Shown one piece after another: positions 1 to 64,000 of a stretch of 64,000 bases of DNA. The number at the start of each line of letters is the position of its first letter. Positions within the stretch are counted from its first letter, which is position 1. The stretch comes from Candidatus Lokiarchaeum ossiferum. GTDB lineage: Archaea > Asgardarchaeota > Lokiarchaeia > Sigyniarchaeales > Promethearchaeaceae. The position numbers and the translations under genes were made by a program. Location of the stretch: contig CP104013.1 of assembly GCA_025839675.1 (NCBI GenBank), forward strand, positions 3,041,121-3,105,120. Reading direction: 5' to 3'. Under the pieces are notes generated by a model. That model was not told where the DNA came from and searched no databases. It worked only from the letters and a program-made list of their open reading frames with translations.

Positions 1-216
1 ATCATCTCCTATCAGATCCTTCAAAATCACTAAAATCGTATACCCACCTATGGAGAAATTTTGGATTTCATCATCAAACGCCGTAGTTACTAGATTAACT
101 ACCGCACTAAGTAATCCATTCCGGGTTTCATGACTCAAAAATTCATCAGATGAGTAAAATTGAACTTCACTCAAAGGTTTATCTTTATAAAGAATTGCAG
201 TTTCTAAGATTGCCAT
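1..216 (-). CDS. hypothetical protein, N-terminal 72 codons only (gene runs off window start)
   Basis: ATG at 216-214 (minus) opens an uninterrupted frame to position 1 (MAILETAILYKDKPLSEVQFYSSDEFLSHETRNG...). It is absent from the ORF track because no stop lies inside the window. It loosely resembles small longin/roadblock-type domains but has no diagnostic motif. Confidence 0.3.
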   Translation of the reverse strand, partial: MAILETAILYKDKPLSEVQFYSSDEFLSHETRNGLLSAVVNLVTTAFDDEIQNFSIGGYTILVILKDLIGDD

Positions 217-358
217 ATTAAAAACTTACTCCGAAGTTACAAGTTATTGATTACATTTGGGAATAGATATCATTGGAATATTAACATTCAATAAATATAG
301 TATGGTAACTATGTATATTAAAAAATAATATAAAGCTTTTTAGAAAAACTCACGAATC

Positions 359-1669
359 CTACAAAATTGTTTTAAACCTATCGACTAAAATTTTTCCAAC
401 AATTTTCTCTTCAGTCATTATTTCTATCTGGGGATTCCAATACATGTTTTGAACTTCACAATCATGGCGAAAAATGTCGAAATCGGTGTGATAGTAATGA
501 AGAAATTCAAAATATTCTTGCATAGCAATATTTTGCCATTTTGCAAATAGGGCAACCCGTATTCTTTGACCTTTAAATTTTATATCATAAACACAGGTGG
601 GAACGAATTTATGTTCTATCAACTTTTGAATGATGCAATTGTTTGCTATCATGGAGTCTTGTGTCGAAAAATCGGAAATCTGGAGTGTTATATTAACAGA
701 TTTCATAGAATCAACATTAATATCCGTAAGAAAGTCAAGAGATGATACAGACTCAATTGCTACGGCCATATTGTTAAGATCAGGAGCGGCATAAAGAGAA
801 AAGGTAAATTTGGAATTTTTACTAGAATTGATTCGCTTTTTCGTTTTTAAATTTCCATATATTTTAGTAAATTGCTTTAAATGATTCCAATCGTAAGTTT
901 TTTCTTTAATAACGATATTTTTCTCCGAAAAAATCGAAACATTTTGATATTTAGGATTTAAATCCTTATGAAATTCAGAATTAAAGATATGGAAGCCTAA
1001 ATCTTGGACAATAGAGGGAAGATATACTGTCTTTTCAACGATTTGCCCCAAAGTTGGCCAAGCATCATAAAATAAGCCAAATTCTAATAAATAATTCCCT
1101 TTTTTATTCTTATTTGCAATATAAAATGGAACAAATCCTTTTGGATAAGCCACATTCACAATTTTTCCAGTTGTATCTGGAAGTTGACCTCTATGAACTT
1201 GTAATTGAGTCGCAGCTGATGCCATTCGCGCAGATATGTAAAATGGATTACCTTGTTTGAGAAAGAAAAAAGCATATTCTCGAATTCGACGAGCTTCAAC
1301 GGATTGGAATCCTTTTTTTCTATATTTCTTTGATATAAGTGACAATCCCACTTCAATATATTCAACGTTTCTTTTACTAAACTGATAAAGTGCTATAGTT
1401 CCTACTATATCCTTCTTCTTTTTATGATAAAAAGCGCAAAAAATTGTACCTTGATCAAATTTAATATGACCACCAAAAGAATCATAAGTTTCCTTAATTA
1501 AGTTTTCAATATCTTTTTGGATTTTCTCATTCGCCTCTTGCTCAGTTTCAAAGATCGAGTCGAAATCAAATATCTTTCCGTTAATAATGTCAATAATGTG
1601 TATGTTTTTATGCTTCTCTTCGTGAGATTGTCGAATTCGATGGAGCTCATCAATTGACCAATGGATCAT
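359..1669 (-). CDS. hypothetical protein with GNAT-acetyltransferase-like segment
   Basis: 436-aa ORF. The segment VGTIALYQF...IEVGLSLISKKYRKKGFQSVEARRIREYA resembles the GNAT acetyl-CoA binding motif (R/Q-x-x-G-x-G/A); the rest is unassigned. Confidence 0.4.
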   Translation of the reverse strand: MIHWSIDELHRIRQSHEEKHKNIHIIDIINGKIFDFDSIFETEQEANEKIQKDIENLIKETYDSFGGHIKFDQGTIFCAFYHKKKKDIVGTIALYQFSKRNVEYIEVGLSLISKKYRKKGFQSVEARRIREYAFFFLKQGNPFYISARMASAATQLQVHRGQLPDTTGKIVNVAYPKGFVPFYIANKNKKGNYLLEFGLFYDAWPTLGQIVEKTVYLPSIVQDLGFHIFNSEFHKDLNPKYQNVSIFSEKNIVIKEKTYDWNHLKQFTKIYGNLKTKKRINSSKNSKFTFSLYAAPDLNNMAVAIESVSSLDFLTDINVDSMKSVNITLQISDFSTQDSMIANNCIIQKLIEHKFVPTCVYDIKFKGQRIRVALFAKWQNIAMQEYFEFLHYYHTDFDIFRHDCEVQNMYWNPQIEIMTEEKIVGKILVDRFKTIL

Positions 1670-1809
1670 CAGTTAATATTATATCAACTCGGGATAAAAT
1701 AATTTCCTATTTTTCTTAGGATTTAAATGAAAATACAGAATTGTATCAGTGACCATGCTATGTAATAAAATAATAAAGAAAAAGAAAAATGGAGTATTAT
1801 GGAAAAAAA

Positions 1810-2532
1810 TTAGTTTTCAGGTTCCTTCTTCAATCCAAAATACAATAGAAATGCCCCAGGAAGAATAAAGATCAATTGAAATATTAATCCAATCAATCGC
1901 ATCGGAGAATCAGTACTATCTCCACCAAATGTATGCGCGAGGTATGCGCCGATCAATTGTAAATCGAAACATAAGATACCGACTATACTTCGCATGAACT
2001 TTGTACTATACTTATTAGCGCCCATTTTAGTTTTTATTTTCATTGCATAATAAATTATAAAGACGAAGATTATTTGGGAACAAATCAATCCATAAAAACC
2101 AAAAGAAAACTCGTAAATGGGCACACCAGCAATAGGACCCCAACTAACCTGATCAAAAATGATCCCAATTATTGGTAACCCTAAAAGAGCAACAGCATAA
2201 ATTATTGTATATATCAATTGTCGTTTCAAAGTGTGAATTTGAGATGAAAAATACAAATTTAACACAAAATTAAGCAGTTGTACTCCTGCTAAAGTGGTGA
2301 AATATATGGTAAAAATATTAAGAACAATATTTACTGTCTCTTCATCAATTGCCCGATAAATAATATTCAGAATCAACCCCACTGAAATTGTTAAGAAATA
2401 TAAAGTGAGGGACATGGAAAGGCGATTTCTATTACGTTTAAGGAGAAAATAACTAAAAATAACGAATAAAATAATTATGATTCCGTTAAAAACAAAAGTT
2501 TGGATTTGTGGATTAGTTAATTGTTGAATCAT
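1810..2532 (-). CDS. integral membrane protein (multi-TM), unknown function
   Basis: 240 aa, about 7 hydrophobic helices, no recognisable catalytic motif. Confidence 0.5.
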   Translation of the reverse strand: MIQQLTNPQIQTFVFNGIIIILFVIFSYFLLKRNRNRLSMSLTLYFLTISVGLILNIIYRAIDEETVNIVLNIFTIYFTTLAGVQLLNFVLNLYFSSQIHTLKRQLIYTIIYAVALLGLPIIGIIFDQVSWGPIAGVPIYEFSFGFYGLICSQIIFVFIIYYAMKIKTKMGANKYSTKFMRSIVGILCFDLQLIGAYLAHTFGGDSTDSPMRLIGLIFQLIFILPGAFLLYFGLKKEPEN

Positions 2533-2653
2533 ATGTTTATTTCTGCATGAATTATATATAAATTGTAACTTTTACAAGAATTTTTCTAAATATTACAATT
2601 TTCAAGAATAATTTTTTCTTTTAATTAAATGAAAAGTTTTGGTTTGAAATATA

Positions 2654-3493
2654 TCATTTTTCATCCTTGAGTAAATCTCCGTACAATCGTTCAGCACATT
2701 CTGGGCAAATACTATGGGAAAATTCCGCTTCGGAATGATTTCTAATATACTGTTCAATTTGGGTCCATGATCCTCGGTCATCTCTAATTTTTTTACATTC
2801 AGAACATATTGGCAGATATCCTGTTAGTTCCTTCACTTGGGCTTTTGTGTGTTGTAATTCTTGATGTAATGCGGCGATTGTTGATCGAGGGCTTATCATT
2901 TTTTGAAGAGCAGGCCCATCAAGAATTTCATAGTCGGATTGCCCAGGATCAATTTGGTTTATTAAATCGTAGATCTTTAATTGCAGGTTTAAATTTTTTT
3001 GGTCCAGTTCGGTGCATGCTGTTGCTAAGTTTTGATTTTGAGAAGATAGTTCTTCCGCTTGTACTGTAATCTCCTTAAAAGCATGATACTCCATCCTTTC
3101 TGTCATAGAAGCGTAAATACATATTGGATTATATTGATCATCATAAACAATATTAGAAACGCAGTGTAAAATGTTAATCACGCCCATCTCACCGCACACT
3201 TCCATTTCTCCAATCCAATAACCATCTTCCTTCAAGTACTTAAACAGATGGTCAAAACCTTTTTCAGATTTAAGAATATTCTGAATTTTAGTCACTGAAA
3301 AATCATAAATATCTGGAAATCCAGTCATCATACGAAAATTCCGATTTGTATAGAGAATAGTTCCGTCAAAATGGAATAAAGCAACCCCCCCAAATGCATG
3401 TTCTAAAGCCATCTTCTGAATATGATCAATTGAATGTTCTGATGTTTTATAGGAATCGAAAAAAGAGGATTTTTCGAATGGGGTTTGTTTCAC
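2654..3493 (-). CDS. PAS-domain sensor protein with coiled coil and C-terminal Cys4 (CxxC...CxxC) module
   Basis: N-terminal PAS-like fold (FHFDGTILYTNRNFRMMTGF...), central coiled coil, C-terminal LPICSECKKIRDDRGSWTQIEQYIRNHSEAEFSHSICPECAERLY with two CxxC pairs. Confidence 0.55.
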   Translation of the reverse strand: MKQTPFEKSSFFDSYKTSEHSIDHIQKMALEHAFGGVALFHFDGTILYTNRNFRMMTGFPDIYDFSVTKIQNILKSEKGFDHLFKYLKEDGYWIGEMEVCGEMGVINILHCVSNIVYDDQYNPICIYASMTERMEYHAFKEITVQAEELSSQNQNLATACTELDQKNLNLQLKIYDLINQIDPGQSDYEILDGPALQKMISPRSTIAALHQELQHTKAQVKELTGYLPICSECKKIRDDRGSWTQIEQYIRNHSEAEFSHSICPECAERLYGDLLKDEK

Positions 3494-3639
3494 ATAGAAC
3501 TAAGGGGAACTTAAGTATTTGTGATAAATCTCTCCAAAGGTTTATAGAAAAGATTTCAAAATTTTTTTCACAATCTAATTTTATCTACTAACACGCATTT
3601 TTGAAGAATAATGTATCTTAAAATATTTGGAGGATTTTC

Positions 3640-4443
3640 ATGGCTGACACACCAATTGTAATCATCATTCTCGCGCTGATCTACATATCAAGTCTTTTAT
3701 TAATAGGGATATTTCTATTTTACAGAAGTATTAGAACTAAACTCCTTAACTTACGTGTTTTAGGGTTTGCTTTCATTGGTTTTGTAGTAGATTTTATTCT
3801 TATTTTTCTCAAAGCACCTTCTTTCTTAATAAATATTGTCGTGAATACTTGTTTTATTCTAATGACAATATTTACCTATACAACATTTTATAAAGGTCGC
3901 AAGAGATTGGGTACTATTTTTATAGGTGCAGTTATACTATTACGTTTAATAGACTGTATTGCACGGTGGAATTATAATTTCACCACACCACTTGCTTCTC
4001 CACTGACAGATGAGAGTAGAATCTATTATTATATCTTTCAATTCGCGGTTCGGGGAGAATTTACAATAGGTACCGGATGGCTTGCCTATTCATCACTCTC
4101 AACTTATTCCAATCAGAGAAAAATGGAAGACATTGAACCCTGGATCCAGAAACGTTATTTCATTTTAGGGATAGGAGCCCTAGTTTTTCTCTTGCAAGAT
4201 CTATTTGTTTTTCTGTTACCGATGGATGGGACAGGATACACAAGTCCACAAGGTATAATTGTAGGCATTTTACTGTTAATTGTCAGTATATTTTTTGGAG
4301 CCACTCAGCTAATTGGTTGGATCATGCCTCCCAAGTTGAAAGCCTATTTCAATCGCGATTTTCAACCCAAAAATAGTAACCAAAATGTTGATGAAGATCT
4401 TACTGAAGAAGAACTAATGAAGCAACTCATGGAGGATGTTTAA
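3640..4443 (+). CDS. integral membrane protein, unknown function
   Basis: 267 aa, 6-7 TM helices, acidic C-terminal tail. Confidence 0.5.
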   Translation: MADTPIVIIILALIYISSLLLIGIFLFYRSIRTKLLNLRVLGFAFIGFVVDFILIFLKAPSFLINIVVNTCFILMTIFTYTTFYKGRKRLGTIFIGAVILLRLIDCIARWNYNFTTPLASPLTDESRIYYYIFQFAVRGEFTIGTGWLAYSSLSTYSNQRKMEDIEPWIQKRYFILGIGALVFLLQDLFVFLLPMDGTGYTSPQGIIVGILLLIVSIFFGATQLIGWIMPPKLKAYFNRDFQPKNSNQNVDEDLTEEELMKQLMEDV

Positions 4444-4726
4444 CCCATTGAATTTGATTGTTCATTTTGGTAATTTTTTAGCTCAGCAATTAGGTAAACC
4501 AGAAAAAAGTGGCGCTATCTGCGGTTTCTTACGTTTAGCCTTAAAAAAAGAATATGGGACCGAGGGGGTTGATAATCTCACACCAGATAAACTTAAACAA
4601 GTTTTACAAGGAGAATTACAACAAAAACTAATGATTTTAAAGGTGACCACATTATCTGACGCCATCACTGCTACAATGAAGGAGGTTACCCGCAACCAAT
4701 CTTTATTTACCATGAATCAAGCTTAA
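4436..4726 (+). CDS. small hypothetical protein
   Basis: 96-aa ORF whose ATG overlaps the stop of the upstream membrane gene by 8 nt (possible translational coupling). Followed by an 11-T run. Confidence 0.3.
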   Translation: MFNPLNLIVHFGNFLAQQLGKPEKSGAICGFLRLALKKEYGTEGVDNLTPDKLKQVLQGELQQKLMILKVTTLSDAITATMKEVTRNQSLFTMNQA

Positions 4727-4744
4727 AGGGAGTTAGGTGGAAAG

Positions 4745-4755
4745 TTTTTTTTTTT
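4745..4755 (+). terminator. oligo-T archaeal-type terminator candidate
   Basis: Run of 11 T directly downstream of the 4436..4726 ORF and upstream of tRNA-Val. Confidence 0.3.
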
Positions 4756-4839
4756 CAAAATCTCATTTTGGATTAAATACAAAGTATTGAATCGAAAAAA
4801 ATAAAATGGATATTTCATTGATATCAATTGTATTTTAAA

Positions 4840-4915
4840 GGGCTGTTGGTTTAGTGGTTATAACGCCACGCTTACACCGTGGAAGTCCCCGGTTCAATCC
4901 CGGGACGGCCCACCA
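4840..4915 (+). tRNA. tRNA-Val (anticodon UAC), CCA encoded
   Basis: Folded by hand. Acceptor GGGCUGU/ACGGCCC (one GU), anticodon stem CCACG/CGUGG, loop CUUACAC gives anticodon UAC. T-arm CCCGG-UUCAAUC-CCGGG, 5-nt variable loop, discriminator A, then CCA. No intron. Confidence 0.9.
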
Positions 4916-4992
4916 TTTTTCTTTAAAATTTTTAGAATTAGGACTTTTTCAAAAAAAAATCGACTTTTAAAAAGTTCAGGAAGAACTATCAT

Positions 4993-5736
4993 TTGATAGT
5001 GATGGAACTAACAGATTTGCAATGTGATTTATCCGAATGTCATTGTATCCAAACACTCCAAAATGATCCTGAAGCAGTAAATTTCTTACAAAAGTTGCAC
5101 GTTCCCAAGGATATAATTGCAAATCTCTACTTATTTACTATTCCGTCTAAGAAAGATAATCTCTATCGTTTGCACTATGGTTATTTACAAGAACAAAACC
5201 CCTATCGCGAATTGGATTTTTCTTATGATGATTGGTTGCTGGCATATTTAGCTGCAGAAAATCGCGGTTGGGGGGTAATTTCACGGGACTATCACTTAAC
5301 CTATGGGATTCACCAATATCTCGATTATGCTGCATTTTTACCTGAAGATGTACATGACCTACCAGCAGATAGCATGCTGTTATTAGACACGAACATAGTA
5401 TTGCATTTTATGGAACAACGACAACATGATCAAAAAGAAATTATGCAAATGTTTTCTTTAAATCCATCAATTACATTTTTACTATCAGAAAACATACTCC
5501 GAGAACTCGGGAGAGTATATCAGAAAAAGTTCAGAACCCCGGATAAGTGGAATAAAAGAAAACCGAATCAAAACCTGAAAATGGATTTTCAAGAAATCCA
5601 AGAAGAAGAGATATACCAATTTGTGGATAATTTTACTCGTTTCGAATCAGGAAAACAGCGTCGATTGCGAAAACAGCAAAAAAAACAAAAGAATTACGCA
5701 AAATATAGATCGAAATGGACTCGGTGTTTGAATTAA
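4993..5736 (+). CDS. hypothetical protein
   Basis: 247-aa ORF with Cys-rich N-terminus (CDLSECHC) and basic C-terminal tail. An internal LLLDTNIVL segment is superficially PIN-like but misplaced for a PIN fold. Confidence 0.4.
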   Translation: MIVMELTDLQCDLSECHCIQTLQNDPEAVNFLQKLHVPKDIIANLYLFTIPSKKDNLYRLHYGYLQEQNPYRELDFSYDDWLLAYLAAENRGWGVISRDYHLTYGIHQYLDYAAFLPEDVHDLPADSMLLLDTNIVLHFMEQRQHDQKEIMQMFSLNPSITFLLSENILRELGRVYQKKFRTPDKWNKRKPNQNLKMDFQEIQEEEIYQFVDNFTRFESGKQRRLRKQQKKQKNYAKYRSKWTRCLN

Positions 5737-5784
5737 GTAAATTTTGATAAAGAATTAGAGTAAAAAAAGGTGAAAGAAAAAAAA

Positions 5785-6915
5785 TTAGATATTGGCTTTC
5801 TTCAATTTGGTTAATAAATATATCACTAACATAGAGATACCTGCAATTTCATAAACACCGGGGATTATTTGCCTGATATAGCTAACTTGGGCAGGATTTC
5901 TTCCTTCACCTCGAGCTGTATTTACAATGGAAAGCCCCCCTTTACCTAAGATTAATACATCATCCCCAAATGGAAGAATTGAGCGCATACCTCGTCGATC
6001 AACGAAGTCACACTGTTCAATAACACTCGGAAGATTGCTAATATCCAGAGTTTTCAACCCAGCGAAATAGTCGGCGATATAAAGAGTGGAATCTTCCATT
6101 AAAACAGATCGAGGAATACTATTTGAAAATACACTAATTCTGTATATATTGGTTAAATCGCTAATATTAAAAATAACCATCCCATGAATTCCATCCGAAA
6201 CAAACATCAAATCATTTGAAACAGATACGGTACGAGCTTCATCAATTATACTTATATAACCATAATCATCCACTTGCGAGACTAATTGAGGAGAAGTTGG
6301 ATCTTCGACATCATAAATAACTACACCTTGCCCATAGCTGGCTAAAAATACAATTCCATCTTGATATGCAATTCCACGTTCATTTTGATCAATTAATAGG
6401 ATTGGTGTTTCTGATAGCTTTTGAATATGTGAAGGGTCGCTCACATTCAAAATGAGAAATGACTCCCGAGTATTTAAATATGCAATTCCCTCGTTAACAT
6501 ATATCCCACAGATCATGCTTTCCCGGTCATAATGACCAATTTCTACAATATTAATGGGATCAGTAACATCATAGATCGAAAGATTTTTGTAATTAAGAAG
6601 ATAATATGTATGATTCACCAGAAAATGATCAGTTACATACGTATTGGGGACATTTACCTGATTAATCAGTTCGGGATTATTTGAATCACTAAAATTATAG
6701 ACCTTAAATCCATACAATTCATATGAAATGAAGGCAATATCATTATGAAGCGAAACTTTGACCCCATCATCACGACCAACATCTAAATACATTTCTTCGG
6801 TTGTGTCGTACCATATCCGAGTAGTAGAAATCTGAAAATAAATCCCTAATCCTCCAGAGAGGAGGACTAAGACGATTGAAAAAGTGATTAATAATTTTTT
6901 TTTATAAGCTTCCAT
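5785..6915 (-). CDS. LVIVD-repeat beta-propeller surface protein with N-terminal signal/TM and C-terminal TM anchor
   Basis: Repeated (I/V)YDVxDPxxP motifs (IYDVTDPINIV, ILNVSDPSHIQ, IYDVEDPTSPQ, IFNISDLTNIY) typical of LVIVD repeats. Hydrophobic N-terminus (LLITFSIVLVLLSGGLGIY) and C-terminus (IAGISMLVIYLLTKL). Confidence 0.55.
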   Translation of the reverse strand: MEAYKKKLLITFSIVLVLLSGGLGIYFQISTTRIWYDTTEEMYLDVGRDDGVKVSLHNDIAFISYELYGFKVYNFSDSNNPELINQVNVPNTYVTDHFLVNHTYYLLNYKNLSIYDVTDPINIVEIGHYDRESMICGIYVNEGIAYLNTRESFLILNVSDPSHIQKLSETPILLIDQNERGIAYQDGIVFLASYGQGVVIYDVEDPTSPQLVSQVDDYGYISIIDEARTVSVSNDLMFVSDGIHGMVIFNISDLTNIYRISVFSNSIPRSVLMEDSTLYIADYFAGLKTLDISNLPSVIEQCDFVDRRGMRSILPFGDDVLILGKGGLSIVNTARGEGRNPAQVSYIRQIIPGVYEIAGISMLVIYLLTKLKKANI

Positions 6916-7387
6916 GCTAGCACTTCCTTATTCTTACAATAGTCATGGATTTTTCATTTATAAATATTTTTCATTTCTTCTGAATTTTAGTCCATAATTT
7001 TTGATATATTTATTCTCGCTTCTAGAAATTTTTTACTGAGTTTAAGGGAGTAAAATGATCAAAGAGCAAAATTTTAGCAAAATTCATTGATTCCATTTTT
7101 CTGAAGAATCACTTAACGATTTGTTTATATTAAAAGGAAGATTAAATTTGAAAAGCAAAAGCAAGACCAAACTCATTTTTCAATTTATGGAAAATAATCA
7201 AGAAAGCACTAGACCGTTTATTTTCTTTTTGCAAAAAATAGAAAAAGAAAATATTTATATAGTCGGAGTTTTTAAATAAAAATAAGACCCTTGCAAAAAA
7301 TGGAAAAAGCAAGAAAATGTTTCAATGGTCTCAATTCTAATAATGATTCAAATTTATCAAAATCAGTGATATAAAGGAAGAAAACTA

Positions 7388-7618
7388 ATGGCAAACCCAA
7401 AAATATCGAGAAAAGTTTATCGAAATTTGCTTATTTTCATGTTTTGCACAGCAATCTTCGATTTAATTGTAGGTTTAATATCGGGACCGAATTATTTTTT
7501 AATTTTAATGGCAGGATCGTTGATTGTATCCTCATCGGGCATTTCAGCATTAATAATCAAACAATCAACCGAAATCCTTGATGTAACTAACCTTGGAGAA
7601 GAGCAAAATGGAATCTAA
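7388..7618 (+). CDS. small two-TM membrane protein (uncertain)
   Basis: 76-aa ORF with two hydrophobic helices; its 3' end overlaps the start of the CPBP protease gene. Confidence 0.25.
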   Translation: MANPKISRKVYRNLLIFMFCTAIFDLIVGLISGPNYFLILMAGSLIVSSSGISALIIKQSTEILDVTNLGEEQNGI

Positions 7619-8372
7619 AAATGATACTAGTGTAGTGACACTCGAGACTATTTGGGATAAGGATGGTCGGGAAGATATTCGTATCTCCAAAAAAAGTAAT
7701 CCCATTTGGTTGACACTTCTTATAACTGTGATTGTGGCAGGCATTTTTTTAGTTATTCAAAATTTAACCTATGACCCAGTAGTGAATTGGCTTGGAATGA
7801 CGGGATTTACGCTGCTTACGGGTTTTACTGCATTGGTAGTCTGGGGTGGAGGTTTGATAGCTTTTGGAATCATGACAAAACGACTGACTTGGGAAGATGT
7901 TAAAGCAAAACCTGTCCAATTTGGCGGGATAAAGTGGATCGCTAGAACGTTTGGAATTGCAATTTTGTCATATATTGCCTCCATTATTATCTCTGTAGTG
8001 ATGGTAAGTATTTTACCCGTTCAACCCAATGAAGTTCGAGCAGAAATTGTGATGGGGGGAGGAAATCTTGCGATTGGAGTTCTTACAGCATCAATTCTAG
8101 TACCCATCGCTGAAGAACTATTTTTCCGGGGATATCTATTTACATCCCTACGAAAACGTAGTAGTTTCTGGATTGCAGCCATAATTAGTTCGGCCTGCTT
8201 TGGATTAATACATGGAGATCCTATAGCTATAGTTTATGCATTCATGTTAGGACTAATTATCGCAGGAGTATATGAAAAAAGCAAATCAATTTACATTTCA
8301 ATTTTACTTCACATGTTAATTAATTTTATTTCCACCATGGTAGGGATGTTAATTCAAACCTACTTGATGTGA
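7593..8372 (+). CDS. CPBP-family (CAAX/Abi) intramembrane metalloprotease
   Basis: Motifs EELFFRGYLF (EExxxR), FGLIHG and HMLINF (HxxxN) in a multi-TM protein. Confidence 0.7.
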   Translation: MEKSKMESKNDTSVVTLETIWDKDGREDIRISKKSNPIWLTLLITVIVAGIFLVIQNLTYDPVVNWLGMTGFTLLTGFTALVVWGGGLIAFGIMTKRLTWEDVKAKPVQFGGIKWIARTFGIAILSYIASIIISVVMVSILPVQPNEVRAEIVMGGGNLAIGVLTASILVPIAEELFFRGYLFTSLRKRSSFWIAAIISSACFGLIHGDPIAIVYAFMLGLIIAGVYEKSKSIYISILLHMLINFISTMVGMLIQTYLM

Positions 8373-8416
8373 TTTTTTTTATTGAGAAAAAATAAAAGCA
8401 ACGTAGGAAAAATAAA

Positions 8417-9214
8417 ATGGCCACAAACGAAGAGGTACTCTTAAAAGTTGATCATTTATCAAAATCTTTTGAAAATGTTCACGCTGTTGATGGATTGTCA
8501 CTTGAAATTAAACGAGGAAAAATTTTTGGATTATTAGGTCCAAATGGAGCGGGAAAGACAACAACGGTTAAAATGCTGTTAGGACTCTTGGAACCTGATG
8601 AGGGAGAAATCTCAATTTTAGGATTACACCCCGAACGAGATGAGATTGAACTGAAAAATCGTATTGGTTATGTATCTGAAGAACCATTAATTTATAAATC
8701 TCTAACACCTAAAGAATTATTCAACTTCATCGCTTCTATCCGAAAATTAGATGGAGAAAAAGTTACCCAAAAATTGGCGGAATATTTGGAAGGATTGAGT
8801 GCAATCGAGTATTATGAGCGACTAATTTCTACCTTATCCCGAGGAAATAAACAAAAAATTCAAATAATTGCCGCTTTAATGCATGATCCTGCTCTATTGA
8901 TCATGGATGAGCCGTTATCAGGTTTAGATGCGAAATCAGTAAAAGTTGTGAAGGAAATTTTAGAATTACATACACAACGGGGAGGATCAGTTTTATTTTC
9001 AACCCACATCATGGAAATTGCAGAAGACTTATGTGATGAAATAGCGATAATAAACAAGGGTCAAGTTGTAGCTCAAGGAACTGTTGCAGAGTTACGACAA
9101 CGTGCAAACATGTTAGACGAAAAGATGGATTTGGAAGATATTTTCTTGAAATTAACTGATCAAGATGAATCCATAAATCATATCGTTGAAAAATTACGCG
9201 CAACTATATATTAA
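8417..9214 (+). CDS. ABC transporter ATP-binding protein
   Basis: Walker A GLLGPNGAGKTTT, ABC signature LSRGNKQKIQ, Walker B LLIMDEP, H-loop. Confidence 0.85.
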   Translation: MATNEEVLLKVDHLSKSFENVHAVDGLSLEIKRGKIFGLLGPNGAGKTTTVKMLLGLLEPDEGEISILGLHPERDEIELKNRIGYVSEEPLIYKSLTPKELFNFIASIRKLDGEKVTQKLAEYLEGLSAIEYYERLISTLSRGNKQKIQIIAALMHDPALLIMDEPLSGLDAKSVKVVKEILELHTQRGGSVLFSTHIMEIAEDLCDEIAIINKGQVVAQGTVAELRQRANMLDEKMDLEDIFLKLTDQDESINHIVEKLRATIY

Positions 9215-9233
9215 TAGAAGAGTGAAAATCAGA

Positions 9234-10952
9234 ATGAATAACAAACAGCTCTATCAAATCTCGAAATATTCTTACAATGAAGCCTATTTACAAAGCCAAT
9301 TGAATATGGCAGGGGCAAATTTGAATACTATAATGGAGAAGATGGAAAAAAATAAAAATTATTTGAAAACCATGAATATTATAACCAAAATAATCATGGT
9401 TGTATATGTATCCCTTCTTATTTTTCTCCCAATCACAGTTTTTATGAATATTAACACAGCCATCGATTTGGGTTATGATTCATGGGCCTATTTCTTGGGA
9501 AGTACAGTTATGGGAGCTTATTTCTTGGTTCAAGTATTATATATGTTGATGTTTGGTCTCTTTTATATAACTGGATTATTCTCCGGAGATGTTTTCAAAT
9601 GGCTTTCAACCTTACCAGTTAAGAAGGATGAGATGGGAAAAATCTGTATATGGACATTCTTCCGTGGAGTTGATGCTCCACTAATAGCCTTAATGTTAGT
9701 ATTTCCAATCGCAACAATTATTGTGACTCAAAACATATTAGTATTTATTGCGAGTATTTTTATTTCTGGATTAAACACCTTGTTTGCTTTTTCGATGTTG
9801 ATCATCTTAGGTAAAAAATTTACTAATCTGGTAAAAAGTGCAGATGCCAATTCTAAAAAGAATCGAACTATTCAAATAGCCTACTATATAATATACATGG
9901 TGGTTACTTTCATTGCGGTCTTAGGATTTCAGAATATCATGCCAGCAATAGAACCACTGTTTGAAAAAGAAATTGTAAATATGGAAATTGTTCTTTCATT
10001 GAATCAAATCATTTCATGGATACCATTTCCACTAAGTGGCGGTTCATTATTAACTGGAGCATTAATAGGATTTAGCAAAATACCGACAATCTCAATTATT
10101 TCATCATTTCTAGGATTAGGAGTATTTTTACTATTAGACATCTATTTAGTCAAAAAAGCCTCAAAAGTTCTCACAGATATAGTTTATGCCAAAGAAACCC
10201 GAAAAGGAGAAGAATTAAAGGAAAGTACTGTAAAAGATGTTCAACTAACAATAATTTCTCCGTTGCAATCTTATCGATCGAAAGATATCCAAATGGTAGG
10301 GCGGGATTTTCAATCTTTGATGATGCTATTAATGCCAGCAATTTTACCGACTCTTGGGTACATAGTAGGATTAACAATGAATGATGAATCAGGAGATTCA
10401 TTTTCAGCATTTAGTACAATATTCATCCTTTATGGAATGATGGGTGCATTTATGCAAACTGTTGGTTTATTTAACCTCGAAAATTCGGGAGCAACTATTA
10501 CAGCAACCTTACCAATAATTCCACGAGATCAAGCGAAGGGAAAATTGCAAATAATGTTTACTGTCTGTATATTTTCAGTTATAATTCCTGGAATCTTCCT
10601 CATTTTCACAAACCCAGTGGAAAATTGGTACTTTATTTACTTTGCAATTCTACCTATTCCATTATTGAGTATTGTTTTGGTTTTCCTTTTGAGAGTTCGC
10701 TTTTTTGGAAAATTGAAATATAAATATGTATTAGAAGAAGTACATTTGGAGAATAAAGCAAGTAAAATGATTGGAATAGGGGCGATTTGTTTAGTTTTTG
10801 GAGTGTTTATTTCTATTCTAGTTGGAGTATTTATCTCTGAAGTGGATCTCTGGATCTTTGTTTCGACTCTATTATCTTCTGAAATAGTAATTGGAGCAAT
10901 TTTCTATTATATCTTTAATAGGATGTTCCCTCGCGCAAAAATCTTTCAATAG
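9234..10952 (+). CDS. ABC transporter permease (multi-TM), partner of upstream ATPase
   Basis: Long hydrophobic ORF immediately after the ATPase. The start was moved from the track's 9186 to the ATG at 9234, 20 nt after the ATPase stop; the start is uncertain. Confidence 0.55.
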   Translation: MNNKQLYQISKYSYNEAYLQSQLNMAGANLNTIMEKMEKNKNYLKTMNIITKIIMVVYVSLLIFLPITVFMNINTAIDLGYDSWAYFLGSTVMGAYFLVQVLYMLMFGLFYITGLFSGDVFKWLSTLPVKKDEMGKICIWTFFRGVDAPLIALMLVFPIATIIVTQNILVFIASIFISGLNTLFAFSMLIILGKKFTNLVKSADANSKKNRTIQIAYYIIYMVVTFIAVLGFQNIMPAIEPLFEKEIVNMEIVLSLNQIISWIPFPLSGGSLLTGALIGFSKIPTISIISSFLGLGVFLLLDIYLVKKASKVLTDIVYAKETRKGEELKESTVKDVQLTIISPLQSYRSKDIQMVGRDFQSLMMLLMPAILPTLGYIVGLTMNDESGDSFSAFSTIFILYGMMGAFMQTVGLFNLENSGATITATLPIIPRDQAKGKLQIMFTVCIFSVIIPGIFLIFTNPVENWYFIYFAILPIPLLSIVLVFLLRVRFFGKLKYKYVLEEVHLENKASKMIGIGAICLVFGVFISILVGVFISEVDLWIFVSTLLSSEIVIGAIFYYIFNRMFPRAKIFQ

Positions 10953-11011
10953 ACAAACAAGTTTATTTGAAAATATACCTTTTTTAAATTTATTCAAACT
11001 TTGGTGTGTAA

Positions 11012-11377
11012 ATGACGACGGAAAAAAATGCTTCGGGAAAAGAAAATAAATTAGCAAATTTAGACCCGTCCACACCCTTTATTCCCGCATCTGAATTAGT
11101 TATCGATAATTTAGAAGCGATTTCATTAATCAAACATGATAAAAAGAAGTTACTTTTGGAATTACTATTACATGAAGAAAAAACAATAATGGACATGAGC
11201 AAAGAAACAGGATGGAATCCTGGCACGGTGAAACGTCATTTGAGTGATCTTGTGGAAGGGGGATTGGTAACTCCATCCAAAATTGTGGTTAATGAATTTC
11301 GAATCAAGTTGAAATATTATCGTGCTACTGCCCGTCAATTTCGATTTCAATTCATTTGGCCCCCTCAGGAAAAATAG
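11012..11377 (+). CDS. ArsR-family winged-helix transcriptional regulator
   Basis: HTH segment IMDMSKETGWNPGTVKRHLSDLVEGGLV in a 121-aa protein. Confidence 0.6.
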   Translation: MTTEKNASGKENKLANLDPSTPFIPASELVIDNLEAISLIKHDKKKLLLELLLHEEKTIMDMSKETGWNPGTVKRHLSDLVEGGLVTPSKIVVNEFRIKLKYYRATARQFRFQFIWPPQEK

Positions 11378-11428
11378 AAATTTATCTTAAAAGAATATTT
11401 ATAATAAAATATACAAGGTTAAAATTTA

Positions 11429-12297
11429 TGAGTACAACTCCATTACCCAATTCGATAATTCCAAACCAAACGGAAAACCCTTCAGTGACCGATATTAAGG
11501 TTAGCTGGCGATCATTGAAACAAAATATTAAAGCGTTCTTAGGAATTGCATCTTTTTCCCTTGGAGCGACCTTCTTATGTATGATTTTTGTTACAGTAAT
11601 TGTTTTGATTGTCCTTTTAAATATGTATGATAGTTCCATAGTATATGATGAGCTATATACTACCCTAATCACCTATTTTATGTTACCTATCGAATTAATC
11701 ATTCTTTGGGGATTTTTCGGGTCAGGTTATGGATTGGCTTACGATATTATGTCTTCGGGGGATGGATTTGCGGAAGCAAAAAGTGGATTTCTCTATTTCC
11801 AAAAATTTTGGTGGCAATACATTGTTTTAGCTTTAATTTCGAATATAAGTGTATTTTTGACCATTTTTCCGGCTATTCCAATTTCAAATATGAGCTTGCT
11901 TCAACAGTTTCTGTATTTTTTCAGTGTCCATCTTTTGACTTTCGCTACCAATACTATTTTCTTTCTGACATTTCCTTCACTAACCGCCCAAGGTTCTTTT
12001 ATTAAATGCTTTAAAGAGAACTTTGCAATATTGCGCAATCACTTTAAACGGGTCGTTTCTTCAATGGGACTTATCTATCTGATCTTAAATTTACCGATTG
12101 GAATCTTAAGTTCGGTGTATTTTTCAAATCTTAATTATTTCGATGGCTCTCCAACCATAATTACTACAGTATTTATGATATTAGCAACTTTATTTGGATA
12201 CTCAATAGTAAATCCTATGTGGAACTTAGTGGCTACACGGGTTTACAACAGTTTTACCGAAATGGATGACGGAATTACAATTAAAACTCTCTTTTAA
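11429..12297 (+). CDS. integral membrane protein, unknown function
   Basis: Multi-TM ORF. The track starts at 11356 inside the ArsR gene; the ATG at 11429 (MSTTPLPN) avoids the overlap and is more plausible. Confidence 0.45.
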
Positions 12298-12372
12298 ACA
12301 CTTTTTTTTGATTTTAAATCTAAAAACTTTTTATCGGTTGGATATTCGCCTAACTAGAGATATTTTTAGAAA

Positions 12373-14850
12373 GTGATTATTATGCAAAACTTGCATTACA
12401 AACTACATTTAGAACCAAATTTAGAAACTTTCATCTTTCAAGGAACTACAACCATCAGTTTTACTTCGGAGAAAGAATTGAATGAAATTTCGCTCAATGC
12501 GAAAGAGCTGGGTATTTTTTCATGCAAACTATTAAAGAAGGAAAAAAAAGAAAAATGCTCCTTTATGCTAAATCCAGAAAAAGACCAGTTAATGATCAAT
12601 TTCAAGGAACCTAAACAAGGAGAAATCCAAATTGAAATCAATTACCATGGTATTATTAACGCCAATATGCTGGGATTTTATCGGAGTCGATATGAAACAA
12701 AAGATGGTGTCAAATATAATGCAGTGACTCAATTTGAAGAACGAGAAGCTCGACAAGCTTTCCCTGGATTTGATCACCCATCAAAAAAAGCAACTTTTGA
12801 TATAGAATTTGTGATCGATGAAAATCTAAAAGGTATTGCAAATACACCCATTAAAGAAGAAAAATCACTAGAAAATGGGAAGAAATTAATTATTTTCGAG
12901 CAAACACCAAGAATGAGCACCTACCTTTTATTTTTTGGAGTGGGAGATTATAGTTTTATCGAAGATAATTCAAAATTACCACATATTCGCGCAGTAGCAG
13001 TTCCAGATAAAATAGAATATGGGCAATTTGGGTTGGAATTTGGAAGAAAATCAATGGATTGGTTAGAGGATTACACGGGAATCCCTTTTCCTATTAAAAA
13101 ATGTGATTACATTGCTGTTTCCGACTTTGCTTTTGGAGCGATGGAAAACTATGGAGCCATAACCTTCCGAGAAAATGCTCTTTTAGTATATCCAGGAAAA
13201 ACATCTATACCGCAACTTAGCAGAATAGCAGACGTGATTGCCCATGAAACAGCCCATATGTGGTTTGGAGATTTAGTAAGCCCAAAAGATTGGAAATACA
13301 TATGGTTAAATGAATCCTTTGCATCTTATTTCACAGTTGCAGTTCCGAATGCTTATTATCCTGAATGGAAATTATGGGATCAATTTACCCTCAGCTCCAC
13401 CCTCGATGGACTCGAACGAGATTCATTAGTTGACACCATTCCTGTAGAATTACCAGGAGATGAAGAAGCAAATATTGATTTTTCCACAGCACCGATCATT
13501 TACAACAAAGGAGCTGCCATTATTCGTATGCTCGTGGGATATTTAGGTGCAGAGAAATTTAAAACCGGTGTGAATTACTTCTTGAAGAAATATGAATTTG
13601 AATGTGCAAATTCTGAGGAATATTGGGAGGCTTTTGAAAAAGCGACACAAGAACCAATTAAAGAATTTGCAGATTCATGGGTTCATCAACGTGGGTTCCC
13701 AATGATTACCGTGGAACGCAATGAAAAAGAATGTACTTTAACTCAAGAACGCTTTACATATTTACCAAATGAGGAAAATTCAAAATGGTTAATTCCACTG
13801 AATATCCAATATTATAATGAATTGGGAGAAATTCAGCGGGAGAAAGTCATTTTGGATGAGAAAACAAAAAAAATTACACTTCCTGAAGGAATTCATGCAC
13901 TGAAATTGAATGCAGATCAAGATAGTTTCTATCGAGTCAAATATTCAGATAGTATTTTAGAATTGCAAGGAAAACAAATTTCTTCTAAAAAAATGCCTCA
14001 TATGGATCGCTTCGGGATTGAAAATGATTTATTTGCCTTCGTTAAGAAGGGTGACTATACAATTGCACAGTATTTAGATATTTTAGAGAAATATTTCGGA
14101 ACAGAAGAAGATGATTTGGTCTTAATTGACATCGCGCGAAATCTTGGTACACTCTATAACATCAAGGAAGAGTTTGTTGAAAGAATTAAGAAATTTGGAA
14201 TCTCACTATTTGAACGAAAACTTGAATTATTAGGATATGAGCCGAAAATAGATGATTCACTCCAAGGAGCTAGTTTAAGAAATAGCTTACTTTGGTTGCT
14301 CTTTAAATTTGGTTCTGAGAAAGTGATCAAGTTTGGAGTCAAGAAATTCAAAGCGTTACTTGCTGGAGAAACCGTACATCCAGATATATTGGGAAGTGTT
14401 CTTCAAATAGGATCGGTAGCAGTTCCTGAAGGAAAAGCTTATTTACTTAAAATGTTGGTTTCACAGGAAACACCAGAAATGCAGAAACTATCTGCTCTTT
14501 CATCTTTAGGAAGCTCTGACAAACGTGAAAATTTGGAAGAATTCTTAAAACTTGGGTTTGATCAAGTACCTCCTAAAAATCGGGTGCAAGTTTTAGCGAC
14601 TATAGCAGGAAATAAATCTGCAATTCCATGGTTGTGGCAATGGTTTAAGGATAATTTCAAAACAATACAAGGTGGAATGCCCATTTTCCATGTGGGGATG
14701 GCGATTCCAATGATCACAAGGTACGCTGGAATCGGTCATGAAGAAGATGTTAAAAAATTCATCTCTGAGAAAGTGAAAGAATTTCCAATGTTTGATGCAA
14801 CAGCCAAAATGGGTTTAGAAATGCTGGAGATTTATTCCAGAATCCATTGA
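12373..14850 (+). CDS. pepN: M1-family aminopeptidase (aminopeptidase N-like)
   Basis: GAMEN exopeptidase motif (FGAMENYG) and zinc-binding HETAHMWFGDLV...WLNESFA (HExxH-18-E). 825 aa. The true start may be the ATG at 12382. Confidence 0.85.
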   Translation: MIIMQNLHYKLHLEPNLETFIFQGTTTISFTSEKELNEISLNAKELGIFSCKLLKKEKKEKCSFMLNPEKDQLMINFKEPKQGEIQIEINYHGIINANMLGFYRSRYETKDGVKYNAVTQFEEREARQAFPGFDHPSKKATFDIEFVIDENLKGIANTPIKEEKSLENGKKLIIFEQTPRMSTYLLFFGVGDYSFIEDNSKLPHIRAVAVPDKIEYGQFGLEFGRKSMDWLEDYTGIPFPIKKCDYIAVSDFAFGAMENYGAITFRENALLVYPGKTSIPQLSRIADVIAHETAHMWFGDLVSPKDWKYIWLNESFASYFTVAVPNAYYPEWKLWDQFTLSSTLDGLERDSLVDTIPVELPGDEEANIDFSTAPIIYNKGAAIIRMLVGYLGAEKFKTGVNYFLKKYEFECANSEEYWEAFEKATQEPIKEFADSWVHQRGFPMITVERNEKECTLTQERFTYLPNEENSKWLIPLNIQYYNELGEIQREKVILDEKTKKITLPEGIHALKLNADQDSFYRVKYSDSILELQGKQISSKKMPHMDRFGIENDLFAFVKKGDYTIAQYLDILEKYFGTEEDDLVLIDIARNLGTLYNIKEEFVERIKKFGISLFERKLELLGYEPKIDDSLQGASLRNSLLWLLFKFGSEKVIKFGVKKFKALLAGETVHPDILGSVLQIGSVAVPEGKAYLLKMLVSQETPEMQKLSALSSLGSSDKRENLEEFLKLGFDQVPPKNRVQVLATIAGNKSAIPWLWQWFKDNFKTIQGGMPIFHVGMAIPMITRYAGIGHEEDVKKFISEKVKEFPMFDATAKMGLEMLEIYSRIH

Positions 14851-14872
14851 AACGAATGAAATAGAAAAATCC

Positions 14873-14880
14873 TTTTTTTT
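14873..14880 (+). terminator. oligo-T terminator candidate after aminopeptidase
   Basis: 8-T run 23 nt after the stop at 14850. Confidence 0.3.
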
Positions 14881-15089
14881 ATCTTTACTTCTTTTTATAT
14901 TATTGTTTTAATAAAAAATATTGATTGCTTAACTACCAGCGGTTATGTGATATTGTCGGAAATTGTCGTAATGTTGCAAAGGTTTAAATTATTGATTGAT
15001 CAAATGAAATTTAGTTGTTATTTACGTCATAACAAATTTCTTTAATACCAAGCAAACACAACATCAAACTACGAAATAAAAAAGAGTGA

Positions 15090-15329
15090 GTGATACCTAT
15101 AATGATGCCATACGGAAATACCCATACCCGATTAGTGGGGATAATTCGGGATGTTCAGAAAAAGCGTGCGTTTATCGAATTTCCAAAATATCAAAAAAAA
15201 TTAGCAGTTCCTCGATTGTATATTCACTCCCAAATGAAGGATACTATTGATCAGGAACAAGAATTGGAAATAGAAACATGGTTTTTAAAAAAAAATAGAG
15301 TAATACCTTTAATGGACCGTAAATTTTAA
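15090..15329 (+). CDS. small hypothetical protein (uncertain)
   Basis: 79-aa ORF with a GTG start (ATG at 15102) in the convergent gap between the aminopeptidase and the P-type ATPase. Confidence 0.2.
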   Translation: MIPIMMPYGNTHTRLVGIIRDVQKKRAFIEFPKYQKKLAVPRLYIHSQMKDTIDQEQELEIETWFLKKNRVIPLMDRKF

Positions 15330-15335
15330 CGAGAA

Positions 15336-18281
15336 CTAAAATTTAATTCCTTTTTTCCTACTTATCAATTTTACCAATTCAAAAGTTCCTATGCAAATGA
15401 AAGAGAAGAAGATACAAATGGACCAATCTACAATGTTGAGCACCATAAATTGAAAATTAAGGCCATTTTTCGCCAGGAATACTTGCAATCCAGGAATATA
15501 GAGGATTGCTAAATATACTACCAGTAGTATCCCCACGACAATAAACATGAATGGATTTCCATCATCTTTAATACTTTTTGCTAATGATTTGTTAGGTCTT
15601 CGAATTTGAAGAGCGAGGGTACATTCACAAAGGAATAAGGTTGTCATTAGCATAGTCAATGTTTTTGCAATTGTTGGATCCACGCCTTCAGATAGATAAC
15701 GGGTAGATTCAGTAAAAAGGTAGAACGAATTGAAATTACCAAAACTATTGTTGGAATCCCGCACAGGAGAAAGAATAGTCCCATAAAAATAAGTCAATAA
15801 CATGCTAACTGCGAGTAAACATCCATAAATTCCCATCAATATTAAAAATTTGTTTGAAATAATTTCTTCAGAATCTCGTGGAGCCTCTTCCATAACATCT
15901 TTGGAGACGCTATCAAAAGTTAAAATCAACCCGGGAAACATGTGCATAGTTAGAGATAGATACACCCACTGGTAGGTAAATGCAGAAGTTAAGAAATAGG
16001 GTTTACCCAAAATAACGTATAATATAAATTGAACAATTCCTTCGAAAAGATTGATACAGATGAAGAAAAAGACAACAGATCTAATATTGGCAAAAATGCC
16101 TCGTCCACGATGAATCCCTTCAACAATAGAACTAAAAGAATCATCAGAAATAACCATATCAGCGGCTTCTTTTGCAACATCCGTTCCTTGAATCCCCATA
16201 GCGACCCCTGCATCTGCCATATTTAAGGCAAGGGCATCATTCACCCCATCTCCTGTCATAGCGACGACTCTTCCTTCATTTTGATACCTTTCCACGATTG
16301 TTTGTTTATGTGTAGGCGACACTCGAGCAAAAACACGGACATCGTTAATGTTTTCGAAATTTTTCTCATCATCGATTTGATTTCCTTCCATCGCAGAATG
16401 ACGTTTATCAGTAATTATCGAAATTTGGGAGCCAATTGCTATAGCTGTATTTAAAGAATCACCTGTAATCATAACTACATCCACCCCAGCACTATGACAT
16501 CTTTCAACGGCGTCTTTCACATCATCACGGGGAGGATCCATGATAGCCACAAATCCAATATAAACTAAATCTGACTCTGCAAGTTCACGTCCTTCTTCAG
16601 TATCGGAGGGAATCTCATCAATTGGTCGATAAGCTAAGCTTAATACGCGGTATCCTTGTCGAGCATATTCATTTATTGTATTCATTACGATTAACTTCAT
16701 TTCAATAATAAAATCAACAGCTTCATTATTTTCGGCAAGCATTTTGTCACAAATATACATTAAGACCTCACTTGCTCCCTTAGTGAAGATAAAATGGTCA
16801 CCTGTCTCATCTTTATAGATTTTACTCATTCTTTTGGCTTGTGATGAAAAAGGGAATTCCATGACTTCTTCAAACTTATCAAGTTTTTGAGGATCATTAA
16901 TTTTAGAATACAAAGCTTTCAGTGCTCCTTCAGTAGGATTACCAATCACTTTCCAATCGGACTGAGATCTCTTCTTTTTATTTTTATCTAATTCAAATTC
17001 ATGCTTGATTAAAGAGGCATTGTTGTTTAATGCCCCCGCTGTTAAAAGCATTTCAAGATGAGGAAATTTTTGGATATCGGTTACTTTTTCAGGAATGGTG
17101 GGATTATCTACTAAAAAGATTTCTCCTTCAGGATTATACCCACTTCCAGTAACTTTGAACCGAGATCCCCGTGTCCAGACATGTTGAACACACATTTGAC
17201 TTTTTGTTAATGTTCCAGTCTTATCGGAACATATTACCGATACTCGACCTAGAGAATCAACAGATGTTAAATTACGGATGATTACACCATGCTCAGCCAT
17301 TTTTAATACCCCCGTTAACATGACGATGGTAGTTAAAAGGGGAATATTAATTGGCATAATATCCATGGCGGAGTTTAGACTCTCTATGATTTTTAATTCT
17401 CCTGTGGAGAGCCATAAAACGATAAGAACGATTAACCAAGCGAGGATAACCCCAATACCGAACCATTTTCCAATATTATTTAATTTAGTACGGATGGGAA
17501 TTTCATTAGAATTCGCTGATTCTAATCCTTGAGAAATTTTTCCTATTTCAGTATCAATGCCAGTTTTGATTACAATAGCAAAACCGGTGCCCGTAGTTAT
17601 AAAAGTTCCATAAAATAAGATATTTTCTTGATTTTGAAGGTGAAGAGGGGTATTTTTCAAAGGTTTTCCATTATTTTTTTTTACTGGTTCACTTTCTCCT
17701 GTAAGAGACGCTTCATTCACACGTAAATTGGCAGATTGAATAATTCGAGCATCTGCAGGAATGCGATCTCCCGGACTTAGAACAAGTAGATCTCCCACAC
17801 AAATTTTTTTTGAGAATATTTCTTGTTTTTGACCACTGCGAATCACTCTCGTTGAGGGGGCAGATAATTCGCGTAATGCATTCAACTTTTTTGTGGCTCT
17901 GGCCTGCTGAAAAATTGCAACTAAACAATTTAGCCCTACAATTGCTAAAGTGATATAAATCATTTTCATATCAGACTCCCCTGAAATCTTTCCAGCAACA
18001 AACATTATTACTGCAGCAATCAAATAAATTATGATTAACCAATTAAACAAAGGAGCGAGATAAACTCTTAAAAAAGATTGTTTGGCTTTAGGAAGCTCAT
18101 TCAATCCATTGCTTAGTAATAATTGTTGAGCTTTTTCATCGGTCAAACCTTTTTTTGGATCTGTTTGAAATTCTTGAAAAATTTCATCTAATTCATAAGC
18201 CCAAAGAAATTTATTTTCCACATTAAGAATGTAATTTGTTATATCGTAAAAAAATTTATATTCAGAATTTCTCAAAAACAA
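15336..18281 (-). CDS. cation-transporting P-type ATPase (P2-like)
   Basis: TGES (LTGESEP), phosphorylation site ICSDKTGTLT, TKGASE, MITGD, hinge TGDGVNDALAL, about 10 TM helices. 981 aa. Confidence 0.85.
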   Translation of the reverse strand: MFLRNSEYKFFYDITNYILNVENKFLWAYELDEIFQEFQTDPKKGLTDEKAQQLLLSNGLNELPKAKQSFLRVYLAPLFNWLIIIYLIAAVIMFVAGKISGESDMKMIYITLAIVGLNCLVAIFQQARATKKLNALRELSAPSTRVIRSGQKQEIFSKKICVGDLLVLSPGDRIPADARIIQSANLRVNEASLTGESEPVKKNNGKPLKNTPLHLQNQENILFYGTFITTGTGFAIVIKTGIDTEIGKISQGLESANSNEIPIRTKLNNIGKWFGIGVILAWLIVLIVLWLSTGELKIIESLNSAMDIMPINIPLLTTIVMLTGVLKMAEHGVIIRNLTSVDSLGRVSVICSDKTGTLTKSQMCVQHVWTRGSRFKVTGSGYNPEGEIFLVDNPTIPEKVTDIQKFPHLEMLLTAGALNNNASLIKHEFELDKNKKKRSQSDWKVIGNPTEGALKALYSKINDPQKLDKFEEVMEFPFSSQAKRMSKIYKDETGDHFIFTKGASEVLMYICDKMLAENNEAVDFIIEMKLIVMNTINEYARQGYRVLSLAYRPIDEIPSDTEEGRELAESDLVYIGFVAIMDPPRDDVKDAVERCHSAGVDVVMITGDSLNTAIAIGSQISIITDKRHSAMEGNQIDDEKNFENINDVRVFARVSPTHKQTIVERYQNEGRVVAMTGDGVNDALALNMADAGVAMGIQGTDVAKEAADMVISDDSFSSIVEGIHRGRGIFANIRSVVFFFICINLFEGIVQFILYVILGKPYFLTSAFTYQWVYLSLTMHMFPGLILTFDSVSKDVMEEAPRDSEEIISNKFLILMGIYGCLLAVSMLLTYFYGTILSPVRDSNNSFGNFNSFYLFTESTRYLSEGVDPTIAKTLTMLMTTLFLCECTLALQIRRPNKSLAKSIKDDGNPFMFIVVGILLVVYLAILYIPGLQVFLAKNGLNFQFMVLNIVDWSICIFFSFICIGTFELVKLISRKKGIKF

Positions 18282-19045
18282 TCAAATTTAGAACAAAAAT
18301 TCTTTGTAATTTGAGTCAAGAAAGAATCTAATTTTTGATAAAGATAGTCTGTAATTTTCTTATCTAATGTTCCATAGTACGCATGAGCAATGCCACCAGT
18401 AATACAAGCAAGTGTGTCACTATCCCCACCAAGTGAAACAGCAAGACGAATTGAATGGAGAAAATTATCAGACTCTAAAAATGCTCGAATCGCGGGTGGA
18501 ACTGTACCTTGACAAGACACATCAAACTTATAAGAAGGCCGAATTGAGTCAAGTGAAATTGACAAATCATATCCGAAATGAGATTCTATAAAATCTTTAA
18601 TATATTTTTTTGATTTCCCAATTCTTGCAAAATAAATTGAAATGGCCGTTGCTTGAGCCCCTTTGATACCTTCTTCATGATTGTGAGTTACTTCTGCAGA
18701 TTTTTTTGCTTCCATAAGTACTGATTCAATTGTGTTATAAACAAATCCAATGGGCGAGACTCGCATAGCAGATCCATTTCCCCATGAATTATAGGGTTCG
18801 CTATGTTCTAAAGCTGCCCAGTGTCGAAAACTCGTTCCATAACTTTCGTCTGGATATAATTTATAGAATTTCCTTAAATTCTTAACGTAATCAGTTCCCG
18901 AGAGAATAGATTCTGCAAGAGCAATTGTTAGCACAGAATCATCTGTAAAAAAAGCTTCCGGATTAAATATTTCAAAATTGGTTGTTTTAATATTATTCCA
19001 TTCATATAGAGAGCCAACAATATCTCCAAAAATCGCTCCAATCAA
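18272..19045 (-). CDS. ADP-ribosylglycohydrolase family protein (DraG/ARH-like)
   Basis: N-terminal GAIFGDIVGS...FTDDS and C-terminal GGDSDTLACITGGIAHAYYG (binuclear metal-site motifs of the ARH family). The stop overlaps the ATPase start by 10 nt. Confidence 0.7.
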   Translation of the reverse strand: MIGAIFGDIVGSLYEWNNIKTTNFEIFNPEAFFTDDSVLTIALAESILSGTDYVKNLRKFYKLYPDESYGTSFRHWAALEHSEPYNSWGNGSAMRVSPIGFVYNTIESVLMEAKKSAEVTHNHEEGIKGAQATAISIYFARIGKSKKYIKDFIESHFGYDLSISLDSIRPSYKFDVSCQGTVPPAIRAFLESDNFLHSIRLAVSLGGDSDTLACITGGIAHAYYGTLDKKITDYLYQKLDSFLTQITKNFCSKFDCF

Positions 19046-19072
19046 AATAAATCCCTCATATCATTAATTAGG

Positions 19073-19090
19073 AAAAAAAGCTTAAAAAAA
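19073..19090 (-). terminator. oligo-T terminator candidate after kamE (minus strand)
   Basis: Two A7 runs on the plus strand (T7 on the minus strand) 18-35 nt downstream of the kamE stop. Confidence 0.3.
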
Positions 19091-19107
19091 GTTTGAATGT
19101 TAGCATT

Positions 19108-19896
19108 CTAAATTAAATTGCGTTTCACAATTTCTTCTACCATAAAAGAGGCAACTGCATCCGCGTACTTCCCAGGACCAAATCCTGCATCAAATCCTAA
19201 CTCCTTAGCAAGATCATTAGTTAAACGGGGACCTCCAGCAATTAAAACAACTTTATCTCGAATTCCTTCTGCTTCAATCAATTCCACAAGTTCAGTAAGG
19301 TTTTGAATATGAACCCCTTTTTGTGTGACTGTCTGGGATACTAACATAACATCTGCTTTCAACTCAATAGCCTTTCTAATAAATTCTTCATTAGGAACTT
19401 GAGCCCCAAGATTATAAGCATCAACCATAGAATAGCGTTCTAAGCCATAATGCCCCATATAACCTTTCATGTTCATGATTGCATCAATTCCAACTGTGTG
19501 AGCATCAGTTCCAGTAGTAGCCCCTACAACAACTACATTTCGTTTGATATTATTTTTAATATATTCATCTGTTTCTTTCATGCTCATGGTTTCTACTTCA
19601 ATAGCTTGAACTTTAATGGCATTATAATCAATAGAAGGAATAGCACTTCCATAGACAACGAAAAAGGTGAATTCCTTATCCAATGCTTCGTGATAAACTA
19701 CATCCGGTTCAAGGAACCCTAATTTCTCAGTATATTGTCGAGCAACTTCAACCGCTTTATCGCCATCTGGTATCGGTAATGTGAAACTTAACTGCACTTT
19801 ACCATCGTTCATTGTATCCCCGTAGGGTTTTAACTTACTTAAATCGAGATGTGTATCAAAATTATGTTTTTTTGAAGAATATAATCCGCCACCCAT
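19108..19896 (-). CDS. kamE: lysine 5,6-aminomutase beta subunit (cobalamin-binding)
   Basis: Rossmann B12-binding domain with a DxHxxG-type motif (TGTDAHTVGID). Abuts kamD with no gap. Confidence 0.8.
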   Translation of the reverse strand: MGGGLYSSKKHNFDTHLDLSKLKPYGDTMNDGKVQLSFTLPIPDGDKAVEVARQYTEKLGFLEPDVVYHEALDKEFTFFVVYGSAIPSIDYNAIKVQAIEVETMSMKETDEYIKNNIKRNVVVVGATTGTDAHTVGIDAIMNMKGYMGHYGLERYSMVDAYNLGAQVPNEEFIRKAIELKADVMLVSQTVTQKGVHIQNLTELVELIEAEGIRDKVVLIAGGPRLTNDLAKELGFDAGFGPGKYADAVASFMVEEIVKRNLI

Positions 19897-21489
19897 TTAA
19901 TTTTCGCCTCCAATATTCAATTCTCTAGCCATTTGTTCCATGAAAGGATTGAAATATTCCTTTTCGCGCAAAGCAACTCCATCAAGACCTTTTCCACCAT
20001 CAATGGGTCGTTTCACACCAGCAAATTTTCCTTGGGATAACGCTTCAAATAAACCTTGCAACTCAATCTCCTTAATTAAGGCGTTTGCTTCTGATAAAAC
20101 TTTCTTGACGCGTTGTTCCATAATTCCCCCTTCTTTGAAAGAAATTTCTGAGCCCAAATCAGCCATATTATTAAAAATATACTTTGCATTCTCAATTGCT
20201 AAGGCGCGATCCTGCATAAATGGTGTGTGAATCGCTTCCGTTAACATACCTAAAAGACAAATTTTTTGATTGGTCATAATTGTGATGGCATTAAACAAAG
20301 TATCTTGGATATGACCTTTGAAAATATTCCCTGTCATAAATTTTGTGGGAGGCATATACTTTAATGGTGCATTTGGAAAGATTTCTCGAGCCATTTGGGC
20401 TTGAGCCAATTCGTAAAGAAAACCATTTTTTATGTTGGGGTTCATTTCAAAAGCATGACCTAACCCCATTTGATTTTCTTGAAGTCCAGCAAGTTTAGCA
20501 AATTGCTCATTGATAAATTGAGAGGTTAAGACAGTATGGGCTTCTTCGAAGGCATCGGAAGTAGTTAAGTAATTATCTTCTCCAGTATTAATTATTACAC
20601 CTGCATAGGCATTAATCATACGTGAGAAATATTGATCGATCATAGTGCGTTTCATATTGATATCCCGAAAAAGAATACCATATAAGGCATCATTTAACAT
20701 CATATCTAGACGTTCAAAAGCACCCATTGCTGCAATTTCTGGCATACATAGTCCCGAACAATAATTAGTTAAGCGAATATAGCGCCCTAATTCTTCCCCA
20801 GTTTCATCCAAAGCTTTTCGCATGATTCTAAAATTTTCTTGTGTAGCATATGTTCCACCAAATCCTTCAGTAGTTGCCCCATATGGAACATAATCTAAGA
20901 GAGATTGTCCTGTAGTTCGGATAACTGCAATTACATCAGCACCTTGTTTAGCAGCGGCTTGAGCTTGAGTAATATCCTCATAGATGTTTCCTGTCGCTAC
21001 AATAACATAAATAAATGGTCCAGATTTATCTCCATATTTCTCAAGCATTTGATTCCTTTTAGAACGATTTTCTTTGATTAATTCCAAGTTATGCTTAACT
21101 ACATCTTGGATGGCTAACCTTATCTCGAAAGTATCATGGGGAGGCAATTTGGTTAAGTCTATTTCCTTTTGGCTTACTTTTTCAGCTATTTCTTGAGGAG
21201 ATAATTTCGTTTCAAGCATTGCGTTTCCAATGAAATAAGCAGCACCAGTTCCTAATCCATTTCCTTGTTTGATATTTTCCACCACAACATTTGGTAAAGG
21301 AACTTCAAAATCATTTATGCCATCAATGCCCATTAATCGACATACAGTCCGCTCAACGGACACAGTAGTATGTTGATCAATGAAATTTTGCATTTCACTT
21401 GCGATTTTCCGGGCAGAATTTCGGGCTTCTTTCACAATTGCAAATTTTAGATGCAATTTACTGTCATTCTGAGTTGTCATATTGATCAT
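19897..21489 (-). CDS. kamD: lysine 5,6-aminomutase alpha subunit (PLP/TIM-barrel)
   Basis: 530 aa. The N-terminus (SKLHLKFAIVKEARNSARKIA...HTTVSVERTVCRLMGIDG) aligns with bacterial KamD as recalled. The start may be the ATG at 21480; either way it overlaps the upstream gene. Confidence 0.85.
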   Translation of the reverse strand: MINMTTQNDSKLHLKFAIVKEARNSARKIASEMQNFIDQHTTVSVERTVCRLMGIDGINDFEVPLPNVVVENIKQGNGLGTGAAYFIGNAMLETKLSPQEIAEKVSQKEIDLTKLPPHDTFEIRLAIQDVVKHNLELIKENRSKRNQMLEKYGDKSGPFIYVIVATGNIYEDITQAQAAAKQGADVIAVIRTTGQSLLDYVPYGATTEGFGGTYATQENFRIMRKALDETGEELGRYIRLTNYCSGLCMPEIAAMGAFERLDMMLNDALYGILFRDINMKRTMIDQYFSRMINAYAGVIINTGEDNYLTTSDAFEEAHTVLTSQFINEQFAKLAGLQENQMGLGHAFEMNPNIKNGFLYELAQAQMAREIFPNAPLKYMPPTKFMTGNIFKGHIQDTLFNAITIMTNQKICLLGMLTEAIHTPFMQDRALAIENAKYIFNNMADLGSEISFKEGGIMEQRVKKVLSEANALIKEIELQGLFEALSQGKFAGVKRPIDGGKGLDGVALREKEYFNPFMEQMARELNIGGEN

Positions 21490-22984
21490 TTTTTTCCATT
21501 TGATTGTATTGATTTTTCGCGTATTTTACAATGTTATCAGTTAATCCAAGCAAAATAGCTATATTAAGAGCATCCTTAGGAACAATGCTGTCATGTTGAA
21601 CGCGTTCCAAACGATAATCCATATGTTCTTGAATAATTTGAATAGATGTATATTTTTGAGAGGATTGAAGGTCAATTTTGTGTTTTAGGGAAAGAAAATC
21701 GACATTTTTTAGTCCCATCACTTGATAATGTGCGAATTTTTTATTAGAAATACCTTCATAGTGTGTAGTTATAAGAGAAATTGCATTTTGGGAGTTTAAA
21801 TACTGGGTTAAAGCCTTGATTAAAATTGTTCCTTCTGACGGATTTGTTCCTCGGGCAAATTCATCCATTACTATGAAGGAAAATTTTTTGGGAAGAGAAG
21901 AAATTATTTGATTAACAGTAATTATCTCAGCTCCAAAAGTGGACAAACCTGCAGAAACATCTTGCATATCATCAGAAACAAAATATAGATTATCAAACAA
22001 GGGGATTTGAACAGATTTTGCAAATACAAAAAATCCATAATGAGCAAGCAGTACATTTAGGAAGAGAGTTTGCAAGGAAACTGTTTTTCCTCCCATATTT
22101 GCGCCAGTGATAATCGTCACTCCCAAATCGAGATCAATTGATATCGGTGTAAATTGCTTTTCTGATTGATTTAAAATCGATTGAACATAAGGATTTATAG
22201 ATCTTTTAATTTTAATACCCTGATTTGAAGAAATCTGAGGTTTAACCCCCCCAAATTCTAAAGCAAGTTTCGCTTTGGAGATCCAAAAATCAAAAAGTCC
22301 TAATTTGGTAATATTGTCCAAATATAGGGTAGTGTATTGCCGAAGTTGAAAGGAAAGGGATTTTTTAACATTAAGTTCTTCTTCGCGTTCTAATATCACT
22401 ACATCTAATCGTTCTTCCTTAAGTTGTTTTATTAACTCCGAATCTTGCGTTTGAAAGATTTTAGTTTCAAGTGATCTCTTCCTTTCACGAATTTTCTGAA
22501 GGGAATCAGAATAAGAATCATAAAGATAAAAAGTAGGAATATTTGTCTGATTTGGATCTAATAAAGAAATTACTTGTTTAAAGGAAGTAAAATCCATTTC
22601 GGGTAGGGATAGGTGCAAACTTTGCACTTTCGAAGAAAAATCCTCAAAATCCATGGCAAATTTCTTTAATTCAAAAATCTCAACTTCATCCAATATTTTC
22701 GTTTCTTGAAGATTTAATAAGGATCGTCGGATATCTCTTAATTTTGGAAGAATATAGTCAATTTTTTTATGGATTGAACTATTTTTTTGAATTGAACTAC
22801 AAAGACATCCAATATTTGAAAGTTCTGTTATTAGAAGCTCCTTTTCAGAAGGGGAGAACCTCCGTAAATTATTTTTCAATTCTTTCCCAAAGGGAGTTAA
22901 AGTATCCAGCTTGTTAAGAAGAAAAGTAAATCCAATAGTATCCAAATTCTCTTGAGTTAGCCCTATCATTTTAATTACCTCCAA
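21464..22984 (-). CDS. MutS-like ABC-type ATPase (MutS domain V only)
   Basis: Walker A ITGANMGGKTVSLQ, Walker B IVMDEF, TTHY motif. No mismatch-binding or connector domains; N-terminal helical region only. Confidence 0.65.
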   Translation of the reverse strand: MEVIKMIGLTQENLDTIGFTFLLNKLDTLTPFGKELKNNLRRFSPSEKELLITELSNIGCLCSSIQKNSSIHKKIDYILPKLRDIRRSLLNLQETKILDEVEIFELKKFAMDFEDFSSKVQSLHLSLPEMDFTSFKQVISLLDPNQTNIPTFYLYDSYSDSLQKIRERKRSLETKIFQTQDSELIKQLKEERLDVVILEREEELNVKKSLSFQLRQYTTLYLDNITKLGLFDFWISKAKLALEFGGVKPQISSNQGIKIKRSINPYVQSILNQSEKQFTPISIDLDLGVTIITGANMGGKTVSLQTLFLNVLLAHYGFFVFAKSVQIPLFDNLYFVSDDMQDVSAGLSTFGAEIITVNQIISSLPKKFSFIVMDEFARGTNPSEGTILIKALTQYLNSQNAISLITTHYEGISNKKFAHYQVMGLKNVDFLSLKHKIDLQSSQKYTSIQIIQEHMDYRLERVQHDSIVPKDALNIAILLGLTDNIVKYAKNQYNQMEKNDQYDNSE

Positions 22985-24029
22985 CTAGATCAAAAATTGG
23001 TAGGGATATTTTACATCTTAAAGTCGAAAGGAATTGCTTCGGATCAAATTCATATCCAAGAGGTGAAAACGGATTAGCAGTTAGGCATAAAATCTTAATG
23101 GGGGAAAGAACTAAAATTTTACCTCCTGTTTTTTCATATTGATACAATATATCCTTTGATAAAAATAATTTTGTACCATCTGCCACCAACAGTGTAAATT
23201 CTTTATATAAAAGAGAGTTTTCCATTAATCTGATGAGCAAATTATCACTTACAGCACCTTTGATAACTAAATATTGCATATCTTTGGATAAAGAATTGAT
23301 TATCTCAAGTTCAGAATCTAAAGCAGTAGTCATCTGAAGATTTTTTACGATCTCATTCTTATCAATAATCCCAACTCGAGAGATCTGTTCAGTCAATTTC
23401 ATAATATGGGGATTTTTTAACTTATCAAAGGAGAGCAATCTCACGGTATGAGCAGTCATTTCAGAAACGGCATCCATATTTCTTGAAAGACTCGCCCCAG
23501 TTGCGAGAATTGTGGCATCAGTGATTGAAGGGGCAGCAAACGTTTTCCGGCTTAAAGCACCATCCACTAAAACAAGTTCACAGCCTAATTTAAGTAATTC
23601 ATTACAGATTTGTGACAGATATTCGGTTTGCGAGGGACCAGCAATCTCAATATATCCATCACTTAAAGCTCGAACAATAATGATTTCTCCCAGTGGAGTT
23701 CCAATACAAGTATTTGCAAGAATTTCTTTGGTGATATCACTTTGCTCTACACATTGTTTAGCAGTAGCGATAATTGTTCCTTTTTCAATATAAATACGGG
23801 GTTTAGCGGTAGCCGTAACAACATCTATGGTTTCTCCATCTCTTCCGATGGAAGTTAACCCTAATTTGTAACGGGTGCGTATTCGTGAAATTATAAAATT
23901 CAGAGTGGTTGTTTTCCCCACATTTTTTTCCATACCAATTATTGAAACTGTTTGATAATGAACAAGCTGTTGGATTATTCGATCAACTTCAAAGTTTTCT
24001 AAGGTATTTCTTGAACTCATAGTTTTCAA
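22971..24029 (-). CDS. P-loop NTPase of unknown function
   Basis: Walker A GMEKNVGKTTT near the N-terminus. Overlaps MutS-like by 14 nt and lies between kamA and the MutS-like gene. Confidence 0.5.
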   Translation of the reverse strand: MKTMSSRNTLENFEVDRIIQQLVHYQTVSIIGMEKNVGKTTTLNFIISRIRTRYKLGLTSIGRDGETIDVVTATAKPRIYIEKGTIIATAKQCVEQSDITKEILANTCIGTPLGEIIIVRALSDGYIEIAGPSQTEYLSQICNELLKLGCELVLVDGALSRKTFAAPSITDATILATGASLSRNMDAVSEMTAHTVRLLSFDKLKNPHIMKLTEQISRVGIIDKNEIVKNLQMTTALDSELEIINSLSKDMQYLVIKGAVSDNLLIRLMENSLLYKEFTLLVADGTKLFLSKDILYQYEKTGGKILVLSPIKILCLTANPFSPLGYEFDPKQFLSTLRCKISLPIFDLVGGN

Positions 24030-24079
24030 TCCAACATTTCTAGGGGTATGGGGTGTTAGATAAAAAAAAAAGGATGAAT

Positions 24080-25348
24080 TTATTCCTTTTTGATATTTCG
24101 TTTGTGGCGTTCAAGATTTGCGGGTTCAATGGTAATGCCTTCCCCATGTTTTCCCTTACTATGAATAAGTCCTGCAACACCTACGAGATGATTGTATTCT
24201 TCCTCATATTCATCATTCACAATTCCGGGTTTATAATTCTCTGGCTCATCATAGCGACAAATAACACCTTCATAATTACGTAGGATCACTTTTTGATTAC
24301 TTTGCGAAATTACGTAATTGGGCATAACTGGAATTTTTCCCCCACCACCAGGTGCATCAACAATGTAAGTGGGAACGCAGAACCCAGAAGTATGCCCGCG
24401 TAAACCTTCCATAATTTCAATTCCCTTAGAGACAGTTGTCCTAAAATTGAGTAAACCTATTGATAAATCACATTGATACACATAATATGGTCTAACACGT
24501 ATTTTCACTAATTCATGCATCAATTTCTTCATGGTATAAACAGAATCATTTACTCCACGAAGCAATACAGATTGATTTCCAAGAGGAATTCCTGAATTTG
24601 CCAACATTGCACATGCTTGTTGAGATTCGGGAGTAATTTCATGAGGATGGTTAAAATGAGTGTTAAGCCATACCGGATGATATTTTTTGATGATATTACA
24701 TAATTCTGGGGTTATTCGTTGCGGCATCACTACGGGAACCCGTGATCCGATCCGAATGATTTCCACATGAGGAATTTCTCTCAGATTTTTAATAATATAT
24801 TCCAAACGAGTATCAGAAACCAAGAGCGCATCCCCTCCCGAGAGCAGAACATCTCTAACTTTAGGATTATTTCGGATATAATCTATCCCTTGATCAATTT
24901 GATCTTGTTTTAACTGTTTGTCATGGTGACCTGCAAATCTTCGGCGGGTACAATGACGGCAATACATAGAACATTGATCAGTAATTAAGAATAGCACACG
25001 GTCAGGATAACGGTGGGTTAACCCTGGTACGGGGGAATCGGTGTCCTCATGTAAAGGATCTTCAATATCAGCATCACATGAGTAAGTTTCGGCAATTGTT
25101 GGTACACTTTGAAGTTTAATTGGATCCATCGGATCATTAGGATCAATCAAAGATAAATAATAAGGAGTAATTGCCATTCTAAATTTTTCAACACAACCCC
25201 GAGCGCTTTCTTCTTCTTCCTTTGTCAATGGCAAAAATGTTTTTAGAGCCTCAACCGACTCAATACGATTCTTCACTTGCCATTTCCAATCGTTCCAGAG
25301 CTCATCTGAAACATCCCCAAACAATTCCGCTCTTCTATTGACTTTCAT
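24080..25348 (-). CDS. kamA: L-lysine 2,3-aminomutase (radical SAM)
   Basis: Radical-SAM CxxxCxxC (CSMYCRHCTRR), LSGGDAL, C-terminal PGGGGK PLP region. 422 aa. Confidence 0.9.
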   Translation of the reverse strand: MKVNRRAELFGDVSDELWNDWKWQVKNRIESVEALKTFLPLTKEEEESARGCVEKFRMAITPYYLSLIDPNDPMDPIKLQSVPTIAETYSCDADIEDPLHEDTDSPVPGLTHRYPDRVLFLITDQCSMYCRHCTRRRFAGHHDKQLKQDQIDQGIDYIRNNPKVRDVLLSGGDALLVSDTRLEYIIKNLREIPHVEIIRIGSRVPVVMPQRITPELCNIIKKYHPVWLNTHFNHPHEITPESQQACAMLANSGIPLGNQSVLLRGVNDSVYTMKKLMHELVKIRVRPYYVYQCDLSIGLLNFRTTVSKGIEIMEGLRGHTSGFCVPTYIVDAPGGGGKIPVMPNYVISQSNQKVILRNYEGVICRYDEPENYKPGIVNDEYEEEYNHLVGVAGLIHSKGKHGEGITIEPANLERHKRNIKKE

Positions 25349-25422
25349 TTTTTTTCAGCTGAAATATTTAATGAATAAAAAGTAAGTAATTTTGGTAAAA
25401 AAAAAGGATTAGGATTTCGTTC

Positions 25423-26556
25423 TTATACATATTTTTCTTCAAACATTTTTCGAAGAATTGGGCTTTCACGGAGTATTTCGAGCGTGATTTCTGCGTGATC
25501 CTTGCAATATCCATTTCCAATGATCATATTAACATCCTTTCCAACACCTTCAGCACCTAAAGCCGCTTTAGTAAAGCTGGTTGCCATTGAGAAGAAATAC
25601 ACAATTCCATCATCTTTACATGGGAGGATACAAGACATTTCACAATCTGGAACATTTAAACAGTTGATTACAATATCAACTTCTTCGCCGCCAGTTGCTT
25701 CCAATGTTTTTTCATAGATGTCGATAGGACTCTTGGCGTTAGCGATAACAGCTTTATGACAGAATCCATATTCCATCATATATTTAGCACGATCTTCATT
25801 GCGAGCATTTCCCAAAATCAATCCCGTTGGACCTGCACGTTTTCGAGCTTCATAAGCACACATCATCCCAGATTTGCCCGTTGCACCTAGAATTAAAACT
25901 TTTTGACCAGGTTTAACTAATTTTGCAGTTTGAGCAGGAGCCCCAGCAACATCTAAAGCGGCTAAAGCAACAGCTTCACTGAAATCTTCTGGAATTTTAG
26001 AATATATTCCACTTTCAAATAAAATAGCTTTACCAGTAATGTCAGCTCGATCAATATTCATATTCAATTTGTGAATTTTATCAATTCGGAGTGGAGTAAG
26101 GCTTAAACTAACCAATGTAGCGATTTTATCACCAACTTTTAAATCGATTTTCCCTTCTAAGTCTTTTCCAATTTTTTCAACTTTTCCTAATAACATTCCA
26201 CCACTGCCAGTGTCAGGATTTCGATGTTTGCCTTGCATTTCCACAATTTCAAACATTCTTGCTTTCATCTTTTCCTCATCAGCTCCACAGCTTTCTTTAA
26301 TTTGGTGGAAACTTGCGGAATCAATATTTAACGATTGGACGTCAATGAGAATTTCGTTATCGTAAAGAACATCCATGTTGTTGTCGAGTTTATCACAATT
26401 TTGCGGAAGAGCACCTTTGGGTGCAATGACACGGTGTACACCGAATTTTGAACCTTGAACCATTTTTTCTAACTCCAAATAATTCTTCACTCTTTGAGGT
26501 AAGGAATCTAAAAAGTGAATCTTATGAGAATTAAGGTGATGATATATTAAAATCAC
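25423..26556 (-). CDS. kdd: L-erythro-3,5-diaminohexanoate dehydrogenase
   Basis: 377 aa, MDR/Rossmann-like (ILGATGKSG dinucleotide motif); position and size match the Kdd of lysine fermentation clusters. Confidence 0.7.
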   Translation of the reverse strand: MILIYHHLNSHKIHFLDSLPQRVKNYLELEKMVQGSKFGVHRVIAPKGALPQNCDKLDNNMDVLYDNEILIDVQSLNIDSASFHQIKESCGADEEKMKARMFEIVEMQGKHRNPDTGSGGMLLGKVEKIGKDLEGKIDLKVGDKIATLVSLSLTPLRIDKIHKLNMNIDRADITGKAILFESGIYSKIPEDFSEAVALAALDVAGAPAQTAKLVKPGQKVLILGATGKSGMMCAYEARKRAGPTGLILGNARNEDRAKYMMEYGFCHKAVIANAKSPIDIYEKTLEATGGEEVDIVINCLNVPDCEMSCILPCKDDGIVYFFSMATSFTKAALGAEGVGKDVNMIIGNGYCKDHAEITLEILRESPILRKMFEEKYV

Positions 26557-26705
26557 TCAGAAGATAAGTTGGAAATTTTGTTGATTAATAATACATTATT
26601 CGTGATTTTTTGAAATAAGAATTTGCTTATTAATTTTGTCTACATTTAGAGTATTTTTCACAACTAAATTTGCGCATCTTTTCAAAAGGATAAAAAGGAA
26701 AAAAA

Positions 26706-28226
26706 ATGTTACAACTTATGGAAAAAGAACGTTCACGACCTCAATTTATCTGGACTATTTTGAAGGAAATCTATGCTCATCCTGATAATTACAAAAAAAA
26801 CCAAGGTAAAATTCATCAACGGATTAAAAAATGGTTGATAAAACGTTCTAATACCTACAATATTCCCCTCAAAATACAGGAAGATTCGATCGGGAATATT
26901 TTTGTAAGAAAACCTGCTCTTTCGGGGTGTGAAAACTACCCTCCCATTTTATTGCAAGCTCACTACGATATTTACGATAAAAAAGAAAGTTCCATTTATG
27001 ATTTCCAGGGTTCATCGATTAGTTTCCAAGAAAAATGGATTGAAATGATAGGAACCCCCATTTTTGATGACTCAATTGTTGGTGTGGCCTTGATTCTTGC
27101 CGTGTTAATTAATAAAAATGAAATTTTTGAACATGGACCGATAGAAGCACTATTTACTGTAAAACGAGATGATAGATTTGTTGGAGCCCTTAATTTGGAT
27201 GTAGATTATTTCAATATTCAAAGCAAATTCTTGTTAAATTTTGATTCAGTAGATTTAGGGGCAATAACAAATGGTACCGCGGGATGTGCAGAGTTTCTTT
27301 ACTCCAAAAAAGCAACACCTATTGATCCAGGCGAGGGCAAGTATCTTACGTTTTACAAGCTTTCGATTTCTGGCTTGAAGGGAGGAGAATTAGGATCAGA
27401 AATACACTTCTTTCGTGCCAATGCAATTAAACTGATCGCCCGAGCACTTTCTTCTTTAAGTGAACACATGCAAATTAACTTAGCAGACTGGTCCGGAGGG
27501 GATCTCTATCGATTTATTCCCCGAAAATCTACGGTTATTTTTGCGGTTCATACTGATGAAGAATTCAAGGTGGAGCAAATTTTAAAAGAAGAAAAGGGAA
27601 CTATCATCAAAAAATATCGCACGTTCACCGAATATGGGTCCAATCTAGAACCTAATTTATGTATTCAGTGGGAAAAAACGAAAGCAAAACCCTATTTTTC
27701 GAAGAAGATCTCAGAATCAGCCATAGCTCTTGCAAATCTCATTCCGCATGGACTAAGTCGGTCATCTTCAGTTGAAAATGAATTTGGACGTATATCTAAT
27801 AATTTTGCCAAGGTAGAGACGACCCGATCAGCAATACGTTTCCATTCAAAATCTCGCGGGGATAATGCGCCTGAATTTAAAGCTTTTAATAGAACTTTAA
27901 TCCAATTGGGTGACCTTGGTGGTTGGAAAGTGAAAAATGATTATACTTTTCCAGTATGGGTGCCGCAAAAAGAGAAGGAATTTCTGAATTTTGTGAAACA
28001 TAAATATGAAGATATTCTCCAAAAACCGATTCGTATTGATAAATTGTATTGGGTATTAGAACCAGGAATAATTGCCAAACAGATTCCGCAGATGCAAGCC
28101 CTCTCAATTGGACCAACCGAAATTGGAGTGTTTCCTGAAAATTATAAAGTCAGTGTCTATGATATTCAAATCCTCTTTCGTCTTCTACGGACAATTCTTA
28201 AGAATCTAAATCAAATCTCAATGTAA
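26706..28226 (+). CDS. M20C-family peptidase, PepD (Xaa-His dipeptidase)-like
   Basis: N-terminus and ILLQAHYDIY align with PepD PVVLQAHLDMV. SGLKGGELGSEIHF resembles the PepD lid-domain GLKGGHSGGEIH. Some metal ligands appear substituted. Confidence 0.6.
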   Translation: MLQLMEKERSRPQFIWTILKEIYAHPDNYKKNQGKIHQRIKKWLIKRSNTYNIPLKIQEDSIGNIFVRKPALSGCENYPPILLQAHYDIYDKKESSIYDFQGSSISFQEKWIEMIGTPIFDDSIVGVALILAVLINKNEIFEHGPIEALFTVKRDDRFVGALNLDVDYFNIQSKFLLNFDSVDLGAITNGTAGCAEFLYSKKATPIDPGEGKYLTFYKLSISGLKGGELGSEIHFFRANAIKLIARALSSLSEHMQINLADWSGGDLYRFIPRKSTVIFAVHTDEEFKVEQILKEEKGTIIKKYRTFTEYGSNLEPNLCIQWEKTKAKPYFSKKISESAIALANLIPHGLSRSSSVENEFGRISNNFAKVETTRSAIRFHSKSRGDNAPEFKAFNRTLIQLGDLGGWKVKNDYTFPVWVPQKEKEFLNFVKHKYEDILQKPIRIDKLYWVLEPGIIAKQIPQMQALSIGPTEIGVFPENYKVSVYDIQILFRLLRTILKNLNQISM

Positions 28227-28247
28227 AATGAAGAGTTCTCCCAAGAT

Positions 28248-28748
28248 CTAAGGATCCAGATGAAGGGTTTCGTCATCGAGGCACAATTTTTTTTGATCTT
28301 CCTTAATCACATGGGATATCACGAGAGTTTCCAATTTTTCCACTAAATTGGATTTCATGATTTTCGAATAGACACGCTCCATAAAAGATTTGTTATCTTG
28401 GGTTTTGACCAAGATCAGAAAGTTTTGAGCCCCTAAAATGAAATAAACCGCCCATACTTCTTCCATTCCAACTAAGAGGGATTTCATCTTTTCAACCGAA
28501 TCTTCGTGAAATTTTGCGGAAAGCAAAACAGCCGAAAGAAATTCATCTGAATGAGAAGTAAGATTCACATCAGCATGATAACCTTGAATTATTTGTTCTT
28601 CTTCCAATCGTTTAATTCGGTAATGAATGGTGGAAAGGGATACATGTAATTTTTCAGCGAGTTTTCCATATGGAATCCGGCAGTCTCTTTGTAACTCATT
28701 TAGAATTTGTTTATCAATATTATCCAAAAAACTTCGACGATTTGACAT
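28248..28748 (-). CDS. Lrp/AsnC-family transcriptional regulator
   Basis: N-terminal HTH (ILNELQRDCRIPYGKLAEKLHVSLSTIHYRIKRLEE) plus C-terminal RAM domain. Confidence 0.8.
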   Translation of the reverse strand: MSNRRSFLDNIDKQILNELQRDCRIPYGKLAEKLHVSLSTIHYRIKRLEEEQIIQGYHADVNLTSHSDEFLSAVLLSAKFHEDSVEKMKSLLVGMEEVWAVYFILGAQNFLILVKTQDNKSFMERVYSKIMKSNLVEKLETLVISHVIKEDQKKLCLDDETLHLDP

Positions 28749-28865
28749 GCTACTCCCTTAATAACTAATATGGTTATTAAGTCAGAGTAACTCAAAAAAT
28801 TTTTTGATTAGAGATAATATAAAAATAAAATTTGTAAAAAAGAGAATTCGAAAAACAAAACTAAT

Positions 28866-30119
28866 TTATAAAATTGACATCATATCCTTTAAAGTGCGTG
28901 ATACCAGGAAAAGTTGAATATTTCGGCTCCCTCCAATCACTTCTTGCACTTTACTTACCTCAAGTGCTTTATCCACCCGTAAATTATCGGTAAATGCAAT
29001 TCCTCCGCAAATATGTTGGGTTTCATAAGCAATACGATGAGCAAGGTTTGAGGTTAAGAATTTTGTCCCGGAGCTGAACGCGGCATTATATTTGACGAAT
29101 TTTTGATCTGGATATTTCAATAACTTTCGATATTCAATACCCGTTGTAAGTCCGAGAACTGTGGCAGACATCAATTCTGTGAATAGTTTTGTAATTGGAA
29201 AAGACACACCTTGATTATTAAATATGGGTTTTCCAAATTGTTGGCGATTATTGGTATAAATAAGCGAAGTAATAGCTGTAAGCCAACCTATTCCTAAACT
29301 AGAGCCAATAATAGTATCCCGTTCGGCAACTAAACCGGTGAATAAGTTTTTGTAACCTTGTCCTCGCCCACCAATAATGTTTTCTTTGGGCACTTTCACA
29401 TTACTAAAAATTGTTTGACCAATTTCCACTCGAGGAACAGAATTGATTCCAAGTCGATGAGTTTCTAATCCTTTAAAATCCCTTTCTATTATGCCTTGAT
29501 ACATGGTTCCCCGAGGATTCGTTACATCGGATACCCCATAGGCAATAAAATAATCCGCTACAGGTCCATTGGTAGTATATACTTTCTCCCCATTAAACAC
29601 CAAGTGATCATTATTATCTTGAACCGTAGTTTTCATGTTGACCGCATCGGATCCTTGAGTGCGTTCGGTAATACAAATACAGCCGACTTTTCGACCAGAG
29701 ATTGTTTCGGCAAGGATTTCTTGTGCTCGATCCGTACTGCCATGTTGAAAGATTGGATTGGTAAAAATTAACCCAGAGACAACTCGAGCGAGATCTAATT
29801 CAGGATCCATGATTGTAGTGGCCATTGCGAGAAGCAATTCATAACGCATCCCATAATGTTCCATATCCCCAAATTTATTCAATCGTTGCATATAGTTCTT
29901 TTTACCCAATATTGGAAAAAGATCATAGACTTCTTTGGAATAATCCAGTTTGGGCTCTATTTCTTTCAACAAAAAATCTTCTAATTCATAGAGAAATGCC
30001 CGCTCTTCCTCCGTTATTAGAGGTGTTATAAAATTATTGAAAATCTTGTAAATATTTTTAGTAGAGAGTTTCTTCTTTATCTCCCCATCCAATATATCAA
30101 CGCCAGTCATGATGTCCAT
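28866..30119 (-). CDS. acyl-CoA dehydrogenase family protein
   Basis: ACAD C-terminal helical domain (GGIAFTDNLRVDKALEVSKVQEVIGGSRNIQ), catalytic-base region, 417 aa. Confidence 0.8.
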   Translation of the reverse strand: MDIMTGVDILDGEIKKKLSTKNIYKIFNNFITPLITEEERAFLYELEDFLLKEIEPKLDYSKEVYDLFPILGKKNYMQRLNKFGDMEHYGMRYELLLAMATTIMDPELDLARVVSGLIFTNPIFQHGSTDRAQEILAETISGRKVGCICITERTQGSDAVNMKTTVQDNNDHLVFNGEKVYTTNGPVADYFIAYGVSDVTNPRGTMYQGIIERDFKGLETHRLGINSVPRVEIGQTIFSNVKVPKENIIGGRGQGYKNLFTGLVAERDTIIGSSLGIGWLTAITSLIYTNNRQQFGKPIFNNQGVSFPITKLFTELMSATVLGLTTGIEYRKLLKYPDQKFVKYNAAFSSGTKFLTSNLAHRIAYETQHICGGIAFTDNLRVDKALEVSKVQEVIGGSRNIQLFLVSRTLKDMMSIL

Positions 30120-30141
30120 TTAGGTTCTCTCCAAATGATCT

Positions 30142-30990
30142 TTAAAGACCATCCATCTTTCCCCCATTAATCGGAATAATGGCTCCATTCATGAAATATC
30201 CTCCTTCACTGCAAAGAAAACATACAGGATCACTCACATAAGATGTTTTTCCAATTCCAAACGGAATTCTACCCTCATAATAACTTCGGAATTTACCATC
30301 ATCCTTCTTTAAGAGGTTTCCAATAATTGGAGTTTCAATCAAAGTTGGTTTTAGTGCATGGGTTCGAATATTATATCTCGCGAGTTCTTTTGCCATGGTA
30401 AGCGTCATCCCTATAACCCCTGCTTTGGAAGCAGAATATGCTAATTGCCCTGCATTTCCTTCAGCAGCTAAGGAAGCCACGTGAATGACTACACGTGGTT
30501 TATTATCTAGAGTTGGAAGGTATTTTTCTCCTTTTTCTTTCGCCTTGGCACGGGAAAGATTCACCCATTTTGTAACCACTGCTTGAGAGCAAATCGCAGC
30601 CCCTTTCAAATTCACTTCCATGGTTAGATCCCATTTTGCTTCATCAAAACGACTGACTAGGAAATCACGTAAAATTCCAGCACAATTAACCAAAAAATCG
30701 ATATCTCCTATTTTATTGAAAATTGCATCAACCGAGGCATCAACAAAGACTTTATCAGATACAGAACCGTGGAAGAATAAGATTTCTTTGTTAGTAATTG
30801 CTTTTAATTTTTCAACCGCTTCATTTCCCATTTCTTGGTTTAAATCAATAATGGCGACATTAGCACCATTTTCAGCCATATCGGTGGCGATTTTCAGTCC
30901 TATTCCTGAGGCTCCACCAGTAATTAATATAGTTTTTCCTTCAAAATTCCATTTCATCGAATTTACCTTACCTGTCAAGGATTTAATCAA
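30142..30990 (-). CDS. SDR-family oxidoreductase (3-oxoacyl/3-hydroxyacyl reductase-like)
   Basis: TGGASGIGL cofactor motif, NCAG, catalytic YSASK. Confidence 0.8.
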   Translation of the reverse strand: MIKSLTGKVNSMKWNFEGKTILITGGASGIGLKIATDMAENGANVAIIDLNQEMGNEAVEKLKAITNKEILFFHGSVSDKVFVDASVDAIFNKIGDIDFLVNCAGILRDFLVSRFDEAKWDLTMEVNLKGAAICSQAVVTKWVNLSRAKAKEKGEKYLPTLDNKPRVVIHVASLAAEGNAGQLAYSASKAGVIGMTLTMAKELARYNIRTHALKPTLIETPIIGNLLKKDDGKFRSYYEGRIPFGIGKTSYVSDPVCFLCSEGGYFMNGAIIPINGGKMDGL

Positions 30991-31177
30991 AAATTTCTTT
31001 TGTGGTAGCTATGCGAAAGGTATCGCACCACTTTTTTTCATTTTTGATAAAAAGTACTTATAATTTAGCGATTTTTGATTAAAAAGTTTCATTTCTTTTG
31101 GAAATTATTAAAATTATTAAGCGATTTTTGGATTATATCACTATTTTCTTAAATACGTACTCTGCATATTTTCTAGT

Positions 31178-32833
31178 TTATATCATCGATGTTTGTTTCT
31201 TTTGACCATAGGGATTAATATCACCCATGGGAACAAAAATTTTTGAATCAGTCGGCAAAATCACCGTTTTTTCGACATTTTGAAAAGATTTAACTTGTTG
31301 TAATCGCAGATATTCTTCTGTTGTAGAACTTTCAAGTAATAAGAGAGTATTTTTCAAATGTAGTTCCTCTCCTTGATTAACTATAGATTCTCGCATTTGA
31401 ATGGATTCCATTTCCCCTCGTGTTCGCTCTATTGAGGCTTCAGCTTCAATTTTAGCATTTCCGATCTCTTTAAATTTAAAATTTGCCAGTTCCTTCTCAT
31501 ATAATGCTTGTTTTGTATCTTCTATTTCGATTCGTCCTTCCACCAATTGCCGTTCCGCTTCTAATTGAGCAGTTTGTTGAATTTTATTCACATATACATC
31601 CATATTGGATTTAATGGCGGCATTGAGTTGATTCGCAATTTCAGCATCTTGAGGTAGGATTTTCTTAATATCAAGCCCGAAGATCTCGAAATAATTTTCA
31701 TCAAAACGAAAATAGGTAAGATCATGCTTGAAAAGAACAGGTTCGATTAATTCAGCAGCTTTAGAATGAAATTCTTCAAAATTGTGTTGGGCAGCTTCTT
31801 GTCGGATGATGCTAGCCATGGTTTCGGTCGCATATCCGATAAAATCTTCCACCGCAAAAATTTTTTTCAAGTTTTTGGGATCTATATTGAACCGGGTTTT
31901 ATATCTAAGATGAATCAATAACTCCGCATTATCTTTGGTTCTCACACATAGCTGATCAGAAACGAACATTGGACCCAAAAAAATCTTCCATTTAGTCAAG
32001 ATATTTGGCATCTTGGGGGTTTTACCACTAATAATCAATGTTTTAAGCCGATCAAAGGGTTCTAACAAGAGCATTTTTGGTCCTATTTCTACTCGTTGTG
32101 TTTCACCAGAATTGATCATGGCAATTTCTTCCGTTTCTAATTTCAAAGGTATAGCCCGGGATGCATCAATTTGAACTCCAAGGATCTTTAAGGCTCTTTG
32201 TTCCGCGATTGAATAGTGCTTATAATAGAGTTCTTCAAAGGGAGTCAACATCAGAGTTTGAGGTCCCTTCTCTAAACGAACTTGCCCTGTATTAAAATTC
32301 TTTATATATAGGCCATCTTGTGCACCTAAACTAATTGCCTCTATTTCCTTCTCAATTTTGGTGTATATATGCGGATAATATATCATGGGTCCTTTTCTCA
32401 TCCAGATATCCCCCGCTTTGTGCATTATTTCATCTTCCCGATAATCTTGTATACATCTGATAATAAGTCCTCTATCATGGGCCAGAACATAATTATTGTA
32501 AATTTTTCCGTCTTCCAGTATTTCTCCAGGATATAATGAAAATATACATGGCCCTTGCCGAATCTCGCGCACACCATGTTTAATAATTCGCTTCTTTGAG
32601 TCATGAGGATTGATTATAGTAGCATATTGCCCTTCTTTTATTATTATTTTTTCTCGAATAGTTCCATATAGTTTTTTCCACCACAGATATTTTATTCTTC
32701 GGTACGGTCCTTCAATAAGGTTGACTTGACCGGTAAATTTGTTGATAACATGGCAATATTCCAATTCTGTGAGAATTAATGTCGATATTTTGTGCGTTTT
32801 TGCTGGGGAGGAAAGTTTTTTCATTGTACACAC
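31178..32833 (-). CDS. major vault protein (MVP) homolog, truncated form
   Basis: About 55-aa repeats. [54 protein letters not shown] matches the human MVP repeat [91 protein letters not shown] matches the MVP shoulder [38 protein letters not shown] (human sequence recalled from memory). C-terminal coiled coil. Confidence 0.6.
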   Translation of the reverse strand: [551 protein letters not shown]

Positions 32834-32949
32834 TTAAAAATAACTCAAGTATTTAATTTACCAATGTCACATAAATAATGTGACTATTGTGAATAATGAA
32901 AACTTTTTTTTCAAAGTAAAAATTGCATTTAGTATAGAGAATTAAGACA

Positions 32950-33681
32950 ATGATATATCAAGAACGAGTCCATGTTATTCCTGTTGGTGATGATGATGTT
33001 GATAGAATCGTAATTCCTGCCATTCAAGGGAAGGCTGATAAGGTGTACTTGGTCACTATGGACGATAAAGATTTGTTCCAAACTATCGTTCAAGAAGCGG
33101 AATCTCGTCTCAGAGATTTAAGGATTGAGGTAATCGTCAAACGTTGCAATTTGGAAAGCTTTAGTGATTTTATTTTAGAAATTGCCCGCATCATTAAGTC
33201 TGAGATAGACAAGAAAAACATACTAAACTATAGTATATCTACCGGAGGGAATCTTGCCGCAGCTGCTGGAATGTTAGCTTGTCTTCTATTTCAAATTCGG
33301 CCGTATTTTATTAAAAAAGATTTTTCTATTGGGAAAATATCTAAAGAGCAGTTGAATATTCCATTATACCATATGGATGTGCCTGGAAAACCCCTTATAT
33401 TATTTCTAAATGATATGAAAACTGAAATGGATAACCATGGTACCACCTCAATTTCCAAGAAGGATTGCTTGGAGCTCATGAAAAGACGTCACCCAGATGA
33501 AATTTTCTCATCTACTTCTGGTGAATATAATAAACTCAAGTTCCGCTATTTGGACAAACTTCTTGGTAATCATTTCATTGATATTGAAAGTAAAGTTCGC
33601 GGAAGAATCTCAATTACCTCTGAAGGACTGTTTGCTTGGGATTTCTTCACTATTTATTACAACGTTTCATCAAGAAATTAG
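32950..33681 (+). CDS. putative transcriptional regulator (HFX_2341/CARF-like Rossmann domain + C-terminal wHTH-like region)
   Basis: The N-terminus VHVIPVGDDDVDRIVIPAI resembles the VHIVPVGFEYDRV opening of archaeal HFX_2341-type/CARF-like regulators (memory-based). Divergent from the MVP gene. Confidence 0.35.
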   Translation: MIYQERVHVIPVGDDDVDRIVIPAIQGKADKVYLVTMDDKDLFQTIVQEAESRLRDLRIEVIVKRCNLESFSDFILEIARIIKSEIDKKNILNYSISTGGNLAAAAGMLACLLFQIRPYFIKKDFSIGKISKEQLNIPLYHMDVPGKPLILFLNDMKTEMDNHGTTSISKKDCLELMKRRHPDEIFSSTSGEYNKLKFRYLDKLLGNHFIDIESKVRGRISITSEGLFAWDFFTIYYNVSSRN

Positions 33682-33855
33682 GATCCCCATCATCTATTCA
33701 ATGGAGCTGAAATTCAAAAAAAAAGATGTTTTTCCAAATAAGACTGTCTGAATTACGAATTTCTTTTAACAATCTTAAATTAATAGCATGTTCTTCGACC
33801 TATTTACAAAGATTATATTTGGAGGGAGTGGTTTAACACAATTGGAGATATTTTT

Positions 33856-34293
33856 ATGAAATCAATAATCCGAATGCGAATGTCCATGCATGATGCCCAT
33901 TATGGTGGGAATTTAGTTGATGGCGCGAAAATGCTTAATCTTTTTGGTGATGTTGCCACAGAGTTGCTAATTCGAAATGATGGTGATGAAGGTCTTTTCC
34001 GAGCTTATGACAATGTTGAGTTCTTAGCCCCCGTTTATGCAGGCGATTACATTGAAGCCACGGGTGAAATTATTGGAATCGGCAATAGTTCCCGGAAGAT
34101 GCAGTTCGAAGCTCGCAAAGTAATTATTCCTCGACCGGATTTAAATGATAGTGCTTGTGATGTGCTCACAGAACCTATTGTTGTTTGTCGTGCCAGTGGA
34201 ACTTGTGTTGTACCGAAAAACAAGCAGCGAAATTTGATTCCAATATCCCAATCTACAGTACCAACTTCCCCTAGTGGTTTAGCATTTAAATAG
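33856..34293 (+). CDS. kal: 3-aminobutyryl-CoA ammonia-lyase (hot-dog fold)
   Basis: [62 protein letters not shown] closely matches bacterial Kal as recalled. 145 aa. Confidence 0.75.
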
Positions 34294-37200
34294 CTTCGAT
34301 ACTCGATGATGGAGGGTTTCTTCATTCAATTGTTTTTTTTCTTGTAATTCACCACAAATCTTCTTAAAATCTAACCAAATAACTGTAGTTAGTTTGCTCC
34401 TAATTTTTGGATATAAATTCTCAATCACCTCATACATACATATTTGTTCCGCCATGGAATAAGTCTGGTATCTTTTTTTTGGTAGAAATAGAGGTATTTC
34501 TAGATAATCTTGATTATTTTTCGCTAGAAAGAATGGTTGTTTTCGAGAAATATTTAGAAGTTTACTAATGTCCTTTTCATAATAAATATCATATGGGATA
34601 ATGGGAGTGATATAAAAGTCGAGATGATAAGATTCTAAGATTGAATAGAGTTTATCATATAAAATTTGTACATTTTCACGCAAATGCAAAAAAATAACCA
34701 ATTTTTGAGCGTCATTCTGGGAATTTTTAGTATAAAGTATTTGTCCAGTGGGTAGTTGTTCTACCAAGGCTCGAATTTCTTTTTCTCTTGTTTGAGAATC
34801 CTCAATGATTAGGCACATAGTGAATGGATAGCCGATTATTTGCCAGAATTCCCATTTAAAAAACCGAGGTTGATACAAGATATTATTGTTGAAAAGGAGT
34901 TGAACTTCAGTTTCAGAAAGATCTTGATTAGTTTGATATTTTTTGAGCATCGCTTTGAGATCCTCAGATAAAGTGTGAAAACTATAGTCATAGTGAATCT
35001 CATGTGGATTGACAAAAAACTCAGCATCTTTTTTCTTCACTTTTTTTAATAGTAAATAATTCTGATACCGCCAATCCAGAGGATAGAGAGCATGTTCATT
35101 AAAAAAACGTCTTTCTTCAGTTAATTCATGAGAGTGTAAGCTAATTTGAAATTTTAATTTAATATTTTTAATCAATCGTTGAAAATTTGAGTTTTGATCA
35201 TAATATATTTGTTCTGGAAGGTAATATTCTAAAATTAAAAACCCATTCTCATTCCCACCAAAATAATAGCAATTTTCAAGACCAAGCATTAATAAACCCT
35301 TCAGTAATTCATCTTTCTGAAAAATAAGTGGATTGATTCCTCTATTAGGTGGTTTGATGAAGATAAATATTCTCTTCATTTTTGAGATTGGTGGATAAAT
35401 TTTAAGATCTGAAAAGTAATATTGTGTAATCTCATTTAGATCATTTGAAAATTTTCCAACAATGGAGGAGTATATGTTATTATTTAAAACACAGCGATTT
35501 AGGAATATTTTTTTAAAAATCGATTGGATCTTTGTACGATTTAAACCTAAGGTCTTGGAAAAACTATTCAATTGATTAAAATAGTTTAAATTTTTGAATA
35601 AATAATTATAGTTAAATTTACTTTTAATAGAGCACTTTTGATTAAAATTTGTATTCAAATGCAGATTTTTGCTTGGTATTATTCGAGTGACTCGTTTTTT
35701 TGCTTCGTTAATTAAAAAATCAAGATTAAAACTTTCTAAATTCCATTCTTGTTTATTGTAATTAAAAAAGGTAATCATGGAAGGATCGAATGCTTTTGAG
35801 AAGTTTCTGTAAAGAATTGACAAAGAATCAATGTTTTCTAACAAAAGTAACTTAGATATGATTAAAAAGGAAGATATGTTTGCAAATATACCTTTATGAT
35901 GCATTATTTTTCTATATGGTAGAACTTGTTGAAATTTTATTGACACAAATAGGAGAAATACCTCATCGATCCAATCCAATTTATATTTGCTTAAAATAAA
36001 AAATTTTATCACCTCCTTGTGTGAATTAAAAAATGAATTAATGGCCATTATCTTCGAATTTCTTAATAAATCATTGTATATTAGAGAGATAAACTTGTTT
36101 TCAATGATTTGGAAAGAATGATTTTTGACTTGAGAAAAATTTCTTTTAATATCAGCTAAAGTTGGGAATAAGTCAATCTCTAAATCTAATTTTTCAATTG
36201 ATTCTGTACTCGTAAATCCGAAAAATTCTATCAATTTGAGAAGCTTAATTTCATTCTTATTTTCATAGCTTTGATTTTTATAATATTTGAAAATTTCATT
36301 CAATGAGGAAAACCGTTGAAAAACCTTATCTTGATTAAGATGGATGAAAGTTTTTTTCAATTGACTAAAATTTGGATAATTTTTAATTAAAACAGGAAAC
36401 TCACTCGTTTTAATGGTTAGTTTGATGAATTTCAAAAATTCTCTCATTGTTTTAAATTCTTGAAGTTTTGAAAGGAGCATACGTGAATTGAAGAATAGAA
36501 ATAAATCTAAAGAATCAATTTCGATCTTGTCGGATAATTTACTGCCATTTGCATAAAAAAGTTCTGAATTATGTGAAATTTTCTGGTTAAATGAATTTTT
36601 TCTTTTTTCATTGATTTTGGAAAAATATTTTTTAGAATTAAAGGGAAAGATCGAAAGAATGTTTGTTTCACTTGAAATTTTTGAATTATAATTAATATTA
36701 TAGTTCGCTTTTTTAATTTCTAATAAGTTATAACTAATTATGTATCCACTTTCCTTTAATGAATTAAGAAATTTCGCTAAAAAATTAAGAGAATTTCGAG
36801 GAAGGATGGAATAAAGGAATAAATCATATCCTTCCTTCCTAATAATATTAACGTATGGTATTTTATGGATAATTTTTTTTATAAATTTATTCTGATCGAT
36901 TCCATTAGCAAGAATTATGTTGACGTAGTAAATACCAAGATTGAGATTATTATATTGATTAACAACAAAATAATTTAAAATCATACTTCCAGTGTAAATT
37001 TCAGAATTGGAGCCTTTCCTATTTAGAAGAAGATCCCTATTCGATTTATGGAGATTTTTCTTAATAAAGCCTAAATTGATATTTTTTCCGATATAATTTC
37101 CATAGGTATAAAATAACCCTTGAATAAAATCATGGGTACTGATATTCTCTGATAAAAATGGAATAAAAGTCTTAAAAACAATTTCTAGAGATATATTTTG

Positions 37201-37599
37201 AAGAAAATTCTCGATAAATGAGAGATAAACCATCGAATTATTTATGATCCCTGAAAAATGATCCAAAATCTCTTGATAAATTGGCTTTAATTCAAATAAT
37301 TCATTGTTTTTAAAATGGAGAAGAAATATAAAAGAAATGATATTTCTGTTGTCTAAATATCTTTCATCCATGAAACTGATAATAGAAGCAAATTCTACCA
37401 ATTGAATATAATTGTCCTTGTAATTCGAATGAAGATGGATAGATTCACTCAATAATAACCCAAAGTTTTTTTGAAAATTAGAAATTTCATTAGGATCACT
37501 ATGAAATAAAATATTTTTAAAAATGAAATTAGGAATTCTTTCGAATAGAAGCTCATATTTTGAGATATATTGAAGATATTTTTCGTATAAAATTCCCAT
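34279..37599 (-). CDS. large (1106 aa) low-complexity N/K/I/F-rich hypothetical protein
   Basis: A 3.3-kb stop-free frame in AT-rich DNA is unlikely by chance. No recognisable domain. Its 3' end overlaps kal convergently by 15 nt. Confidence 0.5.
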
Positions 37600-37757
37600 T
37601 GACTGTTAATTACTGATTCATCTGGAAAGAAAAATCTTTCTATGAAAAATATATGATTTTAAAAATATTGACTTAATTAATTAATGAGAAAAATGTATGA
37701 AAAAACCCTTATTACGATTAATTTTTTGCAGTTTTCCATTCGTGAGGTGAATGATAA

Positions 37758-37793
37758 ATGAATGTTCCAAACGATGTACAACTCCCACAATAA
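37758..37793 (+). CDS. micro-ORF MNVPNDVQLPQ (11 codons) behind strong SD GAGGTGA
   Basis: SD at 37744-37750, 7-nt spacer, then ATG. A paralogous copy lies 380 bp downstream. Too short for the ORF track. Confidence 0.15.
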   Translation: MNVPNDVQLPQ

Positions 37794-37797
37794 AAAA

Positions 37798-37864
37798 AAT
37801 GTCCTTTAAAAACCAATTAGATCAAAAAATCTAAGAATGTCCTTTAAAAACCAAGTAGATCAAA
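37798..37864 (+). repeat. 38-bp tandem direct repeat (2 copies, 28/29 identical)
   Basis: AATGTCCTTTAAAAACCAATTAGATCAAA at 37798-37826 and AATGTCCTTTAAAAACCAAGTAGATCAAA at 37836-37864. Confidence 0.5.
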
Positions 37865-38137
37865 TCTACTTTTTTTAAAGTTCATTTGGTTAAACTTGTT
37901 GAATAATGAAGGGGTATTGAAATCAATTTTAATATACGTATTCATATTTATAGAGATTTTGAAGATATTTTTCGTATAAAATTCACGTTGACTGTTAATT
38001 ACTGAATCGTTAAATTAAAAAAGTGTTTCGAAATATTTTGAGTTTATATACTCAAATCTAAAAAATATCTGAGAAAAATGCATAATCCTAATTGTCCGGA
38101 AAATAATCCTGTTTTCTAACTTTGAGGTGACATGTTA

Positions 38138-38170
38138 AATGAAAATACCGAATGATGTATTTACTCCTTA
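38138..38170 (+). CDS. micro-ORF MKIPNDVFTP (10 codons) behind strong SD GAGGTGA
   Basis: SD at 38124-38130, then ATG at 38138. Paralog of the 37758 micro-ORF with synonymous changes at Pro and Asn codons. Confidence 0.15.
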
Positions 38171-38463
38171 AAAAATTAACTAATTGATTTCCCATGCAAT
38201 TTTGATGGAATAGATTTGATTAAATTGCTTGAAACTCAAATAGAATGAATTCTTTTCTTTTCAATATATCTTTATTTCAAATTCAATATTCATTTATCGT
38301 CTTAAAATCAATTTTTTTCAATTATATGAAATGAATCATTTCTGTTCCCCCTTTTTTTTTACTAAATTACCTATCTTTTCTCTTTAGCTAAAAATTAGAT
38401 CACATTTTTAATCGAATACAATATAAACAAAATTATTGCATTTTTACTCATGAGGTGATACCA

Positions 38464-39708
38464 ATGGTAGAAAAATTAAAACTTGAAAAATCCGAACAAT
38501 ATTACAAAGAAGCTCTTGAAGTAATTCCAGGTGCCATTTTGGGAATACGTAGACCCTATAATTTTGTTGTAGGTGAATATCCTATCTTTTTTGAAAGCGC
38601 TGATGGTGGAAAAGTGAAAGATGTTGATGGAAATGAATATATCGATATGCTTTGTGCATATGGACCTATTATCATAGGGCATAAGGAAAAAGAGATTGAT
38701 GATGCAGTTATTGCTCAGATACAGAATAAAGGATTCTGTTTCTCCCTTACCCAAGAAATCCAAAATAAACTGGCAAAAAAACTTACCGAATTGATCCCAT
38801 CATGTGAAAAAAGTGTGTTTGTGAAAACAGGATCAGACGCAACCACAACGGCAGTTAGAGTCGCACGAGGATATACAGATCGAACAAAAATTTTGCGCTG
38901 TGGCTATCATGGATGGCATGATTGGTGTGTAGAAGTAAAGGGTGGAGTTCTCCCAAAGACTTATGAGGATGTAATCGAATTTGAATATAACAATTTAGAG
39001 CAGGTAAAAGAATTATTTGAAAAGTATGGACCTGAAATAGCTGGAGTTATCATTACTCCAGTAGGACACCCTCTTGCACATGAAGTAGAGATGCCAAAAC
39101 AGGGATTTTTGGAAGGTATTCGAGAGATTACAGAAAAAAATGGAACTGTACTCATTTTTGATGAGATTCGGAGCGGATTTCGAGTGAATTTGGGCGGAGC
39201 CCAAAAAGAATTTGGAGTTACACCCGATATGTCCGTCTTTGGGAAAGCGATTGCCAATGGCTATCCTATTGGTGTGGTGGTAGGTAAAAGCGAATTTATG
39301 GATGTATTAGCAGACAAAGTGTTTTTAAGTTCCACATTCTTCCCAAACAGTTTGGCTCAAGTCGCTGCGCTGAAAACCATTGAAATTATGGAACGAGATA
39401 AGATTTTGGATGTGATCAGAGAAAAAGGGACAAAATTCGGAGCTATGATTGAAAAAATCATCAAAGAAAGCGGAATTGCGTGTACTTTTTCCGGTGCTCC
39501 TTGGATGCCCTTTATCACCTTTGATCATGATCCTAACAAGTTATATAAGAAATTGCGGAATGAATTCTATACCCGTTTAATCCGTCGAGGTGTTTTCCTC
39601 CAACCATATCATCATGGTTACATTGCTTACCGTCATTCCGAGGAGGATTTAGAATATGTGGCAAAAGTTATCAAAGAATCTCTAGAAGAATTAAAACAAT
39701 TTCTATAA
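38464..39708 (+). CDS. class-III aminotransferase of the glutamate-1-semialdehyde 2,1-aminomutase (HemL) family; candidate acyl-CoA beta-transaminase (Kat-like) or hemL
   Basis: VIPGAILG...DVDGNEYID...TGSDATTTAVRVARGYT...GYHGWHD...IFDEIRSGFRV...FGKAIANGYPIG (PLP-Lys in FGK) is colinear with HemL. The ATG at 38464 lies 6 nt after SD GAGGTGA; the track's 38455 is a GTG. Confidence 0.75.
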   Translation: MVEKLKLEKSEQYYKEALEVIPGAILGIRRPYNFVVGEYPIFFESADGGKVKDVDGNEYIDMLCAYGPIIIGHKEKEIDDAVIAQIQNKGFCFSLTQEIQNKLAKKLTELIPSCEKSVFVKTGSDATTTAVRVARGYTDRTKILRCGYHGWHDWCVEVKGGVLPKTYEDVIEFEYNNLEQVKELFEKYGPEIAGVIITPVGHPLAHEVEMPKQGFLEGIREITEKNGTVLIFDEIRSGFRVNLGGAQKEFGVTPDMSVFGKAIANGYPIGVVVGKSEFMDVLADKVFLSSTFFPNSLAQVAALKTIEIMERDKILDVIREKGTKFGAMIEKIIKESGIACTFSGAPWMPFITFDHDPNKLYKKLRNEFYTRLIRRGVFLQPYHHGYIAYRHSEEDLEYVAKVIKESLEELKQFL

Positions 39709-39819
39709 TTTGTGTTGAGTTTCCAGTTTTTTACAATTTTTTTTAATAACAAAAACCAGTTCAAATCCTTTTCTAAGAAAGAAATATGTGTTTAATAAAA
39801 AGTCCATATTAGTAATCAT

Positions 39820-40641
39820 ATGGAAAAATTGATCATAACCGCAGCGATAAGCGGTGCAGAAGTGATGAAGGAACATAACCCAGCGGTTCCATACACAATT
39901 GAAGAAATTGGAAGAGAAGCAGAATCAGCCTATAAAGCGGGAGCAAGTATCATTCATTTACATGTGCGAAATGATGATGGAACTCCTACCCAAGATAAAG
40001 CACGATTTCAAGCTTGTATGGAGGAAATTCGAAAACGTTGCTCAGATGTTATAATCCAACCTTCGACCGGTGGGGCAGTAGGAATGACCGATGATGAACG
40101 TTTACAACCGACAGAGTTATCTCCAGAAATGGCCACCCTCGATTGTGGAACCTGTAATTTTGGAGGGGATGATATTTTTGTCAATTCAGAAAACACCATT
40201 AAAAATTTCGCCATAAAGATAAAAGAACGCGGAATCAAACCCGAATGCGAATGTTTTGAAAAGGGACATATTGACATGGCCATTAAAATGCACAAGAAAG
40301 GATTGATTGATGCCCCAATGCACTTTAATATGGTGTTAGGAGTTTCAGGAGCAATGAGTGCCACCCCTCGAGATTTGACGTTTATGGTAGATAGTATTCC
40401 TTTGGGCTCAACCTTCACTGTATGCGCGATGGGGCGATATCAAATGCAAATGGCCGCAATTTCAATAGTACTCGGCGGACATGTTCGAGTGGGTTTTGAG
40501 GACAATGTCTATATTTCTCGAGGAGTGCTCGCCAAATCAAATGGAGAATTGGTGGAAAAAGCAGTTAGAATTGCAAAAGAGTTAGGGCGAGAAATTGCAA
40601 CTCCTGCCGAAACTCGAAAAATACTGGGATTAGTAAAGTAA
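39820..40641 (+). CDS. kce: 3-keto-5-aminohexanoate cleavage enzyme (BKACE/DUF849 TIM barrel)
   Basis: IITAAISGAE...IIHLHVRNDDG...PSTGGAVG...RVGFEDN with zinc ligands H-H-E conserved. Near-colinear with bacterial Kce as recalled. Confidence 0.8.
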   Translation: MEKLIITAAISGAEVMKEHNPAVPYTIEEIGREAESAYKAGASIIHLHVRNDDGTPTQDKARFQACMEEIRKRCSDVIIQPSTGGAVGMTDDERLQPTELSPEMATLDCGTCNFGGDDIFVNSENTIKNFAIKIKERGIKPECECFEKGHIDMAIKMHKKGLIDAPMHFNMVLGVSGAMSATPRDLTFMVDSIPLGSTFTVCAMGRYQMQMAAISIVLGGHVRVGFEDNVYISRGVLAKSNGELVEKAVRIAKELGREIATPAETRKILGLVK

Positions 40642-40647
40642 AAAAAA

Positions 40648-42297
40648 TTATAAGATTTCAATTTTTTGGCGATTTTTTGATGAATAAGACTTTTTCTTCT
40701 TATTCCCATTTCGATTCTTACGTCTTTTGGATTTAGCTAAATTAGTTGAACCACTCCGTTTTGGGGCTTCACTCACTTTTAAGGTAGAAGCTCGTTTAGG
40801 AGAAGAACTTCGTTTAGGAGCAACACTTACTTTTGGAGCATTTGAATTACTTGGAGGCGCCATTCCTTTTGGAGCATCATTCTTTTTGTAAGCATCAGAG
40901 CGTTTCGACCCATTATTTCGTTTTGGAGCTTCGCTTCGCTTAGGATTACCACTTCGTTGTGAAAAACTCTTTCTCTTTGGGAAATTAGAAGGAGAGGATT
41001 TATTACGTCTCTGTTTAGACCCATTTCGGTTTTTGCGGCGATCAGATTTTGCTTTGTTGGGGGATTTTTTCGTATCAGGAGTGGTAAACCATTCTGGGAC
41101 TTCAGGTTTTTCAATTTTAGGAAGCACTACTTTATTAGTTGGATCATCAACCGAACGACGTTCTATATCATACTTCAATAATTTTTCAATTTTGAACATT
41201 AACTCCCGTTGATTCATGGCAACAATAGACACGGCTTTTCCATTGTCAACATTTTTCTCAATACCTGCAGTTCGGGCAGTTCTTCCAATTCGATGAACAT
41301 AATCTTCTGGATCGCGAGGTAAATCATAGTTGAACACATGAGATACTTTTGGAAAATCCAAACCTCGGGCAAGGACATTAGTAGCAACTAAACAATTTAA
41401 TTTATGTTCCCGGAATTTAGCGACTGTTTCTTCACGCTTTGCCTGTGTTAAATCACCGTGAATAAAACCCGCTTTAAGATTAAAGTTAAGACCAAGCTCC
41501 GCATTCAATCTACGGCAAAGTTCTTGGGTTTTACGTTTAGTTTTAGTAAAGATTATGGAAAACTCAGGAAGTTCATTATTTAAGATTTTCACAAAATTCC
41601 AGAACTTATTTTTATCAACGTAATAAGCATATTGATCACAATTTTCGACAGTTAAGGAATCTTTACTCACATCAATTTCATGAACAGTATCATTTTTCGT
41701 AAATTTATAAATCAATTTTTTAATTTCTTCCAACAATGTGGCCGAAAATAGGAATAATCGAGGTGAGACATTACGCATGGCATCCAACAATAGAAAGCGG
41801 ATATCCGGGAAGAATCCCATATCAAGCATTCGATCTGCTTCATCCAACGCAACGAAGTTAACACATTTAAAATTCACTTCTCCTTGGCGGACTAAATCAA
41901 TTAACCGTCCAGGAGTGGCAACTAATACTTGGCCCCCATTTTTAATTTGCTCGATTTGGAGACGAATCGAAGCTCCGCCATACACTTCTACGATTTTGAC
42001 TTTTTTATACGTGGTGATGGAACGGAACACTGAGGCATTTTGTTTGCATAATTCCCGAGTAGGAACTAAGATGACTGCTTGGATATGACGATTTTTCAAA
42101 TCAATTTTTTCAATGATGGGGATCGCAAAGGCTAAAGTTTTCCCAGATCCTGTTTTTGCTTGACCTATAACATGGGATTTTCGTATAGAAAGCCCGTGGG
42201 GAATGCTTTTTTCTTGGATTTCGGTTGGAGAAGCAATGTGATTGTCTTCTAGCGCCCGAATAATTTTTGGACTAATGTCCATTTCTTTAAATAACAT
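40648..42297 (-). CDS. DEAD-box ATP-dependent RNA helicase with C-terminal basic low-complexity tail
   Basis: Q-motif, AKTGSGKT, PTRELC, DEAD (LDEADRML), SAT, HRIGRTAR. The C-terminal 170 aa is rich in K/R/S/N/P with APKR(S/N) repeats. Confidence 0.85.
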   Translation of the reverse strand: MLFKEMDISPKIIRALEDNHIASPTEIQEKSIPHGLSIRKSHVIGQAKTGSGKTLAFAIPIIEKIDLKNRHIQAVILVPTRELCKQNASVFRSITTYKKVKIVEVYGGASIRLQIEQIKNGGQVLVATPGRLIDLVRQGEVNFKCVNFVALDEADRMLDMGFFPDIRFLLLDAMRNVSPRLFLFSATLLEEIKKLIYKFTKNDTVHEIDVSKDSLTVENCDQYAYYVDKNKFWNFVKILNNELPEFSIIFTKTKRKTQELCRRLNAELGLNFNLKAGFIHGDLTQAKREETVAKFREHKLNCLVATNVLARGLDFPKVSHVFNYDLPRDPEDYVHRIGRTARTAGIEKNVDNGKAVSIVAMNQRELMFKIEKLLKYDIERRSVDDPTNKVVLPKIEKPEVPEWFTTPDTKKSPNKAKSDRRKNRNGSKQRRNKSSPSNFPKRKSFSQRSGNPKRSEAPKRNNGSKRSDAYKKNDAPKGMAPPSNSNAPKVSVAPKRSSSPKRASTLKVSEAPKRSGSTNLAKSKRRKNRNGNKKKKSYSSKNRQKIEIL

Positions 42298-42325
42298 TAA
42301 ATATACCTACTAAATTTACAAAAGG

Positions 42326-42375
42326 AATAAAAAAGCATTTTTTACACACACTGGAAATAAAAAAGCATTTTTTGG
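42326..42375. promoter_or_regulatory. pair of 18-20 bp direct repeats AATAAAAAAGCATTTTTT upstream of the DEAD-box helicase start
   Basis: Copies at 42326-42345 and 42356-42375 (30-bp period), each an A6-GC-T6 hairpin-capable element. Located between the CoA-transferase B stop and the helicase ATG. Confidence 0.3.
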
Positions 42376-42442
42376 TGCTTATGTAATTAATACAATTAAT
42401 TAAGCATTGAATAATTAGTTTGTTAAAAAAAAGGAAAGAGTT

Positions 42443-43126
42443 TTAAGCGGTGATGGGGGAACCATCATCCATTCGTTTAAGTTGGGGTGACACTTGATAA
42501 TCAGCTTCCGTATATTTACGAATTTCGTCCAGCGAAGAATCTTTCTGAATTTCTTTTAAAATCAAACCTTGGGGTGTTACTTCAAATAAACCAAATTCGG
42601 TAATGATTTTATCAACAACTTTAGCTCCAGTGAGCGGTAAAGAACATTTTTTCAAAATTTTTGGGGATCCTTTGGCTGTATGGAACATAGCAACAATAAC
42701 TTGCTTAGCCCCTGTCACGAGATCCATTGCCCCACCCATCCCCGGAATAAATTTTCCCGGAACGGCCCAATTTGCCAAATTTCCCTCTTGATCTACTTCA
42801 AAAGCGCCCAAAATGGTGGAATCCAAATGACCTCCACGAACTATTCCAAAGGAGGTTGGACTGTCAAAATAAGAACCATAATCTTCAATGGTGACATAAA
42901 CACCACCAGCATTAGTCAAGTCTTTATCAATAGCTTCTGAAGGAGCATCTGCACCCATCCCAACCAACCCATTTTCGGAATGGAAAATGACATTAACATC
43001 CTTAGATATAAATTGAGGGACCATCATGGGAACTCCAAAACCTAAATTGACGACTTGGCCATCCTTTAATTCTTTAGCTACACGCTTGGCAATAACAATG
43101 TTGGCTTCTTTTCTGTCGTTGATCAC
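42443..43126 (-). CDS. atoA: 3-oxoacid/acetate CoA-transferase subunit B
   Basis: SENGLVGMG catalytic-Glu motif; 227 aa; start overlaps subunit A stop. Confidence 0.8.
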   Translation of the reverse strand: MINDRKEANIVIAKRVAKELKDGQVVNLGFGVPMMVPQFISKDVNVIFHSENGLVGMGADAPSEAIDKDLTNAGGVYVTIEDYGSYFDSPTSFGIVRGGHLDSTILGAFEVDQEGNLANWAVPGKFIPGMGGAMDLVTGAKQVIVAMFHTAKGSPKILKKCSLPLTGAKVVDKIITEFGLFEVTPQGLILKEIQKDSSLDEIRKYTEADYQVSPQLKRMDDGSPITA

Positions 43127-43782
43127 TATGCAACAACTCCTTCTATGATATAATTAACAAAAATGCCTGGGGTATGAACAATATCTTTGTCAATTTCGCC
43201 GACTTTTACTAATTCTTGAGCTTCGCATATTGTGATATCAGCAGCCATTGCTACAGTAGGATTATAATTTCGGGTAGATTTGCTGTAAAAGACATTTCCG
43301 AACTCATCAACCTTGGTACCTTTGATAATTGCCAAATCGGCTCTCAATGGCGGTTCTAAAATGAATTCTTGTCCATCGACTGATATTTTTTGTTTACCTT
43401 CTTCAACAGGAGTACCAATTCCAGTTGGGGTTAAAATACCCCCTAAACCAAATCCTTGGGCTCGAATCTTTTCAATCAAAGTTCCCTGTGGATAAAATTC
43501 AACTTCCATAAGTCCTGCATTGAGGCATCGTTTAGATTCAGGATTGGTTCCAACGTGGGAACATATAACTTTTTTAATGATACCTTTGCCAACCAAGCGG
43601 CCAACACCGCGATCTGGAAAGGCAGTATCATTGACAATAATAGTAAGATCTTTTAATTTTAATTCCATAATAAGATCGATTAGTCGTTCAGGCGCTCCAC
43701 AGCCTAAAAATCCACCAACCATGATAGTCATACCATCTTTAAAGAGAGGCTTTATCGTTTCTAAATCAACAACTTTTTTCAT
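43126..43782 (-). CDS. atoD: 3-oxoacid/acetate CoA-transferase subunit A
   Basis: GMTIMVGGFLGCGAPE N-terminal motif of family I CoA-transferase alpha; 218 aa. Confidence 0.8.
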   Translation of the reverse strand: MKKVVDLETIKPLFKDGMTIMVGGFLGCGAPERLIDLIMELKLKDLTIIVNDTAFPDRGVGRLVGKGIIKKVICSHVGTNPESKRCLNAGLMEVEFYPQGTLIEKIRAQGFGLGGILTPTGIGTPVEEGKQKISVDGQEFILEPPLRADLAIIKGTKVDEFGNVFYSKSTRNYNPTVAMAADITICEAQELVKVGEIDKDIVHTPGIFVNYIIEGVVA

Positions 43783-44028
43783 AAGACACCACTTTAATTT
43801 TCTAAAATATAACGCTCCAATTTAAATGTGATTTCACTGTAGAATTGCGTAAACCGAAAATACATGCGGGAAATTGTTCCCAATTGATATAATAGAACAA
43901 AAAATTTGATATAAATGCAATATTTTACACAAAAATTAGAAGATGGTGATCAAAAATTGATAAATTCCTTTAGATAATTTCAAAAAATGATAATAAAAAA
44001 AAGAAGTAACTTAAAAAGATGAGATCTT

Positions 44029-44466
44029 TTACTTTTGAGGTTCAAATCCAACGTCCCATCGATATAAGGGATTGCCTTCTTTGTCAACACCGATTTCAGC
44101 TCTCAAAAATGTGACTTGAACAGCCATGTCAATTGTAATTTTATCTGGTTGAGTTTCATCAACCCCAATCAATTGTCCCGCCACACTGGGTCCTTCTTCC
44201 ATCTGACAGACAGCAAAGACGTAAGGTTTCTTCCGATTATAACCTTTATCCATCATAGCCTTGGACCCTACATATATCGAAGAGAAGGTTTTAAGTGCAC
44301 CTTTTCCCGATAATTCGATCCATTCAGCTTCCGATAAACATTCAGAGCAAAGTCTTCGGGGAGGTAAATCAATCTGATTGCAATGAGGACATTTTGAAGC
44401 CATCAACTTTTTTTCGGCAAGATATTTAAAATAATTGTTAACAGTGATCATATTTTCGTTTGACAT
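44029..44466 (-). CDS. DUF35 zinc-ribbon/OB-fold protein (thiolase-HMGCS scaffold)
   Basis: CPHCNQIDLPPRRLCSECL rubredoxin-like Zn ribbon followed by an OB fold. Immediately downstream of the thiolase. Confidence 0.7.
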   Translation of the reverse strand: MSNENMITVNNYFKYLAEKKLMASKCPHCNQIDLPPRRLCSECLSEAEWIELSGKGALKTFSSIYVGSKAMMDKGYNRKKPYVFAVCQMEEGPSVAGQLIGVDETQPDKITIDMAVQVTFLRAEIGVDKEGNPLYRWDVGFEPQK

Positions 44467-44478
44467 AATAAAACACTC

Positions 44479-45753
44479 CTATAGTTTCTCCTTAGTCATG
44501 ATGGTGACCGTGGCTGTAGCCCCTGATCCACCCAAATTTTGAGCAAGCCCTACTTTTAAATCACCTTGAACTTGCCGATTTCGTTCGGCTTTTCCTGCAA
44601 GTTGTTTATAGATTTCCACAATTTGAGAAGCCCCTGTTGCACCCACAGGATGACCTTTAGTTTTTAGGCCTCCACTAGTATTAATGGGCCGTTTTCCATC
44701 CCGCTTGGTTTCCCCATTTGCAATAGCTTTAACAGCTTCACCAGGTTTATAAAAACCAAGATCTTCAAGAGCAACTAATTCAGCAATGGTGAAACAATCA
44801 TGAACTTCAGCAATTTGGATATCTTCTGGTGTTAACCCAGCCATATCATACGCTTGTCGAGCTGCTTCTTTGGTAGCATCAAAAGTGGTCAATTTTCCAT
44901 CTTTGCGATCATGCAAACTGAGAGAAGCGCTTCCTTGTCCAATACCACTTACCCAAATCGGATGATCGGTGAATTTATAAGCTAGTTCTTCCGAAGCTAA
45001 AAATATAATGGCTGCTCCATCTGTCACTAAGCTACAATCAAAGAGACGTAAAGGAGAAGCAATCATGGGATTTTTGGATGATTCTAGAAACTCGTATTCA
45101 TCCTTCCAATTTGGAACAGGTTGGCCGCGTTTTTTCGCTTTTTCAATCGCTTTAGCCATAACTTCAGGAATGGTGCTTTGAACATGCGCAAACGGATTTT
45201 CCTTTCCATTTTCATAATTTTTTATTGCTATATTCATAAGATCTTTAGAAGTGGTTCCATATTTATGAAAATGTGCCGTGGCGACTGCAGCATAAAGTCC
45301 TGGAAAAGTGGCCCCTGCATAATATTCATAGGTTGTATCAGCAGCAGCAGCTAAGGCACTGGTCACCCCTGCCGTATTAAGCTCATTCATTTGTTCCACC
45401 CCTCCAACACAAACCACATCATTCATCCCTGAAGCAATACTCATTACAGCATGACGGAAAGCAATTCCACTACTGGCACAAGCCGCTTCAAACCGAGAAG
45501 ATGGTTTTGGAGAGAGTCCAATTAAATTTGCCATTAAAGGAGCTAGATGCCCTTGATGATTAAACAAATCAGCAGTAAAATTACCCAAAAAGAGCTCATC
45601 AATATCTTCAGGTTTAATTCCCTTATCAGTTAATTTAACCGCTTCTAACCATGCTTCCTGCCACATGTCTATCATACGCATTTTTGGATAATTAAACCCG
45701 AATTTTGACATTCCGGCTCCAACAATTGCAACTTTTCGTGCTAGTTTTCCCAT
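44479..45753 (-). CDS. acetyl-CoA C-acetyltransferase (archaeal SCP-x-type thiolase)
   Basis: Thiolase-fold Cys (FEAACASSGIAF) and C-terminal catalytic His/Cys region (EVHDCFT...GHPVGATG). Confidence 0.8.
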   Translation of the reverse strand: MGKLARKVAIVGAGMSKFGFNYPKMRMIDMWQEAWLEAVKLTDKGIKPEDIDELFLGNFTADLFNHQGHLAPLMANLIGLSPKPSSRFEAACASSGIAFRHAVMSIASGMNDVVCVGGVEQMNELNTAGVTSALAAAADTTYEYYAGATFPGLYAAVATAHFHKYGTTSKDLMNIAIKNYENGKENPFAHVQSTIPEVMAKAIEKAKKRGQPVPNWKDEYEFLESSKNPMIASPLRLFDCSLVTDGAAIIFLASEELAYKFTDHPIWVSGIGQGSASLSLHDRKDGKLTTFDATKEAARQAYDMAGLTPEDIQIAEVHDCFTIAELVALEDLGFYKPGEAVKAIANGETKRDGKRPINTSGGLKTKGHPVGATGASQIVEIYKQLAGKAERNRQVQGDLKVGLAQNLGGSGATATVTIMTKEKL

Positions 45754-45928
45754 ACAAATTTCACTTTTATAACCAAAATTGAATATTCTAAAGTAATTTT
45801 TTAGGTAAATTGAAAAAATTTGGTTCGAAAGCTAACTGATAATGACATAACCCACAGAAATCCGTTTAGAAGAAAAAGATGAGAGTCAATGAAATTGTGA
45901 TGAAGAACAAGAATAGAGAAAAAAGAAA

Positions 45929-46014
45929 TGGCGCGGCGGAAGGGATTTGAACCCTCGCGCCTCGAAAGGCACTGGATTAGCAGTCCAGCTTCGTAACCAC
46001 TTGAATACCGCCGC
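45929..46014 (-). tRNA. tRNA-Ser (anticodon GCU), long variable arm, CCA encoded
   Basis: Folded by hand from the reverse complement: acceptor GCGGCGG/CCGCCGC, anticodon stem CUGGA/UCCAG with loop CUGCUAA, long variable arm GCCUUUCGAGGC, T-arm GAGGG-UUCAAAU-CCCUU, discriminator G then CCA. Confidence 0.85.
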
Positions 46015-46142
46015 CTAGTTTCAGATAAAAATTTCTATTTTTTAAAATGCGGCAAATTAAAAAAAATTTTCGTTTTTTGAGTTTACCTAAGCAACTGTAC
46101 TATTTTTTTGAAGGGTAACTATAATTTTGGGCTACAAAAAAC

Positions 46143-46150
46143 TATATAAA
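46143..46150 (+). promoter_or_regulatory. TATA-box candidate for HMG-CoA synthase gene (leaderless-type spacing)
   Basis: TATATAAA about 26 nt upstream of the ATG at 46176; no SD. Confidence 0.25.
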
Positions 46151-46175
46151 ATAACCACTTCATAATATTATTAAT

Positions 46176-47798
46176 ATGATGTCTGATGGATTTTTCAAGA
46201 ATGTCGGTATTGATTCCATTGGCTTCTATACACCTCAATTTTATTTGGATCTTGATGATTTGGCAATAAATCGTAAGATAGATCCCAAAAAATTTCGCGA
46301 TGGGTTGCTTCTTCATGAAATGCGGATTCCAGACCCCAATGAAGATTGTGTTACTATGTCAGTTAAGGCGGCGCAAAATGCCTTAATTCGGGGACAAGTC
46401 GATCCAAAAACAATAGATGCTATATTCGTAGGAACGGAAACAATCACATATGCTGTGAAATCTGTTTCGAACATTTTAGCAGATATTTTGGGCGTATCGC
46501 CGAATTCAATAACCCAAGATATTTATAACGCTTGTGCTGGTGCAACTTTAGCAATTTTAAATGCTATTGCTATGATTGAAAATGGTATTATAAATAAAGC
46601 CCTTGTGATTGGAGTTGATATAAGTTCTTATGATATGCATTCTCCTGGAGAACCTACCCAAGGGGCTGGAGCAGTGGCATTAATTCTGACTAAAAATCCT
46701 CGTATCGCCGCCTTCAGTCATAAATTTGGAAAAGTTTCTGGAAATGTGAATGACTTTTATCGAGCAGCGGGACAAAAAAATGCTAAAGTATTTGGTAAAT
46801 ATTCCGTAGATTCTTATTTAAATTTTCAAATGGCAGCTTTTGATGATCTAAACAAACACATAGGGGAGATTCAAGCAGATTACTATGCATTCCATGCCCC
46901 CTTTTCAAAACTACCAGTCAAATTTGTTCAAAAATTAATTGTGGAACGGTCTCAACATTTTGTAAATTATATTCTCAATTCTAACCCAAAACCTCCCCGA
47001 TCTCGATTAACGAGCAAACTTCCTTCTATTCGTTACAGTCTGAAGCATTTTCCATCTCTTATTTCCAAAATTTTACTTCAGAATGGATATTCCCGCAGTG
47101 TTATCGATACTGTCCTTCAAAAAGCCTCACATTATCGAGAGCATTTCTTTCCACACTTGAATGTTCCCATGCATTTTGGCAATATGTATTCGGCCAGTGT
47201 CTGGGCACAAATTAATTATATTTTAGAAAATCATTCGCATTCAAATGATGTAATTTATTTCGGATCCTATGGATCAGGTGCAACTTGTATATCTGGTTTA
47301 CTCAAGGTTATGCCAAAATTCGATTCAGTCTTAAAAAACTATCCTAAAGTTGAGGATTACATCCAAAACAAAGTTAGACGAACTTATGAAGAGTATGAAT
47401 TAATTAAAATGGGAAGATTTCATACAACGCTTTCTTATGGCCAGATTATTCCTCATGAAATAAACAATAATCGTGGAATTGAACTTCATTATTGCGATGA
47501 AGGTTGTCTTATTGCATCCCATGAAGGATTAAATCGATGTCCACAAGGCCATTCTGGTAATCATAAGATATTTTATCCCCTTTACGCATTATTAACCACC
47601 GATCCTATAGAAAATTATGATTTTACTGACACTACACCCTTATTTCAAGGAAATGTTAGGATATTGGGAAAACCAAAAAAAGGAATGCTTTTGGAATATG
47701 ATATGCGTCGGGTTCAGATTAAAATCAAGGATCATGTCAATGCTGAAGGATTGTTAAACTGGGTTCCAACCTACGTGCCAAATTCGCATACTTATTAA
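46176..47798 (+). CDS. hydroxymethylglutaryl-CoA synthase, long (bacterial/eukaryotic-like) form
   Basis: Active-site Cys in YNACAGAT, GAGAVAL, GNMYSASV and SYGSGAT motifs colinear with eukaryotic/bacterial HMGCS. 540 aa with a Cys/His-rich C-terminal extension of about 150-190 aa. Confidence 0.8.
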   Translation: MMSDGFFKNVGIDSIGFYTPQFYLDLDDLAINRKIDPKKFRDGLLLHEMRIPDPNEDCVTMSVKAAQNALIRGQVDPKTIDAIFVGTETITYAVKSVSNILADILGVSPNSITQDIYNACAGATLAILNAIAMIENGIINKALVIGVDISSYDMHSPGEPTQGAGAVALILTKNPRIAAFSHKFGKVSGNVNDFYRAAGQKNAKVFGKYSVDSYLNFQMAAFDDLNKHIGEIQADYYAFHAPFSKLPVKFVQKLIVERSQHFVNYILNSNPKPPRSRLTSKLPSIRYSLKHFPSLISKILLQNGYSRSVIDTVLQKASHYREHFFPHLNVPMHFGNMYSASVWAQINYILENHSHSNDVIYFGSYGSGATCISGLLKVMPKFDSVLKNYPKVEDYIQNKVRRTYEEYELIKMGRFHTTLSYGQIIPHEINNNRGIELHYCDEGCLIASHEGLNRCPQGHSGNHKIFYPLYALLTTDPIENYDFTDTTPLFQGNVRILGKPKKGMLLEYDMRRVQIKIKDHVNAEGLLNWVPTYVPNSHTY

Positions 47799-47818
47799 AT
47801 AGAAACTCTAAATTCCCG

Positions 47819-47826
47819 TTTTTTTT
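47819..47826 (+). terminator. oligo-T terminator candidate after HMGCS
   Basis: 8-T run 20 nt past the stop. Confidence 0.3.
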
Positions 47827-47860
47827 ATAAAATATTTTCTTTAAAGTGGTAGAAAAAAGA

Positions 47861-49243
47861 TTACTTTAATTTTCGATGCAATTGAAGTTTTCTCTCAATT
47901 AATAACTGGGCTAAATCTTCAAAACCTTGTTTTTCCATAGCCGAAATTGCAAGAGAATCAATATTCGGAAAATGGGTATGAATCTTGGTCACCCGTTCCT
48001 TTATAGATTCGCCAGAAAGAAGGTCAGTTTTATTAAAAACAAAGATTTTGGGAATATCTGCGGCTCCAATTTGTTCAATAACTGCAAATGAAGATTCAAT
48101 TTTTAATAGAATGCGATCCCACTTTTCATCGGAGATATCAATGACAATCATAACTAAATCAGAAAATTGTAGTTCTTCCAAGGTAGAGAGAAAGGCATCA
48201 ATTAATAATCGAGACATATCACTAATGAACCCAACGGAATCTGTCAAAATCATTTCTTGTCCTTGCCATCGACCGTATTCATCAAACTTTGGAAAAGTAA
48301 CCTTTCTTGATGTAGTTGTGACTGTTGTGAATTCCTGATCAGCTGTTTCTAAGGACACTTTAGCTAGCTTGTTCACAAGGGTTGATTTACCCGCATTCGT
48401 ATAACCCACAACCCCCACATTGAAGAATTTATTTCGAGATTTTCGTCGAAGAGCCCTTCCTTGAGATATTTTGTTCAGCTCAAGCGAAATTTTATGCTTT
48501 TTTCCTCGGAAAGCTCGCATCCGAGGTTCCCAAGCTTTCATCCCTTTACCTTGTTGCCCTCTACCTTGTTTTTCCTGAAGATGGATACCCATTTCCTTCT
48601 TAATAATATTAGTTTGTAATGTCAGTCGGGCTAATTCAATTTGTAATTTCGATTCATGAGTCTGAGCATGATTTTCGAAGATTTCTAAGACGAGTTCATC
48701 ACGATCTATGGTTTTAACATCCCAAGCACCATGTAAATTAGTCAATTGGGCAAATCCAAGTCGATTATTAAAAATAATTGTCAGATCATGGCGATTTTTA
48801 AGGGTTTCTGGAAGGGTGAGATCGATTATTTCTTCTGGATTTTCAATAAATTCTTCTGATGTTGATGATGAATCAATACCTGTTTCCCAAATTTCATTAT
48901 CATTAATAATAGCTCCATCCGCATAATCAACGTTTGAGAAATCGGGATCTTCAATTGAAATTTCAGAATGCTTAGTTTTTTTTTGAGGATTGAAATGATC
49001 ATGAAGCACTTCTTTAATCAGTTTCACTTTTCCGCTACCCATAAAAAACCGAGGATTTTTCTTCCGCAAATTCTGAGTAATATAGGAATGAATCGAATAT
49101 CCTGCTGTTTTAACAAGTCCAAGCATCTCTTCTTTGTCGTATGGTTTAAAAGAAGGATGAAAAATTTGGATAACCACCGCCGATTTCAGATCTATCAGCG
49201 ATGGGTCCATTTTTAAATTTTGAGTGTGAGAATTTTTTATCAT
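47861..49243 (-). CDS. hflX: GTPase HflX
   Basis: HflX N-domain (FMGSGKVKLIKEV), coiled region, G-domain G1 GYTNAGKST, G3 DSVGF, G4 NKTD; about 60-aa acidic insertion. Confidence 0.8.
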   Translation of the reverse strand: MIKNSHTQNLKMDPSLIDLKSAVVIQIFHPSFKPYDKEEMLGLVKTAGYSIHSYITQNLRKKNPRFFMGSGKVKLIKEVLHDHFNPQKKTKHSEISIEDPDFSNVDYADGAIINDNEIWETGIDSSSTSEEFIENPEEIIDLTLPETLKNRHDLTIIFNNRLGFAQLTNLHGAWDVKTIDRDELVLEIFENHAQTHESKLQIELARLTLQTNIIKKEMGIHLQEKQGRGQQGKGMKAWEPRMRAFRGKKHKISLELNKISQGRALRRKSRNKFFNVGVVGYTNAGKSTLVNKLAKVSLETADQEFTTVTTTSRKVTFPKFDEYGRWQGQEMILTDSVGFISDMSRLLIDAFLSTLEELQFSDLVMIVIDISDEKWDRILLKIESSFAVIEQIGAADIPKIFVFNKTDLLSGESIKERVTKIHTHFPNIDSLAISAMEKQGFEDLAQLLIERKLQLHRKLK

Positions 49244-49249
49244 TAAATA

Positions 49250-49849
49250 TCAATCATATTCCGGTTTTTGGCCCCGTTTCTTAAAATATACCATGGATTC
49301 GGGAGCAGATTTATTTTGTTTAAGAAATTCGGAATAATCATCTTTTTCATCTGCATCCTCAATTTCTACCAATTTTAACTTGTATTTTTTCTCAAACTTC
49401 CGGGCTAAATCTAAAGATAGAGCAGTTGTTCCTTTTTCAATCCGTTTATAATAGTTTTCTTTAATAAAAACGGAATTTGCAAAGTCTTTGCTACTTAATT
49501 GATTAGTAGTGCGATATTTTAATAAAATATTGGTGGCATTATCAACAATTTTATATTGAGTAAATCGGTCTTTGCGAACAACTCTCTTTTTCACTTTATA
49601 TGGACTATCCGGCATTCTACTTTGTGCAATAGGAGAACTTGAAGCAGATACCATCGATCGAAATTTTTCACTTCTCTGAGATCTTGCATGTGCCTGAGCT
49701 TGTCTTTTTCGATCTATTTTGGGTACATCTCCCAAATCTTGACAATTAGGACATACTTCCATAATTACTCCTTCAACCTCTCTACGTAACAACGTATAAG
49801 TTTCATTTCCACAAAGTTCACATTCGCCTTTATTTCCCATTTTTCTCAC
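49250..49849 (-). CDS. MBF1-like zinc-ribbon + HTH protein (multiprotein bridging factor 1 homolog)
   Basis: N-terminal CELCG...CPNC zinc ribbon, basic linker, C-terminal XRE-type HTH (LSSKDFANSVFIKENYYKRIEKGTTALSLDLARKFE). Confidence 0.55.
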   Translation of the reverse strand: MRKMGNKGECELCGNETYTLLRREVEGVIMEVCPNCQDLGDVPKIDRKRQAQAHARSQRSEKFRSMVSASSSPIAQSRMPDSPYKVKKRVVRKDRFTQYKIVDNATNILLKYRTTNQLSSKDFANSVFIKENYYKRIEKGTTALSLDLARKFEKKYKLKLVEIEDADEKDDYSEFLKQNKSAPESMVYFKKRGQKPEYD

Positions 49850-50005
49850 AAAGTTACTTATTAGTTAGAATAAAGGAAACATCCCAAAAAAATATGTTTC
49901 ATTAATCAAATCTCAAAGCGATAACCCGAAAAATTATTTATCTAAAAAATCATAGCGGATTATGGGAAAAATCGGTTTAGAAGAAAAAGAGAAGAAAAAA
50001 AGAAC

Positions 50006-50251
50006 CTATTTGCCACCGCTGATTTTTGGAAGCACAAGAATTTCATCATTCCTTTCAATTTGCATGTTGGAGTCTGCTTTTTGACCATTAACTAAAATTG
50101 CAAAATATTTGGTTTCAATATTTAATTTTTGTATTACATCATGGACTTTTGATGCATCTTTTACACGATAAGTAGTCATTGAAGAAATTTCATTCAATTT
50201 TTCCAATCCAACCATTCGATTCAATATTTTCCCTCCGATTAAATACGACAA
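50006..50251 (-). CDS. ubiquitin-like beta-grasp protein (MoaD/ThiS/SAMP-like) ending GG-K
   Basis: 81 aa. C-terminal ILVNGQKADSNMQIERNDEILVLPKISGGK gives a beta-grasp pattern with a Gly-Gly followed by one extra Lys. Confidence 0.45.
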   Translation of the reverse strand: MSYLIGGKILNRMVGLEKLNEISSMTTYRVKDASKVHDVIQKLNIETKYFAILVNGQKADSNMQIERNDEILVLPKISGGK

Positions 50252-50376
50252 AAAGATCTTACCTATTTAAACTAAAAACATATCTATAAATGTAACTAAA
50301 AGTGTTGTCCAATTCTCAATAGAGAAAAAATATCCGATATTATTGTTTTTAAAACAAACCCTGACTTAATCAACAT

Positions 50377-51030
50377 TTAATCCCACGGATTGAATTTTTC
50401 TCGACTTTTCATGTTAAATTTTTTCTGAATATCATTAATCAATTGATTTTTGCAGTAATCATCAATGAACTGTTCAATCAATTCTTGTTCTGAGAAATCA
50501 TAGCTTTCTGCAAGATTTGAGTTTTGAGAAAAAATGTAGTTAATTATTGAAAAAGCTGTATTTGGAATATTAGAGACAGAATGCATCCTAAAATTAGGAT
50601 TCGAATTTGTTTTTAAAATTAAATTGTTCAAATGGTTTGAAAAATGAGATAAATTAGGATATTGAGCAATTTTCATTGATTTCATGTATTCAGGATTTTC
50701 AACAATGTTCTCATCGAGAAATAAAAGGAATGATTCTGATATCTCATCTATCAAAGCATGAGAGAATGAAGGAGGTAAACCAGTTGTTATGACTAAAACA
50801 TCAACTTCTTGCTCAAATTGCTCAAAATAAGAACTTTCAAAGTCAAATAGATATTTTCCAAGTTTGATTGATCTTAGTTTATTATTCGCTTCTTGGCTCA
50901 TGGACCTCGCAAAGGTTTTTAATGCAGAGAAAAAACTGAGGAGCAAATTAGGATCGATAAATTGTTTGGAAAAAAAATGAGTAAATAGTGGAATTCCATT
51001 CCCGTCAGAAATTAGAACTGCTTCAATCAT
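50377..51030 (-). CDS. longin/roadblock-like domain protein
   Basis: The N-terminal about 110 aa (MIEAVLISDGNGIPLFTHFFSKQF...LSFFSALKTFARSM...) follows the alpha-beta pattern of longin/SNARE-like/roadblock domains. The rest is unassigned. Confidence 0.3.
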   Translation of the reverse strand: MIEAVLISDGNGIPLFTHFFSKQFIDPNLLLSFFSALKTFARSMSQEANNKLRSIKLGKYLFDFESSYFEQFEQEVDVLVITTGLPPSFSHALIDEISESFLLFLDENIVENPEYMKSMKIAQYPNLSHFSNHLNNLILKTNSNPNFRMHSVSNIPNTAFSIINYIFSQNSNLAESYDFSEQELIEQFIDDYCKNQLINDIQKKFNMKSREKFNPWD

Positions 51031-51083
51031 AAATAACCAATATATTCCTTTAACAAATCTTGCTATTTAAATTCAATTGAAGA

Positions 51084-52337
51084 CTAAAATATAGCTTTTA
51101 AATCAGAAATGAAAGATTTTAAATGATCCCGTTTTACATGGGGCATCATCACCACTCGCATAACATCCCATTGAGAAAATTTACCAAGAGCCCATCCTTT
51201 CGCTCGAAGCCGAGAATCAAATTGATCAAAATTGATCGAAGCCTTTGAGGTCAATTTTAAACCTAAAACATTCATTTGTGGAGTGGTAGCAATTTTCACT
51301 TCTGGGATTTGAGTAATTTGATTAGCTAAATAGAGAGTATTTTCCCAACAGCTCTTTGTTATTTTAATGAAACCATCCTTTCCAAGGAATTGTAAAAGTG
51401 CCCAAAAAGCAATGGCTGGAGCACCTGGGCGGGTCCCTAGAATATTGAAAGATTTAAAGGATCCTCCAGCGAGATAAGGAATTTCAAATTTTGAATGAAT
51501 TGTATTAGAATTCCTCACTAATATTGCACCAGAAGGATTTACTCCCATTCCCATTTTATGAGGATCAACAGTCATCGAACAAACCTCTGGATTCCGAAAA
51601 TCAAAGGTAGGATAATAGTATCCGAACTTTTCCATAAAGGGGAGAACTAATCCGCCAAACGCAGCATCTACATGAAGATATATTTGATAATCGCGAGCAA
51701 ATTGGGAAATTTTATCAATAGGATCCACAAGTCCAAGCGAACTGGTTCCAGCAATGCCCACAAGTCCAACAGTATTCTCATCAATCAATGATTCATAGTG
51801 ATTCAGATCCAGTTCATAATCCTGTTGAAGACGAGCACGCCGTAACTGTAACCCCATGAGAGCTGCTGCTTTATCAAATGAATAATGAGCAGATTCAGGA
51901 ATGACAATCGAAGGATTTTTAACATAAGGTTTTGATCGTTTTGCGAGATACATTGCTATCAAATTGGCTTCAGTACCCCCACTTGTCATATTACCTTGAA
52001 TATTATTATCTCCAAGTAAATTGCCAAGTAAAGAAATAGTTTTGTGCTCAATTTCAGCGGTACCAGGATTAATTCCACGATCTCCTAAATTTCGATTCAT
52101 ATATTTTGCATATACCAACTTTGCAAATTCATGAGGCTCGGTTGTCATAGCACCTAAAATTTTTCCACTAGAATAACTAAGATCGGATTTAAGAAGATTA
52201 TCAAGCTGATCAATAATTTCGCCTTGGTTTTTTCCATTATTCGCGAATCCATCAGGTTGGTATAATTTTTTGGGGAAAAATGAGTCGATATTATTTAGAA
52301 TTTCAAATATGGATCTACCCTTTTCACTCATTTCCAT
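51084..52337 (-). CDS. mfnA: L-tyrosine/L-aspartate decarboxylase (group II PLP decarboxylase, MfnA-type)
   Basis: SGGTEANL, HVDAAFGG, PLP-Lys DPHKMG, C-terminal VMPHVKRDH; colinear with archaeal MfnA as recalled. Confidence 0.75.
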   Translation of the reverse strand: MEMSEKGRSIFEILNNIDSFFPKKLYQPDGFANNGKNQGEIIDQLDNLLKSDLSYSSGKILGAMTTEPHEFAKLVYAKYMNRNLGDRGINPGTAEIEHKTISLLGNLLGDNNIQGNMTSGGTEANLIAMYLAKRSKPYVKNPSIVIPESAHYSFDKAAALMGLQLRRARLQQDYELDLNHYESLIDENTVGLVGIAGTSSLGLVDPIDKISQFARDYQIYLHVDAAFGGLVLPFMEKFGYYYPTFDFRNPEVCSMTVDPHKMGMGVNPSGAILVRNSNTIHSKFEIPYLAGGSFKSFNILGTRPGAPAIAFWALLQFLGKDGFIKITKSCWENTLYLANQITQIPEVKIATTPQMNVLGLKLTSKASINFDQFDSRLRAKGWALGKFSQWDVMRVVMMPHVKRDHLKSFISDLKAIF

Positions 52338-52640
52338 TTGATGTAACCCCAGAATTAAATAACTTAATTAATTCCTAAAATGATCCTTTTAAAATTCAAA
52401 ATAAGGTTTTAATCTTAACTAGTATATACTACAAATCCAAGAATAATTCTCTTCAAAAAAGAATTTGATCAACTATTTTATTGATTAAACAAAATTTTAT
52501 CTAATTTATCTAACATCTGACTAATTTTTCACCGTTTTTTTGCAATTTTTCCCCAGAAGTTTAAATATCTGAATTATCCTTACAAATTTGTTTAATAAAA
52601 AAAAGAGAATTTTTTATCACAACTCATGAGGAAAATAAAC

Positions 52641-52793
52641 CATGTCAGATCAAATACATTTCAGCGACGTGATTGCTATCATCATTCAGAAGATTCAACA
52701 AATATGGAACGAGTATGAATTCACCGAAAGTGATTTTTTGGAGGAAATACCCCCAGTTAAATTTCTTTCCAGTATAGATTATGACTTAATGTA
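52641..52793 (+). CDS. small acidic hypothetical protein (50 aa), uncertain
   Basis: ATG preceded by TGAGGA 10 nt upstream. MSDQIHFSDVIAIIIQKIQQIWNEYEFTESDFLEEIPPVKFLSSIDYDLM, followed by a T-run. Too short for the ORF track. Confidence 0.2.
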
Positions 52794-52899
52794 GAAATTT
52801 TTTTTATCTCCTTCTGTTAAAAAAAACAAATTTGTTTCGAGTTTTATTTTTAAAAATTATCAACACTATGATTTTTTTAATTAGTGCTTACAGTGTTAT

Positions 52900-54942
52900 T
52901 TGTCAATGGGTAAAAAAAAAATAGTTCTTAGAAAAAAAGAGAACAAGATTCCTGAACGTTATAAAAAAGAATTGAATGAGGAACAATATAAAGTAGTAAC
53001 TCATGAAAATGGCCCTGCATTGGTAATAGCTGGAGCAGGATCAGGGAAAACCCGAGCATTAACCTATAGAGTTGCACTTTTAATTGAAAAAAACGAGGAT
53101 CCTGCCTCCATTGTATTAGTAACCTTCACTAAAAAAGCTGCCAAGGAAATGACAAGTCGGGTTGAATCACTTGTTGGATCCAAAGCGCGTGGTATAAATG
53201 CAGGCACTTTTCATCATTTAGCAAATCGAACATTACGTAAATATGCACAAACTATTGGTTTTTCTAATAATTTTACGATTTTGGATAAAACTGATCAAAT
53301 TACCTTAATGAAACTAATATTAGCGCAATTCCCCAAATCAGAATCTGAAAAGCGAACTCGATTTCCAAAAGCTCAACAGCTCCTAGAAATCCAGTCAAAA
53401 AGAATTGATCTTACCATAACACTGAAACATGTGATAAAGGAATATTTCCCACAATATGCAGATCTAACTGATCCCATTAGGAAAATTTTAGATCGCTTTG
53501 TTTCCAGAAAAAAAGAAACTAATCTCATGGATTTTGATGATCTCATGGTCTATTTCTTAGTTTTTTTGGAAAAAGATGAAGCTTCGAAAAGCTTTAAAAA
53601 AAGAATTAGTCATGTATTGGTTGATGAGTATCAAGATGTAAATTCAATCCAAGCAAGAATTGTGGATAAACTCGCTGAATATGCTCATAGTTTAATTGTA
53701 GTCGGGGATGACGCACAAGCGATCTATAAGTTTCGAGGTGGAGATTTTACTCACATGTTAAACTTTCCAAATAATCATCCCACAGCATTACAGTATAAAT
53801 TAGAGACAAATTATCGCTCAAATCCTGAGATTCTTAGTTTAGCAAATATTTCCATTGGACATAATCAGAATCAATTTAAAAAAAATCTAAAAACATCACG
53901 TCCTTCAGATGAAAAACCGATGATGGTCCCGTGTGCAGATCTGGAACAAGAAGCGGAATTAATTTGCCAACAAATTCTCGAATATCGAGATCAAGGGATT
54001 CCCTTGAATGAACAGGCAATTCTTTTTAGATCAACATATAACTCTCTAAATATTGAACAGAAACTGGTTCAGGAAAACATCCCCTATGAAATGCGAGCCG
54101 GAATGCGATTTTTTGAACGGGCACACATTAAAGATTTACTGGCATTTCTCAGTGTGATTGTAAATCCTGCGGATCAAGTGCAATGGATGCGAATCCTTAG
54201 TTTACATGAAAAAATTAGCAGTGTGAGTGCCCAAAAAATATTAAACATCTTTTCCCCGAATTCCAATCAACTAGAACAATTTTGCTTTTATGATTTGGTC
54301 TCGAAGCTAAAAGGTAAGCGCATTCAAAAAATAGGGATTCATAGCTTGATTAAATTACAAAATTTTTATAAAAAACTTATTATGGACATTCCTAAAAGGT
54401 GTCTCCTCCCCACGGAGCAATTTGCATCTATCCCACAAATAATCGCGAAAATCATAAAATATCTCACCCCTATAATTAAAGAAAATTATAAGAAAAATTT
54501 TGAAGATCGATTGCGGGATCTGGAAGAGTTGATGGGTTTTGCATCAAAATATTCCGATATAACATCACTACTTGGAGATATTCTGACCCAATTTGACATT
54601 CAAGGCGAGACTATAAAAGAAGGAGATATCGTTGAAGAAGAAAAACCCTTAATTCTATCTACTATTCATTCATCCAAAGGGTTGGAATGGAAAATTGTGT
54701 ATATGATCAATTTGGCCGAAGGACGGATGCCTAGTTCAAGGGCCATTGGGAATTCGCAATCGATGGAAGAAGAACGTCGATTATTTTACGTTGGTTGTAC
54801 CCGTGCGAAAGATGTATTAATGCTAACTTATCCTAGGTTTTTACCATATCGATCATTTGATTCAATTAGTGGTCCTTCGCGATTTCTGACGGAAATTCAA
54901 TCAGCAGAAGTTTTTGATGAAATCGAATTAGAAGAAGAATGA
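52900..54942 (+). CDS. UvrD/PcrA-family ATP-dependent DNA helicase
   Basis: Walker A AGAGSGKTRAL, motif II VDEYQDVN, motif VI ILSTIHSSKGLEW, C-terminal VGCTRAKD. Confidence 0.85.
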   Translation: MSMGKKKIVLRKKENKIPERYKKELNEEQYKVVTHENGPALVIAGAGSGKTRALTYRVALLIEKNEDPASIVLVTFTKKAAKEMTSRVESLVGSKARGINAGTFHHLANRTLRKYAQTIGFSNNFTILDKTDQITLMKLILAQFPKSESEKRTRFPKAQQLLEIQSKRIDLTITLKHVIKEYFPQYADLTDPIRKILDRFVSRKKETNLMDFDDLMVYFLVFLEKDEASKSFKKRISHVLVDEYQDVNSIQARIVDKLAEYAHSLIVVGDDAQAIYKFRGGDFTHMLNFPNNHPTALQYKLETNYRSNPEILSLANISIGHNQNQFKKNLKTSRPSDEKPMMVPCADLEQEAELICQQILEYRDQGIPLNEQAILFRSTYNSLNIEQKLVQENIPYEMRAGMRFFERAHIKDLLAFLSVIVNPADQVQWMRILSLHEKISSVSAQKILNIFSPNSNQLEQFCFYDLVSKLKGKRIQKIGIHSLIKLQNFYKKLIMDIPKRCLLPTEQFASIPQIIAKIIKYLTPIIKENYKKNFEDRLRDLEELMGFASKYSDITSLLGDILTQFDIQGETIKEGDIVEEEKPLILSTIHSSKGLEWKIVYMINLAEGRMPSSRAIGNSQSMEEERRLFYVGCTRAKDVLMLTYPRFLPYRSFDSISGPSRFLTEIQSAEVFDEIELEEE

Positions 54943-54971
54943 AAAAAGAAGTTCCAAAAAAATATCTCAAT

Positions 54972-56564
54972 TCAAGTGTTCATTGTTTTGTACAATTTTT
55001 TATTATTGGAATAGAGTTTCTTGAAGACTTTGAAATTCTTATCATAGTGAGCCTTATACTTCTCTTGTGGTTTGAAGACTTTTTCAATTGGGATAAATTT
55101 TTTAGCAGCTTTGAAGGATTCTATTACACCCAATCCAATTCCACAAATGATTGCTGCTCCAGTTGCACCAGCATTTTGAGGATCTTCAGGCACTTCAACA
55201 ATCCTTCCTGTAACATCCGCAATTATTTGAGACCAAACATCAGATTTTGCACCGCCTCCAACGTACCTTAGTGTTTTTTGATAAGGAATTTTCAATTCTT
55301 CAGCTTCTAAACACCATCGAAAATTGAAAGCAACACCTTCCAATACTGAACGAATCATTTCACGCTTGCCAGTGTTGAGCCCCAAATTAAAGAACATCCC
55401 TCTCACATACGGATCTTGAGCGGGAGCGCGATTTCCATGAAGCCAAGGTGTGAAAATAATGTTAGTTGGTTCGATTTCGGACACTATGGCATTCATATAA
55501 TCAAAAAGACTATTAAATTCATCATTTTTATCAACAATATTTTGCTTATCTAGATATACTCCAATTTCATCCAAAGCAAGATGGTCTCTAACCCATTGCA
55601 AACAAATTCCTGTGGTTTCCATTTCAGCAATGTAATTATAATGATTTGGAATTCCTCCTAGTAAAGACACACAGAAATGGCCTAAATCTGCCATTCTTTT
55701 ATCAACATTTGAGACGACCCAACCACTAGTTCCTGCATATAAGTGAGTATCATATAAATCCGTTGCCCCTGATCCAATGGGAATATTGCTTGCATCACCA
55801 CCACCTGCATAGATTGGGATAGGACCTTCCAAACCCATTTCTAAAGCTGCTTGTTTAGTCAAATTTCCTACAATATCAGTAGCATTAACAACTTTTGGTA
55901 AGTGTTCCATATTTACTTTGACCATTTTACACAATCCTTTATGCCACCTGAGCTTTCTTGGACGAGTGTCATAAAGCCATGTTAGCTGAGCACTATCCCC
56001 GGTCATACAATAATTTCCCGTACACTTAAAAATAAGGTAATCTTTAACATCTAACCATTTATAAGTCTGCTCAAACACTTCGGGTTCGTTATTTTTTACC
56101 CATAGATATTTAAACAGTGGATCTTTAGCAGTTCCGGGTCCACCTCCTGTAATAATCAACCATATAATTATTTTAAACCAATGATAGCCCTCAATTCGGA
56201 TCAATCCATGAGCTAACACTTTTTCAAATTCCTTTACTGCTCTTCCATCCAACCAGATCATTGGTCTTCTTAAAACTTTCCCGTTTTTGTCTACCATTAT
56301 GGAACCTTGTAATTGTGTTGTAAAAGAGATACCATGGATATTTGAAGGGGAATGACCAGAATGCTTAATTATTTTTTTTGTACCAATACATATCGCATTC
56401 CACCAGTCCTTTTCATCTTGTTCCGCTCCACCATCTGGTGTTGTATAAAGAGTATATTCCGTCATAACACAATCAAGAAGTTTTACAGATCCTTTGATCT
56501 CATAAAGACAAGATTTCATCCCAGTTGTTCCAACATCATGAGCTATTACATATTTTACTTCCAT
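54972..56564 (-). CDS. FGGY-family carbohydrate kinase
   Basis: N-terminal IAHDVGTTGMKSCLY (FGGY N-domain) and C-terminal GGGAKSDVWSQIIADV. 530 aa. Confidence 0.8.
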   Translation of the reverse strand: MEVKYVIAHDVGTTGMKSCLYEIKGSVKLLDCVMTEYTLYTTPDGGAEQDEKDWWNAICIGTKKIIKHSGHSPSNIHGISFTTQLQGSIMVDKNGKVLRRPMIWLDGRAVKEFEKVLAHGLIRIEGYHWFKIIIWLIITGGGPGTAKDPLFKYLWVKNNEPEVFEQTYKWLDVKDYLIFKCTGNYCMTGDSAQLTWLYDTRPRKLRWHKGLCKMVKVNMEHLPKVVNATDIVGNLTKQAALEMGLEGPIPIYAGGGDASNIPIGSGATDLYDTHLYAGTSGWVVSNVDKRMADLGHFCVSLLGGIPNHYNYIAEMETTGICLQWVRDHLALDEIGVYLDKQNIVDKNDEFNSLFDYMNAIVSEIEPTNIIFTPWLHGNRAPAQDPYVRGMFFNLGLNTGKREMIRSVLEGVAFNFRWCLEAEELKIPYQKTLRYVGGGAKSDVWSQIIADVTGRIVEVPEDPQNAGATGAAIICGIGLGVIESFKAAKKFIPIEKVFKPQEKYKAHYDKNFKVFKKLYSNNKKLYKTMNT

Positions 56565-56823
56565 TCAAAATTCTTCCTATAATCAAAATTTTCCTTAAAA
56601 AACTATAAAGCTTTCTAATTTTACGTGAAAAACCAAGAATTTAACCTCTAAAAGAGTATCTAGTTTTGTATTTTTTTACTAATCAAAAACATAAATAATA
56701 CCAAAAAAAGTTAATTGGAGGGGAGTGCTTTAGATTTTGAGTGCAAAAATAGTCATATTAATATTGGGAAATGGCAATAAGTAACCAATTTCTTTGTATT
56801 ACCGTACTGAAGAGTGAGAAAAC

Positions 56824-58164
56824 ATGGCAAAACAGAACACTACGAGTCAAAAAATAGTATTGCTAAGTCTTTGTAATGTGATGTGGGGATTAATACCATT
56901 ACCCGCATCAAAGTTATTTGCAAATTATTCTACCTTTCTGATTATTTTCGCTCGTTTTTTAATGATGACAATCTTCACTCTGGGGTTTATATTAATATTT
57001 ATATTGTATCAGCAAATGCATTTAAAAAAAAAAAAAAAGCAATCTATTAAAATTAAGGAAATTGTGTCGTATCTAGCAAGTAAAAATGTGGAATTTTTTA
57101 ATTTTCCTCAATGGCTATATTTGCTGTTCCTCGCGGTTTTTGGAATGAATTTGATGACAATTCTCTTTTTTTGGGGTTTAAAATCGGTGGGTGTAATAAT
57201 AACATCAATCGGAGTCATTTTTTCTTTAGTTGTAGTCACAGCTGTTAATTGGGGGCGGGGAAAAGAAGAAATGTCTCCTTTCAAAGCTTTATACTTAATC
57301 ACATTAATAGGAGCAACAGTTATACTCGGGATTATTAGCCAGAATCAACAATCTGGAGAAAATCAACAGTTTTCGTGGAATACAATCGGAATTATTATTG
57401 CTTATGGCTTAACTCTTTCATTTTTTGTCATCAGCAGTTCAAAAGACAAGATGAGTCCAAAAGAATTTACCCTTCTACGAATAAATAAAAACTATAGACT
57501 AATCAGAACATTTCTAAAATTAGGAATCCTTTCTTTTTTTGCCTCATTAACCTTCATTCCATTACAATTAATCTTCGGAATTCTACCTTTAGGAAATGAA
57601 ATATCTGGAGAAATCAGCCGATTTTTCTCAGAAGTTCACCTTTGGTGGACTATTTCATGGACTGGGAATGGAATTATCCTGATTTTAATCTGTACAATTG
57701 CGCCATATTTTTTATATTATTTTCTTGCAGCAAACTGGCCAAAACATACTTCTTTTGATTTATGGGTAGGAGTTTTACAATTAATAGAACCCATAATTAA
57801 CCTCATATTGGGGGTAACAATTTTAGAGGAAAATTTCCCTATTTCATGGTTAGTAGTGATCATATTCTTGATGGGTATCGCAATAGTCACCAGATATCTC
57901 AGTGAAACTGAAGCCCAGATTTTTGCCTTATTTCTTCTAAAAACAAAACCGAATCAAAATAAAGAAGCAATGACCATTGCGTACTCGTTTAAGGCGGTTC
58001 GGCAAGTTTTTTCTCTGATTGGAAATTATGACCTTATGCTGGATGTTCAGCTCCACTCATCACAAGCGTTAAATAAATTTATCCAACAGACTATCCTCAG
58101 TCTTCCAGGTCTAATTGAATATGATATGCTGATTATTACAAATACTGAAATGGATCGAAACTGA
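56824..58164 (+). CDS. EamA/DMT-like transporter fused to C-terminal RAM (Lrp/AsnC ligand-binding-like) domain
   Basis: About 10 TM helices with EamA-like duplicated 5-TM architecture. The C-terminal about 90 aa (AYSFKAVRQV...YDLMLDVQLHSSQALNKFIQQTILSLPGLIEYDMLIIT) resembles the stand-alone RAM proteins encoded just downstream. Confidence 0.5.
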   Translation: MAKQNTTSQKIVLLSLCNVMWGLIPLPASKLFANYSTFLIIFARFLMMTIFTLGFILIFILYQQMHLKKKKKQSIKIKEIVSYLASKNVEFFNFPQWLYLLFLAVFGMNLMTILFFWGLKSVGVIITSIGVIFSLVVVTAVNWGRGKEEMSPFKALYLITLIGATVILGIISQNQQSGENQQFSWNTIGIIIAYGLTLSFFVISSSKDKMSPKEFTLLRINKNYRLIRTFLKLGILSFFASLTFIPLQLIFGILPLGNEISGEISRFFSEVHLWWTISWTGNGIILILICTIAPYFLYYFLAANWPKHTSFDLWVGVLQLIEPIINLILGVTILEENFPISWLVVIIFLMGIAIVTRYLSETEAQIFALFLLKTKPNQNKEAMTIAYSFKAVRQVFSLIGNYDLMLDVQLHSSQALNKFIQQTILSLPGLIEYDMLIITNTEMDRN

Positions 58165-58199
58165 ATAAAAAATGAAAAAAAAGAATGTGATTCAACACC

Positions 58200-58442
58200 A
58201 TGGGAATTAAAATAACGAGTTTTATTAAAATTGAATTTGGTAATTCTGAGAAGTTTAATGAAGAATTAAAACAGATTCCCGAAGTAGTTAAAATTTTATC
58301 TATTTCGGGTGATTTTGACCTGTTAATCCATATATTGGTAGAAAAAAGTGAAGATTTAGTTGAAATAATTGAAAAAATCGAGAAAATCCCAGGAATTAAA
58401 GAAATTAACAGCCATTATGTTTTAGCGGAATGGGAAAAATAA
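58200..58442 (+). CDS. stand-alone RAM-domain (Lrp/AsnC C-terminal-like) protein
   Basis: 80 aa. SGDFDLLIHILVEKSEDLVEIIEKIEKIPGIKEINSHYVL fits the beta-alpha-beta-beta-alpha-beta RAM pattern. Confidence 0.6.
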   Translation: MGIKITSFIKIEFGNSEKFNEELKQIPEVVKILSISGDFDLLIHILVEKSEDLVEIIEKIEKIPGIKEINSHYVLAEWEK

Positions 58443-58461
58443 ATTCAAGGAGAAAAGTCTA

Positions 58462-58719
58462 ATGAAAGTCAAGATATTATCTTTTGTTAAAGTAGAATTG
58501 GGTCGAACCATGGAAATTGTGGAGAAATTACAATTGATAAAAAATGTTAAGGAAATTTATTATATCACTGGTGAATATGATCTTGTGATGAAAATTGAAG
58601 GCGAATCGAGTGAAGAACTTCAAAAAATCATGATGACTCAAATTGACATAATAAAAGGAATTAAAAAACTAAACAGTCATTTAATGGTAAAAAGATGGAT
58701 GACAGATTCTGAAGGTTAA
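58462..58719 (+). CDS. stand-alone RAM-domain protein (paralog)
   Basis: 85 aa. TGEYDLVMKIEGESSEELQKIMMTQIDIIKGIKKLNSHLMV. AAGGAG SD 9 nt upstream. Confidence 0.6.
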   Translation: MKVKILSFVKVELGRTMEIVEKLQLIKNVKEIYYITGEYDLVMKIEGESSEELQKIMMTQIDIIKGIKKLNSHLMVKRWMTDSEG

Positions 58720-59030
58720 TTAAAGCGATTTTTATCTCTTTTTCGATACTTTTCTAAAACATTTTTTAATTCAAGGGTTAAATCTACTTTATAATGGTTT
58801 GCTAAACAAATTAGGCTGAAAACAGTATCAGCTAATTCCTCACCAATGGAATTTGTTGGTTCAGAGGCCTTTTTATGTTTAATATTCACCTTTGCATTGA
58901 TTTCACGGGATAATTCCCCAACTTCTTCAACAACGGATGCAAGCATAGATAAAGGAGGCCAGTATCCACCAAAATCCGTAATAAGAGAATCTACATCTTT
59001 TTGAATTTGCTTTAAAGTTTTTTCAATCAT
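58716..59030 (-). CDS. MazG-like nucleotide pyrophosphohydrolase
   Basis: EEVGELSREI and EELADTVFSLICLAN (EExxE/EExxD all-alpha NTP-PPase motifs). 104 aa. Confidence 0.6.
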   Translation of the reverse strand: MIEKTLKQIQKDVDSLITDFGGYWPPLSMLASVVEEVGELSREINAKVNIKHKKASEPTNSIGEELADTVFSLICLANHYKVDLTLELKNVLEKYRKRDKNRFN

Positions 59031-59155
59031 GAAGTAATCACGAAGTATTGAAATATTCTTAAGTTATTTTTTAAAAGGGTTTTAAAAATATACAATTTTC
59101 CCTTTGGAAAAATAAAGAAGTACAAATAATTATAAATCGAGATTGTGAAAAAAAA

Positions 59156-59980
59156 ATGGCTGATGATTTTAGTTTTAACTGTCCCCGATGTGGGAAAGAA
59201 CCTAAACGTGGGAAATTTTTAGGATCAGAAATATGGCATGATGAATGTCTTGTCGAAGATATGGTGGAAAAGTTTAATTCTGGAACTCCACGTGAAGAAA
59301 TCGAAAAAACTTTAAAACGAGTAAAAGATAAAGGTGTTGAACAAAATGTGGGTTTGAAATGTGGTTGGCCTGAATATCAACCACCTAAATCTCAAGAGGA
59401 AATTGAAGCAGAGTATCAAGCAGAACTAGAAGCTGCAGAAGCAAAAGCAGATGCTGAAGCCGCGATTAAAGCCGCTGAAGAAGCTGAGAGTGAAGAAGCT
59501 AAAGCTGCTGCAGAAGCTGCAGTAGCTGAAGCACAATCGAAGGCTGATAATGCTTCTAAAGTTGCAGAAAATGCAAAAATAATTCAAACTCCTTCATCTC
59601 AAAATTCTGGAGCCCCGGCATCTACATCTTCAATGCCTTCAACACCTTTGACCCCAATGGGAGCACCTCAATTTGCCCCATATCCACCAATGACCGCACC
59701 ACAGATGGCTCCAATGCCTATGATGGCCCCATCGAGATTAGAAGCTTTTAAGCCCGCACCCACCGATGAAGTTGTGAGAAATATTGCAATTTCAGCAATG
59801 GAAGTATGCTTAAAAACTATGAAAAAAGATGTGGAATATGGAAAGTTATTATTTAAATTCATGAAAGAATTCAACTGGGAAGCTGAAGAAGATGATGATG
59901 TTGAAAAAAGTGAGGATTCTGATAAAGAAGATGTTGATGAAGAAATTGAAGATGCTAAACCATTCCTAGTTGAAGATTAA
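59156..59980 (+). CDS. acidic A/E-rich hypothetical protein with N-terminal CxxC...C pair
   Basis: FNCPRCGKEPKRGKFLGSEIWHDEC at the N-terminus; long AEAKA low-complexity region; acidic tail. Confidence 0.45.
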   Translation: MADDFSFNCPRCGKEPKRGKFLGSEIWHDECLVEDMVEKFNSGTPREEIEKTLKRVKDKGVEQNVGLKCGWPEYQPPKSQEEIEAEYQAELEAAEAKADAEAAIKAAEEAESEEAKAAAEAAVAEAQSKADNASKVAENAKIIQTPSSQNSGAPASTSSMPSTPLTPMGAPQFAPYPPMTAPQMAPMPMMAPSRLEAFKPAPTDEVVRNIAISAMEVCLKTMKKDVEYGKLLFKFMKEFNWEAEEDDDVEKSEDSDKEDVDEEIEDAKPFLVED

Positions 59981-59986
59981 TTTTTT

Positions 59987-61753
59987 TTATTTTGTTCTAC
60001 TCCCACATTTGTTGCAAAACTTGAAATTTTTATTTAACTTTGCACCACAATTAGGACATTCAATCATATTTTTATTCGAAACATCTCCAATAACAGAATG
60101 AGAAGTTCCAAAAATATTTGATTTTGCAGAAGTTACATTTGAAGGACCAGTGTTCGTTCCAGATGTAGTTTTTTTTAAAAAGGAAGGAATATAATCAGTT
60201 TGATTGGCAGATTTCTCAATGAATGGAGATCGACTTTCTTTATTTGTAGATTTGGGAATAATTGGTTTTTTATTGACATCTACATTTGACATAAAACCCC
60301 ATGAAGTTTTTGGTTCTTTTTTTTTGATATTAGATTGAATTGAATCAGGTTTTGAAGGAGCATCAAAAAAAGAATAGGTTTTTTTCTTAGGAATGATGGA
60401 TTTTGATTCGGTTGTTCCCTGTTTTGCTGGTAATGAATCTAAAAATGAATAGGATTTATTATTATCATTTGAAGATTTTTGAAATTCATTAGGTTTTTTT
60501 GGGCTGTCAAAAAATGAATAATTTTGAGTAGGTTTGATAATTTTTGGTTCTTTTTTCTCAGACCGAGTATTTCTAAAGTCAGGAGATGTAAATGGAGCAG
60601 GCTTCTTTGTATTTGATTTTGAAGATTGAGCGAGAAATGGGTTCCCTTTGATTTCTGATGAATTTCCAGATATGGATGAAGGAATGCCTTCTGAAGAAAA
60701 TGATGGAGGAGAAGGTTTAGGGGGTATTTTTACAGTTGGTGGTTCTTGCTTCGAATTTGATGGAAATTGTGAATTAATTTGAACTGGAGGTAATTTGACC
60801 TCTGATTTTTTAGGAATATTTTGCTTTTGAATTGGGGTATTTTGAACGGGAGTTTTTGGTGAAAACCAATCAGGTTCTTCTACTATTGAAGATGTAAGAA
60901 TATCATTACTTTTTTTCAATGCTTCTTTCTGAGGTTCCGAAGTAATATTTTCTTTAGAATTACCCAAAGACAATATTGAAGTCTCATCTATTTTCGGAAT
61001 ATTGAAAGGGTTGCTTGGTAATTTATTAGAAACAGGATTTTTTGATAATGAAGAATATATTGGAGCGGGTTTAGGTTTATGAGAAACACTCGGCATAGGT
61101 TTATTTGATACTGGATCCTTAGGAGCAAACACAGGTATAGGTTGAGGTATTTTTTTTGAAATAGATTCGACGTCTATTGTTTTTTCATTATTAGGTTGCT
61201 CAGATAAGGAAGGAGAACCCCCTAACATTGCTGGAGGGATATCTTCTCCAATCATTAGCAAAGCAAGAATTCCAAAAACATCTCCAACTCCATCTCCACT
61301 TTTCGCACTAGACTCAACATAAAACATGTTAAGATCTTTTGCAACCTCTTCAGCTTCATTTCTTGAAATAACCCTTTGATCAACAAGATCTTTCTTATTT
61401 CCAACTAAAAGCATTGGAATAGAACCGGATTCCTTTTTAACCTCATCCATCCACTTAGGAATATGATCAAAACTCTCACGATTTGTAAGATCAAAAAGAA
61501 TGATACAACCCATTGAACCTTTGTAATAAAGAGGACGAACATACTGGAATCTCTCCTGTCCACCTGTATCCCATATTTGAAGTTTTACATTATGATTATT
61601 AATATGGATGGTTTTGACTGCAAATTCCACACCGATAGTTAATTTATAGTTTTCTTGAAAAAAGCCTTGACTAAAGCGAACCACAAGAGCAGTTTTCCCA
61701 CAGCCACCATCACCTACAGCAACACATTTAAATAGATAATCATAATTGTCCAA
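59987..61753 (-). CDS. Ras-superfamily small GTPase (Rab/Ras-like) fused to about 400-aa disordered linker and C-terminal zinc ribbon
   Basis: G1 GDGGCGKT, G2 Thr, G3 WDTGGQE, G4 GNKKD, G5 SAK in the first about 175 aa. Then a P/S/K/N-rich region with three YSF(F/L)D(S/A)P-type repeats. It ends with CPNCGAKLNKNFKFCNKCGSR. Confidence 0.8.
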   Translation of the reverse strand: MDNYDYLFKCVAVGDGGCGKTALVVRFSQGFFQENYKLTIGVEFAVKTIHINNHNVKLQIWDTGGQERFQYVRPLYYKGSMGCIILFDLTNRESFDHIPKWMDEVKKESGSIPMLLVGNKKDLVDQRVISRNEAEEVAKDLNMFYVESSAKSGDGVGDVFGILALLMIGEDIPPAMLGGSPSLSEQPNNEKTIDVESISKKIPQPIPVFAPKDPVSNKPMPSVSHKPKPAPIYSSLSKNPVSNKLPSNPFNIPKIDETSILSLGNSKENITSEPQKEALKKSNDILTSSIVEEPDWFSPKTPVQNTPIQKQNIPKKSEVKLPPVQINSQFPSNSKQEPPTVKIPPKPSPPSFSSEGIPSSISGNSSEIKGNPFLAQSSKSNTKKPAPFTSPDFRNTRSEKKEPKIIKPTQNYSFFDSPKKPNEFQKSSNDNNKSYSFLDSLPAKQGTTESKSIIPKKKTYSFFDAPSKPDSIQSNIKKKEPKTSWGFMSNVDVNKKPIIPKSTNKESRSPFIEKSANQTDYIPSFLKKTTSGTNTGPSNVTSAKSNIFGTSHSVIGDVSNKNMIECPNCGAKLNKNFKFCNKCGSRTK

Positions 61754-61860
61754 TTTCTTGTAACCTCTTATTTTGTTTGAATTTCTTTTTTTAACGTTTT
61801 CTTTATATTACTTTAATTAGTATCACATAATGCTAATAATTTTTGTATATAGTATGATTA

Positions 61861-62712
61861 TTAATTTTTACTACCGCATATAGGACAAATCTTCCAATTA
61901 TTATTCATATTAGCTTTGCAAATAGCACATTTCTTATTAGTTTCGAGCACTTGAACATTTTTTAAATAGCTATTCTTTTTTTTAGGTGGTGAGGTCATTC
62001 TCCCATCAATAATTTGAGAGAAAGATAATAATGCGTTTTGGGATGATTCTAAATCCCCATAATCGGCCGAAAAAGGATTATAAGGGATAATGGGTCGGAT
62101 AACTTTACTTGAATCTATTTGAGAATTGGTTCCTTCTTCTTCAATTGGTTGATTTATATGAGAAATTTTATGAGTGTTGGCATCATTTTCGATAATCTCA
62201 TTCTCACTTGATTTAATATTATGAGAAGATGCCGATCTATTAAATTCTTGCTTATCTACAGAAGATCTCTCTAAAATCATTGTTTCTTCACCAACTATTA
62301 GATCTTGAACAACATTTTCGATAATAGACTCTTCTGCAGTAAGTTTATTATTGGAAGCTGATATTTTTGCGTCCGAATTTTCGTTTTTATTAGGAATTGA
62401 TTCTTCATACAAAACTTCCTTCTGGCCTGCAATTTCAAAATAATATTGCCCATTATTATCATCAATATACTCTTTTCCATCAGATCCAACAATTTTAAAA
62501 AGATAGAGGATCTTATTTCCAAATGGCACATTTGGAAGGGTTATTGAATATGAATGGCCCAAATTATTCATTTTTACAGAATACCATGAATGAGCATTAT
62601 CAGTACTAAAAATGAGAAATAAATTGGACAAATCACCTTCAATATTGCATTTTATTTCCACTGAAATTTTAGAATCAATTTCTGATTGTTGACTCATCCC
62701 AAGATTATTCAT
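61861..62712 (-). CDS. beta-rich N-terminal domain protein (CBM20/48-like) with disordered linker and C-terminal zinc ribbon
   Basis: The N-terminus ...WYSVKMNNLGHSYSITLP...ILYLFKIVGSDGKEYIDDNNGQYYFEI resembles glycogen/starch-binding (CBM48/20) or Ig-like E-set domains. The C-terminus CAICKANMNNNWKICPICGSK is paralogous to the ribbon of the neighbouring GTPase. Confidence 0.45.
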   Translation of the reverse strand: MNNLGMSQQSEIDSKISVEIKCNIEGDLSNLFLIFSTDNAHSWYSVKMNNLGHSYSITLPNVPFGNKILYLFKIVGSDGKEYIDDNNGQYYFEIAGQKEVLYEESIPNKNENSDAKISASNNKLTAEESIIENVVQDLIVGEETMILERSSVDKQEFNRSASSHNIKSSENEIIENDANTHKISHINQPIEEEGTNSQIDSSKVIRPIIPYNPFSADYGDLESSQNALLSFSQIIDGRMTSPPKKKNSYLKNVQVLETNKKCAICKANMNNNWKICPICGSKN

Positions 62713-62867
62713 TCTAATATTAGATTATAATTGTTGCATTATTAAATTTAGTCATGTTTGAAAGGTATTTAAGAGGAAATTTCTCAATTAGCCTATGAGT
62801 GAAAAGTCAATTGAATAATATCTAGATAATATTAGGTTTATAATTCAAATATTGAGATTCTTATAAT

Positions 62868-63185
62868 ATGGCGTCTATGAATGATTTAGTAAATCTTTAT
62901 AAATTAGAACAAGCAATTCAAATTAATAAAATACAAGGAAATTACCAACAATTGCTAATCTTATATGATAAAATAATTGAAATGAAATCAAAATTATCAA
63001 ATAAATTAGGATTGGCCAAAACAATTTCTGAAAAAGGATTTTTATTAGAACAATTAGGATATCATCGGGAAGCCTTGGAACAATTCAATTTTGCAAAACA
63101 TATAGCGCGAGGAACTCCAAATAAAGATTTCATTTGTATTATTGAAAATAGAATTGAAAAAATTGAAAATTCTCAATTGTTATGA
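62868..63185 (+). CDS. small helical hypothetical protein
   Basis: 105-aa ORF, helix-repeat (TPR-like) character, no motif. Confidence 0.35.
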   Translation: MASMNDLVNLYKLEQAIQINKIQGNYQQLLILYDKIIEMKSKLSNKLGLAKTISEKGFLLEQLGYHREALEQFNFAKHIARGTPNKDFICIIENRIEKIENSQLL

Positions 63186-63227
63186 GGAATTATCTCGTTA
63201 TTTGTTTGAAAAGGTGAAAAAAAAAAC

Positions 63228-63545
63228 TTACCACATATAAGCGCCCATTATTGCGCTGGTTAGTAATCCAATAAAAATCAAACCGAAATACCAATTGTTA
63301 AACAATCCGAGATTATTTTTATGTTCACTTATATAACTTTTCATTCCTAAACACAAGCCGGCTAGCAGTAAATAATACATAATTGGAACCATAAAAGTTG
63401 AAGTAAAAGCCCATTTCATTATAAAGAATAAGAGGGTCGCAATAATATCAATAACTATGAAGGTCAATCCCATATATGTAAAAATTACTTCAGAACCTTG
63501 TTTTTGAGATTCTTTTTTCTGTGCTATTATCGACATATTTTTCAT
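63228..63545 (-). CDS. small membrane protein (3 TM)
   Basis: 105-aa hydrophobic ORF. Confidence 0.35.
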   Translation of the reverse strand: MKNMSIIAQKKESQKQGSEVIFTYMGLTFIVIDIIATLLFFIMKWAFTSTFMVPIMYYLLLAGLCLGMKSYISEHKNNLGLFNNWYFGLIFIGLLTSAIMGAYMW

Positions 63546-63585
63546 GTTTTAAAATATATGCAGAATTAAAAAAATTTTGGAACAA

Positions 63586-63990
63586 TTAACGGGTTTTTAG
63601 ATCAATTATCGCACGTGCTAAATCCCCATTCGCATCCTTCAGAGCTTTTTTTGCCACTTTATCAGATACTCCCGTTTGCATGGCGACCAATTTAATATCT
63701 TCTTCAGTAATCTCAACAGATAGGGTTTCTTCGACATTCTCACTATTCTCAATAAAATTTTCATCTAGTATTTCGGCATCTTCGACACCAGAAGCAGAGA
63801 TATCCTGCTCAGAATTTGATTCGTAAGCATAATTCCCCGCTGAACTTTCCTTAGCACTTCCTATTACTTGATATACTTCCATTCCTTCTTGAACTACTTT
63901 AATAATTTGAGGTTCTTCAATGATTAAATCGTTTCCATCAGCACTTTGGATAATCACACGTTTTGCATCTATTTGTTCCATGTTTTCCAT
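63586..63990 (-). CDS. nac: nascent polypeptide-associated complex alpha subunit (NAC domain + UBA domain)
   Basis: N-terminal NAC-like beta region ([23 protein letters not shown]) and C-terminal UBA ([36 protein letters not shown]), with an acidic insertion. Confidence 0.6.
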
Positions 63991-64000
63991 TGCTTGTCCT

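Follow-up and report, generated by a model that had tools for sequence, protein, structure and literature searches.

The question raised by this locus of Candidatus Lokiarchaeum ossiferum is whether an archaeon can leave 3-aminobutyryl-CoA, an intermediate of lysine fermentation, by two alternative routes. We analysed a stretch of 64 kb (the window), in which the initial annotation had placed an ammonia lyase gene (kal) and a HemL-family class-III aminotransferase gene next to kce, and had asked whether the two encode such routes, as redundant enzymes or as a switch between transamination and the release of NH3, or whether the second is simply hemL. The features concerned are the following.

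33856..34293, forward strand: kal, predicted 3-aminobutyryl-CoA ammonia lyase, 145 aa
34279..37599, reverse strand: orphan ORF of 1106 aa, 24-30% GC, no match among Pfam and NCBIfam profiles
38452..38459, forward strand: Shine-Dalgarno sequence of kat, GAGGTGAT, read from the sequence, with a 4-nt spacer to the ATG
38455-39708, forward strand: class-III aminotransferase ORF as called mechanically, GTG start at 38455
38464..39708, forward strand: kat, very probable 3-aminobutyryl-CoA:2-oxoglutarate aminotransferase ortholog, 414 aa; in GenBank a glutamate-1-semialdehyde 2,1-aminomutase
39820..40641, forward strand: kce, predicted to yield 3-aminobutyryl-CoA and acetoacetate (NF052387, 448 bits, cutoff 382; PF05853, 367 bits)

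The aminotransferase is a class-III enzyme (PF00202, 179 bits). A strong Shine-Dalgarno sequence had been described before its gene, and this was confirmed. Since the mechanically called GTG falls within GAGGTGAT, and GAGGTGAT ends 4 nt before the ATG at 38464, we take this ATG as the true start of kat, in agreement with the protein length in GenBank. Only 111 bp separate the kat stop from the kce start, so that the aminotransferase gene indeed adjoins kce. The same does not hold for kal, which has left its usual position beside kce and lies 5.5 kb upstream of kce and 4.2 kb upstream of kat; the orphan ORF, on the opposite strand, and kat itself are found in between.

Could the aminotransferase be a divergent archaeal GSA aminomutase (GSAM) supplying 5-aminolevulinate to tetrapyrrole or cobalamin synthesis? 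The protein carries the name HemL in GenBank and UniRef, GSA aminomutase models are its top NCBIfam matches, and GSAMs are its best PDB matches by both sequence and fold (TM 0.85-0.90). Such a role would make sense in principle, as KamDE is B12-dependent. However, the protein stays below every HemL cutoff, while E. coli HemL, used as a control, passes. With TIGR00713 (cutoff 527 bits), the window protein scored 289 bits, much like the characterised Kat (272 bits), and E. coli HemL 684 bits; with NF000818 (cutoff 398 bits), the window protein and E. coli HemL scored 295 and 719 bits, respectively. Its identity to GSAMs is only 33-38%, against 67% to the characterised Kat.

The N-terminal region was correctly described as atypical, GIRRPYNFVVGE being aligned opposite NSPVRAFKSVGG of GSAMs. 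The window protein has IRRPYNF in place of SPVRAF and YHHG in place of FEAG, the Glu of which is replaced by an invariant His. In the region of the gating loop, which GSAMs need in order to hold the diaminovalerate intermediate, it shows a deletion of about 12 residues and another of 2 residues. We take SPVRAF to be the substrate motif of GSAMs, and the gating loop and the FEAG Glu to be functional elements of these enzymes. Moreover, no tetrapyrrole genes (hem, cob) were found within the 64-kb window, and homologs of the gene are linked to lysine-pathway genes (kce, kdd, kam) in 44 of the 80 kat loci that we compared. Nor does the protein group with HemL. The option that the gene is simply hemL is thus essentially refuted, its probability being close to nil, and the HemL label in GenBank is a misannotation.

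What the protein resembles instead is 3-aminobutyryl-CoA aminotransferase. It aligns without gaps over 414 of 414 residues with a sequence (P0388) encoded on CU466930.1 (Ca. Cloacimonas acidaminovorans Evry), at 67% identity and 80% similarity. We identify this sequence with CLOAM0809, since the genome record and an adjoining thiolase gene fit the published description. CLOAM0809 is a characterised 3-aminobutyryl-CoA aminotransferase with a Km of 4.3 µM for this substrate, and its report describes the replacement of Kal by Kat in some clusters, as the initial annotation had correctly stated (Perret et al. 2011, PMC3149608). The window protein is 63-72% identical (median 67%) to other Kat-like sequences, as compared to 61-100% (median 66%) for the characterised enzyme, and therefore lies within the normal spread of the family. 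In an alignment of 79 Kat-like sequences, 116 columns show 98% conservation or more, and the window protein has retained every one of them, including those of GIRRPYNFVxGEYP, YHGWHDW, DEIRSGFR, GKAxANGY, FLSSTFFPNS and QPYHHGY. Its catalytic Lys (K261, in FGKA) and PLP-binding Asp (D233, in FDEIR) are invariant in the family. On these sequence comparisons, we conclude with high confidence that the product of 38464-39708 is a PLP-dependent Kat ortholog (EC 2.6.1.111).

A Kat-family protein might nevertheless serve another substrate, given that Kal would already handle 3-aminobutyryl-CoA. Candidates would be another β-aminoacyl-CoA, or a β-keto-thioester aminated in the reverse direction. Kat is active in vitro on other β-aminoacyl thioesters, e.g., β-homoleucyl and β-phenylalanyl thioesters (PMC3149608), which leaves room for a wider physiological substrate range, and the β-keto-thioester aminotransferase domains of PKS/NRPS systems share the fold group. 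In about 36 of the 80 kat loci no lysine genes occur within 10 kb; in a relative (L167, Kat 81% identical), an alanine dehydrogenase gene adjoins kat, and kce is not nearby. On the other hand, CLOAM0809 too is encoded away from the lysine cluster. The window protein keeps all family-invariant residues, which it shares with the characterised enzyme, and has no indels. Furthermore, kat immediately precedes kce, the gene for the enzyme that would form 3-aminobutyryl-CoA, both in the window and in its closest relatives, a sister Lokiarchaeum contig (L081) and a Promethearchaeota MAG (L169). We therefore consider a paralog with a different substrate quite improbable, and retain Kat as the identity of the protein.

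Genes predicted for the other steps of lysine fermentation are present in the window as well.

19108-19896, reverse strand: kamE, above the NCBIfam equivalog cutoff
19897-21489, reverse strand: kamD, above the NCBIfam equivalog cutoff
21464-22984, reverse strand: kamC, above the NCBIfam equivalog cutoff
22971-24029, reverse strand: kamB, above the NCBIfam equivalog cutoff
24080-25348, reverse strand: kamA, above the NCBIfam equivalog cutoff
25423-26556, reverse strand: kdd, above the NCBIfam equivalog cutoff
28866-30119, reverse strand: acyl-CoA dehydrogenase (Pfam Acyl-CoA_dh_1/M; NCBIfam weak, below cutoff)
30142-30990, reverse strand: SDR oxidoreductase (Pfam adh_short; NCBIfam weak, below cutoff)
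42443-43126, reverse strand: AtoAD-like CoA-transferase subunit B (TIGR02428/TIGR02429 above cutoff)
43126-43782, reverse strand: AtoAD-like CoA-transferase subunit A (TIGR02428/TIGR02429 above cutoff)
44029-44466, reverse strand: DUF35/OB partner of the thiolase (PF01796, PF12172)
44479-45753, reverse strand: archaeal thiolase, candidate acetoacetyl-CoA thiolase (NF004720, 443 bits, cutoff 420)

The block from kamE to kdd (19108..26556, reverse strand) represents the upstream half of the pathway, and the CoA-transferase pair (42443..43782) is syntenic in L081. The acyl-CoA dehydrogenase and the SDR oxidoreductase may be downstream enzymes for crotonyl-CoA or 3-hydroxybutyryl-CoA. No genes for glutamate dehydrogenase, Etf, crotonase or hydrogenase were found within 64 kb, and hence neither branch is complete within the window.

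According to the pathway that these genes suggest, lysine would be converted to 3-keto-5-aminohexanoate via KamA, KamDE (with KamBC as reactivase) and Kdd, and Kce would combine this product with acetyl-CoA to give acetoacetate and 3-aminobutyryl-CoA. From there, Kat would transfer the β-amino group to 2-oxoglutarate, yielding acetoacetyl-CoA and glutamate; after CoA-transferase and thiolase, only acetate would be formed, with a net gain of about 2 acetyl-CoA. For each lysine, 4 [H] would then have to leave the cell as H2 or formate, which would suit syntrophic growth and depend on a partner. Kal would instead eliminate NH3 and form crotonyl-CoA, the classical redox-neutral route to butyrate and acetate with a net gain of about 1 acetyl-CoA. 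L. ossiferum uses peptides and amino acids for growth in the presence of H2 consumers (PMC9834061). The substrate and the amino acceptor of Kat, the partition of flux and a possible control by H2 pressure or nitrogen status are all inferred from textbook stoichiometry and from the homolog that has been characterised. The Kal and Kat routes may conceivably be linked by a regulated switch, but a specifically redox-controlled one is a tentative proposal that we rather doubt. If crotonyl-CoA were hydrated and oxidised rather than reduced, the two branches would be redox-equivalent, and the rationale for an H2-dependent switch would be lost.

Kal and Kat each belong to a known family; it is only their combination that is unusual. 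We surveyed 160 related loci (80 kat and 80 kal, ±10 kb around each gene) and found kal within 10 kb of kat in 0 of the 80 kat loci, and kat within 10 kb of kal in 0 of the 80 kal loci. Among all loci compared here, both genes occur only in the window and in L081, which has the same arrangement (kal ... kat-kce). Besides the window, kat was found in its typical place, directly upstream of kce, in 21 of 72 loci. Putative kal and kat genes in one genome have been reported for some Thaumarchaeota. By its gene content, the locus reads as a hybrid of two described variants of the lysine pathway, because an intact kal (33856-34293) is present and kal is absent from the kat-type variant as Perret et al. 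(2011) defined it. This hybrid status leaves the membership of Kat in its enzyme family unaffected.

The pairing might also be functionless, one gene, most likely kal, being a horizontally acquired passenger in a transient genome mosaic. The kal product is a hotdog-fold protein (PF03061) that exceeds the equivalog cutoff of NF052388 (201.3 bits; cutoff 160), and its closest relatives, at 85-92% amino-acid identity, are the Kal proteins of Clostridia with kal-kce-kdd-kam clusters. Its usual stop codon after KQRK has been lost and a poorly conserved tail of 19 aa added. L169 (Kat 77%, Kce 80%) has kat-kce, but the 9.3 kb that precede it lack kal. Moreover, kal is bordered by the orphan ORF, at which DNA synteny with L081 breaks exactly; the homolog of this ORF in L081 has 29% identity and the reversed orientation. 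The orphan ORF is outside the pathway and marks a variable segment between kal and kat-kce. It is a fast-evolving gene, and this, together with the synteny break, means that co-regulation is not evident. At the DNA level, however, kal and its Clostridium counterpart share only 73-74% identity, hence the transfer must be old. The gene is preceded by its own SD-like GGAG 7 nt before the ATG and has been kept in both Lokiarchaeum genomes despite a dS of about 0.5. Between the window and L081, the kal core and kce both have a dN/dS of 0.04, and kat one of 0.02, indicating that kal and kat are both under purifying selection, with kal as constrained as kce. We therefore regard a passenger gene as unlikely.

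The two routes for 3-aminobutyryl-CoA proposed in the initial annotation are thus the best-supported reading, as both predicted genes are intact, retained in the sister genome and under purifying selection. Overall, it is likely that the gene encodes Kat and that the locus provides two working exits from 3-aminobutyryl-CoA. That both are in physiological use is somewhat more likely than not.

Among known systems, CLOAM0809 comes closest to the window Kat, not only in its ungapped alignment, invariant motifs and sub-threshold HemL scores, but also in having once been labelled hemL and in its pathway context (kce, kdd, kamA/DE, AtoAD, thiolase). Its host is a bacterium, whereas that of the window Kat is an Asgard archaeon, and it was found because kal was absent, whereas in Lokiarchaeum kal is present upstream of the predicted Kat. 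With the Fusobacterium/Clostridium kal-type, represented by Clostridium aciditolerans (L165), the window shares kal, kce, atoAD, kdd and kamA-kamE, with amino-acid identities of 90% for Kal, 71% for Kce and 73% for KamD. In bacterial clusters of this type, kat does not occur, and kal immediately precedes kce in 47 of the 63 loci whose downstream sequence is long enough to judge; in the window, kat fills the slot before kce, with kal displaced and the genes divided between two blocks on opposite strands. HemL (PDB 3bs8, 2gsa, 5i92) shares with the window Kat the fold, the Schiff-base Lys, the PLP-binding Asp and the Arg of the N-terminal motif, but differs in its longer gating loop and in gene context. 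The β-keto/β-amino thioester aminotransferase (AMT) domain of mycosubtilin synthase (6kfm) and the free β-amino-acid transaminases MesAT (2yku) and VpAT (4ao9) belong, like Kat, to the GSAM-like branch of class III and have β-amino/β-keto chemistry in common with it, although they are distant from the window Kat (E 1e-27 to 1e-40, approximately 24-25% identity). Like the AMT domain, which acts on a phosphopantetheine thioester, and unlike the transaminases of free β-amino acids, Kat requires its substrate as a CoA or NAC thioester, and free β-amino acids are not accepted (PMC3149608).

The gene content of the window (GC approximately 33%) predicts a complete pathway for lysine fermentation in L. 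ossiferum, in which 3-aminobutyryl-CoA has both of its known exits. The reading frames that the initial annotation had assigned to kal (the ammonia lyase acting on 3-aminobutyryl-CoA), a class-III aminotransferase and kce were all recovered, together with the other genes listed here:

19108-19896, − strand: kamE, above the NCBIfam equivalog cutoff
19897-21489, − strand: kamD, above the NCBIfam equivalog cutoff
21464-22984, − strand: kamC, above the NCBIfam equivalog cutoff
22971-24029, − strand: kamB, above the NCBIfam equivalog cutoff
24080-25348, − strand: kamA, above the NCBIfam equivalog cutoff
25423-26556, − strand: kdd, above the NCBIfam equivalog cutoff
33856-34293, + strand: kal, 145 aa (NF052388, 201 bits; cutoff 160)
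38455-39708, + strand: class-III aminotransferase ORF with a mechanically assigned GTG start; best models are GSA aminomutases, below cutoff
39820-40641, + strand: kce (NF052387, 448 bits; cutoff 382)
42443-43782, − strand: AtoAD-type CoA-transferase subunits (NCBIfam/Pfam matches)
44029-45753, − strand: archaeal thiolase and OB-fold partner (NCBIfam/Pfam matches)

Genes for gdh, etf, crotonase or hydrogenase were not found within the 64-kb window, and an Rfam scan of positions 33000-41000 returned no riboswitch or other regulatory RNA at E ≤ 1. Next to the CoA-transferase of the lysine pathway, an HMG-CoA synthase-like gene (46176-47798, +) is divergent from the thiolase and its DUF35/OB partner (−; whole region 44029-47798). 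These three make up the archaeal mevalonate-pathway trio, and the thiolase may be shared between the mevalonate and lysine pathways.

The GTG at 38455 falls within the strong Shine-Dalgarno sequence GAGGTGAT (38452-38459) that had been noted in front of the aminotransferase gene. The true start is the ATG at 38464, four bases past this element, and the product is the 414-aa GenBank protein.

It had been left open whether this gene is simply hemL, encoding glutamate-1-semialdehyde 2,1-aminomutase (GSAM). The protein scored 289 bits against TIGR00713 (cutoff 527), close to the characterised Kat (3-aminobutyryl-CoA:2-oxoglutarate aminotransferase; 272), whereas the E. coli HemL control reached 684; with NF000818 it scored 295 bits against a cutoff of 398. 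When aligned with three authentic GSAMs, it was 33-38% identical to them and carried two deletions, of 12 and 2 residues, in the region of the active-site gating loop; the protein reads YHGWHDWCVEVKGGVLPK opposite a 30-residue stretch of GSAM. The SPVRAF motif, in the N-terminal region remarked on as atypical in the initial annotation, is replaced by IRRPYNF, and the glutamate of FEAG by an invariant His-His. The gating loop, SPVRAF and the FEAG glutamate are functionally important elements of GSAM. HemL identity was rejected on the basis of these sub-cutoff scores, the low GSAM identity, the shortened loop and the replaced motifs. Tetrapyrrole genes are absent from the entire 64-kb window, and a literature search on Asgard tetrapyrrole synthesis yielded no usable paper.

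It was previously shown that a hemL-annotated gene occupies the kal position in lysine clusters of a digester metagenome, and that CLOAM0809 of Ca. Cloacimonas acidaminovorans is a 3-aminobutyryl-CoA:2-oxoglutarate aminotransferase with a Km of 4.3 µM for the CoA ester that does not convert free beta-amino acids (Perret et al. 2011, PMC3149608). The replacement of Kal by Kat in some bacterial lysine clusters, mentioned in the initial annotation, agrees with this work. We located the sequence used here as the Kat reference on CU466930.1 (2,246,820 bp), with a thiolase gene adjoining, and took it to be CLOAM0809 because the genome record and the thiolase neighbour match the published description. 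The window protein aligned with CLOAM0809 over 414/414 residues without gaps (67% identity, 80% similarity). Its identity to 79 full-length bacterial and archaeal members of the family (63-72%) overlaps the range of CLOAM0809 itself (61-100%, median 66%), indicating that it is a typical Kat family member. All 116 columns conserved in at least 98% of these members are present, among them the lysine that forms the Schiff base (FGKA) and the aspartate that binds PLP (FDEIR). AlphaFold prediction (pLDDT 84.9) gave a fold like that of GSAM, matching GSAM structures with TM 0.85-0.90 and 29-35% identity; confidence is low only in the two Kat-specific loops (residues 26-33 and 149-163). No Kat structure is known to have been solved, and prediction and fold search added little to the identification. 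Kat and Kal are ordinary members of characterised families.

The L. ossiferum 'HemL' is therefore re-annotated here as Kat, which is new. In GenBank, the 100% identical 414-aa protein on the 6.03 Mb contig is named 'Glutamate-1-semialdehyde 2,1-aminomutase', while some homologs are already '3-aminobutanoyl-CoA transaminase' in the JGI automatic annotation. The correction of this propagated misannotation concerns hundreds of homologs, many with the same wrong name. To our knowledge, L. ossiferum is one of only two cultured Asgard archaea.

Both genes for 3-aminobutyryl-CoA conversion also occur in a sister Lokiarchaeum contig, L081 (Kat 95%, Kal 90% identity), and the gene order is the same: SDR, vault-like, HFX_2341-like, kal, orphan, kat, kce, DEAD helicase, CoA-transferase. 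Comparison of the two gave dN/dS values of 0.04 (Kal core), 0.02 (Kat), 0.04 (Kce) and 0.015 (AtoA). The low values for kal and kat indicate that both are kept by purifying selection, and the two alternative routes raised in the initial annotation are the best-supported reading.

Several other genes of the window deserve mention. The 551-aa product of 31178-32833 (−), also present in L081 at 939-2570, matched MVP_shoulder (92 bits) and Vault, Vault_3 and Vault_2 repeats, domains of the eukaryote-type major vault protein, and is a possible Asgard vault-protein homolog. The adjacent HFX_2341_N/DUF6293-like gene (32950-33681, +) is 96.7% identical in DNA to the L081 copy, with dS 0.05 and dN/dS 0.57, whereas dS in the genes on either side is 0.5-1.3, which suggests that this segment was exchanged or converted recently. 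The 588-aa product of 59987-61753 (−) combines a Ras/Roc small-GTPase domain at its N-terminus (186 bits) with a zinc ribbon at its C-terminus, and is a eukaryotic-signature protein of a kind typical for Asgard archaea.

DNA synteny with L081 ends exactly at the kal stop codon and restarts 70 bp upstream of kat. The interval holds an orphan ORF (34279-37599, −) of 1106 aa, rich in Asn, Lys, Ile and Phe, with 24-30% GC, no Pfam or NCBIfam match, and a 15-bp overlap between its 3' end and the kal stop; its L081 counterpart (1125 aa, 29% identical) occupies the same place in inverted orientation. A 64-bp direct repeat (37553-37616 and 37942-38005, 91% identity) copies the start-codon region of this ORF into the 850-bp AT-rich spacer 5' of kat, and is probably the scar of a rearrangement or inversion. 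Lokiarchaeum Kal carries a 19-aa C-terminal tail (34234-34293) where bacterial Kal end at KQRK. This tail, only 58% conserved in L081, seems to have arisen by read-through once the original stop had been lost.

Regarding the origin of kal, its best matches are Clostridia, where amino-acid identity reaches 92% but DNA identity only 73-74%. Recent horizontal transfer, first suggested by the 90-92% Clostridium identity, was rejected because of this low DNA identity and because Kal evolves slowly (80 ± 2% identity between clusters that share 60-72% identity in their other proteins). A neighbor-joining tree grouped the window Kce with kal-linked Kce in 57/60 bootstraps, as if kce had arrived together with kal. 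This was overturned by the later-sampled contig L169, from a closer relative within the Promethearchaeota (Kat 77%, Kce 80%, thiolase 80%), where kat and kce are present and kal is absent from the 9.3 kb upstream: since this kat-linked Kce is the most similar one, the earlier grouping was a sampling artefact. The most economical scenario is an ancestral kat-kce lineage with a later gain of a bacterial-type kal; our confidence in it is only moderate because the contigs are short.

How might the two exits work? With stoichiometries taken from Perret 2011 (PMC3149608), Buckel's review and standard biochemistry, the products of Kce would be acetoacetate and 3-aminobutyryl-CoA. At the Kat exit, 2-oxoglutarate would accept the amino group and acetoacetyl-CoA would form directly; with CoA-transferase and thiolase, lysine would yield three acetate units and two net acetyl-CoA, and the electrons from Kdd and glutamate re-oxidation would be disposed of as H2 or formate. 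Through Kal, NH3 would be freed and crotonyl-CoA could be reduced to butyryl-CoA; this is the classical route, which is balanced in redox and yields one net acetyl-CoA. As L. ossiferum lives on peptides alongside partners that consume H2 (PMC9834061), being able to choose between an exit that depends on a partner and one that does not would make physiological sense, and we infer that a regulated switch may exist. If crotonyl-CoA were oxidised instead of reduced, the branches would be redox-equivalent, differing only in the destination of nitrogen.

A serial arrangement is compatible with the conservation of both genes, and neither hbd nor a crotonase gene lies in the 64-kb window; we nevertheless consider it very unlikely. 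Here Kat would run backwards, passing an amino group from glutamate to acetoacetyl-CoA, and elimination of NH3 by Kal would then yield crotonyl-CoA (net: acetoacetyl-CoA + glutamate -> crotonyl-CoA + 2-oxoglutarate + NH3), a pyridine-nucleotide-independent stand-in for 3-hydroxybutyryl-CoA dehydrogenase, crotonase and glutamate dehydrogenase. Both reactions are of near-equilibrium types. If true, an Asgard archaeon could feed reducing equivalents from any amino acid that is transaminated straight into butyrate formation.

If, on the better-supported reading of parallel exits, both are used, L. ossiferum could choose between partner-independent butyrate fermentation and a higher-yield, H2-releasing acetate route, which would bear on the strictness of syntrophic dependence among Asgard archaea. 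The general significance is moderate, as both enzymes are already known biochemically.

Finally, we compared the locus with 80 kat and 80 kal homolog loci. Lysine fermentation genes lay within 10 kb at 44/80 loci of 63-72% identical kat homologs (from Cloacimonadota, Bacteroidales, Elusimicrobia, Bdellovibrionota and eight Asgard MAGs), with kat directly upstream of kce at 21. In another relative (contig L167, Kat 81%), with neither kce nor kal near kat, an alanine dehydrogenase-family gene (8872-9975) ends 26 bp 5' of kat (10001-11245), suggesting that Kat may there work with a pyruvate/alanine acceptor cycle. Among the 80 kal loci, all metagenomic, 47 of the 63 with enough downstream sequence had kal directly upstream of kce. 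Because each gene commonly sits directly 5' of kce, kal and kat share one slot. None of the 160 sampled loci (±10 kb) held both; the exceptions are the window and L081. Our literature search found no paper linking Asgard archaea to lysine fermentation. According to a cited paper, putative kal and kat have been noted together in single genomes of some Thaumarchaeota that lack the remaining pathway; what is new here is a hybrid lysine locus with both exits in a cultured Asgard archaeon.

Follow-up and report, generated by a model that had tools for sequence, protein, structure and literature searches.

What do open reading frames (ORFs) of only 10–11 codons do in the probable control region of a giant gene, and why are they served by the strongest Shine-Dalgarno (SD) sequences of the surrounding DNA? 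This question is raised by a 64-kb window (the whole stretch of DNA analyzed, 64,000 nucleotides) from the Asgard archaeon Candidatus Lokiarchaeum ossiferum, in which two such micro-ORFs, conserved beside one fast-evolving giant gene family, were encountered. No known organisms are more closely related to eukaryotes than the Asgard archaea, whose gene-expression signals are, to our knowledge, almost unexplored experimentally.

A duplicated spacer within a hypervariable cassette

The locus is organized as follows (window coordinates):

34228–38394, no strand assigned: hypervariable cassette, comprising the giant gene and its duplicated control region with the micro-ORFs
34279–37599, minus strand: giant gene NEF87_002599, 1106 aa, restricted to Lokiarchaeia, fast-evolving, with Lrp/AsnC-like modules in the predicted fold
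37553–37941, plus strand: repeat unit A, in which the giant-gene start is live, with the shared control region and with micro-ORF A followed by a terminator-like tail
37942–38330, plus strand: repeat unit B, in which the giant-gene start is dead and the control region degenerate, with micro-ORF B followed by a T-rich tail

A preliminary description, made from the sequence alone, had taken the spacer upstream of the giant gene for two degenerate repeat units, which local alignment substantiated: the Smith-Waterman score of unit A against unit B was 89, compared with 15.9 ± 2.3 for shuffled sequences, and still 40 (shuffles, 14.2 ± 2.1) when the 88-nt block common to both was left out. This block is 81% identical at a spacing of 389 and contains a perfect 26-mer (37570–37595 and 37959–37984) and a perfect 18-mer (37599–37616 and 37988–38005); the islands retained in both units are spaced by 389, 381, and 385. 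Decay within the units is very uneven. Outside four islands, identity is 53–57%, which corresponds to the random baseline for such AT-rich DNA (52.8%); the copies are thus either old or decaying quickly, with islands that were retained. Neither island occurs again elsewhere in the window. Positions 37500–38500 match exactly in two independent Logan assemblies (SRR22273277 and SRR22273278; L005 and L006), and the duplicated spacer is true genome sequence, not an assembly artefact.

The retained elements, and a more recent event, are the following:

37553–37621, no strand assigned: island 1, copy A, −22 to +47 relative to the giant ATG (37599–37597, minus strand), ∼90% identical to copy B
37942–38010, no strand assigned: island 1, copy B, with the dead start ACG-TGA at 37988–37983 (minus strand)
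37685–37698, plus strand: conserved box TGAGAAAAATGTAT, a candidate promoter element (putatively BRE/TATA-like), ∼70 nt upstream of micro-ORF A
38070–38083, plus strand: unit B copy of the conserved box (TGAGAAAAATGCAT)
37795–37864, plus strand: younger 38-nt tandem duplication, 94% identity, in the tail of unit A

That unit A carries the live start and unit B a dead copy of it, as also proposed beforehand, is evident from the sequence. ATG-GGA (37599–37594, minus strand) has become ACG-TGA; otherwise the 47-nt core of island 1 is the same in both copies, one of the two changes killing the start codon and the other creating a stop codon. RNA folding of island 1 yielded no stable fold on either strand (z about 0); its reading as a C/D-box sRNA, suggested by a weak SNORD20 match, was ruled out for lack of a C box common to the two units. 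The box is identical at 13 of 14 positions between the units, and GAAAAATGTAAT..AAAAAAAC is its counterpart at equal distance upstream of a micro-ORF (L001_3) in the related genome L001. Head-to-tail collinear copies, one of them with a dead gene start, also characterize the ordinary case in which a promoter and 5′ region undergo tandem segmental duplication. The present case differs in its uneven decay, and in that the architecture arose separately, with three units, beside a 27%-identical giant homolog in another genome.

Two micro-ORFs behind strong SD sequences

37744–37750, plus strand: SD GAGGTGA of micro-ORF A, 7-nt spacer
37758–37793, plus strand: micro-ORF A, MNVPNDVQLPQ-stop
38124–38130, plus strand: SD GAGGTGA of micro-ORF B, 8-nt spacer
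38139–38171, plus strand: micro-ORF B, MKIPNDVFTP-stop

Both micro-ORFs are located on the strand of the neighboring aminotransferase gene, kat, opposite to the giant gene. The GAGGTGA reported ahead of each 10–11-codon ORF was found again, with the spacer corrected to 7–8 nt. SD sequences are reported to be rare in Lokiarchaea (PMC12993045, PMC7531240), and the impression that strong ones are otherwise rare in the window held for the long ORFs as well as for all ATGs. Among 47 long ORFs, kat alone has an SD match longer than 6 nt; when every ATG on both strands is considered, a match of at least 7 nt at a distance of 4–10 nt occurs only at the two micro-ORFs and kat. Peptides A and B part ways after codon 7 through a 1-nt indel, with ACTCC kept at the nucleotide level; the C-terminal half is therefore loosely constrained.

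Micro-ORFs beside giant homologs in related genomes

Two related genomes, L001 and L015, each contain three SD-led ORFs of 9–12 codons on the strand opposite to a giant homolog of 27–29% identity. The homologs were retrieved by a full HMMER scan; a word-indexed protein search returned only the query. In L001, giant and micro-ORFs occupy the same locus as in L. ossiferum, in inverted orientation. The flanks (window positions 30254–34227 and 38395–40632) are collinear at 86–89% identity, whereas the cassette between them is unalignable as DNA. The GC content of the cassette is 24–30%, that of the flanks 34–36%; terminal inverted repeats, looked for as the cause of the inversion, were not found. 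For each of the L001 micro-ORFs (MIVPDQPFLPRC, MYPENGSLP, and MLPDNPNFPRC), the giant gene, or a pseudogenised giant fragment that this genome also carries, is on the other strand. In L015, giant and micro-ORFs reside at a locus unrelated to that of kat, the latter (MYPDPSIIPK, with SD GAGGTGA, MYPDPIVIPN, and M(K L)YPEPSTIPN) within three tandem upstream units, the last of which abuts the live giant start; three micro-ORF copies would start at TTG. A first view, obtained via the kat loci, that the units are simply absent from relatives was revised when the giant homolog's own locus in L015 was inspected. A 60-aa ORF after micro-ORF L015_a, considered as a conserved downstream gene, has no homolog elsewhere and was dropped.

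All eight copies in the three genomes share the signature hydrophobic-P-[D/N/E]-x4-P-x0-2-stop within 9–12 codons, and all have an SD match of 4–7 nt at a distance of 5–11 nt (GAGGTGA in three). Throughout, the second Pro lies 0–2 codons before the stop, and the first Pro, with the acidic/amide residue, 6 codons upstream of the second. The two Pro codons are exactly 18 nt apart, third bases being free, and vary synonymously (CCA, CCC, CCG, CCT), while the last residue of the peptide is variable (Q, P, C, C, P, K, N, N). Minimal substitutions among paralogs fall 7/3/15 on the three codon positions (15 of 25 at the third; binomial p = 0.0056, from a small sample). Selection on the peptides, at which the preliminary description had hinted, is thus more strongly indicated by the micro-ORFs beside giant homologs in two more genomes, by the synonymous Pro codons, and by the third-position bias.

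A six-frame regular-expression scan of about 130 kb found SD-led signature matches only beside giant genes. There were nine in four spacers (eight distinct ORFs, one with two possible starts), compared with a shuffle mean of 0.002 (n = 2000), a statistic that is optimistic because the signature was defined after the data had been seen. The family thus delimited spans three closely related genomes (kat 88–95% identical), in which the divergent arrangement is constant and the micro-ORFs lie 76–501 nt from the giant start. The shorter upstream spacers of four more distant giant loci (L017, L018 from Prometheoarchaeum syntrophicum, L020, and L021) contain no signature ORF. A strict pattern (GAGGTGA-N5-9-ATG NNN RTN CCN AAY GAY GT), searched for in 185,579 species genomes and in the JGI metagenomes, retrieved only N-termini of long proteins from unrelated, mostly high-GC bacteria; it is too narrow and misses the true relatives, and the L. 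ossiferum genome is missing from the collection searched.

A probable divergent cassette of giant and mini-gene

At the level of sequence, it is established that the spacer was duplicated, that micro-ORF and giant are physically linked in three genomes, that the frame, the length, the SD, and two prolines are conserved, that substitutions are biased toward third positions, and that the micro-ORFs are independent of kat/kce. The explanation we hold to be probable, if only just, is that the 860-bp spacer is the tandemly duplicated control region of a divergent two-gene cassette, made up of an Lrp-like giant and a translated micro-ORF mini-gene. In this cassette of Lokiarchaeum-like archaea, the first gene would encode the ∼1,100-residue giant with Lrp/AsnC-like modules, and the second would be a divergently transcribed mini-gene consisting of a strong SD and the 9–12-codon signature ORF. 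In L. ossiferum, a segment of ∼389 bp, reaching from giant codon 16 through the upstream region and the mini-gene, would have been duplicated head to tail, the extra giant start being inactivated (ACG-TGA) and the extra micro-ORF left intact. The micro-ORFs would be transcribed as short separate units and translated, and the giant would bind the repeated control region, thereby regulating itself and the divergent mini-gene.

In the predicted structure, the giant appears to hold several Lrp/AsnC-like modules (winged helix plus RAM/ACT-like domain). A Pfam profile search with five members of the giant family gave no match at E ≤ 1 (neither HTH_AsnC-type nor AsnC_trans_reg/RAM), a PDB profile search with the giant came back empty, PADLOC defence models did not match it, and relatives were not found in JGI metagenomes or viral contigs. 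Lrp regulators use multiple spaced sites, autoregulate, and act on adjacent or divergent targets (PMC2995911). The predicted modules, the divergent neighbor, and a long upstream region, in which boxes are repeated in two genomes, resemble this arrangement. The giant is unlike such regulators in being ∼1,100 residues long, with several fused modules, instead of a 150-residue protein, and in having no sequence-profile match; binding of DNA or a ligand is putative.

As Lrp-type proteins occupy several sites at regular spacing in the control regions of their own genes (PMC2995911), the conserved pieces might themselves be DNA-level elements, that is, operators for the giant or parts of tandem bidirectional promoters, with the ORFs and SD-like words incidental. 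We regard this as unlikely. What speaks for it is that island 1 is kept in a non-coding copy without RNA structure; the near-perfect preservation of the dead copy, including 47 nt of former coding sequence, was counted against the explanation preferred here. In addition, L015 has a perfect palindrome, GATATAAAAATATC, between micro-ORF and giant start in each unit, and in the L. ossiferum pair ACTCC survived the frameshift. At the micro-ORFs, however, only translation features are kept across genomes (SD, start, two Pro codons, acidic/amide codon, and stop), CCN-RAN-N12-CCN is too weak as a protein-binding site, and the substitutions are biased toward third positions (p = 0.0056). Control at the DNA level may well hold for island 1, yet it leaves island 2 unexplained.

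That decay has brought the greater part of either unit down to the random level, that the 38-nt duplication points to ongoing slippage, and that the cassette is hypervariable, with a pseudogenised giant fragment in L001, would also be expected of neutral wreckage: a slippage-prone, AT-rich spacer was duplicated and its copies are decaying, with the micro-ORFs as functionless hitch-hikers, such as the now dead 5′ end of a gene that was lost. This is distinctly improbable, given that SD, frame, length, and both prolines persist in all eight copies from the three genomes, whereas the spacers cannot be aligned and the giants are only 27–29% identical, that 0.002 signature ORFs are expected by chance, and that the duplicated unit lost its giant start but kept its micro-ORF start.

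RNA structure and transcript ends

37854–37876, plus strand: hairpin AGTAGAT-CAA-ATCTACT that leads into T7, resembling a terminator at the end of the micro-ORF A unit (z −2.4)

Together with the flanking A-run, this hairpin reads alike on both strands. A hairpin and/or an oligo-T tract lies 40–80 nt downstream of most micro-ORF copies, with no consistent gene downstream. Alternative terminator/antiterminator pairing or a stable leader fold, which had been put forward as a check, was not detected, z being about 0 except for the terminator hairpin. An Rfam search returned chance-level matches only (SNORD20, 20.8 bits compared with a gathering score of 43; E = 4.4), and expectation-maximisation on 46 upstream regions gave a weak and uninformative de novo promoter motif. 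A scan for bacterial sigma-70 promoters and intrinsic terminators, the host being an archaeon, found nothing above chance.

Terminator-like ends suggest short transcripts, and tandem copies would add promoters; together with the constant divergent arrangement 76–501 nt from the giant start, this could mean that the short RNA itself is the product, divergent or antisense transcription controlling the giant gene by promoter competition or interference and translation only stabilising the RNA. We give this little credence, as there is neither a conserved RNA structure nor an Rfam match, conservation is patterned by codon and not by nucleotide, and a non-coding RNA has no need of a strong SD in a lineage that seldom uses SDs.

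Independence of the micro-ORFs from kat

38464–39708, plus strand: kat-like class-III aminotransferase gene (3-aminobutanoyl-CoA transaminase-like), a neighbor outside the feature
38395–38463, plus strand: kat's own upstream block, outside the cassette, with TATA-like AATATAAA (38420–38427) and SD (38452–38458)
38250–38360, plus strand: oligo-T tracts that separate micro-ORF B from the kat promoter, namely T4CT4 (38250–38262), T7 (38312–38318), and C5T9 (38347–38360)

The true ATG of kat is at 38464 (database protein, 414 aa), and a third GAGGTGA does precede it, as had been observed, by 5 nt. The kat upstream block is 90% identical over 72 nt to L001 9932–10003, with the SD reading AAAGTGAT there and GAGGTGAT here, and the three L001 micro-ORFs are on the strand opposite kat. 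Upstream of kat in L007, L008, and L009, there is no micro-ORF; relatives with 88% and 77% kat identity have other upstream neighbors and no micro-ORF either, and the former has three at its giant gene, at an unrelated locus. Oligo-T is an established archaeal termination signal. A reading of the micro-ORFs as copies of the kat start that have decayed, with kat as a “third unit,” was abandoned: the alignment score was 16 (shuffles, 13.8 ± 2.1), and nothing was left with the shared octamer masked.

The micro-ORF travels with the giant gene and not with the lysine-fermentation genes kat/kce. Absence from relatives with the same flanking genes, named in the preliminary description as evidence against its proposal, is indeed found with kat as the flank but not with the giant gene as the flank. 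Attenuation or translational control of kat/kce, suggested there as a role, is not supported, given the conserved kat block in L001, the differing strand or locus in relatives, and the intervening T7 and C5T9, and synteny largely refutes it. That the micro-ORFs are leader peptides of kat/kce is therefore highly improbable: they lie upstream of kat on the same strand in L. ossiferum, with T-runs in between, and kat bears the same TGAGGTGA octamer, but its upstream block is kept in L001 with the micro-ORFs on the other strand, those of L015 are at an unrelated locus, none is upstream of kat in the 88% and 77% relatives, the peptides have no runs of Lys or other codons but 2–3 Pro at fixed positions, there are no alternative hairpins, and the kat start resembles the units only at chance level (16 compared with 13.8 ± 2.1). 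In the same way, the micro-ORFs are unlike the trpL/hisL attenuators, as they have no constant upstream same-transcript operon, no codon runs for a sensed residue, and no mutually exclusive terminator/antiterminator pair.

Possible roles of the peptide and likeness to known systems

With the divergent cassette as the preferred explanation, the favoured role of the peptide is that of a translation-dependent sensor, or of a ligand or target of the giant. In the first case, its own translation would be the signal, the micro-ORF acting as a ribosome-pausing, possibly aIF5A-sensitive sensor ORF; in yeast, Pro, Asp, and Gly motifs as well as termination depend on eIF5A (PMC5499558). In the second, the RAM-like domains of the giant would have the Pro/Asp-rich peptide as their small ligand or partner. 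Quite unlikely, though worth stating, is the stronger proposal that micro-ORF and giant make up a regulatory module of Asgard archaea that is peptide-based and was not known before, be it a self-contained, fast-diversifying peptide-sensing switch in which the peptide is bound by the RAM-like domains of a poly-Lrp giant, or an aIF5A-/proline-sensitive arrest sensor setting the output of the divergent control region. With the arrest sensor, if real, a mechanism of the leader- or arrest-peptide type would be described for the first time in those archaea that are closest to eukaryotes. If translated, the micro-ORFs would rank with archaea's smallest conserved coding genes and provide a concrete, testable case of regulation at the level of peptide or translation, tied to an uncharacterised multi-Lrp-like giant in a hypervariable cassette.

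Bacterial arrest and leader peptides include TnaC, the Erm/Cat/Cml leaders, and SecM, and conserved-peptide upstream ORFs of eukaryotes include AdoMetDC MAGDIS and AZIN1 uCC. The micro-ORFs share with them very short frames with putatively efficient initiation and the conservation of a few residues (Pro, Asp) whose distance from the stop or stall site is fixed, in Pro/Asp contexts of the kind that pauses ribosomes and depends on EF-P/eIF5A (PMC5499558). They differ in having no consistently placed downstream sense gene, the constant partner being the divergent giant, as well as in the archaeal host and the tandem ORF copies; stalling is putative here. MccA is the 7-codon precursor ORF of microcin C. 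Like it, the micro-ORFs, whose translation is predicted, are of ∼10 codons or fewer, have their own SD, and are genetically linked to a large partner protein. Unlike in MccA, a C-terminal Asn is not conserved (Q, P, C, K, N), and signatures of ThiF/E1-like MccB or another RiPP enzyme were found neither in the giant nor in its neighbors.

Small-ORF proteomes of archaea have been determined by Ribo-seq for Haloferax volcanii (PMC10117724) and Methanosarcina mazei (PMC11456600), with small proteins of up to 70 aa. Those ORFs, too, are unannotated and reside in intergenic DNA, whereas the ones described here have just 9–12 codons, an unusually strong SD in an SD-poor lineage, and a tie to one gene family. 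Even without translation, the locus illustrates how fast such cassettes are duplicated, inverted, and replaced between genomes whose flanks are ∼88% identical.

Duplication of the control region

Upstream of the giant gene of Candidatus Lokiarchaeum ossiferum lie two head-to-tail repeat units, each carrying a micro-ORF led by a Shine-Dalgarno (SD) sequence. The features are as follows:

34279-37599 (-), giant gene, 1106 aa, 100% identical to the L. ossiferum hypothetical protein NEF87_002599
37553-37941, unit A
37942-38330, unit B
37553-37621 / 37942-38010, island 1, the best-kept block of the units
37758-37793 (+), micro-ORF A, MNVPNDVQLPQ
38139-38171 (+), micro-ORF B, MKIPNDVFTP
38464 (+), true ATG of kat, 414 aa, annotated in relatives as 3-aminobutanoyl-CoA transaminase

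According to Pfam, the neighbours to the left are a major-vault-protein-like gene, an HFX_2341-like gene and a thioesterase; those to the right are kat, which is a class-III aminotransferase gene, a BKACE enzyme, a DEAD helicase and CoA-transferases. The vault-like gene (31178-32833, minus strand) encodes 551 aa that include repeat and shoulder domains of the Major Vault Protein (Vault, Vault_2, Vault_3, MVP_shoulder).

Everything that the preliminary description had reported from this region is present in the sequence. That the leader is tandemly duplicated was borne out by local alignment of the units, which scored 89 (shuffles 15.9 ± 2.3), and 40 when island 1 was left out (shuffles 14.2 ± 2.1). 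A repeat search of the window recovered an 88-nt block (37553-37640 / 37942-38029; 81% identity, spacing 389), the SD and micro-ORF blocks at a spacing of 380-381 and a 17-mer at 385; a perfect 26-mer and an 18-mer are, within the window, confined to two sites, one per unit. Global alignment left four retained islands, the remainder being 53-57% identical, which is the level of shuffled sequence (52.8%). The 47-nt core of island 1 differs between the units at two positions in all, and these replace ATG-GGA by ACG-TGA, so that unit B indeed holds a dead copy of the giant start. The simplest guess as to why island 1 has stayed almost unchanged in this dead copy is a DNA-level operator or promoter. 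As the host is an archaeon, promoters are of the TATA/BRE type; a bacterial-type promoter scan of the window was discarded as irrelevant for the same reason. The duplicated region was identical in two independent assemblies.

At RNA level, an Rfam search of the locus gave no match, and the folding energy of the units and of island 1 was not unusual on either strand; the sole notable structure at the units is a hairpin leading into T7, 3′ of micro-ORF A. Within the tail of unit A, a stretch of 38 nt has recently been duplicated in tandem (37795-37864; 94% identity), and both copies can pair with 37872-37887, beside the hairpin and T7.

Both micro-ORFs are preceded by GAGGTGA with a spacer of 7 or 8 nt. 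Of all start codons in the window, whichever the strand, just three are ATGs with an SD match of 7 nt or longer, those of micro-ORF A, micro-ORF B and kat; this upholds the earlier remark that strong SDs are otherwise rare here. Their presence at the micro-ORFs is notable, as reports describe SDs as rare in Lokiarchaea (PMC12993045, PMC7531240).

A hypervariable cassette

The cassette comprising the giant gene is hypervariable, relocatable and invertible, and its control region is tandemly duplicated in two lineages. In L001, a relative's locus with the same flanking genes and a 95% identical kat, the flanks are 86-89% identical to window DNA (up to 34227 and from 38395 on); between them, 34228-38394 could not be aligned with L001 at DNA level. 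The whole interval is replaced (by L001 3974-9931), with the giant gene inverted and an extra truncated copy present. The L001 protein (1125 aa, opposite orientation) aligns end to end with the L. ossiferum giant (29% identity, E = 2e-122), and the two ORFs after its gene (8861-9331 and 9392-9718), matching giant residues ~800 to the end, represent what is left of the C-terminal part of a second copy. A search for terminal inverted repeats at the replaced interval, in the comparison of window and L001, found none. The similarity of L001 stops 66 nt short of the thioesterase stop codon; in the window, the 3′ ends of the giant (-) and thioesterase (+) genes overlap by 15 nt (34279-34293). The vault-like protein is also conserved in L001 (939-2570), where, compared with the window, an insertion between BKACE and DEAD helicase (12160-14912) holds three ORFs, of 294, 235 and 191 aa, that have no Pfam hit.

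Homologs of the giant protein, missed by word-indexed searches, came to light when 1.84 billion representatives were scanned in full with HMMER. The scan found 31 family members in all, with at most 39% identity over matched stretches and 20-29% for full-length members. One of these, P0124 (1104 aa), is from the same MAG as a relative with an 88% identical kat, and its locus (L015; neighbours SBDS, HxlR and SnoaL) is unrelated to the kat locus. The 890-nt spacer upstream of P0124 consists of three degenerate tandem units (3002-3889; spacings 481 and 287 nt), and the live giant start adjoins the last unit only. Each unit contains the perfect palindrome GATATAAAAATATC, which is TATA-like and lies between two divergent starts, its centre ~24 nt before the giant ATG; judged from general archaeal promoter geometry, this spacing is as expected for a leaderless mRNA. 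The 9-mer GATATTTTT of these units also occurs inside the L. ossiferum 26-mer, at a position non-homologous with respect to the start codon.

The micro-ORF family

The micro-ORF is conserved, codon-patterned, SD-led and divergent from the giant gene. The best-conserved box of each L015 unit, on the strand opposite the giant gene, reads as a 10-codon ORF behind an SD, and three micro-ORFs in L001 lie on the strand opposite the giant gene or its fragment:

L015, MYPDPSIIPK, GAGGTGA-N5-TTG
L015, MYPDPIVIPN, AGGAGG-N8-TTG
L015, MYPEPSTIPN, AGGAG-N9-TTG, alternatively ATG two codons earlier
L001, MIVPDQPFLPRC
L001, MYPENGSLP
L001, MLPDNPNFPRC

All eight peptides (two from L. ossiferum, three each from L001 and L015) read hydrophobic-P-[D/N/E]-x4-P-x0-2-stop. 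The degenerate profile derived for the micro-ORFs was GGAGGTGA-like (at least 4 nt)-N5-11-start-x0-3-hydrophobic-P-[DNE]-x4-P-x0-2-stop. In a six-frame regex scan of ~130 kb, SD-led matches to the signature were limited to spacers adjoining giant genes; three further background hits were SD-less and inside genes. The four spacers gave nine matches, which come from eight distinct ORFs as one of them can start at either of two codons; the mean in 2000 shuffles was 0.002. This statistic is optimistic because the signature was defined after the data were seen. All four Pro codons (CCA, CCC, CCG, CCT) are used, and minimal substitutions between within-genome copies fall on codon positions 1, 2 and 3 in numbers of 7, 3 and 15 (p = 0.0056). 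The two L. ossiferum ORFs go out of frame with each other after codon 7 owing to a 1-nt indel; ACTCC is kept, and both peptides regain the second Pro despite the indel.

No such ORF was found in the upstream spacers (233-334 nt) of four distant giant homologs (L017; L018, which is Prometheoarchaeum syntrophicum; L020; and L021), and a strict DNA pattern returned nothing relevant from a metagenome collection or from a genome collection without the L. ossiferum genome. Downstream of the L017 homolog (23% identity) is an SD-led (GGTGAT) 12-codon ORF, MNEPVHKPISPQ (8370-8408, minus strand), whose start and end resemble micro-ORF A; its Pro-Pro spacing differs, and the likeness may be due to chance. 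A called 60-aa ORF in L015 (2819-3001, minus strand), 12 nt after micro-ORF L015_a, had no homolog in the window or the other loci.

Micro-ORF starts lie 159, 151, 501, 159 and 76 nt from the giant start or from a dead or truncated copy of it. About 70 nt upstream of the micro-ORF start, the box GA(G)AAAAATGTA..AAAAAAC is present in L. ossiferum A and L001_3 and partly in B; this TGAGAAAAATGYAT box is a candidate promoter element. Five of the eight copies are followed within 80 nt by five or more consecutive T, often in or after a hairpin. The micro-ORFs are probably short, self-contained transcription units.

Predicted fold of the giant protein

Pfam, PADLOC and PDB sequence searches with the giant protein gave no match. 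A confident AlphaFold2 model built from 29 family sequences (pLDDT 81.5, pTM 0.83) predicts repeated modules combining a helical part with a beta-alpha-beta-beta-alpha-beta part; in model ma5223f303c37, helical plus RAM/ACT-like modules are predicted with high confidence at ~211-302, 512-601, 741-833 and 926-999. Foldseek found local similarity (probability 0.94-0.99) to NirDL and to two Lrp/AsnC proteins of Pyrococcus, PH0061 and PH0140. This is a fold resemblance of a predicted model, not membership in the Lrp/AsnC family. The predicted multi-Lrp/AsnC-like architecture is apparently undescribed so far and confined to Lokiarchaeia (31 of the 1.84e9 proteins scanned).

Possible roles of the micro-ORF

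The micro-ORF is presumably translated, and it could act as a sensor by way of its own translation. Short arrest peptides with Pro near the stop are known from bacteria. In yeast, eIF5A is needed for Pro, Asp and Gly tripeptides and for termination (PMC5499558). Alternatively, the peptide might be a ligand, or a regulated target, of the Lrp-like giant. Lrp-type regulators typically use several regularly spaced sites, regulate themselves and have adjacent, at times divergent, targets (PMC2995911), behavior that would fit the long repeat-containing control region common to the giant and the divergent mini-gene. In form, the micro-ORFs resemble leader or arrest peptides and tiny precursor ORFs; what defines attenuators and microcin-C-like systems was not found in them.

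The general statement that a translated, SD-led micro-ORF is paired with a divergent giant gene in a hypervariable, duplicated cassette may well be correct; the more novel, specific versions of such a module are improbable. The element can be classed as a conserved micro-ORF or regulatory small ORF. We know of no earlier description of such an ORF paired with a giant multi-Lrp-like gene in Asgard archaea.

The kat upstream region

Regulation of kat and the neighboring lysine-fermentation gene kce by the micro-ORFs had also been considered. However, the 72 nt directly before kat are 90% identical between L001 and L. ossiferum, which gives kat its own conserved upstream block, and the kat start region is no more similar to the units than expected by chance. 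In two contigs with an 88% identical kat (L007 and L008), a short-chain dehydrogenase gene is divergent from kat and the 235-nt spacer upstream of kat contains no unit; in L009 (kat 77% identical), a GTPase gene is upstream. On these grounds, kat/kce regulation does not involve the units.

The kat SD in L001 is AAAGTGAT. The ribosome-binding site reads CATGAGGTGATACC in L. ossiferum (38446-38463) and CAGAAAGTGATACC in L001 (9983-10000); three substitutions within 6 nt of the 90% identical block create TGAGGTGA, an octamer also found at the micro-ORFs.

What the first reader, a model, noticed from the sequence alone, without database searches (positions are those of the whole stretch)
59987..61753. 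Small GTPase fused to a long disordered linker with repeated YSFFDxP motifs and a C-terminal zinc ribbon
Eukaryotic Rab/Ras proteins use C-terminal lipidation after a hypervariable linker for membrane targeting. Here an intact Ras-superfamily G domain is followed by a about 400-aa P/S/K/N-rich tail. The tail contains three copies of a short linear motif (NYSFFDSPKKP, KSYSFLDSLPAK, KTYSFFDAPSKP) and a terminal CxxC-x13-CxxC zinc ribbon. The ribbon could be a lipidation-independent targeting or interaction module. The SLiMs resemble adaptor-binding peptide motifs and could recruit partner proteins.
Basis: seen in the sequence. Interest (0 to 1): 0.7.

Follow-up and report, generated by a model that had tools for sequence, protein, structure and literature searches.

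The report
Rab-like GTPase with zinc-ribbon tail
This Lokiarchaeum ossiferum gene encodes a Rab-like GTPase joined by a 380-residue disordered, motif-studded linker to a terminal zinc ribbon; the design is conserved across Loki-type Asgard archaea, lies next to a conserved partner gene, and could explain how these GTPases are positioned without lipid anchors.

Summary
Window 59987..61753 (-) is one uninterrupted 588-aa gene, annotated only as "GTP-binding protein" in Candidatus Lokiarchaeum ossiferum.

- **Architecture:** an intact Rab-like G domain (aa 1-178), a disordered S/K/P/N-rich linker (aa 179-562), and a C4 zinc ribbon (aa 563-588). The ribbon spacing is CxxC-x10-CxxC, not x13.
- **Family:** this architecture is family-wide. 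112 of the 120 best database homologues have it, as do about 70 of 80 species-level Asgard genomes, one locus per assembly. The four cysteines are invariant.
- **YSF[FL]D motif:** it is conserved only in the two closest orthologues, with 3-4 copies. Other clades carry different aromatic/proline islands, including NPF (about ten-fold enriched).
- **New here:** the gene is directly adjacent, in 79 of 89 loci, to a partner gene with a parallel layout: beta-sandwich, disordered region, zinc ribbon.

Earlier papers state that archaeal Rab-likes lack C-terminal extensions, and I found none describing this family.

The function is inferred, not shown. I read it as a GTP switch on a flexible, motif-bearing tether that is docked by its zinc ribbon. 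I rate it a new variant of a known kind, of moderate-to-good interest.

The parts
59987..61753 (-). Complete CDS: 588 aa plus the stop codon at 59987..59989. TTG start at 61753.
   Evidence: The 588-aa product is called on 5 assemblies, and NCBI's cluster representative is also 588 aa.
61763..61768 (-). AGAGGT Shine-Dalgarno-like box, 9 nt upstream of the TTG start.
   Evidence: Read directly from the sequence. The resulting N-terminus MDNYDYLFK matches the family consensus MxEEYDYLFK.
61220..61753 (-). Rab-like small-GTPase G domain, aa 1-178. Motifs: G1 at 61691-61714, switch I at 61622-61648, switch II with the catalytic Gln at 61553-61573, NKxD at 61388-61402, SAK at 61301-61312.
   Evidence: Pfam Ras E 4e-55. 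Best PDB hits are Rab30, Rab1, Rab8, Sec4 and Thor-Rab 7EZB, at E 1e-42 to 1e-45. AF2 pLDDT is 85-97 over most of the domain. It is 93-96% identical in the nearest orthologues.
60068..61219 (-). Intrinsically disordered linker, aa 179-562. Rich in S/K/P/N, net charge +21 to +22 (depending on the exact boundaries), no transmembrane-like segment.
   Evidence: AF2 shows no secondary structure and pLDDT 40-55. Composition and charge. Family linker length is 159-483 aa, median 364. It is 46-64% identical where the G domain is 93-96%.
60995..61015 (-). NPF motif 1 (SNPFNIP, aa 247-253).
   Evidence: NPF occurs 85 times against 8.4 expected across the family tails.
60848..60880 (-). Conserved island EEPDWFSPKTP (aa 292-302). 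It aligns with E-x-[WYF]-x-A-P-P-V-P-E in other clades.
60626..60646 (-). NPF motif 2 (GNPFLAQ, aa 370-376). It aligns with xPF[ST]S in the other clade.
60575..60604 (-). Conserved island KPAPFTSPDF (aa 384-393).
60491..60523 (-). YSF[FL]D motif copy 1: NYSFFDSPKKP (aa 411-421). It aligns with F[VI]PF[ST] in other clades.
60422..60457 (-). YSF[FL]D motif copy 2: KSYSFLDSLPAK (aa 433-444), inside a genus-specific insertion.
60347..60382 (-). YSF[FL]D motif copy 3: KTYSFFDAPSKP (aa 458-469), inside a genus-specific insertion.
60266..60307 (-). Conserved island TSWGFMSNVDVNKK (aa 483-496). It aligns with LRIIPNV or VFIPEV in other clades.
59990..60067 (-). C-terminal C4 zinc ribbon, aa 563-588: MIECPNCGAKLNKNFKFCNKCGSRTK. 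Spacing CxxC-x10-CxxC, net charge +6, ending 5 residues before the stop.
   Evidence: Pfam Zn_Ribbon_1 26.9 bits, above cut-off. AF2 pLDDT 87-91 with two short strands. C566, C569, C580, C583 and G584 are invariant and N581 and K582 are at least 90% conserved in 112 sequences. The same ribbon sits 4-6 aa (8 in two sequences) from the C-terminus in 112 of 120 homologues and in about 70 of 80 genomes.
61861..62712 (-). Conserved partner gene, 283 aa: an N-terminal E-set/CBM-like beta-sandwich (about aa 19-98), a disordered region with an invariant RPIIPYNPFS, and a C-terminal zinc ribbon CAIC-x10-CPIC.
   Evidence: It is adjacent to the GTPase gene in 79 of 89 loci. In one clade it is upstream on the same strand; in the other it is downstream and convergent. 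UniRef names it a CBM20 domain protein.

Best explanation
**What it is.** This gene is the Lokiarchaeum ossiferum member of a conserved orthologous family of Rab-like small GTPases. The family appears to have one copy per genome and is found in Loki-type Asgard archaea.

**Shown.**
- A catalytically complete Ras/Rab-type G domain.
- A 160-480-residue intrinsically disordered linker. It evolves fast but keeps short aromatic/proline-centred islands.
- A terminal four-cysteine zinc ribbon with a strongly conserved [YF]x[FY]CN[KR]CG face.

**Inferred mechanism.**
- The G domain works as a GTP/GDP switch.
- The zinc ribbon takes the topological place of the prenylated cysteines of eukaryotic Rabs. 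It docks the C-terminus onto a fixed target, which could be a protein or an anionic surface such as the membrane.
- The long linker lets the switch domain search a large volume. It also presents multivalent short linear motifs that recruit partner proteins. These include NPF, DWF-P, PFTS, WGFMS and, in this genus, three YSF[FL]D[SA]P copies.
- The adjacent gene, with its beta-sandwich, disordered region carrying NPF and zinc ribbon, is the most likely functional partner or co-client.
For: **Intact switch.**
- G1-G5 and the catalytic Gln66 are present and invariant.
- The closest solved relatives are Rab30, Rab1, Rab8, Sec4 and Thor-Rab.

**Disorder and ribbon.** AF2 pLDDT is 40-55 with no secondary structure over aa 181-558. 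The ribbon scores 87-91.

**Family-wide architecture.**
- 112 of the 120 top homologues and about 70 of 80 species-level genomes, each from a different assembly, have it.
- They include the cultured Promethearchaeum syntrophicum MK-D1.

**Selection on the ribbon.** The four Cys and Gly584 are invariant, and N581 and K582 are at least 90% conserved. Net charge is never negative: mean +2.9, and +6 in this protein.

**Selection on the motifs.**
- G domains are 93-96% identical where tails are 46-64%, yet the motif cores are retained. P0004 has gained a fourth copy.
- No DNA-level tandem repeat exists, so the copies are old and kept at the peptide level.
- Conserved islands lie in an otherwise unalignable linker.
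- NPF occurs 85 times against 8.4 expected, with up to 7 copies per tail in separate lineages.

**Partner.** The adjacent gene is kept in 79 of 89 loci despite an inversion of relative orientation. It has the same domain, disordered region and ribbon layout. NPF is present in both proteins or absent from both.
Against: - No functional data exist, and no binding partner for the ribbon or for any motif was identified.
- The ribbon is a generic Pfam type with no informative relative in the PDB. It could equally bind nucleic acid or protein.
- The partner's ribbon has a different conserved face (W-x-I-C-P-I-C-G), so a shared docking site is not implied.
- Gene adjacency may partly reflect regional synteny. 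PAN, PUA, NAC and MazG genes are kept nearby too.
- The NPF co-variation amounts to about one evolutionary event.
- Lineage-specific tandem repeats are common in these linkers. Examples seen are KPEPKPYIPPER x3 in MK-D1 and EKERKLQEE x3 in the P0116 sequence. Repeat expansion alone could therefore generate repeated peptides.
- There is no amphipathic helix call or transmembrane segment in any tail.
- Other Asgard Rab-likes expressed in human cells were diffuse (PMC10933270).
Confidence: 0.4

Rival explanations
1. Only the G domain and the ribbon are functional. The linker is an entropic spacer of selected length and composition. The YSF[FL]D copies, like other repeats in these tails, are by-products of repeat expansion and have no dedicated binding partner.
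For: - Linkers are unalignable between clades, and their length ranges from 159 to 483 aa.
- Different lineages carry different tandem repeats.
- YSF[FL]D is confined to three close sequences.
- AF2 gives no hint of induced structure.
Against: - The motif cores survive at 46% tail identity while the spacers diverge.
- The copies use different codons, and no DNA repeat is detectable.
- Several islands are kept across clades.
- NPF is about ten-fold enriched and was multiplied independently.
Confidence: 0.2
2. The basic zinc ribbon binds nucleic acid or a ribonucleoprotein such as the ribosome or RNA polymerase. The protein would then be a GTP-regulated factor in translation or proteostasis, not a membrane or trafficking switch.
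For: - Many archaeal zinc ribbons sit in ribosomal proteins, RNA polymerase subunits and TFIIB/TFS. The weak PDB profile hits are to these classes.
- The ribbon carries +6 net charge.
- The locus lies in a conserved block with the proteasome-activating ATPase, a PUA protein and the nascent-polypeptide-associated complex.
Against: - The PDB hits cover only the generic CPxCG knuckle.
- The G domain is Rab-like, not of the translation-factor class.
- In the larger clade the ribbon is nearly neutral.
- The neighbouring housekeeping genes are not in one operon with this gene, and they are rearranged between clades.
Confidence: 0.15
3. The tail is a multivalent self-assembly device. The ribbons pair with each other or with the neighbour's ribbon, and the sticky aromatic motifs in a lysine/proline-rich disordered region drive clustering or condensation. 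The GTPase would then act in an assembly rather than as a tethered monomer.
For: - The two adjacent genes share the domain, disordered region and ribbon layout.
- The tail carries 25 evenly scattered aromatic residues in a charged disordered region.
- The motifs are multivalent.
Against: - There is no evidence for ribbon dimerisation.
- The two ribbon families differ in their conserved surface residues.
- AF2 was run on monomers only.
Confidence: 0.15
4. Artefact: two genes, a small GTPase and a separate ribbon protein, are fused by a sequencing or assembly error or by a misread stop.
For: None found.
Against: - The frame is uninterrupted.
- The 588-aa product is called on five assemblies.
- The same fused architecture appears in 112 homologues and about 70 genomes.
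Confidence: 0.01

Closest known systems
Eukaryotic Rab GTPases (Rab1, Rab8, Rab30, Sec4/Ypt1)
   Same: - The G domain is about 40-45% identical.
- Rab-type motifs are present: IGVEF, KLQIW, YYKG (read).
- A flexible, fast-evolving C-terminal region ends in a cysteine-containing element that plausibly determines location.
   Different: - The tail is about ten times longer than a Rab hypervariable domain.
- The terminal cysteines form a CxxC-x10-CxxC zinc ribbon, not a CC, CXC or CAAX prenylation site.
- Asgard archaea lack detectable REP and GGTase, according to PMC4917890 and PMC10933270.
Described Asgard Rab-like GTPases (Thor-Rab, PDB 7EZB; the Lokiarchaeum Rab-likes of Surkont and Pereira-Leal 2016)
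   Same: Same G-domain class. 7EZB scores E 8e-42.
   Different: Those proteins are described as lacking any C-terminal extension, cysteines or polybasic region (PMC4915359; PMC10933270). This family has all three kinds of feature. Many members carry a polybasic run before the ribbon.
Lokiarchaeal Rab-GTPase-histone fusion proteins (PMC11390915)
   Same: An N-terminal Rab-like domain is fused to a C-terminal non-GTPase module, and the type is restricted to Lokiarchaeota.
   Different: The C-terminal module there is a histone fold. Here it is a zinc ribbon, reached through a far longer disordered linker.
Haloarchaeal Arco/Dip division-site oscillator (bioRxiv 10.64898/2026.07.23.738820)
   Same: A Ras-superfamily GTPase works with a protein built from a zinc ribbon and a long disordered linker that binds a cellular target. 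This is a precedent in archaea for the combination of GTPase, ribbon and disordered region.
   Different: - ArcoA is Arf/SR-beta-like with an N-terminal amphipathic helix.
- ArcoC is Pfam PF09845, with the ribbon at the N-terminus.
- The components are separate proteins, with a SepF-like third partner.
- None of these Pfam families hits the window proteins.
Disordered motif arrays of eukaryotic trafficking adaptors (NPF-EH domain, DPW/FxDxF-appendage, FFAT-VAP). Named from general knowledge, not tested here.
   Same: Multiple short aromatic motifs (NPF, DWF, SFFDAP) lie in a long proline-rich disordered region. SFFDAP resembles the FFAT core EFFDAxE, and YSFF/YSFL fits YxxPhi.
   Different: - The flanks are basic, not acidic.
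- No EH, MSP or mu-homology receptor was identified.
- The YSF[FL]D motif occurs in only three sequences.

Membership tests
Ras superfamily small GTPase | G1 GxxxxGK[ST], switch I Thr, G3 DxxGQ, G4 NKxD and G5 SAK in a domain of about 170 aa | tested here: met
   Pfam Ras E 4e-55 over aa 9-163. All five motifs were located and are invariant or nearly so in 112 sequences. AF2 pLDDT is 85-97 over most of the domain.
Rab family (eukaryotic sense) | Rab-family (RabF) sequence motifs in and around the switch regions | tested here: inconclusive
   By inspection, IGVEF, KLQIW and YYKGS match RabF1, F2 and F4. RFQYVR and ILFDLT match F3 and F5 only partly. Best PDB hits are Rabs. No dedicated Rab classifier was run.
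Rab family (eukaryotic sense) | C-terminal prenylatable cysteine motif (CC, CXC, CCXX, CAAX) | tested here: not met
   The protein ends ...FCNKCGSRTK. The cysteines belong to a CxxC-x10-CxxC ribbon with AF2 pLDDT 87-91.
Rab family (eukaryotic sense) | Phylogenetic placement inside or sister to the eukaryotic Rab clade | not tested
   No tree was built. Similarity to eukaryotic Rabs (157 bits) and to Thor-Rab (147 bits) is about equal.
Zinc ribbon (Pfam PF13240 Zn_Ribbon_1 / DZR clan) | Two CxxC knuckles about 10 residues apart forming a small beta-hairpin pair. Metal binding itself is part of the definition. | tested here: met
   The sequence and fold criteria are met: 26.9 bits against a cut-off of 25, four invariant Cys, and a confident two-strand AF2 model. 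Zinc binding itself cannot be tested with these tools.
FFAT motif (VAP/MSP-binding) | Core E-F-F-D-A-x-E | tested here: inconclusive
   Copy 3 SFFDAPS and copy 1 SFFDSPK share FFD[AS]P. Copy 2 is SFLDSLP. Positions 1 and 7 are not acidic. The consensus is recalled from memory.
FFAT motif (VAP/MSP-binding) | Acidic tract flanking the core | tested here: not met
   The flanks are basic: KIIKPTQN-, NDNNKS- and IIPKKKT- upstream, and -KKP and -SKP downstream.
FFAT motif (VAP/MSP-binding) | An MSP-domain receptor in the same organism | not testable with these tools
   Only 64 kb of the genome is available. No MSP hit appeared among the 19 window ORFs scanned with Pfam.
NPF-EH domain system | NPF tripeptides in disordered regions, enriched and multivalent | tested here: met
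   There are 85 NPF against 8.4 expected in the family tails, with up to 7 per tail and 2 in the window protein. An invariant YNPF lies in the partner's disordered region.
NPF-EH domain system | An EH-domain (paired EF-hand) receptor | not tested
   No proteome-wide search was possible. None is reported for Asgard archaea in the papers read.
Arco/Dip GTPase oscillator | ArcoA (PF01926-type GTPase with an N-terminal amphipathic helix), ArcoB (SepF-like, PF09846) and ArcoC (PF09845) in one cluster | tested here: not met
   The window protein is PF00071 Ras with its P-loop at residue 14. Neither it nor its neighbours hit PF09845 or PF09846.

The most novel reading that the evidence does not exclude
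The linker-plus-ribbon tail could be the archaeal solution to small-GTPase localisation, and possibly the evolutionary forerunner of the Rab hypervariable domain with its terminal cysteines. In this reading the ribbon anchors the switch at the membrane or cytoskeleton. The NPF, DWF and YSFFD array recruits beta-sandwich or EF-hand-type receptors, including the neighbouring E-set protein. That would make it a prokaryotic counterpart of the motif-appendage networks that organise eukaryotic trafficking.
Probability: 0.1. Interest if true: 0.85.

Novelty: new variant of a known kind. Interest (0 to 1): 0.55.

Why it matters
Asgard archaea encode dozens of Ras-superfamily GTPases, but it is unknown where they act. 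The literature stresses that they lack lipid anchors, C-terminal extensions and polybasic signals (PMC4915359, PMC4917890, PMC10933270).

This family is a clear exception. It has a Rab-like switch, a long motif-bearing tail and an invariant cysteine-rich terminus. It appears to be one copy per genome, has a conserved neighbour gene, and is present in both cultured Loki-type species, L. ossiferum and P. syntrophicum MK-D1.

That makes the localisation question directly testable through ribbon deletion, peptide pull-downs and imaging. If the tail proves to be an anchoring and recruiting device, it would show that spatially tethered GTPase signalling predates protein prenylation.

Tried and rejected
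1. **DNA-level tandem repeats.** None underlies the three motifs; the only hit is a 6-nt microrepeat in the G domain. The copies are therefore not a recent slippage product.
2. **Generic repeat test.** Counting any 5-mer with at most one mismatch did not discriminate in this low-complexity tail. It was replaced by an information-weighted test.
3. **Bacterial promoter and terminator scan of 59900..62900.** Counts were at shuffle level, and the consensus does not apply to archaea. Co-transcription with the upstream gene remains unresolved.
4. **Zinc-ribbon profile against the PDB.** Only CPxCG-knuckle matches to C2H2 fingers, TFIIS, LysW and ribosomal or RNA polymerase ribbons appeared. No specific relative was found.
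5. **Structure of the neighbour.**
   - AF2 confidence was low: pLDDT 60-74 for the beta domain and a mean of 42.
   - Foldseek against the PDB gave no hit at E <= 0.001; the best were CBM21, CBM56 and FN3 at E 0.015-0.1.
   - The profile against PDB sequences gave nothing.
   - The fold assignment rests instead on profile hits to multi-repeat DUF7743/CBM56 proteins and on the UniRef name.
ORF 50377..51030 reaches only 21 bits against a cut-off of 26. ORF 1..216 is a 72-aa N-terminal fragment. Neither is adjacent to the GTPase gene in the related loci.
7. **Downstream convergent 274-aa gene (59156..59980).** It is present only in the nearest relative and absent from MK-D1 and L008. It is not part of the core module.
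8. **Arco/Dip membership.** Rejected.
9. **Literature searches.** No paper was found that describes a Rab-like GTPase with a disordered linker and a C-terminal zinc ribbon.
10. **Taxonomic labels.** The Thor-, Odin-, Hod-, Hermod- and Heimdall-archaeota labels, and one bacterial label, on some MAG records could not be verified. I do not use them to claim a distribution beyond Loki-type Asgards.
Full report
**1. The observation**

The window comes from Candidatus Lokiarchaeum ossiferum. The translated ORF matches, at a rounded 100%, the cluster representative that NCBI and UniRef name "GTP-binding protein [Candidatus Lokiarchaeum ossiferum]", on a 6.27-Mb contig. That representative differs from the window at two tail residues. 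The exact window product is called on five independent assemblies.

The ORF at 59987..61753 (-) is uninterrupted and encodes 588 aa.
- It starts at the only available start codon, TTG at 61753.
- An AGAGGT box lies 9 nt upstream.
- The resulting N-terminus, MDNYDYLFK, matches the family consensus.

Pfam finds Ras (aa 9-163, E 4e-55) and Zn_Ribbon_1 (aa 566-585, 26.9 bits against a cut-off of 25), and nothing in between.

The three motif copies sit at aa 411-421, 433-444 and 458-469.
- Three of the five tyrosines in the tail belong to them.
- The analytic expectation for YSF[FL]D is 1e-4.
- No shuffle out of 400 produced an equally informative recurrent 5-mer.
- No DNA-level tandem repeat is detectable.

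The ribbon is CxxC-x10-CxxC, not x13.

**2. Anatomy**

AlphaFold2, run with a 112-sequence family alignment, gives three clearly different regions:

| Region | Residues | pLDDT | Secondary structure |
|---|---|---|---|
| G domain | 1-178 | 85-97 (lower in the switch regions) | folded |
| Linker | 181-558 | 40-55 | none |
| Zinc ribbon | 560-588 | 87-91 | two short strands |

- The G domain has all five nucleotide-binding motifs and the catalytic glutamine.
- Its best solved relatives are Rab30, Rab1, Rab8, Sec4/Ypt1 and the Thorarchaeota Rab 7EZB, at E 1e-42 to 1e-45.
- The linker is S/K/P/N-rich with net charge +21 to +22, depending on the exact boundaries. No family member has a transmembrane-like segment in its tail.
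- The ribbon is strongly basic here, at +6.

**3. It is a family, not a one-off**

- Of the 120 best hits among 5.8 billion proteins, 112 share the architecture. The same ribbon sits 4-6 residues (8 in two sequences) from the C-terminus, and total length is 359-683 aa.
- A scan of one genome per species returned 80 loci from 80 different assemblies. About 70 encode the complete architecture; the rest are truncated at contig ends or interrupted.
- Members include Promethearchaeum syntrophicum MK-D1, the original Lokiarchaeum sediment metagenome sequence (P0116) and Sigynarchaeum.
- The four cysteines and the following glycine are invariant. The Asn-Lys between the last two cysteines is at least 90% conserved. 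That suggests a specific binding face rather than a purely structural metal site.
- G domains are highly conserved. Linkers vary from 159 to 483 aa and are largely unalignable between clades.

**4. What is conserved in the linker**

An E-INS-i alignment shows islands of conservation:
- E-P-[DE]-W-F-[SA]-P, which aligns with E-Y-x-A-P-P-V-P-E in other clades
- NPFL, aligning with xPF[ST]S
- PAPFTSP
- the first YSFFD, aligning with F[VI]PF[ST]
- SWGFMSNV, aligning with LRIIPNV or VFIPEV

Copies 2 and 3 of YSF[FL]D lie in an insertion found only in the two nearest orthologues.
- Between the window protein and those orthologues, the G domain is 96% and 93% identical. The tail is only 64% and 46% identical.
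- The motif cores are retained nonetheless, and P0004 has gained a fourth copy through a 23-aa unit duplication.
- NPF is enriched about ten-fold across the family (85 observed, 8.4 expected). It has been multiplied to 5-7 copies in separate lineages.
- Other lineages carry their own tandem repeats. Repeat expansion is therefore a general property of these tails, and YSF[FL]D is the Lokiarchaeum-genus version.

**5. A conserved neighbour (new here)**

The gene immediately upstream, 61861..62712 (-), encodes a 283-aa protein with three parts:
- a beta-rich N-terminal domain of about 100 aa
- a disordered region containing an invariant RPIIPYNPFS
- a C-terminal zinc ribbon

An HMM built from five such neighbours finds a member directly adjacent to the GTPase gene in 79 of 89 loci.
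- In the Lokiarchaeum/Promethearchaeum clade it is upstream on the same strand.
- In the larger clade, whose ribbon reads LSSDYAFCNKC, it is downstream and convergent.
- The pair has therefore survived an inversion.

This evidence has two weaknesses.
- The wider region, with the proteasome-activating ATPase, a PUA protein, NAC and MazG, is also partly syntenic.
- NPF is present in both proteins in one clade and absent from both in the other, which is roughly a single evolutionary event.

The neighbour's N-domain is an E-set/CBM-like beta-sandwich. The support for this is:
- UniRef calls it a CBM20 domain protein.
- A profile search of 1.84 billion representatives finds the domain as 5-15 tandem copies in 900-3000-aa proteins carrying DUF7743, CBM56, GlgE-N and Ig-like domains.
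- The AF2 model is low-confidence, and Foldseek gives only weak CBM21, CBM56 and FN3 matches.

**6. Mechanism**

*Shown:* an intact Rab-like switch, a disordered linker with selected short motifs, an invariant terminal ribbon, and a conserved adjacent gene with the same layout.

*Inferred:*
- The ribbon docks the C-terminus to a fixed target.
- The linker acts as a long tether and as a multivalent recruitment platform.
- The neighbour is a partner or co-client.

I give this model 0.4 confidence. The rival explanations are:

| Rival | Confidence |
|---|---|
| The linker is only a spacer | 0.2 |
| The ribbon binds nucleic acid or ribonucleoprotein, as the proteostasis/translation neighbourhood and generic ribbon relatives might suggest | 0.15 |
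| The tail drives self-assembly or ribbon pairing | 0.15 |
| Fusion artefact (excluded) | 0.01 |

**7. Comparison with what is known**

- The G domain belongs to the Ras superfamily and is Rab-like. The protein fails the Rab criterion of a prenylatable C-terminus, and its phylogenetic position was not tested.
- Published analyses state that archaeal Rab-likes have short C-termini without cysteines or polybasic regions, and that no Loki GTPase shows evidence of membrane association (PMC4915359; PMC4917890; PMC10933270). This family contradicts the first statement for one conserved orthologue.
- Precedents for Rab-like domains fused to other modules exist in Lokiarchaeota. These are the histone fusions (PMC11390915) and the roadblock/longin fusions.
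- A functional precedent for a Ras-superfamily GTPase working with a ribbon-plus-disordered-linker protein exists in the haloarchaeal Arco/Dip oscillator. That system's defining families are absent here.
- Resemblances of YSFFDAP to FFAT or YxxPhi motifs, and of NPF to EH-domain ligands, are recalled from general knowledge. The FFAT acidic-flank criterion fails, and no receptor could be sought in a 64-kb window.
- I found no paper describing this architecture. It may still appear in supplementary orthologue tables that I could not search.

**8. Verdict**

The gene is a real member of a conserved but apparently undescribed variant of Asgard Rab-like GTPases, and it comes with a conserved partner gene. 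The function remains inferred.

- Interest: 0.55. The finding is not categorically new. It does offer a concrete handle, in cultured organisms, on the open question of how Asgard small GTPases are localised.
- Novelty: new variant of a known kind.

Noticed in passing
window 61861..62712 (-): A 283-aa protein with an E-set/CBM-like beta-sandwich, a disordered region carrying an invariant RPIIPYNPFS, and a C-terminal zinc ribbon. It is adjacent to the GTPase gene in 79 of 89 related loci. In the convergent clade (for example L007 7738..8517) it also has an extra N-terminal double CxxC.
   Followed up: yes
window 59156..59980 (+): A 274-aa protein with an N-terminal CPRC...C, an Ala/Glu-rich segment, a Pro/Met-rich low-complexity segment and an acidic C-terminus. 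It is convergent with the GTPase gene, and the two stop codons are 6 nt apart. It is present in the nearest relative (L005) but absent from MK-D1 and L008.
   Followed up: partly
window 34279..37599 (-): A 1106-aa ORF with no Pfam hit at E <= 1e-3. It lies in the lowest-GC part of the window (36001-38000: GC 0.244, against about 0.33 elsewhere).
   Followed up: no
window 62868..63185 (+) and 63228..63545 (-): Two 105-aa ORFs lie between the NAC gene and the partner gene. One is weakly TPR-like and the other is a hydrophobic protein with several membrane-spanning-looking stretches. ORFs of the same sizes and orientations occupy the same positions in L005, L006 (MK-D1) and L008.
   Followed up: partly
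window 50377..51030 (-) and 1..216 (-): The 217-aa ORF has only a sub-threshold longin hit (Fuz_longin_1, 21 bits against a cut-off of 26.1). The 72-aa fragment at the window edge looks longin/roadblock-like by eye. Neither is adjacent to the GTPase gene.
   Followed up: partly
L006 13848..14981 (MK-D1): In Promethearchaeum syntrophicum an FtsZ gene lies about 4.3 kb downstream of the orthologous GTPase gene. This is not the case in the window. It is noted only because of the Arco/Dip analogy.
   Followed up: no
P0061 (617 aa) and P0113 (518 aa): These are divergent relatives. In P0061 the same kind of G domain and terminal ribbon are combined with TPR repeats. P0113 has a different ribbon sequence (CPGCNREIPADWKFCTYC). 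The ribbon tail may therefore be reused with other modules.
   Followed up: no
L076: A contig labelled Candidatus Nanopelagicaceae bacterium carries a close homologue of this Asgard GTPase. This is probably a binning or labelling error. Several MAGs labelled Thor-, Odin-, Hod-, Hermod- or Heimdall-archaeota carry the Loki-type clade II sequence, so their labels could not be trusted.
   Followed up: no
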